Shown in pieces: positions 1-64,000 of a stretch of DNA of 64,000 nucleotides. The position numbers and the translations under genes were made by a program. A model generated the notes under the pieces. That model was given only the letters and a program-made list of their open reading frames with translations, did not search any database and was not told the DNA's origin. Source of the stretch: Rhynchopus sp. YZ270_cl-10 (Eukaryota); the NCBI GenBank assembly GCA_964035575.1, contig OZ037841.1, positions 1,550,001 through 1,614,000 of the forward strand, given 5' to 3'. The first letter of the stretch is position 1; each line of letters begins with the position of its first letter.

Positions 1-199
1 AGCTCTACATTCTTTATTATAACCACAGTGTTATTGAACATAGTTCAAACGATCTGTCTTTACGCTGCGGTCAACGAAAAAAAAAAGATGTAGTCGATGA
101 ATATGGACATCTTCATGTTAGTTGATCAGTTGGGTATAATGTTATTGTTCATTTTTTTTTGTTCTCGTGGCAACCGTGTGCATGCCAAACGAGGTGCTC

Positions 200-278
200 T
201 CTGGGGTTCGATAACCCGCGGAAAAATCGGTGTCTGCATCCCCGAGGTGAGGCGCTTGCATTTTCAAACTTCTCTTTT
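200..278 (+). repeat. Dispersed two-hairpin motif, family B; full copies also at 11497-11571 and 13865-13945
   Basis: GGGGTTCGATAACC hairpin, then GTGYCTGCRTY...RAGGCGYTTG(TG)CAY hairpin, then an AACTTCWCTTT tail (tail absent in the 13865 copy). Confidence 0.8.
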
Positions 279-607
279 CTCTTTCTCTCTTTCTTTTTTG
301 AATGCAAACATTTCTAGAGATCCGTTAGTGTTTATTTGTCCGGAAATTATCCCCTGCCCCTTTTCCCTCTGTTAAAACAAAAGATTTCCCTCCAAACTTT
401 TCAACCTTCTCTCAAACCTCCCTCAACACACTCCCTACGCTTATCTTCTCGCCCGCAAAGCTGAAGTAAACAGACTGGCATGGCTTCTGTGACACGCCGT
501 GACCTTAGATTGATATGAAGGTGATAGTCTTCTGCTTCATTTCCCTCTGCTAACATCCCCTTACAGGCCACAAAGCAGCACATACCACAAATGAGATTGT
601 AGGGGCT

Positions 608-3229
608 ATGGGGTACGACCGCACGTCGTTCTCGCAGGAGCTGCAGGCGGAGCATATTGTGCTGGTCGGTGCACCCCCAGTGTTGCTTGCTGTAGTGATT
701 CTCGCGGCTGCAGGATGGGTGCTGATGGGGCGGAGGGTCAGGCTTGCTGTCCTGCTCACCATCTTAGTCTCCGCTGCCCTCATGTGTGTAGGGCTTGTCG
801 TCTGGGCTGTCACCTACGCCACCTCTCGCGATAGCATCCAAGACACAACCGAGAAGCTTCTCATATCAAAAGGGGACGAAGCGCTGCAACGGATCCACCG
901 TGAGTTCCACCCCGGCGTCTCTCTCGCAGAAAGCCTTCATGCCGTGGTCCAAGAAGGAACGCTCAGCCCTAATGCCAGCTGTACATGGCCAGATGGTGCA
1001 ATCACTGTGGACCGACATATCCATCTTTTCAACTTCTCCGGGTCAATTCAGATGGCCTACATCGGAAACCGTTTTGGAAGAGCGGTCGCGGTAATGAAAC
1101 CCACCCCAGCGCTGCCAGAGGACCACATTGAGATTAATGTTATGGGTTTTCCGGGGGATCCATTTCCGGTGTGGGCGGAATGCGAGCCGCGAAATTTTTT
1201 TTCTGATGACGAATGTGAGGCAAGGCACTTGCGAAATGAATGCGGACACAACACCACCACCGACGCGATGTGCCGTTCCTCCTGCGGGGCGGAGGGCAGA
1301 AAGCGTGCACATTGCTTTGGAGGCAACACCGCCGAGCACGGTGTCTTGGTAGGCGTCGTCGTACAACGGCAAGCAACACCATCCCGCTCTGGCCCGGTCA
1401 ATAGCACCTTTGTGGCACCGTCTGGGAATTTCAGTTCTGCAGCAAATCGCTTCGATCCGACGTCGAGGCCGTGGTTTAATGTTACTGCATTGCGCTGGTC
1501 GGAGCCTTATACGTACATCATGGTTGATAAAAGGGCAGCGGGGATCACAGTGTCAAAGGGAGTGTTCTCTCCCGAAGGAATGCATATCGCGACTGTAGGC
1601 ATCGACTACGACACGACCACTCTGTTCCCCATTATGCGCGACGTGCGGCCATCGGAAAACTCCGTCGCTGTGCTCACCATGCTCGACTACAGTATCGTAG
1701 CTGTGAGCCTTTCTAGCCAGCAGATCAACGAAGACCTCGACTGGCAGGTCCCCATAGATGCTGTGCTCAACATTAAAACAACCCCGTGGAGCCCAGAGTC
1801 GAAGATAAAACAGATGTTTGCCGTTCTCGACGGGAGGTACGGGAGTATCGAAAACATGATGACCCATCGTGCGCTTTTGCTGGACAAATCGGATGTGTTC
1901 ATGACGGTGCCGGTGGCAGTGCCAGGGGGGTTGCAGATGCTTCTTGCGATCACAGTGCCGCATGACGATATCATGGGGGATGCGGATCGAGCGTCCGTGC
2001 TGGCGCTTCTGCTCGCATTGGCGATAGTGTTTGCGTTTGCGTTGGTGGTGGTCATTCTCTTGACGTTGATGTTGCAGCCTTTGACAAGGCTTGAGGCAAT
2101 GATGCAACAGGTGGCATGCATGAAGCTTGACAACATGCCACCGATGCAAAGTGTCATCACAGAGCTCGAGAGCATGCATGAATCGTTCAGCGGGATGGTG
2201 CACAACCTGATTGAATATCGACAGTACATCCCGCACAACATTCTTTCTGTCACAGACGAGGCGCCACGCAATGCGATCAACGACGACGAAAAGGACTTAG
2301 GACTGGATGATATTCCTTCCGGAAGCGACAAGGACATGGTTGCCTCTGTCGTGTCGCTTGGCTTTGCGGCGTCCATAACTCAGGCGTCGCTGCGCCCGCA
2401 GCCGCTTACGTTGGTTCTTGGAAACATACACGAATTTCGTGCGATTGTGCTTTCTTATACACCGACAGAGCTTGGGATGTTCCACGAGACATACGTGGAG
2501 ACGTTCCTGGCGGCTACCCGTAACCTTCGTGGTGTTCTTGAGGAGTTTAGTGGTGACCACATCACCTCCTCCTTCAACGGTGCCATGGGCCAGCCTTGCT
2601 CAACACACGAAGTCAGCGGTGTACGCCTTGCCTACGAGATCACTTGCAACAACAAAACACGGGTTGCAATCAACTGCGCGGTCTGCACCGGCAAAGCCCT
2701 CTGCGGGAACATGGGGTGCTACAGCCTGAAGCGGTTTTCGTACCTTGGGGCGCCGATGCTGAATCTTCATATATTGGAGCGGTGGGGACGGATATGGGAC
2801 GTTCCGGTGATCGTGGATCATGGTATCGCGACGGATATGGGCATCGGCATGCGTTACGACATACGGACAATAGGCAAAGGGCGGGCAGTACGATGTGTTG
2901 AGTTGGTGGCGGAAATTGTGAAGGAAATGGACCACGAAACGACACACGAATGGATGTACCACCTGGAGGAGCGTGTCCTGCAGTACTCTGCGTACAACGC
3001 TGCTGTGGAGGCGCTGTACCGTGGTGACTTCGACGCAGCAGAGGAGCGTATTGCGCAGTGCCGCAAAAACCATCTGGACGTCCGTCACCTCCCCGCATGG
3101 CTAAACCACTGTCGCGAAAGAGACAGCCCCGCGGCACCCTTCCCCTACGACCGTGCAGGAGGTGCGCCTAATGAAGCAGCGTACGTCTGCGCAAAACCCC
3201 CTGTGCACATAGAGAAGGGGACCCTATAG
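608..3229 (+). CDS. Receptor-type class III nucleotidyl cyclase-like membrane protein (TM helices, Cache-like sensor, HAMP-like linker, degenerate cyclase domain)
   Basis: 873-aa ORF with N-terminal hydrophobic helices, a Cache-like 'FDPTSRPWF...WSEPY' segment, a further TM helix and HAMP-like 'PLTRLEAMMQQVA'. Cyclase-like motifs: 'TLVLGNIHEF', 'EEFSGDHI', 'GKALCGNMG', plus 'HEWMY'. Confidence 0.8.
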   Translation: MGYDRTSFSQELQAEHIVLVGAPPVLLAVVILAAAGWVLMGRRVRLAVLLTILVSAALMCVGLVVWAVTYATSRDSIQDTTEKLLISKGDEALQRIHREFHPGVSLAESLHAVVQEGTLSPNASCTWPDGAITVDRHIHLFNFSGSIQMAYIGNRFGRAVAVMKPTPALPEDHIEINVMGFPGDPFPVWAECEPRNFFSDDECEARHLRNECGHNTTTDAMCRSSCGAEGRKRAHCFGGNTAEHGVLVGVVVQRQATPSRSGPVNSTFVAPSGNFSSAANRFDPTSRPWFNVTALRWSEPYTYIMVDKRAAGITVSKGVFSPEGMHIATVGIDYDTTTLFPIMRDVRPSENSVAVLTMLDYSIVAVSLSSQQINEDLDWQVPIDAVLNIKTTPWSPESKIKQMFAVLDGRYGSIENMMTHRALLLDKSDVFMTVPVAVPGGLQMLLAITVPHDDIMGDADRASVLALLLALAIVFAFALVVVILLTLMLQPLTRLEAMMQQVACMKLDNMPPMQSVITELESMHESFSGMVHNLIEYRQYIPHNILSVTDEAPRNAINDDEKDLGLDDIPSGSDKDMVASVVSLGFAASITQASLRPQPLTLVLGNIHEFRAIVLSYTPTELGMFHETYVETFLAATRNLRGVLEEFSGDHITSSFNGAMGQPCSTHEVSGVRLAYEITCNNKTRVAINCAVCTGKALCGNMGCYSLKRFSYLGAPMLNLHILERWGRIWDVPVIVDHGIATDMGIGMRYDIRTIGKGRAVRCVELVAEIVKEMDHETTHEWMYHLEERVLQYSAYNAAVEALYRGDFDAAEERIAQCRKNHLDVRHLPAWLNHCRERDSPAAPFPYDRAGGAPNEAAYVCAKPPVHIEKGTL

Positions 3230-3280
3230 AACAGTCGCGAGGCTTTGGTTTTGATCTATTCTCTCTGTTTTTTTTTTTCT

Positions 3281-3354
3281 CTTGTGCTTTCATCCGGAGC
3301 TGGCATCGTACGTGGGTCAGTTGGAGGTGCCTGCTTTAATAACTTCACTTTTTT
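3281..3354 (+). repeat. Dispersed hairpin motif, family A; copies also at 12147-12218 and 26184-26258
   Basis: CTTGTGCTTTCAT..CGG..GCTGGCATYGTACGTGGGTCAGT..GAGGTGYCTGC in three intergenic regions; two copies end in ATAACTTCACTTTT. Confidence 0.85.
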
Positions 3355-4349
3355 GCTTCTGTAAGTTAAGGGGTGGCGCCAACCAAGGTACTGAAAGCAG
3401 CAGCTTGCCTCTTTATTTTGTGTGTGGTACACATGCAATGCCATATGCACTGCCACGTTTTGTATCAGTGCCCAAGGTAGTGCACCGTTTTATTTTTCTG
3501 ACAGTTTCACTTTGTATTTGTTCTTTCCCAGCCTCTTTGAGTGTTTAAGCTGACCCTAATATTTTAAAACTTTCGTTTACTTCAATTAGTAATCATGCAG
3601 CGAGGGTGCACCACACTGTCAGGGGATGAAGTGTGCCGTCTGCACTCCACCCATTTGGGGTATGCAGGACTATTCTGTATTGTCCTCAGGGAGGTAAACG
3701 TCCCTGCCCCTACTAAACAAACCCTGGTCAAGGTTAAAAAAAAAAATACTGGATTGCTGAGAACCCCATGAAGGGTGCTAAAACAGCAACCAACAGTCAG
3801 GCCAGAGCTCGCTCTGCCACATCTTGAGTTGCGGTGTGCCTGTCAATGACGCCCTCAACGGAAGGGCGAGCACCTTTTGATGAAGCCTTATCATCCTTGC
3901 TCCTTTCGTGGCAAGAGAACCACGCCTGCTTCCTGTGGAAAAGCGTGCGTGCGAAGAGAAAAAAAAAAAAAAGTAGTTGTTTATTTACGGTGCTTCCCCC
4001 CGTTGTCTGCTTTTAGTTTAGTGTAGTTACAAGCCCCCATTCCCCAACCCTTTCTTTTGTCTTTCGCGGAAAGGGAAATTTTTTTTGTCAGTTCTCTTCC
4101 GAGAAGAGACAAAAAAAATTCCTTTTACACTCGTAATGGCAAGACTCCGAGAAGGAGAGAAATGGCACAGACAGATATCACGGATATCTGGTTTTCCTCC
4201 TGGAGCTACCGCAGCACCAAGAAGCGAGGAAAGTCCCCAAGTAAAAAAAAGCACACACAGAGAGAATTTGTCCTCTGTTACCGCAGGAAAAAAAGAGTAT
4301 CCATTTTAAATATCTCCCGCCCCACCTCCACTCTATAATACCCTGTAGA

Positions 4350-6659
4350 ATGAATTTCAGTAGGCTTGCCTCACGACTCCCTGCCTTGCATTTATCGCTT
4401 CGGTGGTGCAGTTCTTCCCCTTACACTATGAGTGCCCTTCCTGTGCGTACGGCGAGCAAGGAGCCCAGCTCCTTTGCCAATCTCGATGAGGTGCGGGTGA
4501 AGCATGTGGCCTTTGACTGGGTGGTGGACTTTGAGAAGAAGGTTGTGCGCGGCTCTGTGACGCTTGATGTGCATGCCAGTGCTGATGCGGACAAAATCGT
4601 TCTGGACACCCGCGACCTGGCCATTGAATCCGTCTCCCTTGAAGGCACCCCTATCCCTGCCTTTTCCTTGGGCGAAGCAGACGCTGCCTTTGGCTCCTCC
4701 CTCACGATCCCTGCCTCTTTCAAGAAAGACACCACTTCCGCACTGACTATCTCCTACACCACTTCGCCAACTTGCACAGCTCTGAACTGGCTCACCCCTG
4801 CGCAAACCAGCGACGGCACGCATCCGTATATGTTCAGTCAATGCGAGGCAATCCACGCAAGGTCGCTCTTTCCCTGCCAAGACACTCCAGGGAACCGTGC
4901 AACATACTCCGCCAAGGTGACAGCGCCGCATCCACTTCAGGTGCTGATGTCCGCATTGCAGCAGGGGGAGGCGGTGACGGAGGGGGGCCTGACAACGACG
5001 GTGTGGTCGCAACCGGTGGCCATAGCGTCGTACCTCGTTGCGGTGGTGGTTGGGTTTGTGGAGAAGAGGGTCATCTCAGACAGAGTCGCCATCTGGAGCG
5101 AACCTGGGTGTGTCGACATGGCTGCACACGACTTCCGTGACACCGAAAAGGTTGTCAAAATTGGCGAAGACATCGTCGGCCCATACGTCTGGGGTCGTTA
5201 CGACGTCGTCTCCCTCCCCGGCTCCTTCCCCTACGGAGGGATGGAAAACCCCTGCCTCACCTTCGTCTCCCCCTCCATCGTGACCGGAGATCGTTCCCTC
5301 TTTTGTGTCGTCGCTCACGAAGTTGCGCATTCCTGGACAGGAAACCTTGTCGGGCCGGAAACCTGGGAGGACTTCTATTTGAACGAAGGCTTCACTATGT
5401 TCCTTGAACGTAAAATCATGAGTGTTGTGGAGGGCGCGGAGTATTTCGACTTGGACTCGGAGATTGGTCTGTCGACGTTGAAGGGGACGATAGAGAGCCT
5501 GGGTGAGGACAATCCGTTCACAGCGCTGCGGCCTGCGCTGGTCGGGGTGGACCCGGACGACTCTTTCTCGAGTGTGCCATATGAAAAGGGGTTCGCCTTT
5601 TTGATTTATCTTCGTGATGTGGTGGGGGACGAAGCTGCGTTTGATCTGTGGCTGCACGACTACATCCAGGACCACAAGCACCAGAGTATCACTTCTGAAA
5701 TCATGATTGCCCACCTCCGTGCCTGGTTCAGCGACGCGGGCAAAGGACACACCGTCGACTTCGGCAAAGTAGACTGGGCTGCCTGGCTCGACGCACCGGG
5801 CATGCCACCCGTCATCGCACACAAGCCCAGCCCCCTCGCACAGAAGGCAAAAGACCTTGCAGACCAATGGCTAGGGCTCATCGAAGGAGGGGGCACGCTC
5901 TCGGGTGAGGAAATGTCTGGATGGACGTCAGGCCAGACGTGCATTGCAATGGGGAGATTCGTGACGGAGGCGAAAAAGTTGGGTATGCTGCTTTATGTTA
6001 CAGAAAATTCTAGCATTGGTGGGTTTGTGGGCAAAAATGGTGGGGTTTTTTTTACCCCCAACGTTTGCTGGACTATGCTGACTGGACTATGCTGACTGGA
6101 AAAAAAAAACTACATCTGACATCCACACACCACACACCACAGAGAACGGGGTGCCGACAGAGGTGCTGACGAAGTTGGACAAAGCGTACGGCTTCAACGC
6201 CTCACCGAACAGCGAGTTCCTCAAACACTGGCTCATCCTCTGCATTCGGTATGTTGCGTGACTGACGTACATGAACACAACGTTGCCTGCACCTTAGTGT
6301 AGTCAACTCCCATCATGTACACTTCACATTCACAGATACAAATGGACGGGGCACGAGGAAGTGCTCCGCTCGTTCTTGAGCCGTATTGGCCGCATGAAGT
6401 TCACACTTCCCCTCTATTCTGCACTGAAGGCTGCCGACCCGAATCTCGCCAAGGAGCTGTTCGAGGTGAACCGCTTGAGGTATGTCTCCACGTTGACAGA
6501 AAGTAAAGAAATAAGTTGAGTACAAACTCTAGTGATCCGTCAAGATGGGTAGCTGCTATCTGACAGCGGTTTTGAGACACAACACAATACAGGTATCACC
6601 CCATCACCTCGAAGATGGTCGGCAAGATAATCGACGGAGGAAAAAGCCGTTTCGATTGA
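4350..6659 (+). CDS. LTA4H: Leukotriene A4 hydrolase-like M1 zinc aminopeptidase; exons 4350-5982, 6143-6248, 6336-6479, 6593-6659
   Basis: GGMEN and HEVAHSW-(x)-LNEG motifs, plus 'PYEKG'. Removing three GTATG...ACAG introns restores the LTA4H C-terminus ('NSEFLKHW', 'GRMKFTLPLY', 'YHPI') up to TGA at 6657-6659. Confidence 0.95.
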
Positions 6660-6823
6660 GAAACTAGTAAATTGCCGCGCCCCCTTTTTGGGGGAGGGAG
6701 GGGGGAAGCGAGAAGAAGTATAATTATTGCGTGTTGAAAAAGGTGAACAAGCTAGTGGGCATATTATCCGTTGTTTCTGTTTCTGTTTCCAATTTTTTTT
6801 TTAAACTATGCTGGATGGATAAA

Positions 6824-8366
6824 CATGGGTGTCCAAAGTACTTGAAGTACTTTTTTCGGATTTTTTATGGCACTTGAAGTACTTGACCCCCCCTTTTTTT
6901 TCCTCTCAAAATGACAGTCAAGTACTTGAAGATGGATCAAGTACTTGACATAAATCAAGTACTTGATACCATGTGTGTATGGGCATCACACCCTTTTTTC
7001 GAGAATTTGGGGGTGGGCATCACAAAAATTTCTATGGGTTTTTTACATGGGACTTTTTTTTTTGGGTTGCATCGCAGGGTTGTTTCTAGGATCTCGTTTT
7101 TTTTTCTCGGGGGGGGTCAATATTTTTCCCAAAAAAAATTTTTTTCCCGCCGGGAAAAAATGGTCTTTCAAGGGTTTTTGGGTGTATTCTGAGCTTTCTC
7201 GACGAAGCCTCGATCTCACCAAGAAAACCCCATCAAAGCTTCAGAATATCATGGTGGTACGTAGCTTCTGTGAGGGTATGAAACAGGTAAAGAAACGGTG
7301 GCCATGGCACCCAAAGGTTCCTGGCGAAGCCACGGTACGCAACATTTCTAAAATTGCGCTTAAAATTGCACTATTGTACAGCCAAACTATGTCATGGGAA
7401 GGGTGTGATGTAAGCTTGCGCCGCAGGCGCACGGTACGCTACTTTTATTCTTTTCGCAAAATCTTTTTTCTCACTCCCATCACCGTTCCACGTAGTGTAG
7501 TCGGTGCGGGTGTTGTCGCTCTTCACCAGTGCCAACGTAGTGCAGAGGCACTGCAGGATGGAAGATGTGCCAAACGTCACATTCCCCGTCACCTTCGTCG
7601 ACTCACCTTCAACCACATGAGACCACAGAGACATTTTTGGATTGGGATGTTCTGTTCTGAATGATGTTGATTTGGGTGAGGAGGAATTGTGGGTTATCAT
7701 TACGTATCGTGTGGTCACAGACTGCGCACCTTTCCCCAGTGACACTGTGTGGCCGAAACGAAACCGGATCATAAATCGATCAGTGATATTCTGGATTGAG
7801 CGCCGCAGGCAAACGGTACGGGACTTTTTTTTTTTTTTTTTTTCTTTTTTTTTCTTCTCCTTTTTTGGACTTTCCGGACCGATTGCGGAACGTGGTGGGG
7901 TCACACCATATGCAAAAAGCCTATGAGAAAATCCCTAGGGGAAAAAAAAAATCCTACACAAAAAACCCATAGAAAAAAAAAACCCCCCTGTACAAAAAAC
8001 CCATAGAAATTTTTCTCGGATTCTGAGAATTTCTCAAATCGGGCATCGGAATCACATTGCCCAAACACACATGCTTGATACCCTATTTTTTTTTCTCGTA
8101 CTTTTTTACTTTTTTACCCTCTGGCAGAGTCTGTCAAGTACTTGTTTTCGCAAAAAAACGTCAAGTACTTGATCAAGTACCCACTTTTTTTTGTACTTGA
8201 TCAAGTACTTGACGTTTTTTTTTTGTGAAAAAAGTACTTGACAGAGGGAGAACAAGTAAAAAAGTACTAGAAAAAAAAATAGGGTGTCAAGTACTTCAAG
8301 TATCAAGTATTGGGTTTTTTGGGGGATCAAGTACTTGATATACTTCAAGTACTTTGGACATCCATG
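6824..8366. mobile_element. Non-autonomous hAT-like element (outer)
   Basis: TIR CATGGGTGTCCAAAGTACTTGAAGTA / TACTTCAAGTACTTTGGACATCCATG, many subterminal CAAGTACTTG repeats, and GATAAA on both flanks (6818-6823, 8367-8372). Confidence 0.85.
6970..8073. mobile_element. Non-autonomous hAT element nested in the 6824-8366 element
   Basis: TIR CATGTGTGTATGGGCA / TGCCCAAACACACATG, exact 8-bp TSD CTTGATAC (6962-6969, 8074-8081), and inverted subterminal TTTCTATGGGTTTTT / AAAAACCCATAGAAA. Confidence 0.9.
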
Positions 8367-8867
8367 GATAAAACAAAAGAAAAGACAGTGTTTCCGTTAC
8401 AAAATTCGGATGAGTCTTTGGACTAGATACTGGTAAGAGAGATAAAACAACAACTCAAAAACAAAACAACCTGGTGCGAGATTGCAAAATGTACTATTAT
8501 TAAACAGCAACAACAACAACAAAAATGCCGCCAAATGTGCACAGGATATAAAGAAGTCTGGACAGCTGCTGTGTTTTATATGGGGTTGGGCGACTCATAA
8601 ATCCAACCAAGAGAACTAATTTTAAAACAACTTCCCAACGTGACAACGTGACACTTAAGCCAAACGAAACCAACACCTACCCATATTTGTTTTAAACCGT
8701 TTCCACCCCCCGCCACCCCATGACCACAGTCTCACATTTTTTATTTAACCCGCCAGGCACACAAAAAAAGCGGGGCACTCAGTCACCCCACCCCCCCTTT
8801 CTGGTTTCTCAACCTCTGCCCTCTCACTCTTCTCTCTTTCTCACTTCATTTCCTTCACTTTTCCACA

Positions 8868-11387
8868 ATGCTCGACGGTGCCTTTGGCTTCCGTGGGGTC
8901 AACACCGAACGCGCACAGGCACAACTCCTACGTGGAGAAGGGGAGGCGGAGGTTGAGGTTTTTGACGGAGAAAAGCTGTTTCTTGAGGGCTCCATTGTCT
9001 CCAGCACTACGGGGAATGGCTACCGTCTGTTGCAGACACCGCCGTGCGACTATGGTGATGCAGGTGTCGCTACTACCCTGCATGAAAACGAAGACGAAGA
9101 CGAAGATGAAGCTGACGACGACCCACCACCCCCATACACCGACGACGAAACAAGCAGCGAGCTCTCCGACATCCTCGCCTCCCTCGAGCGCGAAGAGGTC
9201 GAACGCCACATCGACACCACCACACCCACCGCCTACGACAGCACCAACCTCGCCAGCCCCCCGCCCCTCCCCTCTGGAGGTACCCCTCTCATATTCGGCA
9301 CCTCACCACGACGCGAAGAGAACCACATCAAACCACTGCAAAACCTGAACGGAGCAGAAACGAGAGAACACCAAAGACAATCAAAATTGAGAAATCCGTA
9401 TCAAGAGAACAAAGAAGAACACCCCGAAATCTCATCCGAATTCGATGCAAAAAGGGGAACACAGATTGGAAGCGGTGAAGGGATTGGACGGAAACCCACC
9501 CCTCCCGCACCTCCCGCAACTGGACGGATAATACGTGGGGCATACCAGACACAACAATACCCTACTGAGGGGGAAGAGGCACGAGACAGATCTCCCACGC
9601 CGCCACCATCTCCACAGGGGAGGAAGGGGCGCGCATATCAGACACAGCAGTATCCTGGGAGGATCGCTGCGGAACGAAGGTCGCCAACACCGCCACCATC
9701 GCCTTCGGGGAAGCGGGCCTATCAAACAAAACAGTATCCGATGGGGCAAGGAAATTCACCACCGCCACCTGAGGCAGAACAAAAGGAGCGGAGACGGGCC
9801 TACCAAACACAAGAATATCCTGGATCAGGGATGGATGCACGCAACCCCTTTGATTCTCGCAGCGGGACACCTACACCGCCACCGTCACCTCTCAAGAGCA
9901 CATATGAACACACATCACTCCATTCCGATACACATTCAATTGGAGGGACAGCGGAATCTTCTGAACCACTCAAGGCAAGACCCCTGAAGGTGGTGCAAAA
10001 GAACAACCAAATACAAAGGGATGCAGAAATATACCCTGCATCTCCAGCAGGGTCTCCTCCGGTGATGGATGAAAACGAAGATGTTTCTTCGAATGGTGAG
10101 ATCGAAGGTTTGTTTGATCTGTACGCACCGAAAGCAAATGAAGCATCAGAGGAAGAAGAAGACGGGAAAATCCACATTGCGTTTGATTCCTACCGTTTTG
10201 ACACTTCGCAGCTTTATTACAATGCAGAAGGGGCCTTTAAGGATACAGAACCAACCCTTCTCCCTGGAAGATTCTATAGTGATAACAACACAAATAATAC
10301 TACCGACACCGATGGTGCGGAGCATTGCAACAGCTCCTTCGGGCCCACAACTGTACACAATGAAACCGGAGATACTTCTGAAGACATTTTATTCAGTCAA
10401 TCACTTAATAAAGTTGGGGGAGGGACTCCGGAGACTAGGGTTGTTCATTTGGATTTTTCGCAGTACAGAGATATGGATACTTCTTACCTTTATCATGATG
10501 AAGAGGCAACTGGGGGGGTAGGGACAAAGGGGGAGGAAGACAACGGCAGAAGGCCGCGACGAAAGGTGCGGAAGAGTGTACGTCCGAAGAGAACAACGGA
10601 AGCGGCAGCAAAGAGGAGGTTGGAAGGGTTTGAGGGCATGGAGGATCTGACCTCCTCTGCAGAAGGTGTGGTAGGGCGCTGTTTGCGGTGCAACAAAGAC
10701 GATGGGGTGGCATATTGCACAACGTGCACCGCAGATAATACAAATTCACTTTGTGTTTCGTGTTGGTGGGAGATTCATCGTTCCCCTGCACTGCAACAAC
10801 ATCGACCCCATTTTTTAACAATGTGCGCAAAAAAACAATGCTCTGCAGGGAACAATAGTGGTGATGTCTCTCCAGCGCTTTGGCGATGCGCGGACTGCAA
10901 AATAGATTTTTGCAAAACCTGCTGGCAAGCGACGCATTTTAGTGCAGACGCCGACTACCACCTACGCACCCACAAACCAATCAACATCTTTGAAACCGAC
11001 AACTCCCCTCTTCTACTCAACGATTCGCCAATACGTCCAGCCCCAACCTCTGCACCAACGGTAACAGCCCCGCAATGGGAGGAGGAGACACTACGTACAG
11101 GGGTGGACCCTTCGCTTCGGTATCGTCTGATGAATTTCTTCTCGGTGAGATGCCCGCAGAAGCTCCCGTCGGTGATGCCTACCCTACGGCAATTCAAAGG
11201 GGACGAAGAAGCGATGTTCCACGCACTAACCCTAGAGTACGGAGCGGAACCTAAATCCGACTACCTTAGCCTCCGAATGCCTGAAGGGTGGAAGGTTGTG
11301 CAAACACCAAGTGGCGATGTCTTCTATTTGCACACCTCTGGGGAAAAGCAGTGGCAGCACCCAGCTCATCCTACGCATGCGTTGTGA
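8868..11387 (+). CDS. Largely disordered protein with tandem B-box-type zinc fingers and a C-terminal WW domain
   Basis: 839-aa ORF with two CxxC...CxxC...CxxCW..xH...H units and WW 'MPEGWKVVQTPSGDVFYLHTSGEKQWQHP'; internal RAYQTQQYP/SPTPPPSP repeats. Confidence 0.85.
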   Translation: MLDGAFGFRGVNTERAQAQLLRGEGEAEVEVFDGEKLFLEGSIVSSTTGNGYRLLQTPPCDYGDAGVATTLHENEDEDEDEADDDPPPPYTDDETSSELSDILASLEREEVERHIDTTTPTAYDSTNLASPPPLPSGGTPLIFGTSPRREENHIKPLQNLNGAETREHQRQSKLRNPYQENKEEHPEISSEFDAKRGTQIGSGEGIGRKPTPPAPPATGRIIRGAYQTQQYPTEGEEARDRSPTPPPSPQGRKGRAYQTQQYPGRIAAERRSPTPPPSPSGKRAYQTKQYPMGQGNSPPPPEAEQKERRRAYQTQEYPGSGMDARNPFDSRSGTPTPPPSPLKSTYEHTSLHSDTHSIGGTAESSEPLKARPLKVVQKNNQIQRDAEIYPASPAGSPPVMDENEDVSSNGEIEGLFDLYAPKANEASEEEEDGKIHIAFDSYRFDTSQLYYNAEGAFKDTEPTLLPGRFYSDNNTNNTTDTDGAEHCNSSFGPTTVHNETGDTSEDILFSQSLNKVGGGTPETRVVHLDFSQYRDMDTSYLYHDEEATGGVGTKGEEDNGRRPRRKVRKSVRPKRTTEAAAKRRLEGFEGMEDLTSSAEGVVGRCLRCNKDDGVAYCTTCTADNTNSLCVSCWWEIHRSPALQQHRPHFLTMCAKKQCSAGNNSGDVSPALWRCADCKIDFCKTCWQATHFSADADYHLRTHKPINIFETDNSPLLLNDSPIRPAPTSAPTVTAPQWEEETLRTGVDPSLRYRLMNFFSVRCPQKLPSVMPTLRQFKGDEEAMFHALTLEYGAEPKSDYLSLRMPEGWKVVQTPSGDVFYLHTSGEKQWQHPAHPTHAL

Positions 11388-14300
11388 GGGGTTTATTTGG
11401 CGGCAGTGTGTTGTTCTGTGTGGGCTAGCTAGGGTCGATCCGACAGGTGCCTCTTTTACTCGCTTACAGCTTCCCTGTAAACCTCACCCAAGCGCAACAC
11501 TCCGGGGTTCGATAACCCGCGGAGTGTCAGTGCCTGCGTCCCAGAGGCGTTTGCACTATCAACTTCACTTTACTCGTTGAGCGGGTTGGCACATTATGTG
11601 AGCATCCAGTTTATCCGTATTTGTTCTTGTAGAGGGGTTGGGATATCGAGGTGTTTGTATTAACAACTTCGATTTTGTGTTATGGGATGTGGGGGGGTGT
11701 GTAGAGAGACTGTGGAAAGCGGGTTCCAGAAGGTGTACTGTCCCGAAAAAAAAAGGGAAATTTTGAAAAATTTTTTTCGCGTTTTCATAAAGGAGTCTTT
11801 TGAAAAAAGGATGAGGATCCTTTGGTTGGCAATCTTGTCTTTTTTTTTGGCCTACTGGCCAGAGGGATTTTTGTCTTTCAAGGCAAGTTTATTTTGTGGT
11901 AAAAAATATATCCTGTGTGGAGGGGTGTCTATCAGCAACGTTTCTATTTAGACAAAATGGTTATGGTAAAAAACCTGGTGCAGACCAGAGTTCCTACTGT
12001 CTCCAAATGCCTGTTATATTCAAAAAGGACACCCCGTTTTCTATTAAAATTCGCATATTTTCTTCCATCTCCAACTTTTTGTGAAAAACACAACGTTCTC
12101 AACTGAACGCATCAGGAAGTATTCACACATTTATCACCCCGTTTTTCTTGTGCTTTCATCCGGATGGCTGGCATTGTACGTGGGTCAGTCAGAGGTGTCT
12201 GCATGTACCATTTTCTCCATTTTTTAATTTTTTTAAAAATAATCTCATCTCTCACCCCCCCTTTTGATTTTTTCTCAATAGCTTTTTGCTCCAAAGAGCT
12301 GTGTGCTGTGTGTTTTTGCTGACCCTTTCGGGGTGACAATTAAGTGCAGAACCCCTGGATGAATTGATACAAACAAATACAAAAAGTGAACTTGTTTCTT
12401 CCGTTCTGGCGGTACTACTTTTTTCCCTCTTTTTCCCTTCTTTTTTTATTCTTTTTTTGAAAGAAGTGTCGCGCTTGACTTTGTTCAGTCCCTACGTCCG
12501 CTATCCGGTGAGGCGTTTGCACTGTGAACCTTCTTTTGTTTTGTTGTGAACGACTCCTTTTAAGAACACTACATGGTTCCGTTTTCATCGGGAACGAACA
12601 ACCAAAGCATCTGAAATGCGTCTCTTGTGCACCCCCTTTTCGCGATCTCTCATTTTTCAAAAATAAACCCAGTGAGCTCATCTTTCCAAAATTCTTTTAT
12701 GTGCAAAAAAAAGCTATGTCTCCTCCACACTCTTGGGAATGGAACTGTGCCGTGTGAAGTATCCTGGCCCCTTCGAAGGGGTGTTGTCCGATAAAAAAAA
12801 TATTGTCATTTTATTCATTACATGGTGTACTGGTGTCACTGACATGAGGCATCGTGCAAACCGTAGTAATCCGCACATTTACGGGTGTGGTCTCATTGAG
12901 GTGGACCCAATATCCATCCTGAATTTGATACACCTAATATAGTCAGCTGTAAATGCGCTGCTCGCGTGTAGAAATTTTTTGACGATATATTCTTTTGTTG
13001 ATACTATCATGGAAATATGCCACAGTTTAACCACCCAATCTTCCCCTCTATGTCTCTTGTGAACATACCCGGGGTTTTTTTTATTGATTTCACCGTGTCT
13101 TCGCACTTTACTTAAATGAGAACCCTGTTTCTTGTGTTGTTTTTCCTATCCTCTCTTTTCAAAGGCATCCCCCTTTTTTTGTCTTTGCCGCCTCACAACG
13201 AGTTGCTGTGAAGTATTTCTTTTTCCTCTCCCCCCCTCTCGCATGTACTGTTATGTTCTTGATTTTGATTTTTTTTGTTTTTTTTTTTTTGAAAAAATTT
13301 GGGGTGTGTCGTGTCACAATATCATCCTACTATGTGCCTTCTAAGTTTCAAACCATTGGAGACGTGTATAAGTCATCTTTTCAAATTTACATTTTATGCC
13401 AATCAAATTTGGGGCTGAGCAAAAAAAAAAAATTAAAAAAGCCCCTTATTTTGCAAGGGGCGGGACGAACGACGACTTTACCTTCCGTAGTACAATAAGG
13501 TTTCGGCGAACATTGAGTACAGTACCTTAGTTTCCCCCATATGGAGGCTTCGACAGGAATTAGTCGCTATCTCAACAAAGAAGCGCACCTACCTCTCAAC
13601 TTACAAAGTACTACAATGAAATACAATACAAACAAACTTTCAATCCCCCGCCATATGGCGAAATTCGGTAATTTGTCAATACAACATAAAGTAAATCTGG
13701 AAAAGCGAACTCTGAATGGCAGCTGCACGAAACAAATTATCAAAAAAAAAGGGAGGTTTTTTTCTTTTTTTACTTCGAATCTTTCAGTTTACCTCCCTTC
13801 TTTCCCCCCCTCCCTCCCATCTCTTTAAAGAAAAGGTGGTTCAGAATCCACGCATTTTGTATATTTCCTCCGGGGGTTCGATAACCTGAAGAGAATAGTG
13901 TCTGCGTTCTTTAGTATATTCTGTAAGGCGTTTGTGCACTTTCAAAAAAAATTAGTACAATAGCCTTCGGGCGACATTGAGTACAGATCCTGCACTAGCA
14001 GGTGATTGTCAAGACAACAAAAGATCCTTTGGGTGGCATTGAGGATGGGAATACACCACACCTCGGTGTTATTATCGATACAGAATATACACTACCGTGG
14101 AACTTTGCGCTACCTTTCTGCAGAAAAATAAAATTGAATATACATCGCAAAAAATGTGCAAAAAAAACAACAACAAAATGGGACAATTTGCGCCCTATTT
14201 CTTTCAGATGTAACGATGGACAAGCTTCATCTTTGTAGTTCCTCAAGCGAAAATGAGGCTCATTTTGTAGTTTTTGTTTCCTTTTTTTGAGTTCCCTCCC

Positions 14301-14708
14301 TCCTCCCACCTATAACCTCCTCCAGGGCTTTCCTGGATGTGCCCAAAATTCTTGTCCAAACTTTAGTTTGCCTTTCCCTTTTTGGTTTTTACGTTTTGAA
14401 GAAAATAAAAATAGAAAAATAAACGTTCCTCGTGCGCACCAACAAATTGGCGAGGTGTTTGCACTCTTGGGGTCATCTTATATACTTCCCCCTTCCCCCC
14501 TTTTCTGTGTTTTAGAAACTTGGAAGATCCATGTGACCAGCCCCTCCTATTTTTTTTTTTCCAAGTTTTCTTGTTACGCCCGCAGTTATTTTTCTTTCTT
14601 TCCGCACTGTTTTGTACATTAGTACACTATTGTAACAATTGTGATGAGAGGTTGCTGAGGACACGGGGCTCAGGTCATATCTTTTTTTTCTTCTCGTTGA
14701 AGACAGGG

Positions 14709-15574
14709 CAGGGGTCCTAACGCTGTTCTCAAAAAAATTAAAAATGGTAACTTCAAGGTCACTTCTCGTTTTTTGGGGAGGGAAAAAAAAAACTTTCCCC
14801 CCTCAGAGGCGGTAGGCAACAACAAAAGTGAAGTTTAAAAAAGTGCAAATTCCTCAGACATACACTGGATCATAGGGACGGGGTACTAGATAAGATTTTT
14901 TTCGTCACGCAATTTCGGGGTCTCGCGGTTTGGTGTCACAGTTTTGCTTCTTACCACGAACAACACAACACAGATGCCAGATGTTTTTTCTCAACCCTTT
15001 CTCTGCGGGAAAGCCTCCCCTCCTCAGTGCAGCTTTGGCAGCTTTGTAGCCACTGGTGCAAGCCGTAGTGGGTGTCAGCCTTCTTATCAGTAACCTCAGT
15101 ACATTGACAAAAAGAAACGGCGGCCATAACACCCAAAAGTTCCTGGCGAAGCCACGGTACGCAACATTTCTAAAAATGTTGCCATAAAATGGCACTTTCG
15201 TCGGTAAATCCGTAAATTTTACTTCCGTGTTTTGCTAAAACAAAAGTTTTTGGCGAAGCCACGGTACGCAACATTTCAAAAAATTGCGCTAAAATTGTAC
15301 ATTGTGGCACCCGCAGCCCTGCAGACCACTGATCTTGGCAAAAATAAGAAAAATCCCGAAGCATGCTCAAATAAGATTCGCAAAGAACAAGCTCCAACGT
15401 GTTCCCGGTGTATGTTAAGTATCCGAGGTAACTTCGTGACACCGGATTTTAAAAATAAAAAAGGTCACTTTTTAGGGCACTTTTCGAAGGTCACTTCGAA
15501 GTGACCTTCGGATTTCAAAAAAATAAAAAAGGTCACTTCAGAAGTGGTAAAAGTTACCACTCTTAGGACCCCTG
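14709..15574. mobile_element. Non-autonomous hAT element
   Basis: Perfect 12-bp TIR CAGGGGTCCTAA / TTAGGACCCCTG, exact 8-bp TSD AGACAGGG (14701-14708, 15575-15582), and subterminal GGTCACTT repeats. Confidence 0.92.
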
Positions 15575-16181
15575 AGACAGGGTGACTTTGTGTCTGCGTA
15601 GTTGAGTATCCTCATGTTTAGCAGGGTGTGTCTGTGTCTTAAGAAAAGCTTCAATTTCGTTCTTCCTTTCACAAAAATTTGCCTTTTCTTGTTGTGGTAA
15701 GGTGATGTGCACGAGGGACGGGTAGCCACCCTCGATTATCCTGAACAATCTGCAGCTTCACTCTTTTTGAGTCAAATTTAGTTTTCATTTGTAGATGGAA
15801 TACTTATGCATCTTTCAACAGTTTTCTTTTGTTTTGTTTTGTTTTTTTCTTTGCGCCACGAGTTCATTCCAACCATACACCTTTTCCTTTTGTTCCCTGC
15901 TCTTTGCCCCACCACCGCCCGTTGCCCCTTAAGAGAATGTCAAAATAATAATGCATTGCTCTGAAAGAAACCTGGGGTTTTGGTTGTTTTGTCAAAAAAA
16001 AAAAAATCTATTTTACTTCTTTTGTTTCTTTCTATATCCACCGCTACCTTCAAAAAAAATTCCATACAAAACAGACCACGCCACACACTACACCTAAAAA
16101 AACAACTTCATTTTCGCCGTTTTCCTGAGATTCTTCTCAATTCTTTATTTTGTTTTGCACTTTTCCTTTTCCCCCTTAAAC

Positions 16182-16535
16182 ATGCTACGGTTCTCCGAAG
16201 CGGAGCTTGCGGATAATGTGAGTACTGCACAGGACTTGCAGGGGTTGGTGAAGCAGCTCACGAGCATGCACACTGCAATGCACGTCATCCAGGCAGAGCG
16301 GAATCGGGAGGTGTACGAGGCACGTATGCAGGCACAGCAGCTAGCGGAGCAGCTCGAGACGGCGCGTGAGGAAGCACGGCAGAACAGCGGCGGCAACACA
16401 GGAGGCCAGGCGCAGGTGCTCGCTGCCATCGACAACCACCTGCACAACATCTCTGTCGCCAGCTCCGAGGTCGCTTCCATAGCACGCTCCTTCAAGCAAG
16501 AAACCGATTTGACAAACCCGAAGCGATTGTTGTGA
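16182..16535 (+). CDS. Small coiled-coil protein, or the first exon of a larger gene
   Basis: GC-rich coding-like ORF after a pyrimidine tract, with heptad-like 'QAQQLAEQLETAREEARQ'. A possible GTGAGA donor lies at the stop, so the 3' end is uncertain. Confidence 0.6.
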   Translation: MLRFSEAELADNVSTAQDLQGLVKQLTSMHTAMHVIQAERNREVYEARMQAQQLAEQLETAREEARQNSGGNTGGQAQVLAAIDNHLHNISVASSEVASIARSFKQETDLTNPKRLL

Positions 16536-16758
16536 GAAAAGCGGGGGATGTTTTAGAGCTTGTTAGATCTTAGAGGGTGGGAGGGGGGAGGGTACTCTGA
16601 CCATTTCAATGCAGAGCAAAAAGCGTCCTACCTTTTTTTGTGCTACCAAATCAAGCTGTTCACCATTCACAACACACTCCTCTCTCAGGTGCACCCACAA
16701 CACGCATCCAAAGCAAACCCCACCCACTACGTGGTACATACACAAAGAAAGCAAAAAA

Positions 16759-18469
16759 ATGTCACACATTCTCGAGTCACCCATCCATGAGGAAGAGTAC
16801 TCCACCGATGACGACGACAGCACTTTGGACCACGACTCCAGCTCATACAGCCCTACACAGCAGGTACATGACAACATCTCTTTTTCCACCACCACCACTC
16901 ACCCCCTGTCACAGGTCAACCGCATGCGCCGCATCCTTGAACGTGACCTACGCCGTGCTGAGCGTGAATCCGCGCAACGCCGTCTTCACTACGACCAGAC
17001 CGGAGAGTCGACACTTCTTCTCGAGACTCTTGCGACACAGCAGGGTAAGCCCACCACCACGACCACAGCACACCCACTAGACGACTCGCACCACACTGCC
17101 GCAGCGCTGCAGCAGGCAGACGCAATGTTCTACGACACAACACTCTGCGATGCGGAGGCAGACGGGAACGGTCTCTACACTGCCGTGACACAGAGACCAC
17201 CGCGCGCCTCGACAGCGTCGTCACGGCAGGGAGACAGCACACCACAGAAGGAGGCGGCTGCCGCAGAGATCCTCTCAGGAGTGAACAACGCGACGCGTAC
17301 GGTGACAACACGCTGCAGTGCGGGGAGCTCTAGTGTGCACAACCTTCCGTACGTTGTGTCGCGCAAGACCGAAGTGTGTGATGTGGCGCTCTCACCGACC
17401 CCCACCTCTCTGTCCCCAGAGCGGAAGCTCGGCCAGGTCGTCGCGCATCAAGAAAAGCAGATGCGTGGTTTGGTCGCTGCACTGCAATCCGCTGCAGCAG
17501 AGATCAAAAGAGAACGCCGTTCGCGTGCAGAAGTGGAAGAAGCATTGTACCACGCCAAACGGCGACGTCCCGAAGCCACGCAAGAAGCACGACCAGAAAA
17601 GGAGAAAAAAGAGAAGAGCAACGCCGCCCTTCTCGTTGCACTACGGGTAGAAAACGAAGCACTTCGCGACGAAAACGCTTCTCTTTCAGCCATCCTTGCG
17701 GAACGCGACGCGGAAACCCCATCACGCCTTCACGAAGAACGCAACCTTCTTAGGTCCGACGTGGAAGCCATGCAGGAACAGCTGAGCGCCGGGGTCCAGG
17801 AGATTGAGGTGTGGCGGACTCGGTTCACTAACGCTGAGGAGGAAATACAGAAACTGACTGCATGCATTGTGAGCATGGAGGCAGAGGTGGAGGCGGTGAC
17901 GGCTGAAGAAGACGAAGAAGCCGAAGAGGCTGAGGAAGCGACCAACAGCAACACCGACCTTGAGGACGCACGAACCGACGCCACCTCTGAGTTCGACGAG
18001 GACGCATACCTGCGTGACAGAATGAAGCGCGCGCTTGCCCCGCGTCCAGACCCAGAGGCATTGGCGATCCTCATCAACTCAATGGTCACAGAACTCAAGA
18101 AGGAATGGCGCAAGCTGTGCGGACGTGACCTGCCTTTGAAGCGGAGTGGCGTCAACGGTGGAAAGGGTTGTGTATATGAATACAGAGAGAAGCGGCTGAA
18201 CCTGCGTATCGTAGCAGGGAAGCTGGCCTTCCGTGCAGGGGGTGGACATACGGTATGGCTGTTGGGTGAGAAGGGGATTGGGATAACTCCATAATTCTGA
18301 ATCATTTTTATGTGCCTACACCTATGAAGGGTGATAGCATTTGCACTTCGGTGATTACTAATGAGGCTCGGTACACTTTAAACAAAACAACAACAAAAAA
18401 AAAAAATAACAGGACCTGCTGACCCACATCACCCGCCAGGAAGAACACTACAGCATGCGTAATATGTAA
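16759..18469 (+). CDS. Coiled-coil protein with a C-terminal GAR (Gas2-related) microtubule-binding-like domain; exons 16759-18252, 18413-18469
   Basis: The spliced end reads 'VYEYREKRLNLRIVAGKLAFRAGGGHT|DLLTHI', resembling the GAR consensus (Y.FG....VRI....VMVRVGGGW..L..FL). Intron is GTATGG...TAACAG; the start codon is uncertain. Confidence 0.7.
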
Positions 18470-18966
18470 TAATGCACGCAGTGTGCGTTGGTTTTGTTTA
18501 TTACATAGTTCGCTAGGTCAACAACCGCAAAGCGGTTGTATTCACCATTTCTTCGCCCCTTTGTTTTGTCCATTTTCAAAACGCCATTTCCCCCTATGTG
18601 TTGATACTGTGTTTTAGCCTAGAAAAAAACCCCCCTCTCCTTCACCCATAGAAATGGATTTGAGATGGACCCACAAGTAGTATTATTAGAAACCACAAAC
18701 AAAAAAAAGATAGCTATTCCTATTTCCCGCCTACCCTCACTTCTTCTTTCCCCTCCTTTTTTTTTTTCCCCATCCCAATCTCCACAACCCCCCGCGAGTG
18801 GCCTCTATTTGGTAATCAATTTCATCCACATTTTTTTTTTGACGAGCTCTCCTACTCTAATCACCACGAATCTTTTTGCCAAAAAAATTCCCAAAAAAAA
18901 TCCCCTTTTTCTTCAGGTGGGAGAGGGGGTTTTTTTTCTCCTCCTTTTCTTCGATTGCCCACAAAG

Positions 18967-21900
18967 ATGCCGCTTCCTGTGGAAGATTGGGGTGCGTCTG
19001 CTGCCGCAGCGGCTCCTTCTTCTGCACCTACACCGGACAGAGGGAGTGCCAGCCCACCTCATGCACGACGAGGTGTGAGTGATGCTGAGAGACTAGCGAG
19101 CGTCACCCCACCGAAACCACCACCACCGTATGCTGCAGAGGCGAATCATGAACGGAGCTTTCATGGTGCGCAAGAGGACATTGCGTTGAAATATGAATCT
19201 GCTGTTTGTGAGGCAGCAGCCTTACGAAGGCAGGTACATGCACTAAAGGCACAGATGAGTCGGCCTTCGTATACTGCAGGGGAACCGCTTCCGATGGAGG
19301 CATTGGGATCACCTCAAAGAACGTCACCTCAACGGACCTTCAACTCCAGCGCAGAGGAGGCAGTGTGGAATGCGATGGACATCGACGTCATTACGAAGCT
19401 CGATGCGATTCACAAAGTCGATTGCATCAGGCAGGAGTATGAGGATACGCAGCGGGAGCTGCAGCAGGAGTTGGTTGTGAAGGAGGAGGTGCTCTCGATG
19501 TTGACCGAGCAGTTGAAAGGGATGGTGGACAGATCGCAGGTAGGTGCGTTGAGAGGGGAGCTGCAGAGGACAGTGGAGGAGTTGCAGATGGTGAGAAGGG
19601 AGAACCAATTGATTGCGTCAGAGAGGGATGAACAGGAGGAGCGGATTAAACAGATTGTGATGGAGAATTCGGAACGCAGGATTGACACAACAGCGGCAGT
19701 GCAAAGTGCGGTCGCAGAGCGGCAGGCGTCTCTCATTGATGAGATCCAAGATCTCAATGCAGAGCTCGATGAAGCCAAGCGGCAAGCCCACGCAGTCTCC
19801 CAAGCTGCAGCAGAGCTGGACGAACGTCTCCACTCTACAGAGGAAACCCTTGCAGCGACGACAGAGAATATGGTCGAAAAGGACGCCCGCATTGCACAGC
19901 TCCTCGAGGTGGAGGCAAGTCTCCTGAGGAGTGAAGGGGTGGTGCAGGATCTGGCAGATTCGTTGCAGGTATGAGAACTGAGGGGGTCAAGAGAGAGAAA
20001 TATGATCTGGTGATGGTTGTCTTGTTGAGTCTGATCGTGCTCGTATGAGCTTCATCTTGTTTTCCAGGTTGGTTCCACTGCCAAGCCTTCTGGATAACGG
20101 AATATCTTCTAAAGTTCTGATTGTTTTTTTTGTTGGGTATCCCGCAATGTACACCTACAAAGCGTACTTTTATTTGCTCTTTTAAATCCTGTGAAGAAAA
20201 ATCGTGGCTGCTATCTTGTGATGTTCCGAAGGGCACGAAGCGCCTTCTGCATCGATGCCGCGTTGCATCCGCACACGCGCTGAACACGAAAATGTGTCTT
20301 TTCCACAAGATATCAATGCACACGAGAGGATCGACTTGAGAATGCGTTGTCCCGTCACTGCCTCCTTGTACTCCTTGTTCTTGTTCTCAAGACAAAACGC
20401 GTTTGTGCCGTCACCCTCTTGATGGCGTCAGCAACCTTCGTGTCCTCATGTACGTTCGGTGGAGGCAGCCTGATTGCCCAGATCGAATCTGGAGTAGACC
20501 ACTAGCCTTGTACTACCTACTTACGAAAAATAGTATTATATTTTCAGACATTTGTTGAAAAGTGGAGAATCTACCTATTGTTTAGCTGACGCAACAGGTA
20601 CTTGGGGTAGTCCCTGTCCGAGCTTTTACAGCTGCTACTGGCAGTTGGCCCAGGGCTGTAGCCTTTCGAGCGGGCGGTGGGAGCCCCCTTCTCGTGGTGG
20701 TTGCCCTGACGACAACACTCGTCCACGTGTGCAAGCATACAGGCGTTCCCACGTACAGTCCGTCCAAGAACCGCTTCCGCGCGTTGCGTTCGCTTGCCGG
20801 CACCATCTCGGAAAGAACCGTAGTCCTCCGTTCTGCCGAGGACTTCCTCCAGCTCTGCCCAGTCTGCTTGACAAAGGTGTTCCCTCTATTACTCGCGTTG
20901 TCCAGAACTGACGAAGTTACGCCGCATCACTCATCCCCCGTCCAACATCAAGGACACGTCTTGTCCCTTCAGGTGGATGAAGACCGCTTCCTACGTCTCA
21001 CCCGCAAGCACGGTGATGCGGTTCGCCAGCTCATCCGCAAAAAAATTTTGTCCAGCAGGGCAGTCCTCGAGGCAGCTGTGTATCGCATGGCCGGCACGCA
21101 ACCACACGAAAGGCCAGCAATGATTTGCAGTAGTCTAATCAAACAACACTTTTGGGCATCCCGCAATGCCACACCCTGATTTTTGGGGTTTTTCGAGCTC
21201 CGGTACATTATGTTGAACGCTATTATAACCACCCCTTCTCCCCACACAACAGGCCCAAGCGCTCGCCCACAAGCAGGTACTTGAGGAGGCACAGTCGCGT
21301 GAGTCGCAGCTAGAAGCATTGAAGCAGCGCCACGATGTCAACGGGGAGGTCGTCGCCTCCTTGCAGCGCAAGCTGGACGACAAAGAACGCCGGCATGTGG
21401 AGACGGTGCTGCACCTTGAGTCGCGTGGCGCTGAGGTGATTGAGCTGCAGACACAGCTTGATGGGTTTACTGCACATCTTCAGAGCCACCTTCTGCAGAA
21501 AGACGAGCAAATGCGCCGCTCTCAGGAGGCTTTGGTCGAGGAGGTCAAGATGCTGAAGGTGTTCCTGTCTGAGGGCGAGGCGAGGGCGAGTGTACTGCAG
21601 TCTGCTGCGAATGGGAAGATCGAAGAAGCGCAGGGTGAGGCGCGTGCACAGGCAGCGTTGGTAGCGGACCTGGAGGCTCAGCAGCGTGGTCTTAAGGCGG
21701 ATATGCAGGAGGCTGTGCGGCAGCAGATGGGCCTCCAGGAGAGCAGCAGCGCCTCGCACGCTGTGGTGGAGCGCAAGCTTGCGAACACAGAGGCAGAGTT
21801 GGACTCACAGCAGAGGCTCACGACGCGTCTAGGGGCCGAGCTCAAAGAGCGTGACGAGCTTCTCGTGGAGCAGCAAGACACCATCACCGAAATGAGGGAG

Positions 21901-24900
21901 AAGATGGACCTCTGCGAACGCCTTGCAGTAACGCTGGAAGAGGCGCAGACGCAGAACAAAGCGTTGACAGTGGAAAACATGGAGCTGGCACAGACCGTTG
22001 CGCAGAAGGCGGAGGAATGCAACGCAGCAGAGCAGGTACGTCCTAGCGTTTATTTCACCTTTTAGTCAACCTCTACAAATTTGATAACAAATATTACTCC
22101 CACAGGCGACGACTGTACTGCGTGCACAGAATAACGACACAGTGGAGGAGTTGACTGCCCGTCTGGAGGGCCTGCAGGAGGTGAAGCGGCAGCTGCAGCT
22201 GCAAGTAAGCCAGGAGGCTGCACGGGCGGAGACGATGCTGATGGAGAAGAAGAAGTGCGAAGGCACGATTGCCGTCCTGCAGCAAACGCAGGCGCTGCAG
22301 CGGAAGCACCTCAGCGAGAATACAAGCCAGGCGCAGTCCGAGCTGCAGACCACGAAGGAGTCGCTTGGCTGGTTCTCGAAGAACCTCGACACCGTCAGCG
22401 AGCAGCTGCACGACCGTGACAGCACCATCGAGGCCTTCCGCCAGGCATGCGAAGCAAAGGACGCAGACATCGCGAAGCTTAAAACACTCCTACAAAAGTC
22501 CTCGGAAACGCTCGATCTTCTTCAGGTATGACCTCGGGGGTTTTGGTGATTCCTGAAGTGGAAACTTGAAAAACTACAAATAACACCAGGAATGCGCCGA
22601 ACGCTCTGGCGGCGAGCAGAAGCAGCAGCTCGAGACTGCGCGGCAGGAGTGCGCTGCCCTGGAGGACCAGCGCTCCTGTGCGTCCTCTGCTGTGTCTGCT
22701 GCAGAGGAGGAGGCGGAGGGGCTGAGGGCACAGCTGAGAGACGTTCGCGATATTGCGGAAGAGGAAAAGGCTGCACATGAGGCAGAGGTATGCACTGCCA
22801 CCTCGCTTCCTTCAGTACTCAACCTGATTGCACACAAACCATGCTCCAAAGATGTCAAACACTCACCACACCCCACCCCACAGGTCGCCCACCTCAAGGA
22901 AGAGCTTGAAGCCCTGCAGATGCGCCTCACGGATGTTGAGGAGAGTGAGCGGCAGTCGCAGCGCTCTGGTGACGACGCCGAGCGTACCCTGCACACACGC
23001 CTGGCTGAGGAGGCAGAGGAGCACGCCGTGCAGCGCCGCATGCTCACGACACGCATCCAAGAGCTCGAGGCTGGTGCCGACGCGCTGCAGGGGGCAGAGC
23101 GACGTGCAGAGCAGCTGCAGGCACAGTGCGACAGCAGTGCCTCCGAGATCACACAGAACCAACACCTTGCTGTCTTCCTGCAAGAAAACGCAGGCAGGGC
23201 AGCACTGCAGCAAGACGGACTGCACTGGTTCAGCCTCCACACCCTACGTCAGGTGCGCGAATTTGAACGCATCGCCGTCAATGCACGCGAACAGAAGCAG
23301 ACACAACAGTTGCTACACATGCAAGAGACGCAGGCGAAGCTTAAACAGATCGATGATGAAGACAAGGCACTTACTGCGGCACGTGAAGCAGAGTTGCATG
23401 AGTTGGTGTCAACATTGCGCAGTCGCAGCAGTGAGGCGGAAACAAGCAACCGCACTGCCCGCCAACTCATCGAACACATGACGGACGAACTGCAGCAACG
23501 TGACACCCTTCTCCGCAGCAGAGAGCAAGAGGCACGCCAGGCAAAGGAAAGCGCTGTCGAGGCAAAACGGGTTCTCGAACAAGAACGTCGCACCACGAGC
23601 ATGCAGGCACAAGACCGCGATCTCGAAGTTGCCGAGCGCGACTCTCTTATCGCACGCCTCCAAGGGGCGAGGGCGGAGCTTGAAGCAGCGGGGGCAGGGA
23701 AGGAAACATTGCTTCTGGAGTTGAGCAATAAGATGGACGAAAAGAGTGCGGATATGAAGGACCTGCATGCGGCTTTGGAGGAGACCGTTGCGCAGGTGAA
23801 GGTGCTGAGGGGGCAGCTGAACGAGCGGGAGGAAGAGGCGTTGTCAGCTAGACAGAAGTATTTGCAGCTGGAGAGTGAGCATGCGGGTGCTGTGTGCGAG
23901 GCACGTCGGACGCAGGAGGAGAGCGATGCCAAGCTGTGCACGTTGGAGGAGGAGCTCGCTGCACGGGTGCGCCACCTCGAGGTGTGCAACGAACGACTGG
24001 ATGCAGCGTCACGCCAGCTGCACAAGGCAGAGGAGGACGCAGCCACCCTACGCTGCAGTCTGACAGCATGCAAAGGTGAGCTCAGTGCGGCGCAGCTGGC
24101 CACGCAGACAAGCGAGGCAGACGCAGCGCGTCTGCAGCTGCAGCTTGACACAGTGCGCAGGGCAGTCGACGAGAAGGCACATCGGCTCACCGATAAGCAA
24201 AATGAGGTATGAAATGGTTTTTGACCTGTGGTTTGTAGCGTCTCTAGCGTCTGTGCTTAGTTTTTATCTTTTGCCTTTGTGTCTGTCGCAGCCTCATTCC
24301 TGATACCACAAACATCATCAGATTAACCGCCTGCGCGCTGAGAAGGAGGATGCACAGCACCGTTCTTCGTCAGCCCTGTCGCAGCTGCAGTCGACGGATA
24401 TCCACCACATCCAGAGTCAGAATGAGCTTGTGACGCAGCTTGAGCTTGCACGGCACTGTGCGGAGGTTGCGGTGACTGGCCGTGATGCTGTGGCAGCTGA
24501 GCTGCGTGAGGCACAGGAGACACACGCACATGCTCTATCGTATGCAGAGCAACGTGCGGCACAGCTGCAGGAGCAACTCGCCGTCTTGACAGCACAGAGC
24601 ACTTCAACCTCACGTGCGCACGAGGCTGCCCTGCTCGCAGCAGAGACACAGAACCGCGACCGCGTCGCAATCATGCAGTGCGACATCGACGCAAAGACAC
24701 AGGCACTCAAGCACATGCAAGCGAGCCTCGATGCGTTGCAGGTATCCCACCTCACACGACCCCCCTTATCACATTATCACCCCCACTCCACTCACCTCAG
24801 ACTGCCGCGTCCCGCACGGACCCCTCTGCCCATGCTGAACGTGCCCTTGCTGAGGTCAGCTCTGAGGTACAACGCCTCTCCCTCGAACTTGCTGCCAAGG

Positions 24901-25586
24901 AGCAGGCCCTACGGACACAGGCCAGCCTCGTGGATGTCGCGCAACGTGAGGGACGGCATCTGAAGGCGGCGCTGGAGGACGAAGTGGAGCGGGTGCAGCG
25001 AGCGAACATTGCGGTGTCCGACCTGCACAGCACACTCCGCAGCCACACGCAGGACACCACCCGCCACATTGCTGCAGTAAAGGCACCGTCCGACGTCCTC
25101 GCAGCACGCTACCGCAGCCTCGAGGCCTCCTTCTGCACCCCACACATCTCCCCCGACGCTGAGGGCTGGGATGCAGAGGTGGCGGCACACTTCCTCCGCT
25201 GCGCGAAGCAGTGGTGCATCGACTACACCGCAGTGTCGCCTGGTCTGGACTCATTGATGTCCTTGGTTCAAAAAGACCCGCTCGGGTCTCCACACATCTC
25301 CCCCCCAAGGGGTCGGGAGCTGTTGTCCGGGATTGTTTCGTTATCTGCAGCCGCACCACCTTCTGTAGAGGGACTACACCGTGTGCAAATCCCGCATGCG
25401 GCTCTCCCCAAAGCAGAAGCAATTCTCGGAGGGGCACAGCCAGAGAGAAAGCGATTCGCCTCTAAGCCAGGTGTGAAGGGGCCCGCCAGGTCTCTCTCGC
25501 ATGATAATGGCAGAGCGGCAGCGCCAAGGCCGAAGGTGACACCGGTCAGAGCAGGGGGAGGGGCGACGTTTATTAGAGGGAAGTGA
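18967..25586 (+). CDS. Very long coiled-coil (cytoskeletal/tether-like) protein; exons 18967-19968, 21253-22035, 22106-22525, 22590-22787, 22884-24206, 24322-24741, 24801-25586
   Basis: Consecutive E/Q/A/L-rich ORFs join in frame through six phase-0 GT-AG introns (GTATGA, GTACGT, GTATGA, GTATGC, GTATGA, GTATCC donors; ...CAG acceptors). Confidence 0.85.
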
Positions 25587-26314
25587 GAGATTTAAAAGGT
25601 GGAAACACGAACCAAGAGAGTGTTCTTTTGTTTTTTTTTTCTATTGATCATCGTGGGTGTAAGTTTCCGTTTTTCCCCCCTTAGATACATGCCCCCTTTG
25701 ATAGTTGTGTGTTTGTTAGAATGGGGTAGGGATGGGTGGGCGGGGAGGGGAACCTCATAGACTGTTATTTTTGTCCCAGCATTGCCTGCGTCCTCTAGTT
25801 AGGGCGTTTGCGCTGTTCATCTTCTCTTGATGTACCGGTTGTGTATAAGCGTGAGAGGGTCAGCTGTAGGGTCAGCTTACAAATATTTCTCTAATTTTTT
25901 GTGTGAACGGCGAAGCGTTTGCACTTCCAACTTCTCTTTTGCGGAAAGTCCACAATATTTTATAGATTTGCCTTTTTTGACATATTTCCGGGAGTGTACA
26001 TGATCCTGTTTCTATTTTCTTTTTTTCACAATAATAACTACGCTACGAAGACTGTTACAACAAAAAGAACGTCATAGCCCTATCCCCTCCATATTTTGCA
26101 TGTACATAGCATACCAATAAAAAGACGAACCGAGGTTTTTTATTTGGTTTCCTTTTACATCTTCTGTTCTTGGCTGCAGGGTACTTGTGCTTTCATTACT
26201 CGGGGCTGGCATCGTACGTGGGTCAGTCGGAGGTGCCTGCATTCATAACTTCACTTTTATTTCCACACTCCATCCTAGACACACACTCTCTTTTCTCTCT
26301 TCCAAAATGATGCG

Positions 26315-29022
26315 ATGACGGTGGTTGCTGATCTTCACCAATTTGTGAGGGTGTGTGAGGAGCGGCACGCACTTGCAGATGACGTCGCACACCGCTATGC
26401 TACTGAATGCGAACAGCTGAAACAGGCCAAGACACACTACGAGGCACGCATCCGGGAGGAGTTGGTTAAATACGTCCGCATCATTCGCGACCTGCGAGAT
26501 GATCGTAAGGTGTTGGCAACAGAGATCCGCGGGCTGCGAACCTTAATCCAGCAGCGTGACTCTGCAGCAAAAAGGGTCGCGGACGGCGCACACCCGGACC
26601 ACGTCTATGCAGCGCGCCAGGTAGTTGGGGAAGAGAGCTGGCGGAATGCGAGCGGCGAGGTGCGTGCCGGTGTGCTGGCAGTGGTGCCGCATCTCTTGAA
26701 GGCGATGGAGAGCAACGAATCGGTCAACACAGATGCAAAGAAGGCAGAGCGGCACCACACTGCGACCGCAAGCGAGCTGCAAAAACTCCGCAAAGAGTAC
26801 GAACTATCACAGCAGGTGGCCAAAGCACGACTCGACCAGATCGACACAGAGCGGCAACGGGTTGAAGAGTCTCGCCGCGCCCTTGCGTCCCTCAAACACG
26901 AGCTCTCCGACCTCCACACCAGCCAGGTCTCCTTTTCCCCAGGACCCCCCACACCCGGCGTCGCACCCAGCCCAGCACCCCCTTCGATGTCCTCCTCCCA
27001 AGTCGGGTCGGGTCTCTTGGATATGTACACTGCGAGCCCCATTCTCACAGCAGCAGCGCCGAAATATGCGTACGTTTCTCTTCTCTGCAACGACCCGGAA
27101 GTGTCGATGCACGCGGCAAGCACGACAATCGATGCGGATCTGTGCGAAGCGATGAAACAGGGTAAGGACGAAGCAGTGGTGTCGTTGGTGGAGAAGTGCA
27201 GACAGCTGTCTGAGGAGAATGACAGCTTACGACAGCATGTGTCGGCAGCGAATATGCAAGCTGTGAAGAGTCAGAACCTTGCGAGGGACAGAGTCAACGA
27301 AGAGAAGGAGGCTCTCACACTGCAGAAGGCGGAGCTGGACGCACAGCTTGCGGCGTTGGAAGCGTTCACGGAGCCTGCAACGACGGATACGGCTGGGGAA
27401 AAACGGTCGCAGGCGCTGAAGACTATCATAGAACAGCGTGATACATACAAAGCGTCACTCCAAGAGGCTAAAGACACGCTCGCCCAGGCCAGAGAAGACA
27501 TCGTGAAGTACAAGAACCTCATAGACGCAAAGAGAATTGCGCTGTTCGAAAAGGCGAAGTTTGCGGAGGAAGACGCTGAGAGACGGGTGGAAACAGAGAA
27601 GGAGCGCTTTCATGCTCAGCACAAGGAACTTGAGGTATTTTTTTTTACTCTTTTTTTTTTTTTGCACGCTTTGGCGTTTTTTGCACCTTTCGGAACAATT
27701 CTGTGTTTACGTTGTTTCGAATCAACATCCTGATACATTTCATATGCCCTCTCTGTTTTCACCCACCTTACATCTACAGCTCCTCCGGGAACAAGTCAAC
27801 TGCCGAGTCATGGACAGCAACGTCACAACCGAGGTGCTTGAGTTACAATACGAGGAAGCGCTGATCCGGATCCTACTTGTTGAGGAGGTAATGCCCCCAC
27901 CACCCCCCCCACACGCCCTCCCACCACCCACACCTACCCCAACAGGAAGTCCTTGGCCGCCCCAAGGTCAAACCGCTCATGATGAACCGCCGTGTCCAAG
28001 CACCCGTTGAAGGGGAGAGCCCTGCTTGGACATGGGAAGAGGGCTCCCCGACTGAAAGGGAGTTGGAAGGCATGACGCCGCTTGAACTGACGGTGGTGTT
28101 GTGTCATAAGATTGATGAGAATCTCGCGCATACTACGGTCATGAAGGTACCGGACTCTTGCACTGTGGCGGAGCTGTTGCTTCTCTTTGCTCGCCAGATG
28201 GATAACAAATTCAGTGTCACCCTGAGCCCCAACGAGCTGGCACTCACCGTCACTGCAAGCGACGAACGCGCCCTGCTCGAATTCGTCGACAACGACCAAT
28301 CTCTCTTCCTCGACCCCGACGAAGCACCACCGTACAGCACACTCTTCTCACCCCGCGACCACGCCTCCAAGCGGCAAACCTCCAAGCGGGAGTACCCCTG
28401 CTCGGACCGCCCCCTCCGCACCCTTTCCTACATCTACCAGAACTACGTGGTCAGCGGCGTCACCCTCGAAGACGACGTTCAGGTGCGTGTCTGGTTCACT
28501 GTTGTCCCTGCCGCGCAGCCGGTTGCGAAGCCGTCCTCGGAATCCCCTTCCGTTGTTCCCCTGACCACGATGATCACGGTGCACGAAGCGGCCAGGAAGT
28601 TCAAGAGTTTGATTCCAGAGAAACCGCCGCAAGAGGAGCCGAAGTCGTCTCCTGTGCGGGTGGCGTCGGAAGGGAGGGCTTCGAACGCAGTGGAGTCGCC
28701 GCAGGAGGGGGCAGGTGGTGGCGGTGGTAATGGTGGGATAGTGGGGCTGCGTCCCAGCACGTCGTCGGGCCAGCGCAGGTCCTCGCAGCCAGGTGGACTC
28801 TTCCCCCCAGGCTCGCCACGCCTTCCCAAGCGCGGTGGCAGCAGTGGCCCCGGTGGAGGCAAGACAAAGAAGGTCGTCCGCAGTGCCTCCCCACTCTCAC
28901 CAGGCCCAGTCGCAGTAGCACGACGCGGCTCCCCTACAGGGAAGAACGCTGGCAGAAGGGCCTCCATCGGAGTCCCAGGTACAGGGCGACGTGCCTCAGC
29001 GCCGGCTTACTCCGGAATGTAG
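26315..29022 (+). CDS. Coiled-coil protein with a possible ubiquitin-like fold and a low-complexity basic tail; exons 26315-27634, 27780-27887, 27946-29022
   Basis: Two GT-AG introns join the 472-aa and 347-aa ORFs in frame. 'VMKVPDSCTVAELL' is beta-grasp-like (weak). Confidence 0.75.
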
Positions 29023-29619
29023 GGAAGATGGGATGTCTGTTCATGTGACCGATGAGTGGTCATAAGGGTCAATTTTACAACCCCAAGTTTTTGGGGAAAA
29101 TTTTTTCAGGAATGGTACCCACCTATTAGTGACCGGGGGGGGGTGGTTGTTGAAAAAAAATATTGTGGATATATAGGGCTTTGTAACTGCAACATGTGTT
29201 AAAAAAAAAACGACTTTCCAAAATGTTCTAGGTTCTTTTTTGGTAGATTTTTAAAATATAGGCATTGCTTTCGTTACTCTCCGCCCCTCTCTCTCTCTCT
29301 CTCTCTCCTCCTCCTCCTCCCCACCTCAATAACACAACCCAGAACGGGGGCGGGGCCTCACAAAGGAGAGACGGCGTCTCTCTTTGCCACATAACTATCC
29401 TTTCCCCCCCCCTCATTACCCCCTATACACATTTCCCCCCCGCTTAGTTCCACCCTCCTAGCTTTTTAAAAGACTAAGCACCTATACGCCTATACGCTTA
29501 GGTTCATTCAAACTTTTACCTTCTCTCACTCTCTCTCATTTGCCCCCTTTTTTGGGTATTTTACACTAATTTGTAAAACACTCATTCGTGAAAAACTATT
29601 AAAAAAAAAAAATCCCTTG

Positions 29620-32439
29620 ATGGGATTGCTTCATACTAAGGAGCGAGAGTATTCAAATTGCAAGGAGAAGGACCGGCAGGTGTTGTTGGCGTCATGGCAG
29701 GGTATCCAGAGGACAATGCAGTTGGATGAGTTTGTGGGGAATGTGTTTTCGGATATGATGCGGAAGGACGAGGAGTCACGACATATCCTGGGACAGAGCA
29801 AGCTGTCGCAGCGAAAACGCATGGTGACAAGCATTGTGGAATGGGCGGCGAACCCACCAAGCTCGGACCTCATCCTCGTTGCCGCAAGGCAGCACGCCCA
29901 CCTTGGTGTCCGTGAACGCCATATCACCCTCCTCTGCGAGACCATCGCCACCATCGCCATCAGCGCCACCCCACCGAAGGAAGACGTCGACCTCACCGGA
30001 GCATGGAAGCGCTGCCTCCAAAAACTCTGTTCCCACTTCATCCCAACGTGCGAAGAAACATCTGAAGCGCTACGCCAAGCTCGCGACACCTCGACAGCAA
30101 TGTCCAGCAATGATTCCGCAAAAAAGGCGCGGGCAATAAAACTGCTGACCGCAACACAACCACAACCAGGGTACGCAGGGACACTCAAAATGAGTCAATA
30201 CTCCTGCATGAAGCAGAGACCACCAAGTCACGACAGCGACCACGCTAGTGCATACTTCAGAGACAGATGGGTGGAGCTGCACTCTCAGTTTGTGTATTAC
30301 TTCAAAAAGCACGGCGACGAGAAGGCGATTGGTCTCATCGACCTAGCGCTGTGCCAGCTGGTGGACACAGACTCGCCGCAGTCGACGTTGCCTTCACCTC
30401 CTGAGAAGTACACCTTCGCACTGCTCACACAGGCGCATGCTTACCCTTACTACTTCATTGCAGAGGACGAAAGCTCCAAAGAGCATTGGTTCACAACGGT
30501 ATGTCAAGAATTGAGCTCAAAATTGATACGCAAGGAGAATACGTGGAAAGCTTGTTGAACGTACCCCATGCAATGATGTGGGGTTTAGAGAGGTAAAAAG
30601 GAATAGAGAGGGGGAGGTAGCGCAATCATGACGACACCACAACACCAACAGTTCCGGAAGGCGTGCAATAGGTTTTCGTTGATTCGTTCGGATCTGAATG
30701 AGGGAGACAGGGTGAAGGTGTGGTGCCGAGCCACAAGTGACTTTGAGGTATTTCATCTCCCCCCCCTCCCAGCCGATGAATGTCGCTGTGTTTTATATTA
30801 ATTCACAGTGTCTACATATCCGATCTACGGTGAGGCGTTTGCGCTTTTCAATGTCTCTTTATTTACTCAAAACCCCAAAAACGAAATGAAAGGCTACTTC
30901 AACAGTTCTAGATTTCTTTTTTTTTTTTTTTTGTTGAGAAATATTGATTGACCAAAACTACTACATTTTTTCCCCTCAAACAGACCGGAGTAGTCAAATG
31001 GGTCGGCCAGATTGCTGTGCCACCGAAGTCAGCCTCTGTCGCACAGTACAAGGTATCCCTCTCCTCCCTCCCTCCCTCCCTCCCTCCCTCCCTCACCCTT
31101 CACCCAACCCCCATCACACAACCCACCTCAGGATGGCCTATGGGTAGGCATTGAATTCAAAGAGTCGATAGGGATCTGCGATGGCGCAATGCATGGACAC
31201 AGATATTTCACCTGCGATGCCCGCCACGGACTGCTCGTCCCTGCACACGAGGTCAAGACCTTGGGGCTGCTTGAAATACACATTGAGGGTGAGGAGCTTG
31301 CACCTACTACGTACCGTCCTGACGACTTCGACTTTTTGACAGTTCTTGGGAAGGGCTCCTTTGGGCGGGTCTGCAAAGTGCGTGACAAGAAGATCGGCAC
31401 GCTCTACGCCTGCAAAGTACTACAAAAGGCTGCCCTCGTCAAGGAATCGCAAATCCGCAATGTCTCCCGCGAGAAGTCGCTCCTCCTCAACATCCGCCAC
31501 CCTTACATCGTCAAGCTTCATGCGGCATTCCAAACGAGGGGACGCCTTTTCCTTCTCTTTGACTTTCTTTCCGGCGGCGAATTGTTTTTGCACATGACAA
31601 AATGCCCAAAAGGCCATTTCTCTGAGGTGCGCGCACAGTTCTATATTGCAGAGGTTTCCCTCGCAATACAGCACCTCCATTCAAACAATATTGTACACCG
31701 AGATTTGAAGGCAGAAAACCTCGTCTTGGATGCAGAAGGGCACGTTGTTTTGACCGATTTTGGCTTCGCAAAGACTATCGAAGAAAACGAGGCAAACACA
31801 ACAAAATGCGGTACCCTTCCTTATATGTCTCCAGAAATGCTCCGGCAAGGCCCCAACGGGTATGGCATGGAGGTAGATTGGTGGGCCCTCGGGGTCCTCC
31901 TATTTCTTATGCTTACGGGTTGTTATCCATTCTGGGCGGAGGAGACGATGCGGACAGTACAACAGATCCTCGAGCGGGAGATCACCCCAGAGTGTTTCCC
32001 ATCAAGCCCGTCGTCTCTTGAAGCGAAGCAGTTTGTGAGCAAACTGTTGCACAAAGACCCGACACAGCGGCTGGGGAGAGAGGGCTTTGTGGCGGACGTA
32101 TGGTTTAAAGGGTTCAACTGGGTGAAATGCCTTGCCAGGGAGCTGGCAGTACCGTTTGTCCCCGAGGCGTCTGCGGGGGCGAAGTACTTTGATGCAAGCC
32201 GGTGTTCCATTATGTGCAGCGAGGCGGGCGCTAACGCATTGGACGCTTCAAAGCACCCTGCACAAAAGGTAGAGGCATTTACCTCCTTCTACGACGTCCA
32301 CCTGGACTACAAAAACTGCGACGAAACCATCCTGGACGACACAAGAGAAAACATGCTCTTCATCAACGCACTCAACAACGAAAAGGAAGACCGTGACGAC
32401 TCGACACCTGCCCTAGAACGGTATTTGATCGACACCTAA
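29620..32439 (+). CDS. Globin-PH-CAP-Gly-AGC Ser/Thr kinase fusion (~783 aa); exons 29620-30498, 30652-30747, 30984-31052, 31132-32439
   Basis: Three phase-0 GT-AG introns give one frame. Globin: 'VLLASW', 'ARQHAHLGV', 'GAW'. PH: 'RWVELHSQFVYYFK', 'GLIDL', 'FIAEDESSKEHW'. CAP-Gly: 'GDRVKV..GVVKWVG..WVGIEF..GICDG..RYFTC..GLLV'. Kinase: GKGSFG, YACK, HRDLKAEN, DFG, CGTLPYMSPE, VDWWALG. Confidence 0.88.
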
Positions 32440-34167
32440 ATGGGGGGTGATTGGGGAGGGGGGGATTGGGGAGATTCTCAAGATACGGTGTTTTTTTTTC
32501 AATTTTTTCAAGGTGGCCAAGTAGGTTCATCTTACCAATTTTTTTTCAATTTTTTTTGGATGTAGAGGTGTGGACCAGGCACATCTCATTTTTTTTCAAA
32601 ATTTTAATGTAAACTATCAAAAATGGAGCACTGCGTTGATGGTTGCAGTGTACTAAGGTACACTGTCACGAGAGGGCTTGGTATTTCAACATTTTTCAAT
32701 TTCTATTATGGTGACTAAGCGGCGAGGGGCTTAGGTTCATTTTATAAACCTTTCTTTTTGTTTTCCTATGACACAAAGCTTGTTGGGGTGGAATATGGGG
32801 GGGGGGGGGACATCCAGTAAAAAAAAGAAGAAAAACATCTGGCTTTCTGGTGTATTTGTTTTCCCCCCTATTTACACTGGGTGGCATATTATAGGAACAG
32901 TATGCCCAGGAACGTTCACACCTGTATTGGGGGGTCTGTTTAGGTGATGGGGATTAGATTTAAAATTGGGATGGGATTCCTCCTCTGCATTTCTGTACAA
33001 ATGAACACTAGGAAAAAAAAAATCATTGTTTTTTTTTTGTTTTTTTTATGAAATTAGTTTGTATTTGTTTTTTGATGACTCAGCACGTCAGGCTTTCTTT
33101 GCTCATCTTGTCTATCTTTTATTGCCTATTTCGTCAGGATGTGCGTGCTCTGAGAGGTACCTTCATCTTCACGTTGTGTTTTTTCTTTGTTTCTTTGTTT
33201 CTTTTATTAGTCCGTTGTACCCATTGCCTGGACCGCCCTTATGCTTCCCCCCGGGCAGTTGTCCTCTCCTTGGTTGTTTCTCACGCGCCTTTTGTTTTTT
33301 CTTTCTTTTCTTTTACTGCCCTCGCCCTGCGTCCACCCGGTGTTCGGAGGCATTTGCACCTTCAAATTTCTCTTTTTTTTTTTGGTACACAGACAGTCAC
33401 TTTGTGTTTCAAATCTTTTCCTATTTTGAGCGTTTTTTCTTCTAAGAGATGGGTGTACTGTACTCAGCACGACACCTTTCATCTCTCAAGTATTCTTAAG
33501 TGTTAGGTGACGAAAAGTATGAGGGATCATCTGACAATCGTTTTTTCTTTACATTTTTACCACCAGTGGTGTTCCGGAAACACCTGTCAAGGACCTCCGG
33601 AACATCAACCAGGTTTGCAAAATATCAATTTCAGACAAACATGTGATGTGCACATTATCTGTGTACATTATTTATGCTTAGGTGAGAGGCTTAGGTCCAT
33701 CTTACCCAGCCTTTTTTCTCTCGATTTTTCCATTTTTTTTTGTCGAAAATGGATAGCCGCTTTATGGCGGCAACTCTCTGGAAATGACAACAACACAACG
33801 TGGCATTGCACTGCTTGTCTTGTAGTAGTGAGAAAGTGTTTTCCGGTCCGTACGGCAACGCTTCAAAGAACGTTGCACCAAAACACTTAAAAAGCGGTTT
33901 GTATAGTTATAGAATGTGTGCACATTGCTGTGAAGCACATCGTTGTGCTGCGTTTTTCTTTTCCCCTCATGTTCGTTGTTTTGTAGCAACACCACTTTGC
34001 CTCTCACTTCACACCCCTGGGGATAATGAATTCGGGGAAAACAAACAAACAAACAAACAAACAAAAATTATTTTAAATGGGACGACTTTTTTGATAAAAC
34101 AACTTGTTGTCAATTCTAAAAAGATTGGAGGCAGCGCTGCGGGCAAACAAAACGGATTGAAAAAGAG

Positions 34168-35066
34168 CAGAGTTTCCGCCAAGGTGTACCGGGGTGTACT
34201 TTGGTACACCCCAATATTTTTCCCGGAAAAATTTGGATTTTTACAGGGATTCGGGGTGTACCAAAGTACACCCCGAGAAAAATGGGGTTTTAGAGGTTGT
34301 CGATGACCCCCCGTGGTCATGTGACCCCACCGTGCAGAGTGTTTGGCTCGCTGTGTCAAAAGAAGTGGAAGAAAAGGGGTAAAATCTAGGGGGGAAAGAA
34401 AAAAAAGTAGCGTACCGTGCGCCTGCGGCGCTGTGTTGTTGGCTATTTGATGTTGCTATATTATCATTGACACTTCTGTGTGTTGCCTCCTTTTTTAAAG
34501 GAGGCCTCGGTGCAAGCGACGAGTGCATTCACTTTCTATTACATGTTCCGCAGCACTGTAATCACTGTGTAGCGCCATGCAATGAAAAAGCAAATGCCAT
34601 CACCCTCTCACAAGACTCCTTTACCTTGTTAAGCTTCCACCCCCGACTTCCAAACGAACCACCTCTACCAGACAACACAGCTGTGAAGCTTAACATGGTT
34701 GTTGTCAAAGCTGGTGCTAAAAAGCCTGGTGCTAAAACCCAAAAGTTGTGCCAAAGCTGCGGCAGAGCCGACTTCTCTTGGTCAAGAAGGAGACCCCTCC
34801 CACGGTTGACGAGGCGATACGGCCAGTGGAAGTGACACCTCAACCGGTAGTGCGTGTATCTCGCGCCTCCCTCTGCCCTTTCAACCCTTCCCAAAAAAAA
34901 ATTTTTGTAGCACCCCCCCGCACGCTTCACCTCTTACCTGTGTCTGCCAGGGAGGCGCGCGCGAAGCGCGCGACGACCGCTTTTTCGGGGAGAAAAATTT
35001 TTTTTTGGGGGTCGTTTTCATGGTACACCCCGATTTCTGAAACCCCAAATCCTGGCGGAAACCCTG
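34168..35066. mobile_element. Non-autonomous hAT-like element
   Basis: TIR CAGAGTTTCCGCCAAGG / CCTGGCGGAAACCCTG with subterminal GGGGTGTAC/GTACACCCC repeats. Flanks AAAAAGAG / AAGAGAGA give only an imperfect TSD. Confidence 0.8.
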
Positions 35067-35945
35067 AAGAGAGAAAAAAAAAAAAAAAAAAAAAAAAAGG
35101 TAACAACGTAACAAGGCTCGACTGCCACATAGTGGGGGGAGATCTGTGCAGCCTGTATGTTCCCCCCGATTTTCGTGGTAAATGGGGAGGCGCTTCCGTT
35201 TAACGGCAACCCACAAGAGTAGAACAACAACCAAACTTTTGAGAAACAGACGCCAATGAGACCTAGAGTCTCTCTTCTTACTTGTGTGCTACAGACAAAC
35301 ATGACAACGCTAACCACGACTGCCACGGCAGAGCGGGGTCCCTAACGGTTCACTGGGGGGGATCCACATAGATAAAGAAAACAAAAAAAACGAAAGCAAG
35401 GAAGAAAACCAGTAAAAAAAAAAAAAAAAAAAAAAAAACAGAAGCTTGCTTGTTTTCTTTGAGTACTCAATTAACCACAACAACCGTACTTCAGTTTAAC
35501 ACATTTTTTCACCTTTTTGTTTTTCCGGCTTTGAGCGCACAAACAAAAGACCCGATCTTTTTTTGGCTTTTTTTTTTCCACAACGCAATTCTTAGATTTT
35601 GCGGGATTTTTTTTTAGAGAAAAAAAGCGGCGGGTGTCTGCTCCCCATCCCCACCCCTCTTCGTCTGCCTCTACTTATGTATTTCAGAGAAGAAAAAAAG
35701 CAAACTCGGTGTATACATAATGATTAATCCAACCATGGGATGTGTCCATTTCTCGAATTCTTTTTTTTTTTGTCTCAGGGTACCGAAACTTTTTTTTTTG
35801 GTAAGCGTCACCGCCCGCACTTTTTTTTGGATTTTGCGAAAAAAAAATTATGAAGAAAAAAAAAATTATGCAGGTGTTTTTTCTACTGGGGGGGGGAAGC
35901 TGGTGTCGGTGACGATTCACCTGCAAGGGAAACGCTTCGAGAACG

Positions 35946-36360
35946 TGTACTGTACTGTACTGTACTGTACTGTACTGTACTGTACTGTACTGTACTGTAC
36001 TGTACTGTACTGTACTGTACTGTACTGTACTGTACTGTACTGTACTGTACTGTACTGTACTGTACTGTACTGTACTGTACTGTACTGTACTGTACTGTAC
36101 TGTACTGTACTGTACTGTACTGTACTGTACTGTACTGTACTGTACTGTACTGTACTGTACTGTACTGTACTGTACTGTACTGTACTGTACTGTACTGTAC
36201 TGTACTGTACTGTACTGTACTGTACTGTACTGTACTGTACTGTACTGTACTGTACTGTACTGTACTGTACTGTACTGTACTGTACTGTACTGTACTGTAC
36301 TGTACTGTACTGTACTGTATACTGTACTGTATACTGTACTGTTTACTGTACTGTTACTGT
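35946..36360. repeat. (TGTAC)n microsatellite
   Basis: Long perfect pentamer array that degenerates at the 3' end. Confidence 0.98.
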
Positions 36361-36413
36361 GTTTTGACCATCTGGGGGTACCAAATACACGTTTTTGTAT
36401 AACCCCTCCCCAA

Positions 36414-36568
36414 GTGTACAGTGTGTACAGTGTGTACAGTGTGTACAGTGTGTACAGTGTGTACAGTGTGTACAGTGTGTACAGTGTGTACAGTGTGTAC
36501 AGTGTGTACAGTGTGTACAGTGTGTACAGTGTGTACAGTGTGTACAGTGTACAGTGTATTGTACAGTG
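36414..36568. repeat. (GTGTACAGT)n 9-mer tandem array
   Basis: Direct tandem repeat visible in the sequence. Confidence 0.97.
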
Positions 36569-36882
36569 AATTTTTTCTATAGGTCAACAACTTGGCCATT
36601 TCTGCAAAATGACCCCACCACTTCCTGGGATTGGCTCAAAAATGCAAATGCCAGCGTTTTCCTTCACATTCCCGCAAACCTTGAAAAATCTTGACACACC
36701 AAAAACACCTGCATATTTTTTTTTCCCTACCATAATTTTTTTTTCTTCATAATTTTTTTTCCCGCACGCCCGCACTTTTTTTGGAGATGTGCCGGGACGC
36801 TTACAAAAAAAAAAAGTTTCGGTACCCTCACAAAACCTAGCAAAATAATCTAGCAAAAAAAAAAAAAAAAACAAATATAAAC

Positions 36883-37891
36883 CAGGCCTGGGCCTAAAGT
36901 GGGTGCCCGGGGCCCGATTTTGATTTTATTTTATTTTTTCTAAGGATTTTACACGGGGGAAAAATTATTTTTTCTAAGGATTTTATACGGGGAAAATTTA
37001 TTTTTCTAAGGGTTTTTCTTAGGGGAAAAAGTCTGGGGGGTCGGGCCGGGCCCCGTGTGGCTGAGAATAACTCGCACTCTGCCCGGGAGTGCGGTACCAA
37101 GCCATAATGAACAAAAAAAGTCTCCACCCCGCTTCCTTCGGTCTCGTCCCTTTCACCTCCCGCACAACAGAATAAATAATAATACAGTATGGTGCGTGTG
37201 ACTGCAAACGTCGAGGGAACCTTGCCTCTTGCAGTGCTGCAAGTGCTCGCCACCACGGTGGTAGCAAAGTGCATTGCGTTGGCGCACTTGGGCAGGCCCT
37301 GACGGCACTGAGGAACGAAAAAGAAAAATAATTCAGCGCCTCCCAGGTCTGCACCTTTAAAAAAAATTTGCCTGCGGCGCCATTTTCCCTTTTTTGCTCT
37401 GCAAAAAAGGATTCGCTGAGTGGCTTTGTGGTATAAAAGCTGCATTTTTTATACTGTACCCTAATTTTTTTTCGCCTGCGGCGCCGTTTTATATTCATCC
37501 CGAACATTCGGGGTGCACGTAGCGCGTAGCGCGCCCGGGTTTAGGACCCCTTCTTGAATTTCGAGGGGGCGGTTCACGTTACAGTGGGTCCAGAATCATA
37601 GTTCAATTTAACCCCGCTAAGCAACTCGCTGGTGGTAATGACCAAAACGTGTATCAGCCAAGAACTTGCCCATTTTTTTCAAAATGACCCCGTGACAGTG
37701 AGGGTAAAAGCTCGGAAAACCCGAAAAAGGCCAAAAAAAAAACCCCGAAAAGGGAAAACCGAGAACATATTTCGGCAGGGGGCAGCGTGTTCTCAGAAAA
37801 ATCCAAAAATTGCCTGTAAAAATCCTTAGAAAAAACCTGGGTGCCCGATCCAAAAAAATGGAAAAAACCCCAGGGTGCCCGCCCACCCCTG
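36883..37891. mobile_element. Non-autonomous hAT element
   Basis: Imperfect TIR CAGGCCTGGGC / GCCCACCCCTG, exact 8-bp TSD ATATAAAC (36875-36882, 37892-37899), and subterminal GGGTGCCCG repeats. Confidence 0.85.
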
Positions 37892-38984
37892 ATATAAACT
37901 AAGGGTCACATTAGGGTGCTGAATGCATCTCTTGGGGTTTAAAAAAAAAACTAAAAGAAAATGGATGTGTTGACCACAACACAACATCATCGGCAAAATT
38001 AGCCGAGCACAAATCAGAGTTTCCCATTTTTTCCCCCCCTATTTCTCAATCTCTCTGGCTCTGAAAGGATGAATAAAGGTACGACGGCTTGTATGTGTTC
38101 CCATTATTTTTCGGGGTGAGGACTTAGGTTCATCTTACCAAATTTTCTTTTTTTTGTCTGTTTTGGGTCTTATTATTTGACTACGAGCTGCTATCCCGTG
38201 ATAGTACTCTATTGTCAAACAATTTTTTTTTGGGTTTTAGCAGACCCATGAATCAGCTGTATTTTTGATGCGTCAGAAGGAAAATGTAGCTTGAACGTAC
38301 ACGGAGGCTACTCGAGCCTTCTGTGCAAAGTAGTTACGTCCACGCGCAGTCCTTCGCAGAATCTGTTTTATTTTTGTTTTTTCTTTTGACAATTTGTTAT
38401 GCTTTTGTTTTTTTTTTGAACTCATGTTCTTCGAAATGCGGGGTGTCCTTCCTTTACTGCGCTTAATTCTTGGTGAGTTGCAGAAAAAAAAAAATTGTGC
38501 CGAGGGGGTGACTGTGTGGGGAAGGGCACTTCACCATTTTTTTAATTCACAAATTTAAAAAAACGTCTAGCAGACTGCACAAACCTGGGTGGCGGGGGGA
38601 TGGTATTTATCTACAACAAAACAGACAATGGTATACAACACTACCCACACAAAACAAAACAAAAAAACAAAGGGAGGAAAAGTTCTTCTTTCAATTTAAA
38701 AAAAAAACAGAAAACATCACTCATGATTTCCGCTCTTTCCCACCACAACATCCCCTCGATCCCCTCCCCGATGAGAAGCGGGAATAGGCATGATATCAAC
38801 CTCAAAATGGATGTAGGACTGCATGGTTGGATGCACCGGTCGTACACTGCTCACGAGAGGGCTTTGTGTTTCAAATTTAAATCAAATTTATGGTAACACA
38901 GGCTTTCTCAACGTATATTATAATAAACTCTTTTTTTGTTTTTCTTCGAACACAACACCCAAAACAGGTGGGTGTGGGCACAAT

Positions 38985-40322
38985 ATGCCGCTTTCATGCC
39001 CACCAAAGGAGGTGCGGATGAACACTGTTATGTTTCTTCTGCCGCTTTCGGTGATTGTGGTCATTGGTGCGGCGACGCTGCTGTTCAACTTCGGCTGCTG
39101 CGTGAAGCTGGCGACGGAGAACCCGGCAGACTCCTTCTTTTGCTGGGTACGCTTCTACACTTTGGTTGCGGTGCCAATGGTGTCGTGCTTTGCAGGGTTT
39201 TGGGAGGTCTGTTTTGTAGGGCTTCTCCTTCCACAGTGGAAGAATTCATATAAAAACCTTCATGGGGATTGGCTCCACTTTGCTGAATATTTCTTCGAAA
39301 AGATGGAAATGGGTTCCCGTTTTGTCGCGCTTGCATCAATTGTGTATTCACATTTCCTGATTTACCTTATTCTTGTTGTTGCAGTCTTTGCACACCCATT
39401 CCCTTCTCTCTACAATTCGGATGCGCTCAGATCTTCATACTCGGGTGGTGGTGATACATTCACCCTCGATCCTTCGCTTTGCATGGAGCACATAAACGAA
39501 GCGACCGAGGTAGGCACCGTCCCATTCACATCAGACTATTTCGTTCTCTCTGACGCGAAGTGGTCACTCGACCCATCCTCCAGGCGGGTCTTCAGGGAGG
39601 GTGACGTCGACGTGGTGGGGTTCAACCTGGCTGTGTCTGACAATTCAAGCAACGTTTTTTGTATATTTAATGTTCACGTGGTGTGTCTTGAATCACTCCA
39701 CGCGATGCCACCAGATCTACTCAGATACAAATGCCCAAAAGGGGAGCTGGGTGACGTAAATTTGCGTCGGATGAGCGTATCAGATTTTAAGTGGAAGCGG
39801 GACCTTGCGGACTATGCGGGGTACCGCTCTGGAGACAACATGGCGGTTGCGCTTGGTGGATTCCTCCAGTACAACAGCAGCTCCTACAAGGAAACCCAAA
39901 TTCTCCTCCACGAGCTGGATGCCGCCATCACAGACACCGCCTGGCGCTGCCACATTGTCTTCATAGCCCTCCTCCTCCTCGGCCCTCTGCTCTTCTGCTA
40001 TATGTACCTCGCTGCGCTCAAACGCGCAAAGGTCTGGTCCCACGCTCTAACCCCATTTGACGCAGAAATTGGTCCCATATTCTCAGAAGAAACTGAACAA
40101 CGGATGGAACGAGAAAGAAGGGAAAGGGAAGATGAGGCTGATACAGAGGTGGAAGTCGTGCAGGAGGAGGAAACGAGAGATGAGGATGTGCGTGGATCTG
40201 CTGGAGAAGTGGGGGAGGTGGATGTGGAGGAAGAGGAAGAGGAACGACAGCAAGAGGAGGAGGAGGAGGAGGAGGACGCTGACGACTCGGCTATCAACCC
40301 ACTTCTACCAAGCGTGCGATGA
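38985..40322 (+). CDS. Multi-pass membrane protein of unknown function with an acidic C-terminal tail
   Basis: Long ORF with about four hydrophobic segments and an E/D-rich tail. ATG 38985 follows an AAACAG acceptor; the start could instead be 39018. Confidence 0.7.
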   Translation: MPLSCPPKEVRMNTVMFLLPLSVIVVIGAATLLFNFGCCVKLATENPADSFFCWVRFYTLVAVPMVSCFAGFWEVCFVGLLLPQWKNSYKNLHGDWLHFAEYFFEKMEMGSRFVALASIVYSHFLIYLILVVAVFAHPFPSLYNSDALRSSYSGGGDTFTLDPSLCMEHINEATEVGTVPFTSDYFVLSDAKWSLDPSSRRVFREGDVDVVGFNLAVSDNSSNVFCIFNVHVVCLESLHAMPPDLLRYKCPKGELGDVNLRRMSVSDFKWKRDLADYAGYRSGDNMAVALGGFLQYNSSSYKETQILLHELDAAITDTAWRCHIVFIALLLLGPLLFCYMYLAALKRAKVWSHALTPFDAEIGPIFSEETEQRMERERREREDEADTEVEVVQEEETRDEDVRGSAGEVGEVDVEEEEEERQQEEEEEEEDADDSAINPLLPSVR

Positions 40323-40992
40323 AAGAGAATAATGGTAGGGGAAAGATAGCATCTGTTCGTCTGATTAGTTGGCGCTCTACGTCATATGCACTGTGTATTG
40401 CAAGAATTTGCGTAAAGTGCCTTGCGGCGTGCGAATTACCAATTTAGGGTGGAGGGTGGGTTTGTGTTAATATATCCTAGAAAGCCGCATATTATTTATG
40501 TGTGAAACGGAGTGTGAAATGGATTCGCACTGTCTAATTTGCAATAATGTTCAAAAAAAACCGGGGATGATATTGACATCTTTTTCCAAATCTGTGTGTG
40601 TTTTATCGCAAATCCAACACTTTCCACAGGCACTTCCTCTCCCCCTCGCCTCTTCTGGCCACACCTGCCCCCCCACCGCTCTTGTAGTGGAAGGTGTGCG
40701 AACACCACATCATGACACAGTACCCAGGGCTGCAGCTGCTGGGGGGTACAGTAGAAGATGGGGGAACTGGTATGTGTTTCTGATATGTTCCTGTCTTTCG
40801 CCTCCCTCAGTTTTAGAAGCGGGGTCCACCCCGGTACACCCGATCGTTGCACCAAGGTTCACTGTCGCGGGCTGTATTTCAACTCAAGTTTAGGTTTATC
40901 TACGTACACCTTTTTTTTTCTTCCCCACAGCACACCCCAGCCTGCAGCTCCTCCACGCACCCGCGCATGAAGTGTACAACGGGAGTATTCAC

Positions 40993-42027
40993 ATGGTGCT
41001 CTCACTGGGAGGCGAAGGGGGCGGGCCGGAGTTTACTGCCCTGAAGACACTGCAGGGGATGCTGGAGGGACAGCCTTTGGGGCAGAACGGCAACGAGGAG
41101 AATGCACCACCTGCACCAGAGACGACACCTGAGGCAAATACGACAGCAGAGGTGCATGAGGAGAGCGCTGAGGGTGCAGGGGAGGGGGGCATTGGGGATG
41201 CGGTGGGACAGAAGGAGAAAGAGGAGCCAACACCACAGCCCTCATCCCCACCAAAGGAGGCAGCTGAGGTGCCTGCACAGGAGACGATAGAGGCGCAGAG
41301 GTGTGCAAATGAAATTCCTCCTTCTCTTTGTGTTCGTCATTTGTTTTATTATTTTATGTTCGGGTTAAATTCAATTTGTATTTTTTATCACAGAATGCCC
41401 ACCCCGCCGTCCACCAAACGCAAAACAAGCGTCTCAAAGCGCGCTAGTCTCCCCCCCGTCAAGGTGCACGCCACACGAGGCAGACGCGGCACCGAGCTCT
41501 ACTCCCCGCTCGACCGCCTCGCAAGCAAGAAGCAGCGTGCGGACCTCTCGACACACAGCGGACGACGTCTGTTCACACAGAGCCTCCAAGAGGAGCAGCG
41601 CGCGAGGGAAACAGCGCGCACTTCAGTCATCCCACAAGAGGAACCCCCGTATGCACACACCCCCCCATCCGGCAGTCACCTTTTTTTTTTTTTTTTACAT
41701 CAACCCAACAGAGAACGTACTGTCGTCGCACTTCCTGAGCTGGTGCGGAGAGCAAGCAAACCCAAAGGCGAGTCTTGCGAAGCGTTGCAGGCGATCAATG
41801 CAAAGCAGGGCCGCTTGCGGCATGAGATCGACAGCATCCAGGTGCGCAGCGATGCGCGCCTCACAGAGCGTAAGCAGCGGCAACGCAAGCGAACCGCGTC
41901 CAAGAACGGCAACCTCCCCCCTCTTCCCTCTGGTACGAGCGTCAAACTCCCCAAAGTCACCGTCCAAGAACGTGGCAGGGGAAAGCTTCTCTACGACATC
42001 TGCCGTAACTATGGCCATGCTGCGTAG
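40993..42027 (+). CDS. Hypothetical disordered/coiled-coil protein with probable in-frame introns 41301-41393 and 41649-41711
   Basis: Coding-like composition is interrupted by two T-rich GT...ACAG segments of 93 and 63 nt. Confidence 0.65.
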   Translation: MVLSLGGEGGGPEFTALKTLQGMLEGQPLGQNGNEENAPPAPETTPEANTTAEVHEESAEGAGEGGIGDAVGQKEKEEPTPQPSSPPKEAAEVPAQETIEAQRCANEIPPSLCVRHLFYYFMFGLNSICIFYHRMPTPPSTKRKTSVSKRASLPPVKVHATRGRRGTELYSPLDRLASKKQRADLSTHSGRRLFTQSLQEEQRARETARTSVIPQEEPPYAHTPPSGSHLFFFFLHQPNRERTVVALPELVRRASKPKGESCEALQAINAKQGRLRHEIDSIQVRSDARLTERKQRQRKRTASKNGNLPPLPSGTSVKLPKVTVQERGRGKLLYDICRNYGHAA

Positions 42028-42719
42028 GCTGGGTTGGTGGGATGGAAAAGTGGGTGTTCGGGTGGTGGCCATAAAACAGGGCATTTCTGTAAAGCTCGTG
42101 GAATATGGGTTTTAAAAGGTGAGTGTTGTAAGTGTTGCAAGGTGACTAAGCTGCGAGGCTTGGGTTCATTTAATTCCCCTCTGTCAGTCTGTTTGTCTCG
42201 CCGCCTTCGTCTTTTTTTTGTGCTTTCCAGCCACGAAAAATAATGAAGAATATTTTGCTCCCTCACCCCCGCCTTCCGTGTTTTCTTTATTACCTTCAGA
42301 CCTTTTTGATTCAAAGTTTTCTTTCGCTTTCTTTCCTTAGTTTTTTCAGTTTTCCGTCGAAATTCAAAACAACGATTTTTTTTTTTTTTGCATTTTTCCC
42401 CTTATGGCGAGCAGACATGGCACGGTCTCGATGTCATCATCCCTGAGAGAATTCTTGAGGGCGTGAGACAGAGTCACACGGGAACGATCGTTTTAACCGC
42501 GCGCAGAAAGATCCTCATATTTTTTCACTTTCCTGGAGTGTCCATTGCTGCAAGAAAACTCATCCAACGACTGCGAAACCTGTTGCCGCAGGATTTCCAC
42601 CTCATACCATACCTCCCCAGCTTTCCTACTGCACCATTGTCAGGTATATTTAAACCTTTTGTTTTTGCAACTTCACCTACACACCCGCACCGCCAACGAT
42701 CCGTACAAAAGCCGCAACG

Positions 42720-44654
42720 ATGCGCACTCTATCGGTGTTCACTACAGTGGTGGTGGCGATGCTTGCTCAGCTCGCCCATGCAGAGGATGTGCACACAGAG
42801 GAGCACGTGGGGAATGAAACATCGCACACAGGCGAACATGAGTCGCACTCAGCAGAGCACTCGGGTGAACACTCCGCGGAAGCAAACGAAACGCATTCGC
42901 TGGGCCACACAGAGGAGCACACTGGTGAACACACTGGCGAGCACACGTCACACACTGGCGAACACACTGGTGAGCACACGTCACACACGGGCGAACACAC
43001 TGGTGAGCACACCGGAGAGCACACATCACACACTGGTGAGCACACATCACACTCAGGAGAACACGCGTCGCACGGACACTCTGATGAGCACGAAGAGACG
43101 TTTGCAGGCTTCAACGCAACGTCTGTGGAGGAGCTGCAGGAGAAGTACGATGCGAACAAGGACCACGAGCTGAACAGAACAGAGGCGTTTGTGCTGTGGC
43201 GCGACGTGCTCGGGCAGGACCTGCTCGAGAGCCAGCTTGCGTGTGTGGAGGACGTGCTGAGCCACACACACGAGGCTGGACACGTGCGCACACTTGGGAG
43301 TGCGGAGATGCACTTCCTGCTTGTGAACGCGGCGCTGGTGAAGGCGTACCAGATGTGCGAGCACAGCTACACGTCTGCAGTGGAGAAGCTGATGGAGATG
43401 GCGGGCGGCAGTGCAGCGGGTCTGGAGGTGTCGGATGTGAAGGCGCTGTACAGGCTGATCATGAGCTCTGCCGCGGCTGGTGTTGCGCTTGAGGACGACC
43501 ACTCGGACCACGCACACGGGCGTGCGGCAGACGTGCTTGCAGAGGATGCACACGAGCACGAACATGAGTGCCAGGGCTACAGCAACATTGTGTCGACTGT
43601 GGGGGACAAGGACACGCTGTCTGCGGCAGAGGTGACGGCAGTGGTGGAGGCTGTGTTGTTGGACAAGGTGCACGCATGTGTCTCGGACACAGACGAGTGC
43701 ACAGGTCCGTCACGCAGCGAGAGGTACGGGTACACTGTGCTGGCTGTGTCGCTTCTGACGTTCCTGTCGATTGTGCTTGTGATTGTGGCAGTGCCGCTGC
43801 TGATGGCACACCCGATTGTGCTGCAGGTGATGTTGTCGTTCGCGATTGGTGCACTTCTAGGTGATGCATTTTTCCACATTGTGCCGATCCTGATGGGAGT
43901 GCACGGGGGCTTCTCAGAGGGCCTGAGTGACGCGGACATCAACGGGAGACTTGCAGTGGCCCTGGCGACGGTGCTTGTGTTCTACTGGGTGGACGCTGTG
44001 AGCAGGATTGTGCTGGGCGGCGAGTCTGTGCACGAGCACGCGCACGAGCACATGCACGAGCAGGACGCTGAGAGGGCTGTGACCGGAACGGAGCCTGCGA
44101 ACTTGGAGGAGGAGTCGCAGAGTGTTGAGGTGACGCCAAAGGAAAAGCCGGGCTGGTTCAGCTGGACACCGATGGCACAGGTGGGCCGTATTGCGTGGGT
44201 GGTGGTGATTGCGGACGGCTGCCACAACATCACGGACGGGCTGTCGATCGGTGCGTCGTTCTCTCGCAGCAAGTCGCTTGGTCTGTCGACGTCGCTTGCG
44301 GTGTGCTTCCACGAGATTCCACAGGAGGTGGCGGACTTTGCGATCCTGCTGAGCTCTGGGATGTCGCCTCTGCAGGCAGTGATTCTGAACGGGCTGTCTG
44401 GTGCGACAAGCATCGTTGCAGGCATCGTTGCGTGCATCATCGGCGACTCTTCGAAGGATGCGGAGCCGTGGATGCTGGCGGTGACGCTGGGCTCGTTTGT
44501 GTACCTTGCACTGGGTGTGGTGCTGCCGGAGGTGCTTGAGGCAGAGAAAGGACAGCACTCTGTCCTGAACATGGTCATGTGCTCGTTGGGGATGGTTGCA
44601 GGGGCAACTGTCCTCTGGATCATTGCCATCACAGAGGACCACGGCAGCTGCTAG
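42720..44654 (+). CDS. ZIP (SLC39, LIV-1-like) zinc/metal transporter with a signal peptide and His-rich ectodomain
   Basis: 'SFAIGALLGDAFFHIVP', 'DGCHNITDG', 'CFHEIPQEVADF', 'GSFVYLAL'; about 8 TM helices; His-rich TM3-4 loop. Confidence 0.95.
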   Translation: MRTLSVFTTVVVAMLAQLAHAEDVHTEEHVGNETSHTGEHESHSAEHSGEHSAEANETHSLGHTEEHTGEHTGEHTSHTGEHTGEHTSHTGEHTGEHTGEHTSHTGEHTSHSGEHASHGHSDEHEETFAGFNATSVEELQEKYDANKDHELNRTEAFVLWRDVLGQDLLESQLACVEDVLSHTHEAGHVRTLGSAEMHFLLVNAALVKAYQMCEHSYTSAVEKLMEMAGGSAAGLEVSDVKALYRLIMSSAAAGVALEDDHSDHAHGRAADVLAEDAHEHEHECQGYSNIVSTVGDKDTLSAAEVTAVVEAVLLDKVHACVSDTDECTGPSRSERYGYTVLAVSLLTFLSIVLVIVAVPLLMAHPIVLQVMLSFAIGALLGDAFFHIVPILMGVHGGFSEGLSDADINGRLAVALATVLVFYWVDAVSRIVLGGESVHEHAHEHMHEQDAERAVTGTEPANLEEESQSVEVTPKEKPGWFSWTPMAQVGRIAWVVVIADGCHNITDGLSIGASFSRSKSLGLSTSLAVCFHEIPQEVADFAILLSSGMSPLQAVILNGLSGATSIVAGIVACIIGDSSKDAEPWMLAVTLGSFVYLALGVVLPEVLEAEKGQHSVLNMVMCSLGMVAGATVLWIIAITEDHGSC

Positions 44655-46618
44655 TGGTTGCATTTTTGATTTGATTTTATTTTTTTGACTTTAATTCAAC
44701 TTTTTTCCAAATTCTACTTCTGCAGCCATGCAGCTGTGCTCATTTTGAATGGATCTTTCTCTTCCACAGGGGAAGCTCAGTGTGTTCAGCTGTGTCTTCT
44801 ACCTGACGTCCATTTTTCCCTCCCCCCATTTTAGAGCAACGGTACAAGCACAATTTTTGGCTGGTGTTACCCCAGTCAGGCGTGTGTTTTTCTTTACTTC
44901 ATCTGCAAGAGGTAGGCAAGGTGTGCGTGGCGGCGTACATACGCAGAACATCTCATCCACCACGCCATCTGCCTGTCTCGCGCAGCTACCTATTCGTTTC
45001 TGTTTCGGGATCAAAATCAATTCATAACTTCACCGTTAATAGAGTCGAGACTTTGTCGGCGTGAGGCATTTGTTAGTTTTTTGCTGGTTTCGCGGCCTTT
45101 TCTTGCGTGTTGTCTACGGGAATTTATTTTCTTATATGGACAACTTTGCCAGAATTGTGCTGTGGGCAGCATTTGCGTGCTTCTGCAATTTTTTTTTTTA
45201 AATTCTATCTTCGACGTTACGGTGTTGCTAGCGAGTGTCTTTTTTGTATTGACTTTTGTCTGTACGAAAAAAAAGCTTTGCTCCTTTTTGTCCCCTTTGA
45301 GAATTTGTTGGAATGGTACAGCTGCCGTGCCGGCCTAGTGCAATGTGTAGTGCAGTCTGTGCCGTTTCTTCAAACGTTCATTGCCTCTATTTTCTTCTTC
45401 CGAATTTATATTTTTTTTATTTTGAACGTAATGCGAGTTATTGGGGGGGAGGAAAGTGCGAGGTTCCAGAATGTGGTTTCCTTTCCCAGGATCCTGTGCG
45501 CAGCCAGACAGAGATGGAGGGCTGTGCTTGATCGAGTTTGCCTTATGAGGCATAAGGGAAAGGGAACGTGCAAGATAACTGCCTCGTGTCAAGTGCCTTT
45601 GGGGGGGGGAAAAGAAAACCCCCAAAGTGCCCTCCAACCCCAATTCAATATGAAAAGGAATCAAAACCATAAATTTATATTTTATAATTTTGCTGTAAAA
45701 ATAAACGGAAACAAAAAAATTAGCCAAATAAACAAAATTACTCTCTTTTCCCCTCAGGGAAATGAGAACCATTTGCAATGTTCACTCATTTCAAGCGTTT
45801 TTTTGTTTCGGGTGTCTTTTTAGTTCATCATTTTTTTGACACCCTTCAACCCATCAATTCATTTTCCCCTCTATTTTCTATTGTTCAAAAAGTTGAAAAG
45901 CGGTTTTTAGGGTAATTTTCTTCACCGCTAAGGCCTTTAAGAAATGATGTGCCAGAAACCATGCTGGAACACATTCGTTTCTTACCTAGGTCACACACCA
46001 TAGACACATGATAAGAAGCATACCCATATGTTTTCTAGGTGCACAAACAACCGCCCTCCCAATCCCATCTCCCATAGCCCCACCGCCCCACCCTGCACTT
46101 TACTCCATACGTGCCCTGTGTGCTTTCATTCACCACACACACAGCCACTCTCTTCGCCACAGTTTTGCTTCGCACATCGTTTTGGTAAGAGTGCTTTTTC
46201 ATTTTCCCTCTGTGGGGTTACCCTCTAAGATGATTGCGTGTTTGTAGAGCTGGAAGCGAGAGAAAAGGGGTGTGGGCTGAAAAGACACGGTGTACTATGG
46301 AATAAGATGAGCTTTTTCTTTGTAAACCATGTGCGTGGGTTTATTTTTATTTTTGAAACCGAATCCCCCATTTTTTCGTTAAGGTGTGTGAGCATGGGTA
46401 GGGCTCATTCATCTTTTTTTTTCATTTTACTTTTCCGTTCGAATATTACTTATGCTCTCTTTGTACCTCGCTTTTGCTTGGGAACATTGCTTGCAAACCA
46501 TATTCCAATCTCTTACAAAAAAAAAACACTGAAAATACTTGAATTTTTTTGTGCAGTACACCATTTCCCCAATGAAACCCATTATTCCCTCTACACCACC
46601 TCCAGGCTATGGACGGAA

Positions 46619-48968
46619 ATGCCACATAGCTCCTACTCCGCTTTCAAACAGTACCAAACCGGCCGTCGCATCTCACCAGTACGCGGGCATGCAGGCAGGG
46701 CACTAAGCCCACCACACGGCGGCACACAACACCACACACCGCACGCAGCCATGATCCGCTCACCACACTCCCCGTACGAACACACCGATGCCTCATGGGA
46801 AGATGCAAGCCAGCAAGACTACGCCCCATACCACTCCCCGCACGACCGCCGTACCCGCACCCGCGATACATACCGCGACAGAGAAGAAGAATCATCCCAC
46901 GTCTTCATGCACGGAAGACGCTCAAACGGTCCCCCCAAACGTTCATGGAGCGCGCACAGCCAGCCTGGTCGGAGGCCACGCTCTGGGTCGCCAAAAACAC
47001 CGGTTCGGAACAACGAATCCAGCTTTGGAAGCCACGACAACGGACAACGCCTTCGATTTGACGAGGACCATGTCTGGGAGCGTGACCGGGTGTACGACCA
47101 ACAGCAGAGCGGCAGTGATGGGACGCCTCCACGACGGAGGGAAAAGGGGAGACGGAGTCCTCCGAGGAGGGAAAGCGATCGGGATCGCTGGCATTATGAA
47201 CGGGACCGGGAGTTGTTTGAGCGCAGGGAGCGGGAGTTGGAGGACGAGGTGAGGCGGTGCAAGCATCAGCTGCATTTGGCGAATGCTGAGGCAGACGCCT
47301 TAAGACGAGACCTTGCGACACGGACAGAAGAGCTCTCTGCAGCAGAACGCGAGCTGGCCGCCCAACGACGTGACAGAGGCACCTCCTCACGCCACCGCCC
47401 CTCCCACAAAGACGCCGCACCCCCCATGCACCTCCCCCCCGACGCACAGTCCACAGCACCCCCATCCCCACGCCGCTCCCTCTCCTCCGAAGCACGCCCC
47501 CAACGGCCACCCAAACACATCACCGTTCAGGTCCCCTCGCAGCCCCTCGCAGAAGGTGTCTTCACACTCCGCAATGGAGAGACGCTGAACGGCTTTCCCG
47601 TATGGGGCTGTGATGACAAACGGATGTATTCCGGCTCCCGGGAATATTGGTTGATTACCGATGAGTCGAGCGACATGGCGAAGAGCAGGGGGTATGTGCA
47701 GAGTGGGAAGCCTCATGAGGGTGCCATGCCTCATGTCATTACGGAGTGGAAGATCTTCGATAGTGAAGGGTGGGTGCAAGACAGGTCTGTGCGGGTGAGG
47801 GAGGGGGGCACGCCGGTAGAGAAGCGCGAGACGACACGGCGTGCAAATCCGAGTGTAGAAGACACAACGTACAAGCCGCCACGTTCGACGCAGCTCACGA
47901 AGGTGCCAGCGTCGGTGCACCAGGTGCAGCAACCGCCAGCAGCATACGACTCTACACCGCCAGGTTCCGCGAACGTCTCCTCCACCCGCCTCTCCTGGAA
48001 GGGCCCACCACAGCGTGGCCCACCGCAGCCACAGCGCACGGAGCGAGAGCGCGGCACAGCACCGTCGCTGTCGGTGCTCTCCACACGACACGCAACAGCA
48101 CTGCAGAAGGGTGCACAGTATTGGAAGGTATGCCTATGAAAACAAACATTGGGGTTTCCACTAGGTAGCCTTAGGGACCACCCCTTTGGGAAGGCCTTAA
48201 CTCTGAAGGGTGGAGAAGATGAACTACGACTTTAGCGTAGTGCAAAAAAATGCGGAAACCATTTGAGTCCCTTAGTTCCCCTTGAGGTGGGTGCTTCGGG
48301 TGGTGGCACACCAAACTCTCCTACTACAGTATTCCCTGCACCGTGACGCGGAGCTGAAGATTGTGACAATCTCCGATACTGATGGGCAGCCGCTTCTGTA
48401 CTACAAAGACCTGCAGGTATGTGCTGTTTTTGCCGTATCCCCTAATTGGCACAATATACCGTCCAAAGCCCCATTAAATCAAACAAAACCCCCACAAAAA
48501 CAAAACAAAACAAAACACAGGCCGACGCAGTAAGGAAGAGGGTACCACTATCCGAGATCAAGAGTGTCTCCTTGGGGCCGTTGGAGTCGCGCACCTTTGC
48601 AAAGGGCCCAACAAAGGTGTGCTTTTAAAAATATTTTACCTTCTGGATTGAACGTCTGTACTCACCTCGGAATATCAAAGGAGTCTTTGTTAAGATGTTC
48701 ATTATCATCGTATCATACACTTTTTGTACAGATCCGCGACGCAGGGATGTGCTTCTCCATCAGCGTCGGGCAGGCGATTATCGACCTCGAGGCGGCAAAC
48801 CAGGAGGACCTCGTGAACATAGTGACAGGCATCTCGGTGGCGTGCAGTGCGTCCATGAAGCAGTCTGGGCAGACGCCTCTCACAACGGAGACAGAAGTCG
48901 AAGCTGCGCAGCAAGCGGTCCGCCACCTGTGGGCAAACGCAGAGAAGTTCATGACTCTTGCGTTGTGA
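46619..48968 (+). CDS. Arg/Ser/Pro-rich coiled-coil protein with a C-terminal PLC-type PH domain; exons 46619-48127, 48330-48416, 48521-48616, 48732-48968
   Basis: The spliced C-terminus reads 'LQKGAQYWKY...VPLSEIKSVSLG...CFSI...IDLEAANQEDLVNIVTGI'. Three phase-0 GT-AG introns. Confidence 0.82.
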
Positions 48969-50103
48969 AGATAATATAACATTTGTCAAAAAAACAAAAT
49001 TTTGCAAAGGGTTTCTGCATAATATATATTATCTTTTTTGTTGAAATGGAACAAAAGTACAAAAAGTTCTATCTGTGCGAAAACTAAAATTTCAAAAAGG
49101 GTGTTCATATCCCATTAGGCTCGTATGATGAAGGAGTGGGAAAATCACCCCACCCTACCCCTCCACCCCAGAATCGCTTAGATTGCGATCCTGCTTTTGT
49201 AATATGGGCAAGAAGTGTTGCATTTGTTTGTACTTTTAACTTCTCTTTTGTTTCAAAAAAATAGACTCGGTGATTCTGTGAAAAAAAATTCTGCTGTACA
49301 AAAGGCGGCCAGCATTTAATAAAAATGTGGACAGAGCTTCATCAGCTACAACGCTGTCTGGTTCTGTTTGCATATAAGAAGCGAACCATATATTGGCATT
49401 TTCCCGGAAGTGTTGCCCTAAATTCTTCTCCATTGTTCAACTCCCTCCCCATACAGCTTTATAGACGTTAGTTGATGCAGGGCACCTCAGAGGGAAGAGA
49501 CGCTCCCCTTTCACAGCAAACACAAAGTGTTGTCGCCACAAAAAAACGCTTTTTGGTTTTTGGTATTGGAAGGTGACGCCCAAGTGGACGTCCTTTCGTT
49601 GTTTCCCCCACACACCCCGGCGTATTGTCTCTGCCCACGTCCCCTGTAGAATTGCCTTTAATTATGCTAGATTCCTCGTTTTTTGTTTTCGTTAGACGGC
49701 AAGCGAGAGAAAAATGCCATGAGAATAATAAGTACCCTTCCCTTCCCTTGTATTGTTCCCCCCCCCCCGAATGTCATTGCACACGGTTTTCTCCCTCCAC
49801 CCTTAGCATGAGCACGACTGAGCTGCGTGAAGTCCGTTGCAACTACTCTTTCTCGATATGCTGTGATGACGTGCACTCTATTTTGCACCCTATTATACCT
49901 TCTATTCAGTAGAATAGTTGGTATATGAAACAATTTTTTTTTGTTGTCCTTTTCACCCACTTGGCCACCTCTCTCCAACCCCTCCCCACCCCCAAAAGGG
50001 TACACTTAGAGCCACTTCCTTTCTTTCCTTTACTTCCACACAAGCAATCATATCACCTTATCGCATCATACCTCCCTCTCCCCCTCCCCCTCCCTCCCCA
50101 ACA

Positions 50104-51054
50104 ATGCAGCCCAGCTCTGTTCGCACAGGAAGTGTTCAGCGTTTTAGCCTACCAGAGGATGTAACGTTGCATTGTGAAGACTTTGTGTTTGAAGAGCATG
50201 CGGCGGAGGTGTTGGCACATGGGGCTGCGGGTACCTCCACCACTCCCACTACTACCACACACAACACAACACACATCACCCGATGCGCCTGGGAGGAGCA
50301 CTACACCACCCACAGCAGCAAGTTCTACCCCATAAAGAACTATCTCCTACGCGCCTTCCCAACCCTCTGCGACGCCGTCTCCGCCCGCACCACCCCCCTC
50401 CTCCTTCTAGAATGCGGTTGCGGCACCGGAAGCGCCCTGCTCCCCATCCTCCACCACTCGGCCCGCCTCCCTCCTGCACAGCACCACCGCTACTACGGAT
50501 TCGACATCTCCCCCACTGCGGTCCGCGAAATGCAAAACCACGAAGTGTTTATTTCCGCAAAACAACACTCCGAAGTAGGTGCCTTTGTATGGGACTTTGC
50601 GACAGAGGAGGTTCCGGAGGAGATGCGTGAATTATCGAATAAAGTAACTCACGTGGTATTGACCTTTGTGTTGTCTGCTTTGCATCCAAAGAATATGGTG
50701 AAAGCGTTGGAGCGAGTAGTAGGGCTGCTTGCACCTGGTGGTGTGGTGTGCTTCAGGGATTATGGTGTATACGATCATTCGCATTTACGGTTTGTGTCAG
50801 GGAAGGAAGGGCAGGGAGGTGTTGTGCTGCCGGATGTTGCTGTGACCGCGCCGCTTGCAGAGGAACGGTCCTGTGTACGTGGTGATGCCACGCTGTCGTA
50901 CTTCTTCTGCACAGCGGACATCGCATTTCTTGCTGAGACGCTTGGCCTGGAGGTCCTCAACTTAGACTACCACTGTGCGGAGACTACAAACCGCAAGACC
51001 AAAGTCACCATCAGAAAGGTCTTTGTCAACGCCGTTATGCAAAAGCCTATGTGA
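50104..51054 (+). CDS. METTL6: tRNA N3-methylcytidine methyltransferase, METTL2/6/8 (Trm140) family
   Basis: 'WEEHY..KFYPIKNYLLRAFP', SAM motif 'LLECGCGTG', 'FVLSALHP', 'FRDYGVYD', 'RGDATLSYFF', 'NRK'. The exact paralogue is uncertain. Confidence 0.88.
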   Translation: MQPSSVRTGSVQRFSLPEDVTLHCEDFVFEEHAAEVLAHGAAGTSTTPTTTTHNTTHITRCAWEEHYTTHSSKFYPIKNYLLRAFPTLCDAVSARTTPLLLLECGCGTGSALLPILHHSARLPPAQHHRYYGFDISPTAVREMQNHEVFISAKQHSEVGAFVWDFATEEVPEEMRELSNKVTHVVLTFVLSALHPKNMVKALERVVGLLAPGGVVCFRDYGVYDHSHLRFVSGKEGQGGVVLPDVAVTAPLAEERSCVRGDATLSYFFCTADIAFLAETLGLEVLNLDYHCAETTNRKTKVTIRKVFVNAVMQKPM

Positions 51055-51483
51055 GAAGAGGGTGTTCGGAGGGAACATGGCAAAACTCTGGCCAGAGTGA
51101 GAGGAGGTGGAAAAAACCTCATGGGTTTTTGGGTTCGTGTGGTAATAAAAGGTCCCTTTTGGGTTCCTCGATTAGTGCAAAGGAAAGAATCTCTGCCCGA
51201 GTGAAGATGTGCCACAATTCTGGCCAAAACAAGAACAAAAAAAGATGACATTTTAATTTTGAGGCCCATTTTTTTCCGTTGATGGCGTATTCATTCATTG
51301 TAGAGTGGTGACACATTTGCTTTCCAATGTCTGATACAGACAGTCTTGTTATGACGCATCGTTAGTCCCTTCAGCTCGTTTGAGTGCACCGTGCTGTGGT
51401 CTCTATCGGCACAGCTTGGATGAACAGAGTGCGAGGAGCGTCCCCATTCATCACAACACCACACCACACAGAGAGACACAACA

Positions 51484-52641
51484 ATGCAGCTGTATGTGCT
51501 GTACCGTGGGGAACAACACCCTTTCGAAGTCGATGAGAGTATGGGAGAAGACCCAATAGAATACGTGTGTAGTCAGGTGGCGGCTGCAGTGGGGATCGAA
51601 GCAGATACCTTCACATTGCTGTTCGATGGGGAACCTCTGCGCGACCGAGACGATATCATGCAACTGAGCGAGGACAACACGATCGAGATGACTCTGCGGG
51701 AGAGTCAATGCCCGACAATGGATCTCTCTTGGTCCAACGCCCTCAGCAACAGAGGGGATGGCTTCCTCGCGCACCACACTTGGTTGACCTCAATCACTCT
51801 TCCTCAAGAAAGCGACGTCGAGGATATAGGCAACGACTTCCTGTGGGGGTGCAGTGGGTTGACTACAATGGATCTTTCTGGTCTCAGCTCTGTCACCAAA
51901 ATAGGGCATGGCTTCCTCGTGGGGTGCACCTCATTGAGAACGATCACACTACCTCAAGGGAGAGCTGTCAGGGAGATAGGCGACAGCTTCCTGGAGGGGT
52001 GCAGTGGGTTGACTGCAATCAATCTTTCTAGTTTCAGCTCTGTCACGGAGATTGGCAACTCCTTCCTGTGGGGGTGCCATGGGTTGAGGACTATCGATCT
52101 CTCTGGTCTCAGCGCTGTCACGGAGATAGGCGACTACTTCCTGTCGGCGTGTTTTGAGTTGACGACAATCGATCTCACTGGTCTCAGCTCTGTCAGGAAC
52201 ATTGGCAACTACTTCCTCGCGGACTGCATCTATTCGACAACGATCACACTGCCTCGAGGGAGCGCTATCACGGATATACAGGACGACTTCCTGAAGGGGT
52301 GCTGGTGCTTGACGGAAATAGATCTCTCTAGTCTCAGCTCTGTCAGGAGCATAGGGGATCGCTTCCTCTCAGACTGCGACTCATTGACAACGATCACACT
52401 GCCTGAAGAGAGCGCTGTCACGGAGATAGGCAACGACTTCCTGAAGGGGTGCAGTGGGTTGACGACAATCGATCTCTCTGGCCTCAGCTCTGTCAGGAAC
52501 ATAGGGGATGGCTTCCTCTCGAACTGCACGCTGCCATCGAACGAAAGGAAAATAACAGTGAAGCTCACCGGCAGCAGCGACGTGGTGTCTGCGCGAGTGC
52601 TGTCGGGATTGGACGGAACGGACGTTGTGAGCTGGCCCTAA
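51484..52641 (+). CDS. Ubiquitin-like domain plus BspA-type leucine-rich repeat protein
   Basis: N-terminal UBL-like 'MQLYVLYRGEQHPFEV...LLFDGEPL', followed by ~25-aa repeats 'LTTIDLSGLSSVxxIGxxFLxxC'. Confidence 0.88.
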   Translation: MQLYVLYRGEQHPFEVDESMGEDPIEYVCSQVAAAVGIEADTFTLLFDGEPLRDRDDIMQLSEDNTIEMTLRESQCPTMDLSWSNALSNRGDGFLAHHTWLTSITLPQESDVEDIGNDFLWGCSGLTTMDLSGLSSVTKIGHGFLVGCTSLRTITLPQGRAVREIGDSFLEGCSGLTAINLSSFSSVTEIGNSFLWGCHGLRTIDLSGLSAVTEIGDYFLSACFELTTIDLTGLSSVRNIGNYFLADCIYSTTITLPRGSAITDIQDDFLKGCWCLTEIDLSSLSSVRSIGDRFLSDCDSLTTITLPEESAVTEIGNDFLKGCSGLTTIDLSGLSSVRNIGDGFLSNCTLPSNERKITVKLTGSSDVVSARVLSGLDGTDVVSWP

Positions 52642-52900
52642 TTCCCAATAAAGACACGATCGGCAACAAAATGAGGCTGCAGTTGGGTTGTGAGTTGCTT
52701 CAGCAGGTACAGCTGTGTGATGTTGTTGTGTCTCTGATATTGAACGGGCAGGGGAAGGGAAGGGAAAGGAAGGGTGACATAGGGTGTTGGGTGGGTCATG
52801 TGTCGATACAACACGAAAAAACCAACACTGTGTCCTGAGTTTTTGTCCGCAGGAGCGGTAGAGAATTTTTTACTTTACTAAATAAATCGAGCAAAATATA

Positions 52901-53003
52901 CAGTCATCCAACAAAGGTTGGTGGGTAAAAACGTTGGTGGATTTGGGGGATCGAAAAAATTTGGTGGGTTTTTACCCCACCAACCTTTGTTGTTGGATGA
53001 CTG
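52901..53003. mobile_element. Tc1/mariner-type MITE
   Basis: TA|CAGTCATCCAACAAAGGTTGGTGGGTAAAA ... TTTTACCCCACCAACCTTTGTTGTTGGATGACTG|TA, with TA on both flanks and CAGT..ACTG ends. Confidence 0.88.
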
Positions 53004-53170
53004 TATTTGTGAACTCAGCGATGCCGGTTGTTCGTGTTTTCTTTTGGGATTCGTTAAGGATTTGCACGGGAAAACCACCCTTACGTAGTGTCTCTTCTCT
53101 CTCTATGGGTTTAGGGTTTTAGTCGCTCAACAAATCTGATCGATTTTTCTTGCGTGTAGATGGTTAGTAC

Positions 53171-53341
53171 CAGGGTTTCCGCCAGGGCTAAAAATCAAAA
53201 AAAAAAAAAACTTAGCGCAATCCTGGGATTTTGAAAAAAACCCCGGAAAAAACGTGGGCCACTTAGCCCACCAAAAATGGGCTAACTTTGGGTGGGTTTT
53301 AGCCCAATTTGGGCTGAGTACCCCAACTCGAAACCCAAAGT
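53171..53341. mobile_element. Truncated end of a hAT-like element
   Basis: Starts CAGGGTTTCCGCCAGG, the exact reverse complement of the right TIR at 35051-35066. No second end was seen. Confidence 0.65.
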
Positions 53342-53622
53342 CACAGCGGACATCGCATTTCTTGCTGAGACGCTTGGCCTGGAGGTCCTCAACTTAGACT
53401 ACCACTGTGCAGAGACTACAAACCGCAAGACCAAAGTCACCATCAGAAAGGTCTTTGTCAACGCCGTTCTGCAAAAGCCTATGTGAGAAGAGGGTGTTCG
53501 GAGGGAACATGGCAAAACTCTGGCCAGAGTGAGAGGAGGTGGAAAAACCCTGGGTTCCTCGATTAGTGCAAAGGAAATGGTCTCTGCCCGAGTGAAGATG
53601 CGCCACAATTTTGGCCAAAAAC
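53342..53622 (+). pseudogene. Duplicated 3' fragment of the METTL6-like gene plus its 3' flank
   Basis: Near-identical to 50910-51232 (TADIAFLAETLG...QKPM*), with a few substitutions and a ~40-bp indel downstream of the stop. Confidence 0.93.
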
Positions 53623-53822
53623 AAAAAAGCAATAGTACATTCTTAAAGACCACCAAAACAAAAAGAGCACAAAGCAAAAACAACAACTTTCATTCAAACC
53701 CGAGTAACAACATACTTGTTCAAGTTAAAACCACGTTTCATTTTTCACTTCAGAACATAACCACCCTCTCCACAACCTGTACCCCACGCACCCTTCCCAG
53801 ATTCAACACGCAAACCACAACA

Positions 53823-56657
53823 ATGCGTGCCTTCCTTTGCACTCTTGCATTTGCCGCTGTGCACTGTGCAACGCATGATTGCGGGGCGTTCATTTTACAC
53901 ACGACCGGTTCCGTATGCCCAAGCGGACACGAACTTGCGAGTCGCGACTACGTCGATGGGTGCATTCTTGACATTTGCAACGCGGTTGATGCGTATAATA
54001 CGTGGTCCTTTGTCAAGTTGGCAGAACTGGAGCAAGCAATTACTGGCAGAGGGTACAGTCCAACTTGTGGACCTCAGCAACGACTTGATCCTAATTTTGG
54101 GGCTGCACTGTGCACACCCTTGCCTACACCTTCTCCACCTACGCCAGCACCACCGACTCCTGCGCCCCCAACACCGTCACCGCCAACTCCATCGCCACCC
54201 ACACCATCACCACCTACGCCAGCGCCACCGACTCCTGCACCCCCAACACCGTCGCCACCGACACCAGCGCCTGCAACACCGTCACCGCCAACTCCATCGC
54301 CACCCACACCTTCTCCACCTACGCCAGCGCCACCGACTCCTGCACCCCCAACACCGTCGCCACCGACACCAGCGCCTGCAACACCGTCACCGCCAACTCC
54401 ATCGCCACCCACACCTTCTCCACCTACGCCAGCACCACCGACTCCTGCGCCCCCAACACCGTCACCGCCAACTCCATCGCCACCCACACCATCACCACCT
54501 ACGCCAGCGCCACCGACTCCTGCACCCCCAACACCGTCGCCACCGACACCAGCGCCTGCAACACCGTCACCGCCAACTCCATCGCCACCCACACCTTCTC
54601 CACCTACGCCAGCGCCACCGACTCCTGCACCCCCAACACCGTCACCACCGACACCAGCGCCTGCAACACTTTCACCGCCCACACCTTCTCCACCCACACC
54701 ATCACCACCTACGCCAGCACCACCGACTCCTGCTCCCCCAACACCGTCACCGCCTACACCTGCGCCACAAACCCCTGCACCTGTAACACCCTCTCCCCGA
54801 ACCCCATCACCACCGACACCTTCTCCACCTACTCCTTCACCAGCCACACCTGCACCACTAACTCCGTCGCCACCCACTCCATCTCCACCAACACCTTCGC
54901 CGCGGACTCCCGCACCCCCGACACCATCACCAGTCACCCCTGCACCTGCAACGCCTTCGCCACCGTCGGCAGTACCAACAGCTGTGCCCACCGCAGTGCC
55001 AACTGCCATGCCAACTGCAGTGCCAACAGCTGAACCTACTGCGCTACCGACTGCTTTGCCAACAGCTGAACCCACAGCAATCCCAACTGCAGCACCTACA
55101 GCTGTGCCAACAGCAACTCCAACAACACCGGCACCACCAACATCAGCACCTCACACTGCCACACCACCGACAGTGCCACCTGCAACACCAGCACCAACAG
55201 AGACAACACCAGCACCGCTGCTGCGAGACACACCGACAAGCGGTATCAAAGCGTCTGTGAAGGAAGACCTGAAGAAGGCGAACACGGCTGCTGGTGCTGC
55301 TGCAGTTCTGGGTGGTGGTGCAGGGAATGTAGGGAAGTTGGCTGTGCTGAACAGCTTTGGCTGTCAAATGGACGACGTGGATGTGGGTGACGAGCCACTG
55401 GACTGGGAGTTCCACCCGACAACGATGTCACTTGGGAGTGCAGTTGGGCGGTACAAGCTTGCGGCGATGGTGATGAACCCTGTGGTTGTGGTGTGTATTG
55501 GGCTGCTGGTGCTGTGTGCAGCTGCAGTTATGCAAGCAACACAGGGGTACGGACGTGAGAAGGCCATCAGTGTGACACGGTTTCCTGGGATACTGTACAT
55601 CCCATACCTGTTCTTGCTGCAGGGGACAAGCCTTGTGGCGGCACAGGTTGTGTTTGACCCTTCACGCTACCCAACAATGGTTGCAGTGCTTTCGTACGTG
55701 ACACTGGCACTGTGTCTGCTGTCGCCTGTGCTGCTGTACACCAATGTGCTGCGCCATGTGAAGAGAGAGGCGGAGCTCTTTCCAGACCCTGCGATTGTGG
55801 GGAACCCAGCGACAGGCGAGCCTGGGAAGCGTGCGAACAGTGCTGTGTACAAGTTTGCGTTTGGGACAGACATCTGGGTGTCACGACAGAGCTACTTTGC
55901 AGAGAAGTACGGGAACTGCTTTGAGAGCGTGAAGCCGACGTGTCTGTGGTACATCCTGTGTGAGCTTGCGGTGATTCTGTGTCTGTCGCTGTTGTCTGGA
56001 TGGAAGCCTTCCTCTGTTACGTCTTGCAACATACGTAACATCTTCATCACGATTCTGCTGGTGCTGTTCTTTGTTGCAACAGTTGTCAAACGTCCGTTCT
56101 TGTCTGCGATGGACAACTTGATTGCTGTTGTGCTGAGCCTATTGCTTGCGTCTGCAGTGTTGGGGGTGACGATAGCTATTGCGGCAGAGTCATCTAAGGA
56201 CAGTGCACTGTACGCAATCAGCAGTGTGTGTCTCTTGGTCTCTGCACTGATGGTGATGGTTAAGTGTTTGTGGGACTTTGGGATCTACGTCATGGATTTG
56301 CTGATCTCACGTCGCAGTGGTGCACGTGAACAGGCGAGGTCTCAGGACACAGTGCTGAAGAATGATTTTGAGCTGGAGCTCGCACTGAGCCCTCAGAATT
56401 CGGACCCTCTTTCGGATTTGCCATATTCTGCTCAGACATGTGTCCAGCCTTCGTCTGCTCTGATGGAGCACGCCGAGGCGTCTTACACGCCATCGTTTCC
56501 TGAGGCCTCACAGAAGCAACACGACGTAGTCATCTCGAAGAGTTCTACGCTGAACTCCTCCAGGCGTGATGTGCTGCCTTTGTCTGTTGCTGAACGTTCC
56601 TCAGCGCTCTTCCCCGTAGACGACTCTTCTCGATGGAACACGTCTATGCGAGTGTAG
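53823..56657 (+). CDS. Cell-surface protein: signal peptide, small Cys-rich domain, ([10 protein letters not shown])n stalk and multi-pass (~7 TM) membrane domain
   Basis: '[16 protein letters not shown]' signal peptide, pentapeptide repeats at ~54119-54965, PTAV/PTAL repeats, then a TM region with '[11 protein letters not shown]...WYILCE' and 'KRPF'. Confidence 0.88.
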
Positions 56658-57617
56658 TTGTGGCAAATTTTTACGTGTCTCGCTTGCGAAAAGCATGTAC
56701 TGTTAAGTTAGCGGGAACAGCACATTCATTGTCTTTTTGTCTTTTTGTCTTTTTTTTTTTTTTTTAAATTACTCAGGCAGCATTCGTTAGTTACTGGGAA
56801 GATCAATCAGAGCAGCCCTTACAGGCGCGTTGCCGAAGTGCGCCCGACAGAGGTGTGAGTGAGAGTCACACTTGGTGTGGGGTTTTGGTTAATATTCTCA
56901 TCATTGGAAAGAGCCTCAGGGAAGTGTCCTGGCGGCGGTGGTGTCTGTACTTTCCCCTTGCCTACTAGACGAGTAATAGGCCGGCACCTAGGTGTAGCCA
57001 TCCCAGCACTTTTTACCTCGGGCCAAGACCTTCACAGTCTTTTTTTGTTCCGAGTTTGTTTGTTTTTATATTGCCGTGCACTGCTTGTTTATACAACATC
57101 TTCAAACCAACAAAACCAATCCCCCTGGACTCAATCACAAAGGCGTCGGGCTGCCATTTGTTCCAAGTGGCACTCCATGTCGTTGTGCAAATGCTTTCAA
57201 AAAAGAGAAAGTAAATCATCTCATTTATTTCTGATCTCATTTTCTATCCAGAGCCTTTGGCGTTATGCGCTGGAGACAGTTGGCCATTAGTATATTTTCC
57301 TTAAGCAGTGTACACGTTTCCCTTCCACACCCACACCCCACCCCTGTCCTGTTCCAGCTTCTGCTCCTTGGCAGTGCTGGATCATTCTGATCGTTGTCCA
57401 GTGAGCAGTGTGGCCTCTGTTTGTGCCTGTTCTGCGTGATTCTTTTTTAGAGGCACGGTCATGTTTCAAGGATTTTTTTTATGTGACGCGTTGTGAAAAC
57501 GTTTTATGTTCGTAACTGGCTAAAAAGCGAGTGAAATTATATTGGCGTTATTTCACAAATTGTATTAGGGCGACCGGGAGAATGTCCTGGGATTTTAGGG
57601 TTTATTTTTGTGAAATG

Positions 57618-57699
57618 CCGAGGTCGGGTGAGTCCCCCAAAAATTTTGTTTGGAAACAGTTTCCAAACAAAATTTTTTAGGGGACTCACCCGTCCTCGG
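57618..57699. repeat. Near-perfect 82-bp palindrome
   Basis: CCGAGGTCGGGTGAGTCCCCCAAAAATTTTGTTTGGAAAC-A-GTTTCCAAACAAAATTTTTTAGGGGACTCACCCGTCCTCGG. Confidence 0.93.
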
Positions 57700-58215
57700 A
57701 AACCGCTAAAACCGGTGTTACCTCCCGACTCCCCTGGAAATGCAAGCTGGTGTCCGAGCGCATATCACATTTTTGCACGTCACGACACGCCATACATTGC
57801 ATCGCAAAATATGCAAAAAAGAACGAACTATCATTATTTCTCTTTGTTTTCTGTGTTCTGCGGCACTCTTTCTACTGCTAATAGAACGTTTTGCAAGAAA
57901 ATTATCGCATTTAGATGTGTGCACGAGTCACCTTCATCTTTCGATTATTTTGTTGTTACTAAGCTCGTAAATAGATCCCCCACCCCCACCACCTCTCTTT
58001 TTTTCCACATGTTCCTCTTATCTTAGTTGTAACTGTAGTCCCTATCTAAAAACATTCCTCCAATGGATATCACCGGCTGGCTTTTCCGGTGTGTCCACAC
58101 CGGCACAATAAAGTAGCCTGCTTTCAACTTCTCTGTTCTTTTTAAATTCCCGCACAACCACACAGATCTTCTCTCCCCACAGCTTCCCCCACTCTTCTTA
58201 CCCAACACCCTTCTC

Positions 58216-59280
58216 ATGGAAACCCTTTCCCCCAAGCGAGCGAAGCGCATCTCCTTTGTCTCTGAATGCACCGCACCAAGCACCCCTGTTGCTGCTGTGT
58301 TCTCTGGGGAGCTTTTGAAGGGACGGCGTCTGATTGCTGCACAGGATGTCGACGTCATTCTCGCGCAGCTGCACTCACGCGACAGCGACGACGAGGCCGC
58401 ACAACGACGTGCCGAGGGCGCACTCCTTGCCACCTCCACGACACCCACACCGTTCTCTGAGGACGAACTCCGCCCCCTAGCCTCGCACGCCGCCATACGC
58501 AACCTTGCGACGCTCATTCCTGACATCTACCCAGAACGCACAGAAACACCTCCACCCCACGAGGAAGAGTCTGCAGCACCAGACTTCTTCACGCCCACTG
58601 CAGTGGAAGACGTGTTTGCACAGCTTTCTGACCTCGGACGCGGTGTCGCCCTAGCCAAAGGGGGGCGGCCTGCAGGGAACAACACACCAGCCGCACCTCC
58701 TGCAGAGACAACAAAGCGACGAAGTGAAGTAGCCGAGACACGCACCTTCGCTGGCGTAGCCCTGCCGCTTCCCCCGCAAGACGTGGCAAGGCTGCATGAA
58801 CTGACTGGAGGGAACGAAGTCTCCGAGGAATACTATGAAAACGAAGAGCGTCTCGCATTCGAAGCATGGGAGAAGGACCGTGCGCAGAGGACGCAGTCGG
58901 TGCCGCTGCCGAATCGGCTGTTCTTGGATTCGGACATCCTAGCGTATCCGAACCTGCGTGATGCGGAGGGTGGCTGTGGTGTGCCGTGGTCCGATCCGCC
59001 CAAAGCAATGTCAGTCTCGGAGGGCGGGTTTGACTGGGCCTCGCGCCGTCTCGTGCAAGGTGCGCACGAAAGCACGGAACACTTCTCAGCAGAGGCGGAT
59101 AACTACTACAGCATGCACACACGACTGGCTGTGCTCGATGCGCGTGCAGAGCACCGCAAGATGGACCTCGAGAGGCGTGCCCGCCAGTGCCACTACAAAC
59201 ACAAGGCAGGGGACAACAGTGTGCCCTACCGTGCAACAGTCGGACGTCACGTCTTTGAGTATGAAGAGCTCGGGGTATGA
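58216..59280 (+). CDS. Hypothetical protein
   Basis: 354-aa ATG-initiated ORF with coding-like composition after a pyrimidine-rich leader. No motif recognised. Confidence 0.75.
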   Translation: METLSPKRAKRISFVSECTAPSTPVAAVFSGELLKGRRLIAAQDVDVILAQLHSRDSDDEAAQRRAEGALLATSTTPTPFSEDELRPLASHAAIRNLATLIPDIYPERTETPPPHEEESAAPDFFTPTAVEDVFAQLSDLGRGVALAKGGRPAGNNTPAAPPAETTKRRSEVAETRTFAGVALPLPPQDVARLHELTGGNEVSEEYYENEERLAFEAWEKDRAQRTQSVPLPNRLFLDSDILAYPNLRDAEGGCGVPWSDPPKAMSVSEGGFDWASRRLVQGAHESTEHFSAEADNYYSMHTRLAVLDARAEHRKMDLERRARQCHYKHKAGDNSVPYRATVGRHVFEYEELGV

Positions 59281-59709
59281 GAGGGAAGGTGTTTTGAAAC
59301 CAAGTTGTGGGGGTAATTCCTGTGCGGAATATTTCCTCGAGAAAGGGAGGGGGTGTGTTGTTGTGTTGCGCCGGGCGTGGCGAGCTTCGTTTTCTTGGAT
59401 GGTCTGCTGTCTTGTTGCAGAGGTGAACAGCGATGCGCAGACTGTCTTTGCAGCTACTAAGGGATTTTTGAGTTTAACGAAGGTTTTCCCCCCACCCGTG
59501 CTTGTTGGCCCCTTGAAGATGAGATGGGGGTGGGGAGGGGGCTGTTCGTTTGTGGTGTTCACACATCACTGTCGGATAAGGGGTAGGGCGGGATGCAAGA
59601 ATTAAATAAGTGCCACTTCACCCATTGCACCGAAATTTCAACACAAAACTTTTACACTTTTTATTTTTTTTCTATTTTCAATATTTCGATACCAACAGGA
59701 CACAAAAAA

Positions 59710-60738
59710 ATGTATATTACGGTGCAGTCCTTTGATGGGGAGCAGTACGTCGTTGAGGTGTGTGAGGGTGACACGGTGGTGGACCTGCGCAAAAAGGCGG
59801 CAGCAGCAACGGGACTGGGCGAAGGCAACTTCCTGATGGGCTTCGGGGGGAGGGACGACGTCGAGGACATCACGCAGCTGAGTTGTGGGGACACAGTCGT
59901 CCTCGCGTCATCGAAGAAGCACGCTGCCATCGTGGCGCTCGCTGCCCTGGGTGTAACGGACGTCTCAACGGAGGCCCTGGCAGCGAGACGTGGCTGTGAC
60001 ACAACCGCATACTTGATCCTGCAGGCGGACGCCCTCATTGCCATCCCTAACGACACCCTCATCAAATCGTCTCTCACCGAGCTGGACCTCAGTGGTGCGC
60101 CGCAGTTGCAAGAAATTGGGAGTAGGTTCATGTACCTCTCTACCCAGCTGACAACAGTCGACTTATCTGGACTGACCAACGTCACAAAGATTGGTCGGAG
60201 CTTTCTGAACTGCGACTCGTTGACAACGATTGATCTGTCCGGGCTGCGTAGCGTCACGCACATCATGGGAGGCTTTCTAGCGAACTGCAGGTTGCTGACG
60301 GATCTTGACTTATCAGGGTTGGAGAGGGTAGTGCATATAGGCGAGTTTTTTCTTTCGAGCTGCTCAGGATTAACGGGGCTGGACTTTTCGAGATTGAGAA
60401 GCGTGCGGCAGGTGGATACTCGCTTTCTTGCGTACTGCTCGGGGTTGACGACACTTAACCTTTCTGGGTTGCGCAATGTGGGCACGTTGCAGTTCTTTCT
60501 CTCAGATTGCGTGAGCCTAGCGCACCTCGATCTCTCAGAGCTTCGTGGCGTCACCAGAATAGGCGTGGGCTTTCTCGAGGGCTGCACCGGGTTGAAAACC
60601 CTCAACCTGTCTGGGTTCCGCAATGTCGCCAGAATTGGTGATGGGTTTCTTGACAACTGCAGCGCGTTGGAAGAGATAGACTGCTCCGAGTGCAGCGAGA
60701 AGGTGTTGGACACAGTGCCCACAGGTCTGGTCAAATAG
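59710..60738 (+). CDS. Ubiquitin-like domain plus BspA-type leucine-rich repeat protein
   Basis: 'MYITVQSFDGEQYVVEVCEGDTVVDLRKK' UBL, followed by 'LTTxDLSGLxxVxxIGxxFLxxC' repeats. Confidence 0.88.
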   Translation: MYITVQSFDGEQYVVEVCEGDTVVDLRKKAAAATGLGEGNFLMGFGGRDDVEDITQLSCGDTVVLASSKKHAAIVALAALGVTDVSTEALAARRGCDTTAYLILQADALIAIPNDTLIKSSLTELDLSGAPQLQEIGSRFMYLSTQLTTVDLSGLTNVTKIGRSFLNCDSLTTIDLSGLRSVTHIMGGFLANCRLLTDLDLSGLERVVHIGEFFLSSCSGLTGLDFSRLRSVRQVDTRFLAYCSGLTTLNLSGLRNVGTLQFFLSDCVSLAHLDLSELRGVTRIGVGFLEGCTGLKTLNLSGFRNVARIGDGFLDNCSALEEIDCSECSEKVLDTVPTGLVK

Positions 60739-61330
60739 GAACAGAGCAGCTAGGGTTCGTTGTGGTTTATGTGCTTCCAGCTCCCTGCACCTGGCATGAG
60801 GACTTCAACCCCACCACGACGTTCAATGCGAGATGTACTACACAAGGTGACCTGCGTGGAAGTTGCCGGCGACTTCGGATTGCGTACGAAATGCCTGCTC
60901 GGCAGACGTCCTCTCTATGTGAGCGTGCTCGTGCCGTTCGGAAGCTGATCAGATGCCCGAACCAACGTACCGAAACGTGTGAGCCCTCCCCTATTAGCCT
61001 GCAAGTCAACCCGCAAGAACCACGTTCATTTACTTTGTTCTTAATGGGTAGTGACACATCTTTTCAGGCTAGACTGAAACACCGACGCAAATGGACTAAA
61101 GCGAGCTTCGTCTGCATTGCAGGGATTTTGTCTTTGAGGGGCATCTTTCCCCATCTCCGCACTTCGGAAAGTTTTTCTTTTTTCTTGTTTCATTTTTATG
61201 CAACAGCCCTCCCCTTTTCTTGAATTCTTTTCCTTTTTTCTCCATCCCAAAACTCACCGACATTTCCCCAGGAGATTTAGTTTTGTTTTCCCCTCCTCCC
61301 TCCCCTGCTCTGGACCAAACACACTTCATC

Positions 61331-63154
61331 ATGTTTGAGGATATGGACTTCTCCGTCGAGACTGGCAAGCAGGCTGCGTTGTTAGCTCTGTCTCTGTACA
61401 CCGTCAACATGCTCCGCCGTTGGCTGAGCGGACGTAGTCGTGCATCCACACTTCAGGGACTTGCCGACAAACGCCGTACCGAACGCGACGCACAGCGCGC
61501 CGACGTGAAGGCAAAGATTCCTTCCTTTGCTGACATCCCCGATGGGCTGGAAATCATCCAGATGACTGCAACCGACATGGCCGAGGCCATCTCCTCCGGA
61601 AAGCACACCAGCGAGAAGATTGTCACCACCATTTGCGCCAGATCGATCCAAGCTGGCGAGGAGCTCAACGCCACCACAGAGGAACGCTACCTTGAGGCGA
61701 TCTCTGAGGCAAAGGAGAGGGATGCCGAGCAAGCTGCAGGGAAGATGCGTGGACCGCTGCATGGTGTGCCATTTTCTGTAAAGGACCAGGTGAACATGGC
61801 TGGCTTCGACTCTGCGAATGGATGTGCCGCGAAGCTCTTCCAGCCACGCACCGAGGACTCCCCCTTAGTCACCATCCTCCGCGATGCTGGGGCCATCCCC
61901 TTTGCACGCAGCAACCTGCCGCAGTGCGGCATGCTTGCCGAAACGGCGAACCACATCTACGGAACGACGTCGAACCCATACGACAAGACACGCACCTCAG
62001 GCGGCTCCAGCGGAGGAGAAGGTGTTCTTGTGTCCACAGGAGCGTCCCCTCTTGGCATCGGAAGTGACATTGGAGGGTCGATCCGCATCCCATCAAGCTT
62101 CTGTGGGATTGTTGGCTTCAAGCCGACACCGATGCGGATGACGCAGGTTGGCATGACACAGTGCAAGAAGGCGGACGAAGAGGGCCCGCAAGGACAGTAC
62201 GCGATTCAGTTGTCGACCGGACCCATGGCGCGTAGTGTGAAGGACTGTGCACTGACAATGCAGCTGTGGTGTGAACGTCAGACCGAATTTGACCCTCTTC
62301 TTGCAAAGCAGCCGTGGGACAACGCGGCTGTGCACAACGAACGCAAGCTGCGGTTTGGTGTGCTCCGCTATGACGGTGTGTTCCCGGTCTGTTCTGCCGT
62401 GCGCCGTGCGATGGACGTTGCTGTGGAAGGTCTTCGTCGTGATGGGCATGAAATCGTTGAGCTGGAATGCGACTGCACATGGAACTACGTTGCCTACGTC
62501 AAGCTCCTCATGACCGCTGACGGCGACCTCGACTCCGTCATCTCCTGCAACGACGGCGAAACCCTCCACCCCTACTACCAGCTTGCCTACGCCAGCTGCA
62601 TGCTGCCAAACTTCCTTCGCAATGGCATTGCCACCGTGCTCGGTCTTGTCGGCATGAAGCGCATGAAGATTCTTCTCGAAGACGGCGGTGCGCTCTCTGC
62701 ACGCCAATACGTGGCAGCCATCGCCACCCGCGACAGACACCGTGCTGCGTTCATGGCGATGCTCAAGGAGAAGAACGTCGACGCAGTGCTCTGTTCCCAG
62801 GCAGGGCTTCCTGCACTCAAGCACGGCGATGGAAGCAACCTCGCCCCCATATTTGGGTACACGATGCTCTGGAACAACATGCACTTCCCCGCAGGTTCGG
62901 TTCCGGTGACCAATGTGCAGCAGGGTGAGGAGTGCTACACACAGGTTGAGCAGAAGTTCAGCGATCCGGTGGTGAAAGACGCCGAGCGTAACATGAAAAA
63001 CTCGCTTGGGCTCCCTGTGGGCGTGCAGGTGGCGACCCTCCCCTACACAGATGAGCTCTGCCTCAAGGCGATGCGCGATGTGGAGAAGGCAGTACAGGGG
63101 CAGTACAAAAAGCCGCAGATGCAGGCAAACACAGCGACGATGAAGTCGGGGTGA
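61331..63154 (+). CDS. FAAH: Amidase-signature enzyme, fatty acid amide hydrolase-like
   Basis: 'GPLHGVPFSVKD' (catalytic Lys), 'GGSSGGEG', 'GSDIGGSIRIPSSFCG', 'GLPVGVQV', and an N-terminal hydrophobic anchor. Confidence 0.92.
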   Translation: MFEDMDFSVETGKQAALLALSLYTVNMLRRWLSGRSRASTLQGLADKRRTERDAQRADVKAKIPSFADIPDGLEIIQMTATDMAEAISSGKHTSEKIVTTICARSIQAGEELNATTEERYLEAISEAKERDAEQAAGKMRGPLHGVPFSVKDQVNMAGFDSANGCAAKLFQPRTEDSPLVTILRDAGAIPFARSNLPQCGMLAETANHIYGTTSNPYDKTRTSGGSSGGEGVLVSTGASPLGIGSDIGGSIRIPSSFCGIVGFKPTPMRMTQVGMTQCKKADEEGPQGQYAIQLSTGPMARSVKDCALTMQLWCERQTEFDPLLAKQPWDNAAVHNERKLRFGVLRYDGVFPVCSAVRRAMDVAVEGLRRDGHEIVELECDCTWNYVAYVKLLMTADGDLDSVISCNDGETLHPYYQLAYASCMLPNFLRNGIATVLGLVGMKRMKILLEDGGALSARQYVAAIATRDRHRAAFMAMLKEKNVDAVLCSQAGLPALKHGDGSNLAPIFGYTMLWNNMHFPAGSVPVTNVQQGEECYTQVEQKFSDPVVKDAERNMKNSLGLPVGVQVATLPYTDELCLKAMRDVEKAVQGQYKKPQMQANTATMKSG

Positions 63155-64000
63155 TTCCCTCTTCAGCGGTTTAAAGTACGAGATGTAACCTGGCGTAACT
63201 CCCTTTTTTGGTTCCAGCTATCCTGGGGGGTATTTCGGAGTGAACTACTCTATGTCTGAAGGGGGTTTTTTTCGCCTTCGTTCGCATGTCTGTTTGCACA
63301 TACAACTTCACTTTTTAAGCGCGAGGCTGAGTTTCACGGGCTTAGTCAATCTTGCCAACGTTCTTTTTTATATGTATCGCGTCTGGATAAATTGAGTCCC
63401 GTTTTTGTTTTATGTTACAACGTTTTTATGAGAGAAAAAGAATATATCACCAAGGTGGTGTATATGACAAGGAGGATGAGTTCAGTATTCTGATCCACCC
63501 GTGTGCATACGTCCTCTTTGTTTTTTTGTGTGTCTTTTTGTGTCCAGATATAGGATGTGTGCACAGGCCTTCATCTGCTAATGTTTTTTTTTGACAAGCT
63601 TTCCTCTTTGCTCTGACTCGCCTCGATCTCATTTTACATTTTTTTGCAAAATAAGAACCTGTGATACAAGCGATTTGGAACCATTTTTCAAAAGGTTTTG
63701 TTTATTCATTGAGGCTTGGGGGTATAAGGCCGTAGCGTGTTTTTTCGAGCGGTTGTGAACCGCCTCCGTTCTCTTACGGTATGGAACACTCGAACGTCCC
63801 ACCCTTTGCATGAGCACAACCGAGCTGCATTTTTACGTTTCAACTACTCTTTTATTTTTGCATCAATTGACCAATATTTTTGTTTTGTTTTCTCGCTTGA
63901 ATCTGAGGGTTACACTGATAGTAGTGTTCCAGAAGAAATAGGTCCCGACTTCTCAGACTCCCTCTCCACAGCGAGCAGATCCTGACATGTCTCGTCACAT

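What the first reader, a model, noticed from the sequence alone, without database searches (positions are those of the whole stretch)
29620..32439. Globin-PH-CAP-Gly-AGC kinase: candidate haem/gas-sensing Akt-like kinase at membranes and microtubules
Seen: the ORF track splits this gene, but two small exons (30652-30747, 30984-31052) link the parts in frame and complete both the PH C-terminal helix and the CAP-Gly domain, which supports the splice model. The N-terminus is MGLLHT (myristoylation consensus MGxxxS/T). Residues ~15-140 follow the 3/3 globin pattern: A-helix SW, probable proximal F8 His in ARQHAHLGV, H-helix AW. The usual CD1 Phe appears to be Leu. The kinase catalytic motifs are intact, with an activation-loop Thr and an FxxF tail (FTSFY) lacking the usual Ser/Thr. 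The CAP-Gly GKNDG loop reads GICDG. Established: globin-coupled sensors regulate bacterial cyclases and His kinases; PH-AGC is the Akt layout; CAP-Gly binds tubulin/EB tails. Inference: O2/NO or redox state may control a Ser/Thr kinase at the membrane-microtubule interface. I know of no described protein with this architecture.
Basis: partly seen in the sequence, partly recalled or inferred. Interest (0 to 1): 0.9.

Follow-up and report, generated by a model that had tools for sequence, protein, structure and literature searches.

The report
Haemoglobin-domain Akt-class kinase family in flagellates
This spliced gene, likely from a diplonemid flagellate, joins a haemoglobin-type domain to an Akt/SGK-class protein kinase, and relatives with the same fusion occur in other diplonemids and free-living kinetoplastids, so these cells likely let oxygen, nitric oxide or redox state control protein phosphorylation directly.

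Summary
The gene is real: four in-frame exons give a 783-residue protein. Transcript-derived orthologues from four diplonemids match it, the closest without a gap at any of the three junctions.

Pfam misses the N-terminal domain, but it is a 3/3 globin of the flavohaemoglobin (F) type. The model has pLDDT 92 and Z 16.0 to E. coli flavohaemoglobin, and the family profile gives E 5e-17 to the HGbRL sensor globin.

Eighteen other proteins join this globin to the same kinase, in diplonemids and two free-living prokinetoplastids. Globin-PH-kinase is the shared core; CAP-Gly marks one clade. The proximal His is kept in 20 of 20, and most members keep TyrB10/PheCD1/GlnE7. This copy has Phe/Leu/Arg there, so its haem chemistry may differ.

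GKNDG is missing in all 12 CAP-Gly rows, and the kinase is AGC-class without being specifically Akt.

Best reading: a myristoylated globin-coupled Ser/Thr kinase. Haem binding and kinase control are inferred, not tested. Ten literature searches found no description. D. papillatum has two copies, so the idea is directly testable.

The parts
29620..30498 (+). Exon 1 (residues 1-293): myristoylation signal, globin, linker and most of the PH domain
   Evidence: Pfam PH; orthologues
29620..29640 (+). Predicted N-myristoylation signal (Met-Gly, Thr at 6, Lys at 7)
   Evidence: Met-Gly start in 15 of 19 family members vs 4 of 37 other hits, Fisher p 6e-7; modification itself not tested
29662..30069 (+). 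F-family 3/3 globin domain (residues about 15-150); B10 Phe43, C5 Arg54, CD1 Leu57, E7 Arg65, E10 Met68, E17 Trp75
   Evidence: model pLDDT 92.2; Foldseek and VIA-align; profile to HGbRL E 5e-17; positions
29893..29895 (+). His92 codon, proximal F8 haem ligand position
   Evidence: His in 20 of 20 family members; aligns to the proximal His of HGbI and HGbRL
30070..30168 (+). Extended H helix and conserved helical linker into the PH domain (residues 151-183)
   Evidence: 23-24 of 33 identical to Rhynchopus orthologues; helices in models
30169..30672 (+). PH domain (residues about 184-300), split by intron 1
   Evidence: Pfam PH; C-terminal helix spans the junction in the orthologue's model
30499..30651 (+). 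Intron 1, 153 nt, GT..AG
   Evidence: a relative's gene call reads through at the same position
30652..30747 (+). Exon 2 (residues 294-325): end of PH, start of CAP-Gly
30748..30983 (+). Intron 2, 236 nt, GT..AG, with a short high-copy repeat at 30820-30864
30984..31052 (+). Exon 3 (residues 326-348): middle of CAP-Gly
31053..31131 (+). Intron 3, 79 nt, GT..AG, with a CCCT-type run
   Evidence: same position retained in a relative's gene call
31132..32439 (+). Exon 4 (residues 349-783 and stop): end of CAP-Gly, kinase, AGC tail
30694..31263 (+). CAP-Gly domain (residues about 308-392, over exons 2-4) lacking the GKNDG Lys and Asn
   Evidence: Pfam CAP_GLY; motif absent in 12 of 12 rows
31327..32106 (+). 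AGC-class Ser/Thr kinase domain (residues about 414-673), catalytic Lys443, Glu462, Asp539, DFG intact
32278..32289 (+). Hydrophobic-motif-like FxxF without the following Ser/Thr
32422..32436 (+). Conserved C-terminal pentapeptide (aromatic ... Asp-Thr end), found only in CAP-Gly-bearing members
   Evidence: 10 of 12 CAP-Gly rows end in [DNA][TA], 0 of 8 rows without CAP-Gly

Best explanation
The gene encodes a globin-PH-CAP-Gly-AGC kinase that is likely anchored to a membrane by a predicted N-myristoyl group, and whose globin likely binds haem and likely switches the kinase according to oxygen, nitric oxide or redox state. Shown: the four-domain protein, the globin fold of the model, the invariant proximal His and intact catalytic residues. 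Also shown: a family in diplonemids and prokinetoplastids whose constant core is globin-linker-PH-kinase. Inferred steps: (1) His92 (F8) holds haem. (2) In most of the family TyrB10/GlnE7 stabilise a bound gas as in bacterial F globins. In this copy and its Rhynchopus orthologues E7 is Arg and CD1 is Leu, so affinity or ligand choice is likely shifted. (3) The family keeps ArgC5 and TrpE17, which relay the ligand-driven CE-loop and E-helix movement in HGbRL. It has Met where HGbRL has its haem-ligating LysE10, so Met68 may be a displaceable sixth ligand. (4) The movement would pass along the long H helix and the conserved linker to the PH-kinase unit. This would replace the PDK1/mTORC2-type phosphorylation input, whose signatures are poorly kept. 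(5) The CAP-Gly is a later addition that more likely binds the protein's own conserved C-terminal end, or another partner, than tubulin tails.
For: Fold: model pLDDT 92.2. All rows shown by Foldseek are globin-fold entries, the top single-domain ones with TM about 0.7; Z 16.0, rmsd 2.6 over 139 residues to E. coli flavohaemoglobin. A profile of 8 family globins gives HGbRL E 5e-17, HGbI 1e-12, Vitreoscilla Hb 1e-10. Family: 18 other proteins carry this globin plus the kinase. Pfam Globin passes its cut-off in 7 of the 18. His F8 is the only invariant globin column; TyrB10 15 of 19, PheCD1 15 of 19, GlnE7 13 of 19, MetE10 16 of 20, Arg/Lys C5 18 of 19, TrpE17 14 of 20. The fusion occurs in Diplonemea and Kinetoplastea, and the family globins group apart from other globins (weak support). 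Met-Gly start 15 of 19 vs 4 of 37. Activation-loop Thr in 9 of 18; Ser after FxxF in 1 of 18. HGbRL mechanism: PMC4476040, Results read. D. papillatum shortens and rounds up in hypoxia (PMC8611851 passages).
Against: No haem binding, gas binding or kinase regulation was measured. This copy departs from the family consensus at B10 (Phe), CD1 (Leu), E7 (Arg) and F4 (Ala), and its globin gets no Pfam hit at all. The profile aligns with a gap of 4-5 residues in the EF/F region against HGbI and HGbRL. The globin is the fastest-changing domain, 30-45% identity against 73-81% for the kinase. Foldseek E-values stay at or above 1e-3. Non-haem globin-fold sensors exist (PMC7475203 passages). In the more distant members the globin-to-PH spacing varies from 81 to 239 residues, which argues against one rigid helical relay throughout the family.
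Confidence: 0.55

Rival explanations
1. The family is a haem sensor kinase, but in this copy and its Rhynchopus orthologues the globin has lost gas sensing. It would serve as a dimerisation or autoinhibitory domain, or as a loose haem-availability sensor.
For: CD1 Leu, E7 Arg and F4 Ala in the window and Rhynchopus rows, and B10 Phe in the window alone. No Pfam Globin hit for this copy. A Cys at H23 in the 8 closest rows is absent from most others.
Against: His F8, the helix A and H Trp residues, MetE10 and TrpE17 are all kept. 29 of 35 Mb-fold positions are hydrophobic, though that count used a first E-helix register later shifted by one. The model keeps every helix.
Confidence: 0.2
2. The globin binds haem but works as a membrane-anchored redox enzyme (NO dioxygenase or superoxide/peroxide source or sink) that acts on the kinase or its substrates chemically, not allosterically.
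For: Nearest solved relatives include NO-dioxygenating F globins. N-acylated globin X is reported to have a membrane ROS-protection role (PMC7475203 passages). The kinase subclade has conserved Cys residues.
Against: No reductase domain is fused. The residues matching the flavohaemoglobin proximal TyrG5 and GluH23 (roles recalled) are replaced throughout. The best profile match is a sensor-type globin.
Confidence: 0.13
3. One reading: an Akt-like kinase recruited by phosphoinositides through PH and by tubulin/EB C-terminal tails through CAP-Gly, acting on microtubules.
For: PH and CAP-Gly pass Pfam cut-offs. The second-strand Arg216 of the PH is kept in 20 of 21 rows. Cell shape changes in hypoxia.
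Against: GKNDG is absent in 12 of 12 rows, and the CAP-Gly net charge is about zero. CAP-Gly is missing in 8 of 18 kinase-bearing relatives. The first-strand Lys of the lipid-binding PH signature (recalled from Akt) is Met or Val in most rows.
Confidence: 0.1
4. The fusion is an artefact: a globin-PH gene and a kinase gene lie side by side and are transcribed or trans-spliced separately.
For: No RNA of this organism was available. No run contig spans the whole locus; they break at the repeat in intron 3. Exon 4 lies in a long open frame of its own.
Against: Single transcript-derived proteins from R. euleeides, R. humris, D. ambulator, S. specki and A. motanka hold all four domains in the same order. 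The junctions align without gaps to the closest one.
Confidence: 0.02

Closest known systems
HGbRL of Methylacidiphilum infernorum (PDB 3wfw/3wfx; PMC4476040, Results read)
   Same: Best solved match to the family globin profile (E 5e-17). F-type globin at the N-terminus of a putative sensor; shares TyrB10, ArgC5, PheCD1, GlnE7, TrpE17 and HisF8 with the family consensus.
   Different: Bacterial, with a Roadblock/LC7 output. Its haem-ligating LysE10 is Met in this family. There is no myristoyl signal, PH or kinase. Its site-swapped dimer was not tested here.
Oxygen-sensing adenylate cyclases of trypanosomatids (HemAC-Lm / OAC; PMC7719234 passages; the original paper was not held)
   Same: Euglenozoan protein with an N-terminal globin controlling a signalling enzyme on the same chain.
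   Different: The output is an adenylate cyclase, not a kinase. No globin-cyclase appeared among the 57 profile hits, and no direct sequence comparison was made.
Bacterial globin-coupled sensors (HemAT, diguanylate cyclases, histidine kinases; PMC7475203 and PMC3287990 passages)
   Same: N-terminal globin, helical linker, C-terminal output domain.
   Different: These use S-family globins and prokaryotic outputs. This globin scores with the F family, and the output is a eukaryotic AGC Ser/Thr kinase.
Akt/PKB, SGK and RSK/S6K (AGC kinases)
   Same: The kinase domain matches SGK1 (E 8e-67), RSK4 (1e-64) and Akt2 (3e-64). PH lies before the kinase, and the YFD and FxxF tail elements are present. 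[quoted passage not shown]
   Different: Globin and CAP-Gly additions. The activation loop reads T-K-C-G-T instead of T-F-C-G-T and varies across the family. The hydrophobic motif has no phospho-Ser/Thr, and the PH signature is incomplete.
Androglobin and N-acylated globin X (PMC7475203 passages)
   Same: Eukaryotic chimeric globin (androglobin); membrane anchoring of a globin through Gly2 (globin X).
   Different: Neither carries a protein kinase; androglobin's globin is permuted and joined to a calpain domain (recalled).

Membership tests
3/3 globin (Mb fold) | 3-on-3 helical sandwich | tested here: met
   Model pLDDT 92.2 with helices A, B, C, E, F, G, H; Z 16.0, rmsd 2.6 over 139 residues; predicted model only
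3/3 globin (Mb fold) | Invariant proximal His at F8 (criterion in PMC3287990) | tested here: met
   His92; 20 of 20 family members; aligned to HGbI and HGbRL
3/3 globin (Mb fold) | Phe at CD1 | tested here: not met
   Leu57 in this copy; Phe in 15 of 19 family members
3/3 globin (Mb fold) | Binds haem and a gaseous ligand | not testable with these tools
   Needs spectroscopy
F-family (flavohaemoglobin-like) globin | Closer to FHb/single-domain F globins than to S or T globins | tested here: met
   Top ten PDB profile hits are HGbRL, HGbI, VHb, FHb and NOD; where Pfam hits the family globin it is mostly PF00042, with weaker Bac_globin hits in a few
F-family (flavohaemoglobin-like) globin | TyrB10/GlnE7 distal pair | tested here: not met
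   This copy has Phe43/Arg65; the family has Tyr 15 of 19 and Gln 13 of 19
Globin-coupled sensor (S family, strict sense) | S-family (protoglobin-like) globin | tested here: not met
   Protoglobin reached E 0.26 in 1 of 18 kinase-bearing members, Globin passed cut-off in 7
Globin-coupled sensor (S family, strict sense) | N-terminal globin fused to a C-terminal signalling output | tested here: met
Globin-coupled sensor (S family, strict sense) | Ligand state of the haem controls the output activity | not testable with these tools
   Needs kinase assays
AGC kinases | Catalytic Lys, alphaC Glu, HRD and DFG intact; AGC-type domain and C-tail | tested here: met
   Lys443 and Glu462 19 of 19; Asp539 19 of 19; all 60 PDB rows shown are AGC kinases
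Akt/PKB subfamily | Kinase domain nearer to Akt than to SGK/RSK | tested here: inconclusive
   SGK1 228.7, RSK4 221.8, Akt2 220.3 bits; no tree with reference kinases was built
Akt/PKB subfamily | PDK1 site T-F-C-G-T and phospho-acceptor hydrophobic motif | tested here: not met
   T-K-C-G-T, Thr in 9 of 18; FxxF followed by Tyr
Akt/PKB subfamily | PH with complete basic 3-phosphoinositide signature (recalled) | tested here: inconclusive
   Arg214 and Arg216 present, first-strand Lys position is Met191; lipid binding not testable
Tubulin/EB-tail-binding CAP-Gly | GKNDG motif with Lys and Asn beside a basic groove (PMC9062740) | tested here: not met
   Absent in 12 of 12 rows; domain net charge 0 in this copy

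The most novel reading that the evidence does not exclude
Diplonemids and free-living kinetoplastids have an ancient family of membrane-anchored AGC kinases switched directly by a haem globin. A Met at E10 serves as a displaceable sixth haem ligand, and gas binding replaces the PDK1/mTORC2 phosphorylation input. This would be a one-protein oxygen or NO receptor for Ser/Thr phosphorylation in a eukaryote. A diplonemid clade added a CAP-Gly clamp on its own C-terminus, and the Rhynchopus-like lineage retuned the pocket to a different ligand.
Probability: 0.35. Interest if true: 0.9.

Novelty: new variant of a known kind. Interest (0 to 1): 0.76.

Why it matters
Globin-coupled sensors with measured activity, in the reviews whose passages I read, drive chemotaxis receptors, cyclases or histidine kinases; the one listed in a protist is a cyclase. 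A globin wired to an AGC Ser/Thr kinase would be a direct route from a gas to eukaryotic phosphorylation signalling. Diplonemids are described as highly abundant marine flagellates that change shape and slow division in hypoxia (PMC8611851). The passages I searched there name no sensor. D. papillatum is genetically tractable and has at least two members, one with all four domains above Pfam cut-offs, annotated only as RAC kinases. This makes the question of how these cells sense oxygen testable by tagging, knockout and biochemistry.

Tried and rejected
Single-sequence tests miss the globin. Pfam gave no hit, and phmmer against PDB gave one chance hit. The Atlas feature search gave Globin clusters at 0.84-0.86, a lead only; a second Atlas query did not complete.

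No whole genome is held. No RNA holder was listed. The laid contigs retain the introns and show no splice joints. The JGI metagenome scan had 237 pattern matches, none confirmed.

The full-length fold of the R. euleeides orthologue from a 4-sequence alignment failed for the CAP-Gly and kinase half (mean pLDDT 47, pTM 0.40) and says nothing on domain packing. The complex predictor was not available, so globin-kinase contact was not modelled. The wide structural search was busy; the second-look search was used instead.

My first E-helix register (E7 = Gln64, E11 = Met68) was rejected once the wider family and the HGbI/HGbRL alignments placed the conserved Gln at position 65. The idea of an invariant H23 Cys, 7 of 7 in the first set, fell to 8 of 20 in the wider family.

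Literature: ten searches listed no paper on this family. The D. papillatum genome paper has no 'globin' in its main text, and its supplements mention only a truncated globin. One orthogroup there, OG0009724 'RAC family kinase homolog', has three D. papillatum, one Euglena gracilis and one Rhabdomonas copy. I could not link it to this family. Subscription journals and bioRxiv supplements were not searched. Look-ups of earlier findings by sequence or by diplonemid terms found nothing.
Full report
Observation. The finding's coordinates hold a four-exon gene on the + strand: 29620-30498, 30652-30747, 30984-31052 and 31132-32439. All junctions are phase 0 with GT..AG ends, and the joined frame is 783 residues without a stop. 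Pfam finds PH, CAP-Gly and a kinase on the exons, but no globin. Contigs of four public runs from two studies show no base differences; they retain the introns and none spans the whole locus. No RNA holder was listed, so splicing in this organism itself is not shown.

Splice model. A search with the first 175 residues found one 777-residue protein, a Rhynchopus euleeides transcript product. It aligns end to end with no gap at any of the three junctions. A search with its PH-CAP-Gly region added transcript proteins from R. humris, Diplonema ambulator (5' truncated) and Sulcionema specki; the fifth hit, an ankyrin/CAP-Gly protein, was dropped. Two genomic gene calls from relatives break at the positions of introns 1 and 3. 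The window is therefore very likely from a diplonemid near Rhynchopus (kinase tree). This is inference from homology.

The N-terminal domain is a globin. An alignment of five sequences folded with mean pLDDT 92.2 into seven helices. All rows Foldseek showed are globin-fold entries, with probability 1.00 but E-values of 1e-3 or worse. VIA-align gave Z 16.0 and rmsd 2.6 over 139 residues to E. coli flavohaemoglobin. The five-sequence profile hit globin entries in 10 of 15 PDB rows, best E 0.002. An eight-sequence profile from the wider family hit HGbRL at E 5e-17, HGbI at 1e-12 and Vitreoscilla haemoglobin at 1e-10. This places the domain in the F family, not the S family of classical globin-coupled sensors.

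A family. HMMER over 1.84 billion representatives returned 57 proteins. Pfam scans of all 57 showed 14 further proteins with a kinase domain, 6 with CAP-Gly and 8 without. Of the rest, two are exon-1-only gene calls (this window's and a relative's), one is a probable fragment of a family member, and most others are single- or multi-globin proteins. With the four orthologues this makes 18 other globin-kinase proteins; Pfam Globin passes its cut-off in 7 of the 18. I could look up 10 of the 14. They are Artemidia motanka, two Diplonema papillatum proteins (KAJ9454051.1 and KAJ9450106.1, annotated as RAC family kinases), a second S. specki protein, Namystynia karyoxenos, the prokinetoplastids Apiculatamorpha spiralis and Papus ankaliazontas, and three unnamed records. 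In the kinase tree (18 rows; two partial rows and one near-duplicate left out) all CAP-Gly members form one branch with 98/97 support. In the members without CAP-Gly the PH lies about 50 residues before the kinase. The tree is midpoint-rooted only. Because both prokinetoplastid members and one D. papillatum paralogue lack CAP-Gly, globin-PH-kinase is the likely ancestral form. Whether euglenids, bodonids or trypanosomatids have it was not settled.

Haem pocket. His at F8 is kept in 20 of 20 members and is the only invariant globin column. TyrB10 (15 of 19), PheCD1 (15 of 19) and GlnE7 (13 of 19) form the usual bacterial F-globin distal site. This copy has Phe43, Leu57, Arg65 and Ala88 at B10, CD1, E7 and F4, among the most altered sets in the family; the Rhynchopus orthologues share the last three. 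The HGbRL paper (PMC4476040; abstract and Results read) describes LysE10 as a weak sixth ligand, and ArgC5 and TrpE17 as parts of the switch that moves loop CE and helix E. The family has Arg or Lys at C5 in 18 of 19, Trp at E17 in 14 of 20 and Met at E10 in 16 of 20. That Met can ligate haem iron is recalled knowledge; its role here is a hypothesis.

Other domains. A Met-Gly start occurs in 15 of 19 members with an intact N-terminus, against 4 of 37 other Met-initiated hits (p 6e-7; kinship inflates this). The kinase keeps all catalytic residues and matches SGK1, RSK and Akt2 about equally. The activation-loop Thr is present in 9 of 18, and the FxxF tail is followed by Ser in 1 of 18. The CAP-Gly lacks GKNDG in 12 of 12 rows, and passages of PMC9062740 say its Lys and Asn serve EEY/F binding and microtubule tracking. 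Ten of 12 CAP-Gly rows end in a conserved C-terminal dipeptide pattern, usually after an aromatic residue, against 0 of 8 rows without CAP-Gly. The pattern was chosen after seeing the sequences, and the members are one clade, so self-binding of the tail is only a lead.

Mechanism. The best reading (0.55) is a myristoylated, globin-coupled AGC kinase. Haem ligand or redox state would move the CE loop and helix E and pass along the long H helix and linker to the PH-kinase unit. The architecture and residue patterns are shown; haem binding, membrane anchoring and switching are inferred. Against it: the altered pocket of this copy, the faster change of the globin (30-45% identity against 73-81% for the kinase) and variable linker length in distant members. 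Rivals are a degenerate or haem-availability globin in this lineage (0.2), a redox-enzyme role (0.13), the Akt-plus-microtubule model (0.1) and separate genes (0.02). D. papillatum rounds up and shortens in hypoxia (PMC8611851, passages and a supplement term search), which gives a phenotype to test but no link to this gene.

Comparison and novelty. The principle is known: bacterial globin-coupled sensors (PMC7475203 and PMC3287990, passages), HGbRL, and the globin-adenylate cyclases of trypanosomatids (PMC7719234, passages; PMC11259077, table passage). Ten searches of the open library listed no paper on a globin fused to a eukaryotic AGC kinase. The D. papillatum genome paper (PMC10161547, passages and supplement term searches) does not describe it. 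Subscription reviews of protist globins were out of reach and could mention it. Earlier scan notes report myxobacterial kinase-globin and foraminiferal globin-RGS fusions; these are unchecked and different proteins, but they suggest that globin-output fusions recur. Verdict: real, a new variant of the globin-coupled sensor kind, interest 0.76.

Noticed in passing
window 30820-30864 and 32646-32696: Short high-copy repeats, one inside intron 2 and one downstream of the gene. Summed contig depth is 4,000-23,000 and 196,000-670,000 in those bins, against about 90-490 over the exons. A partial second copy of the downstream one lies at 38842-38874.
   Followed up: partly
window about 35900-36560: Long simple-sequence arrays (5-mer and longer units) that give spurious long ORFs on both strands.
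   Followed up: no
window 554-3229 (+): 891-codon frame that by eye looks like a receptor-type nucleotide cyclase with membrane segments; not scanned.
   Followed up: no
window 51424-52641 and 59587-60738 (+): Two frames that by eye have a ubiquitin-like N-terminus followed by leucine-rich repeats; not scanned.
   Followed up: no
window 42654-44654 (+), 4245-6095 (+), 61100-63154 (+): By eye: a His-rich ZIP-type metal transporter, an M1 aminopeptidase and an amidase; not scanned.
   Followed up: no
proteins P0020, P0032: Unnamed proteins with two or three globin domains joined to a PKD/ion-channel domain: possible globin-gated channels.
   Followed up: no
proteins P0010, P0011, P0024, P0039, P0053, P0056: Unnamed proteins with up to nine globin domains, several with cytochrome b5 domains.
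   Followed up: no
proteins P0030, P0041, P0051: CheW plus three globins, dCache plus globin, and two globins plus PAS.
   Followed up: no
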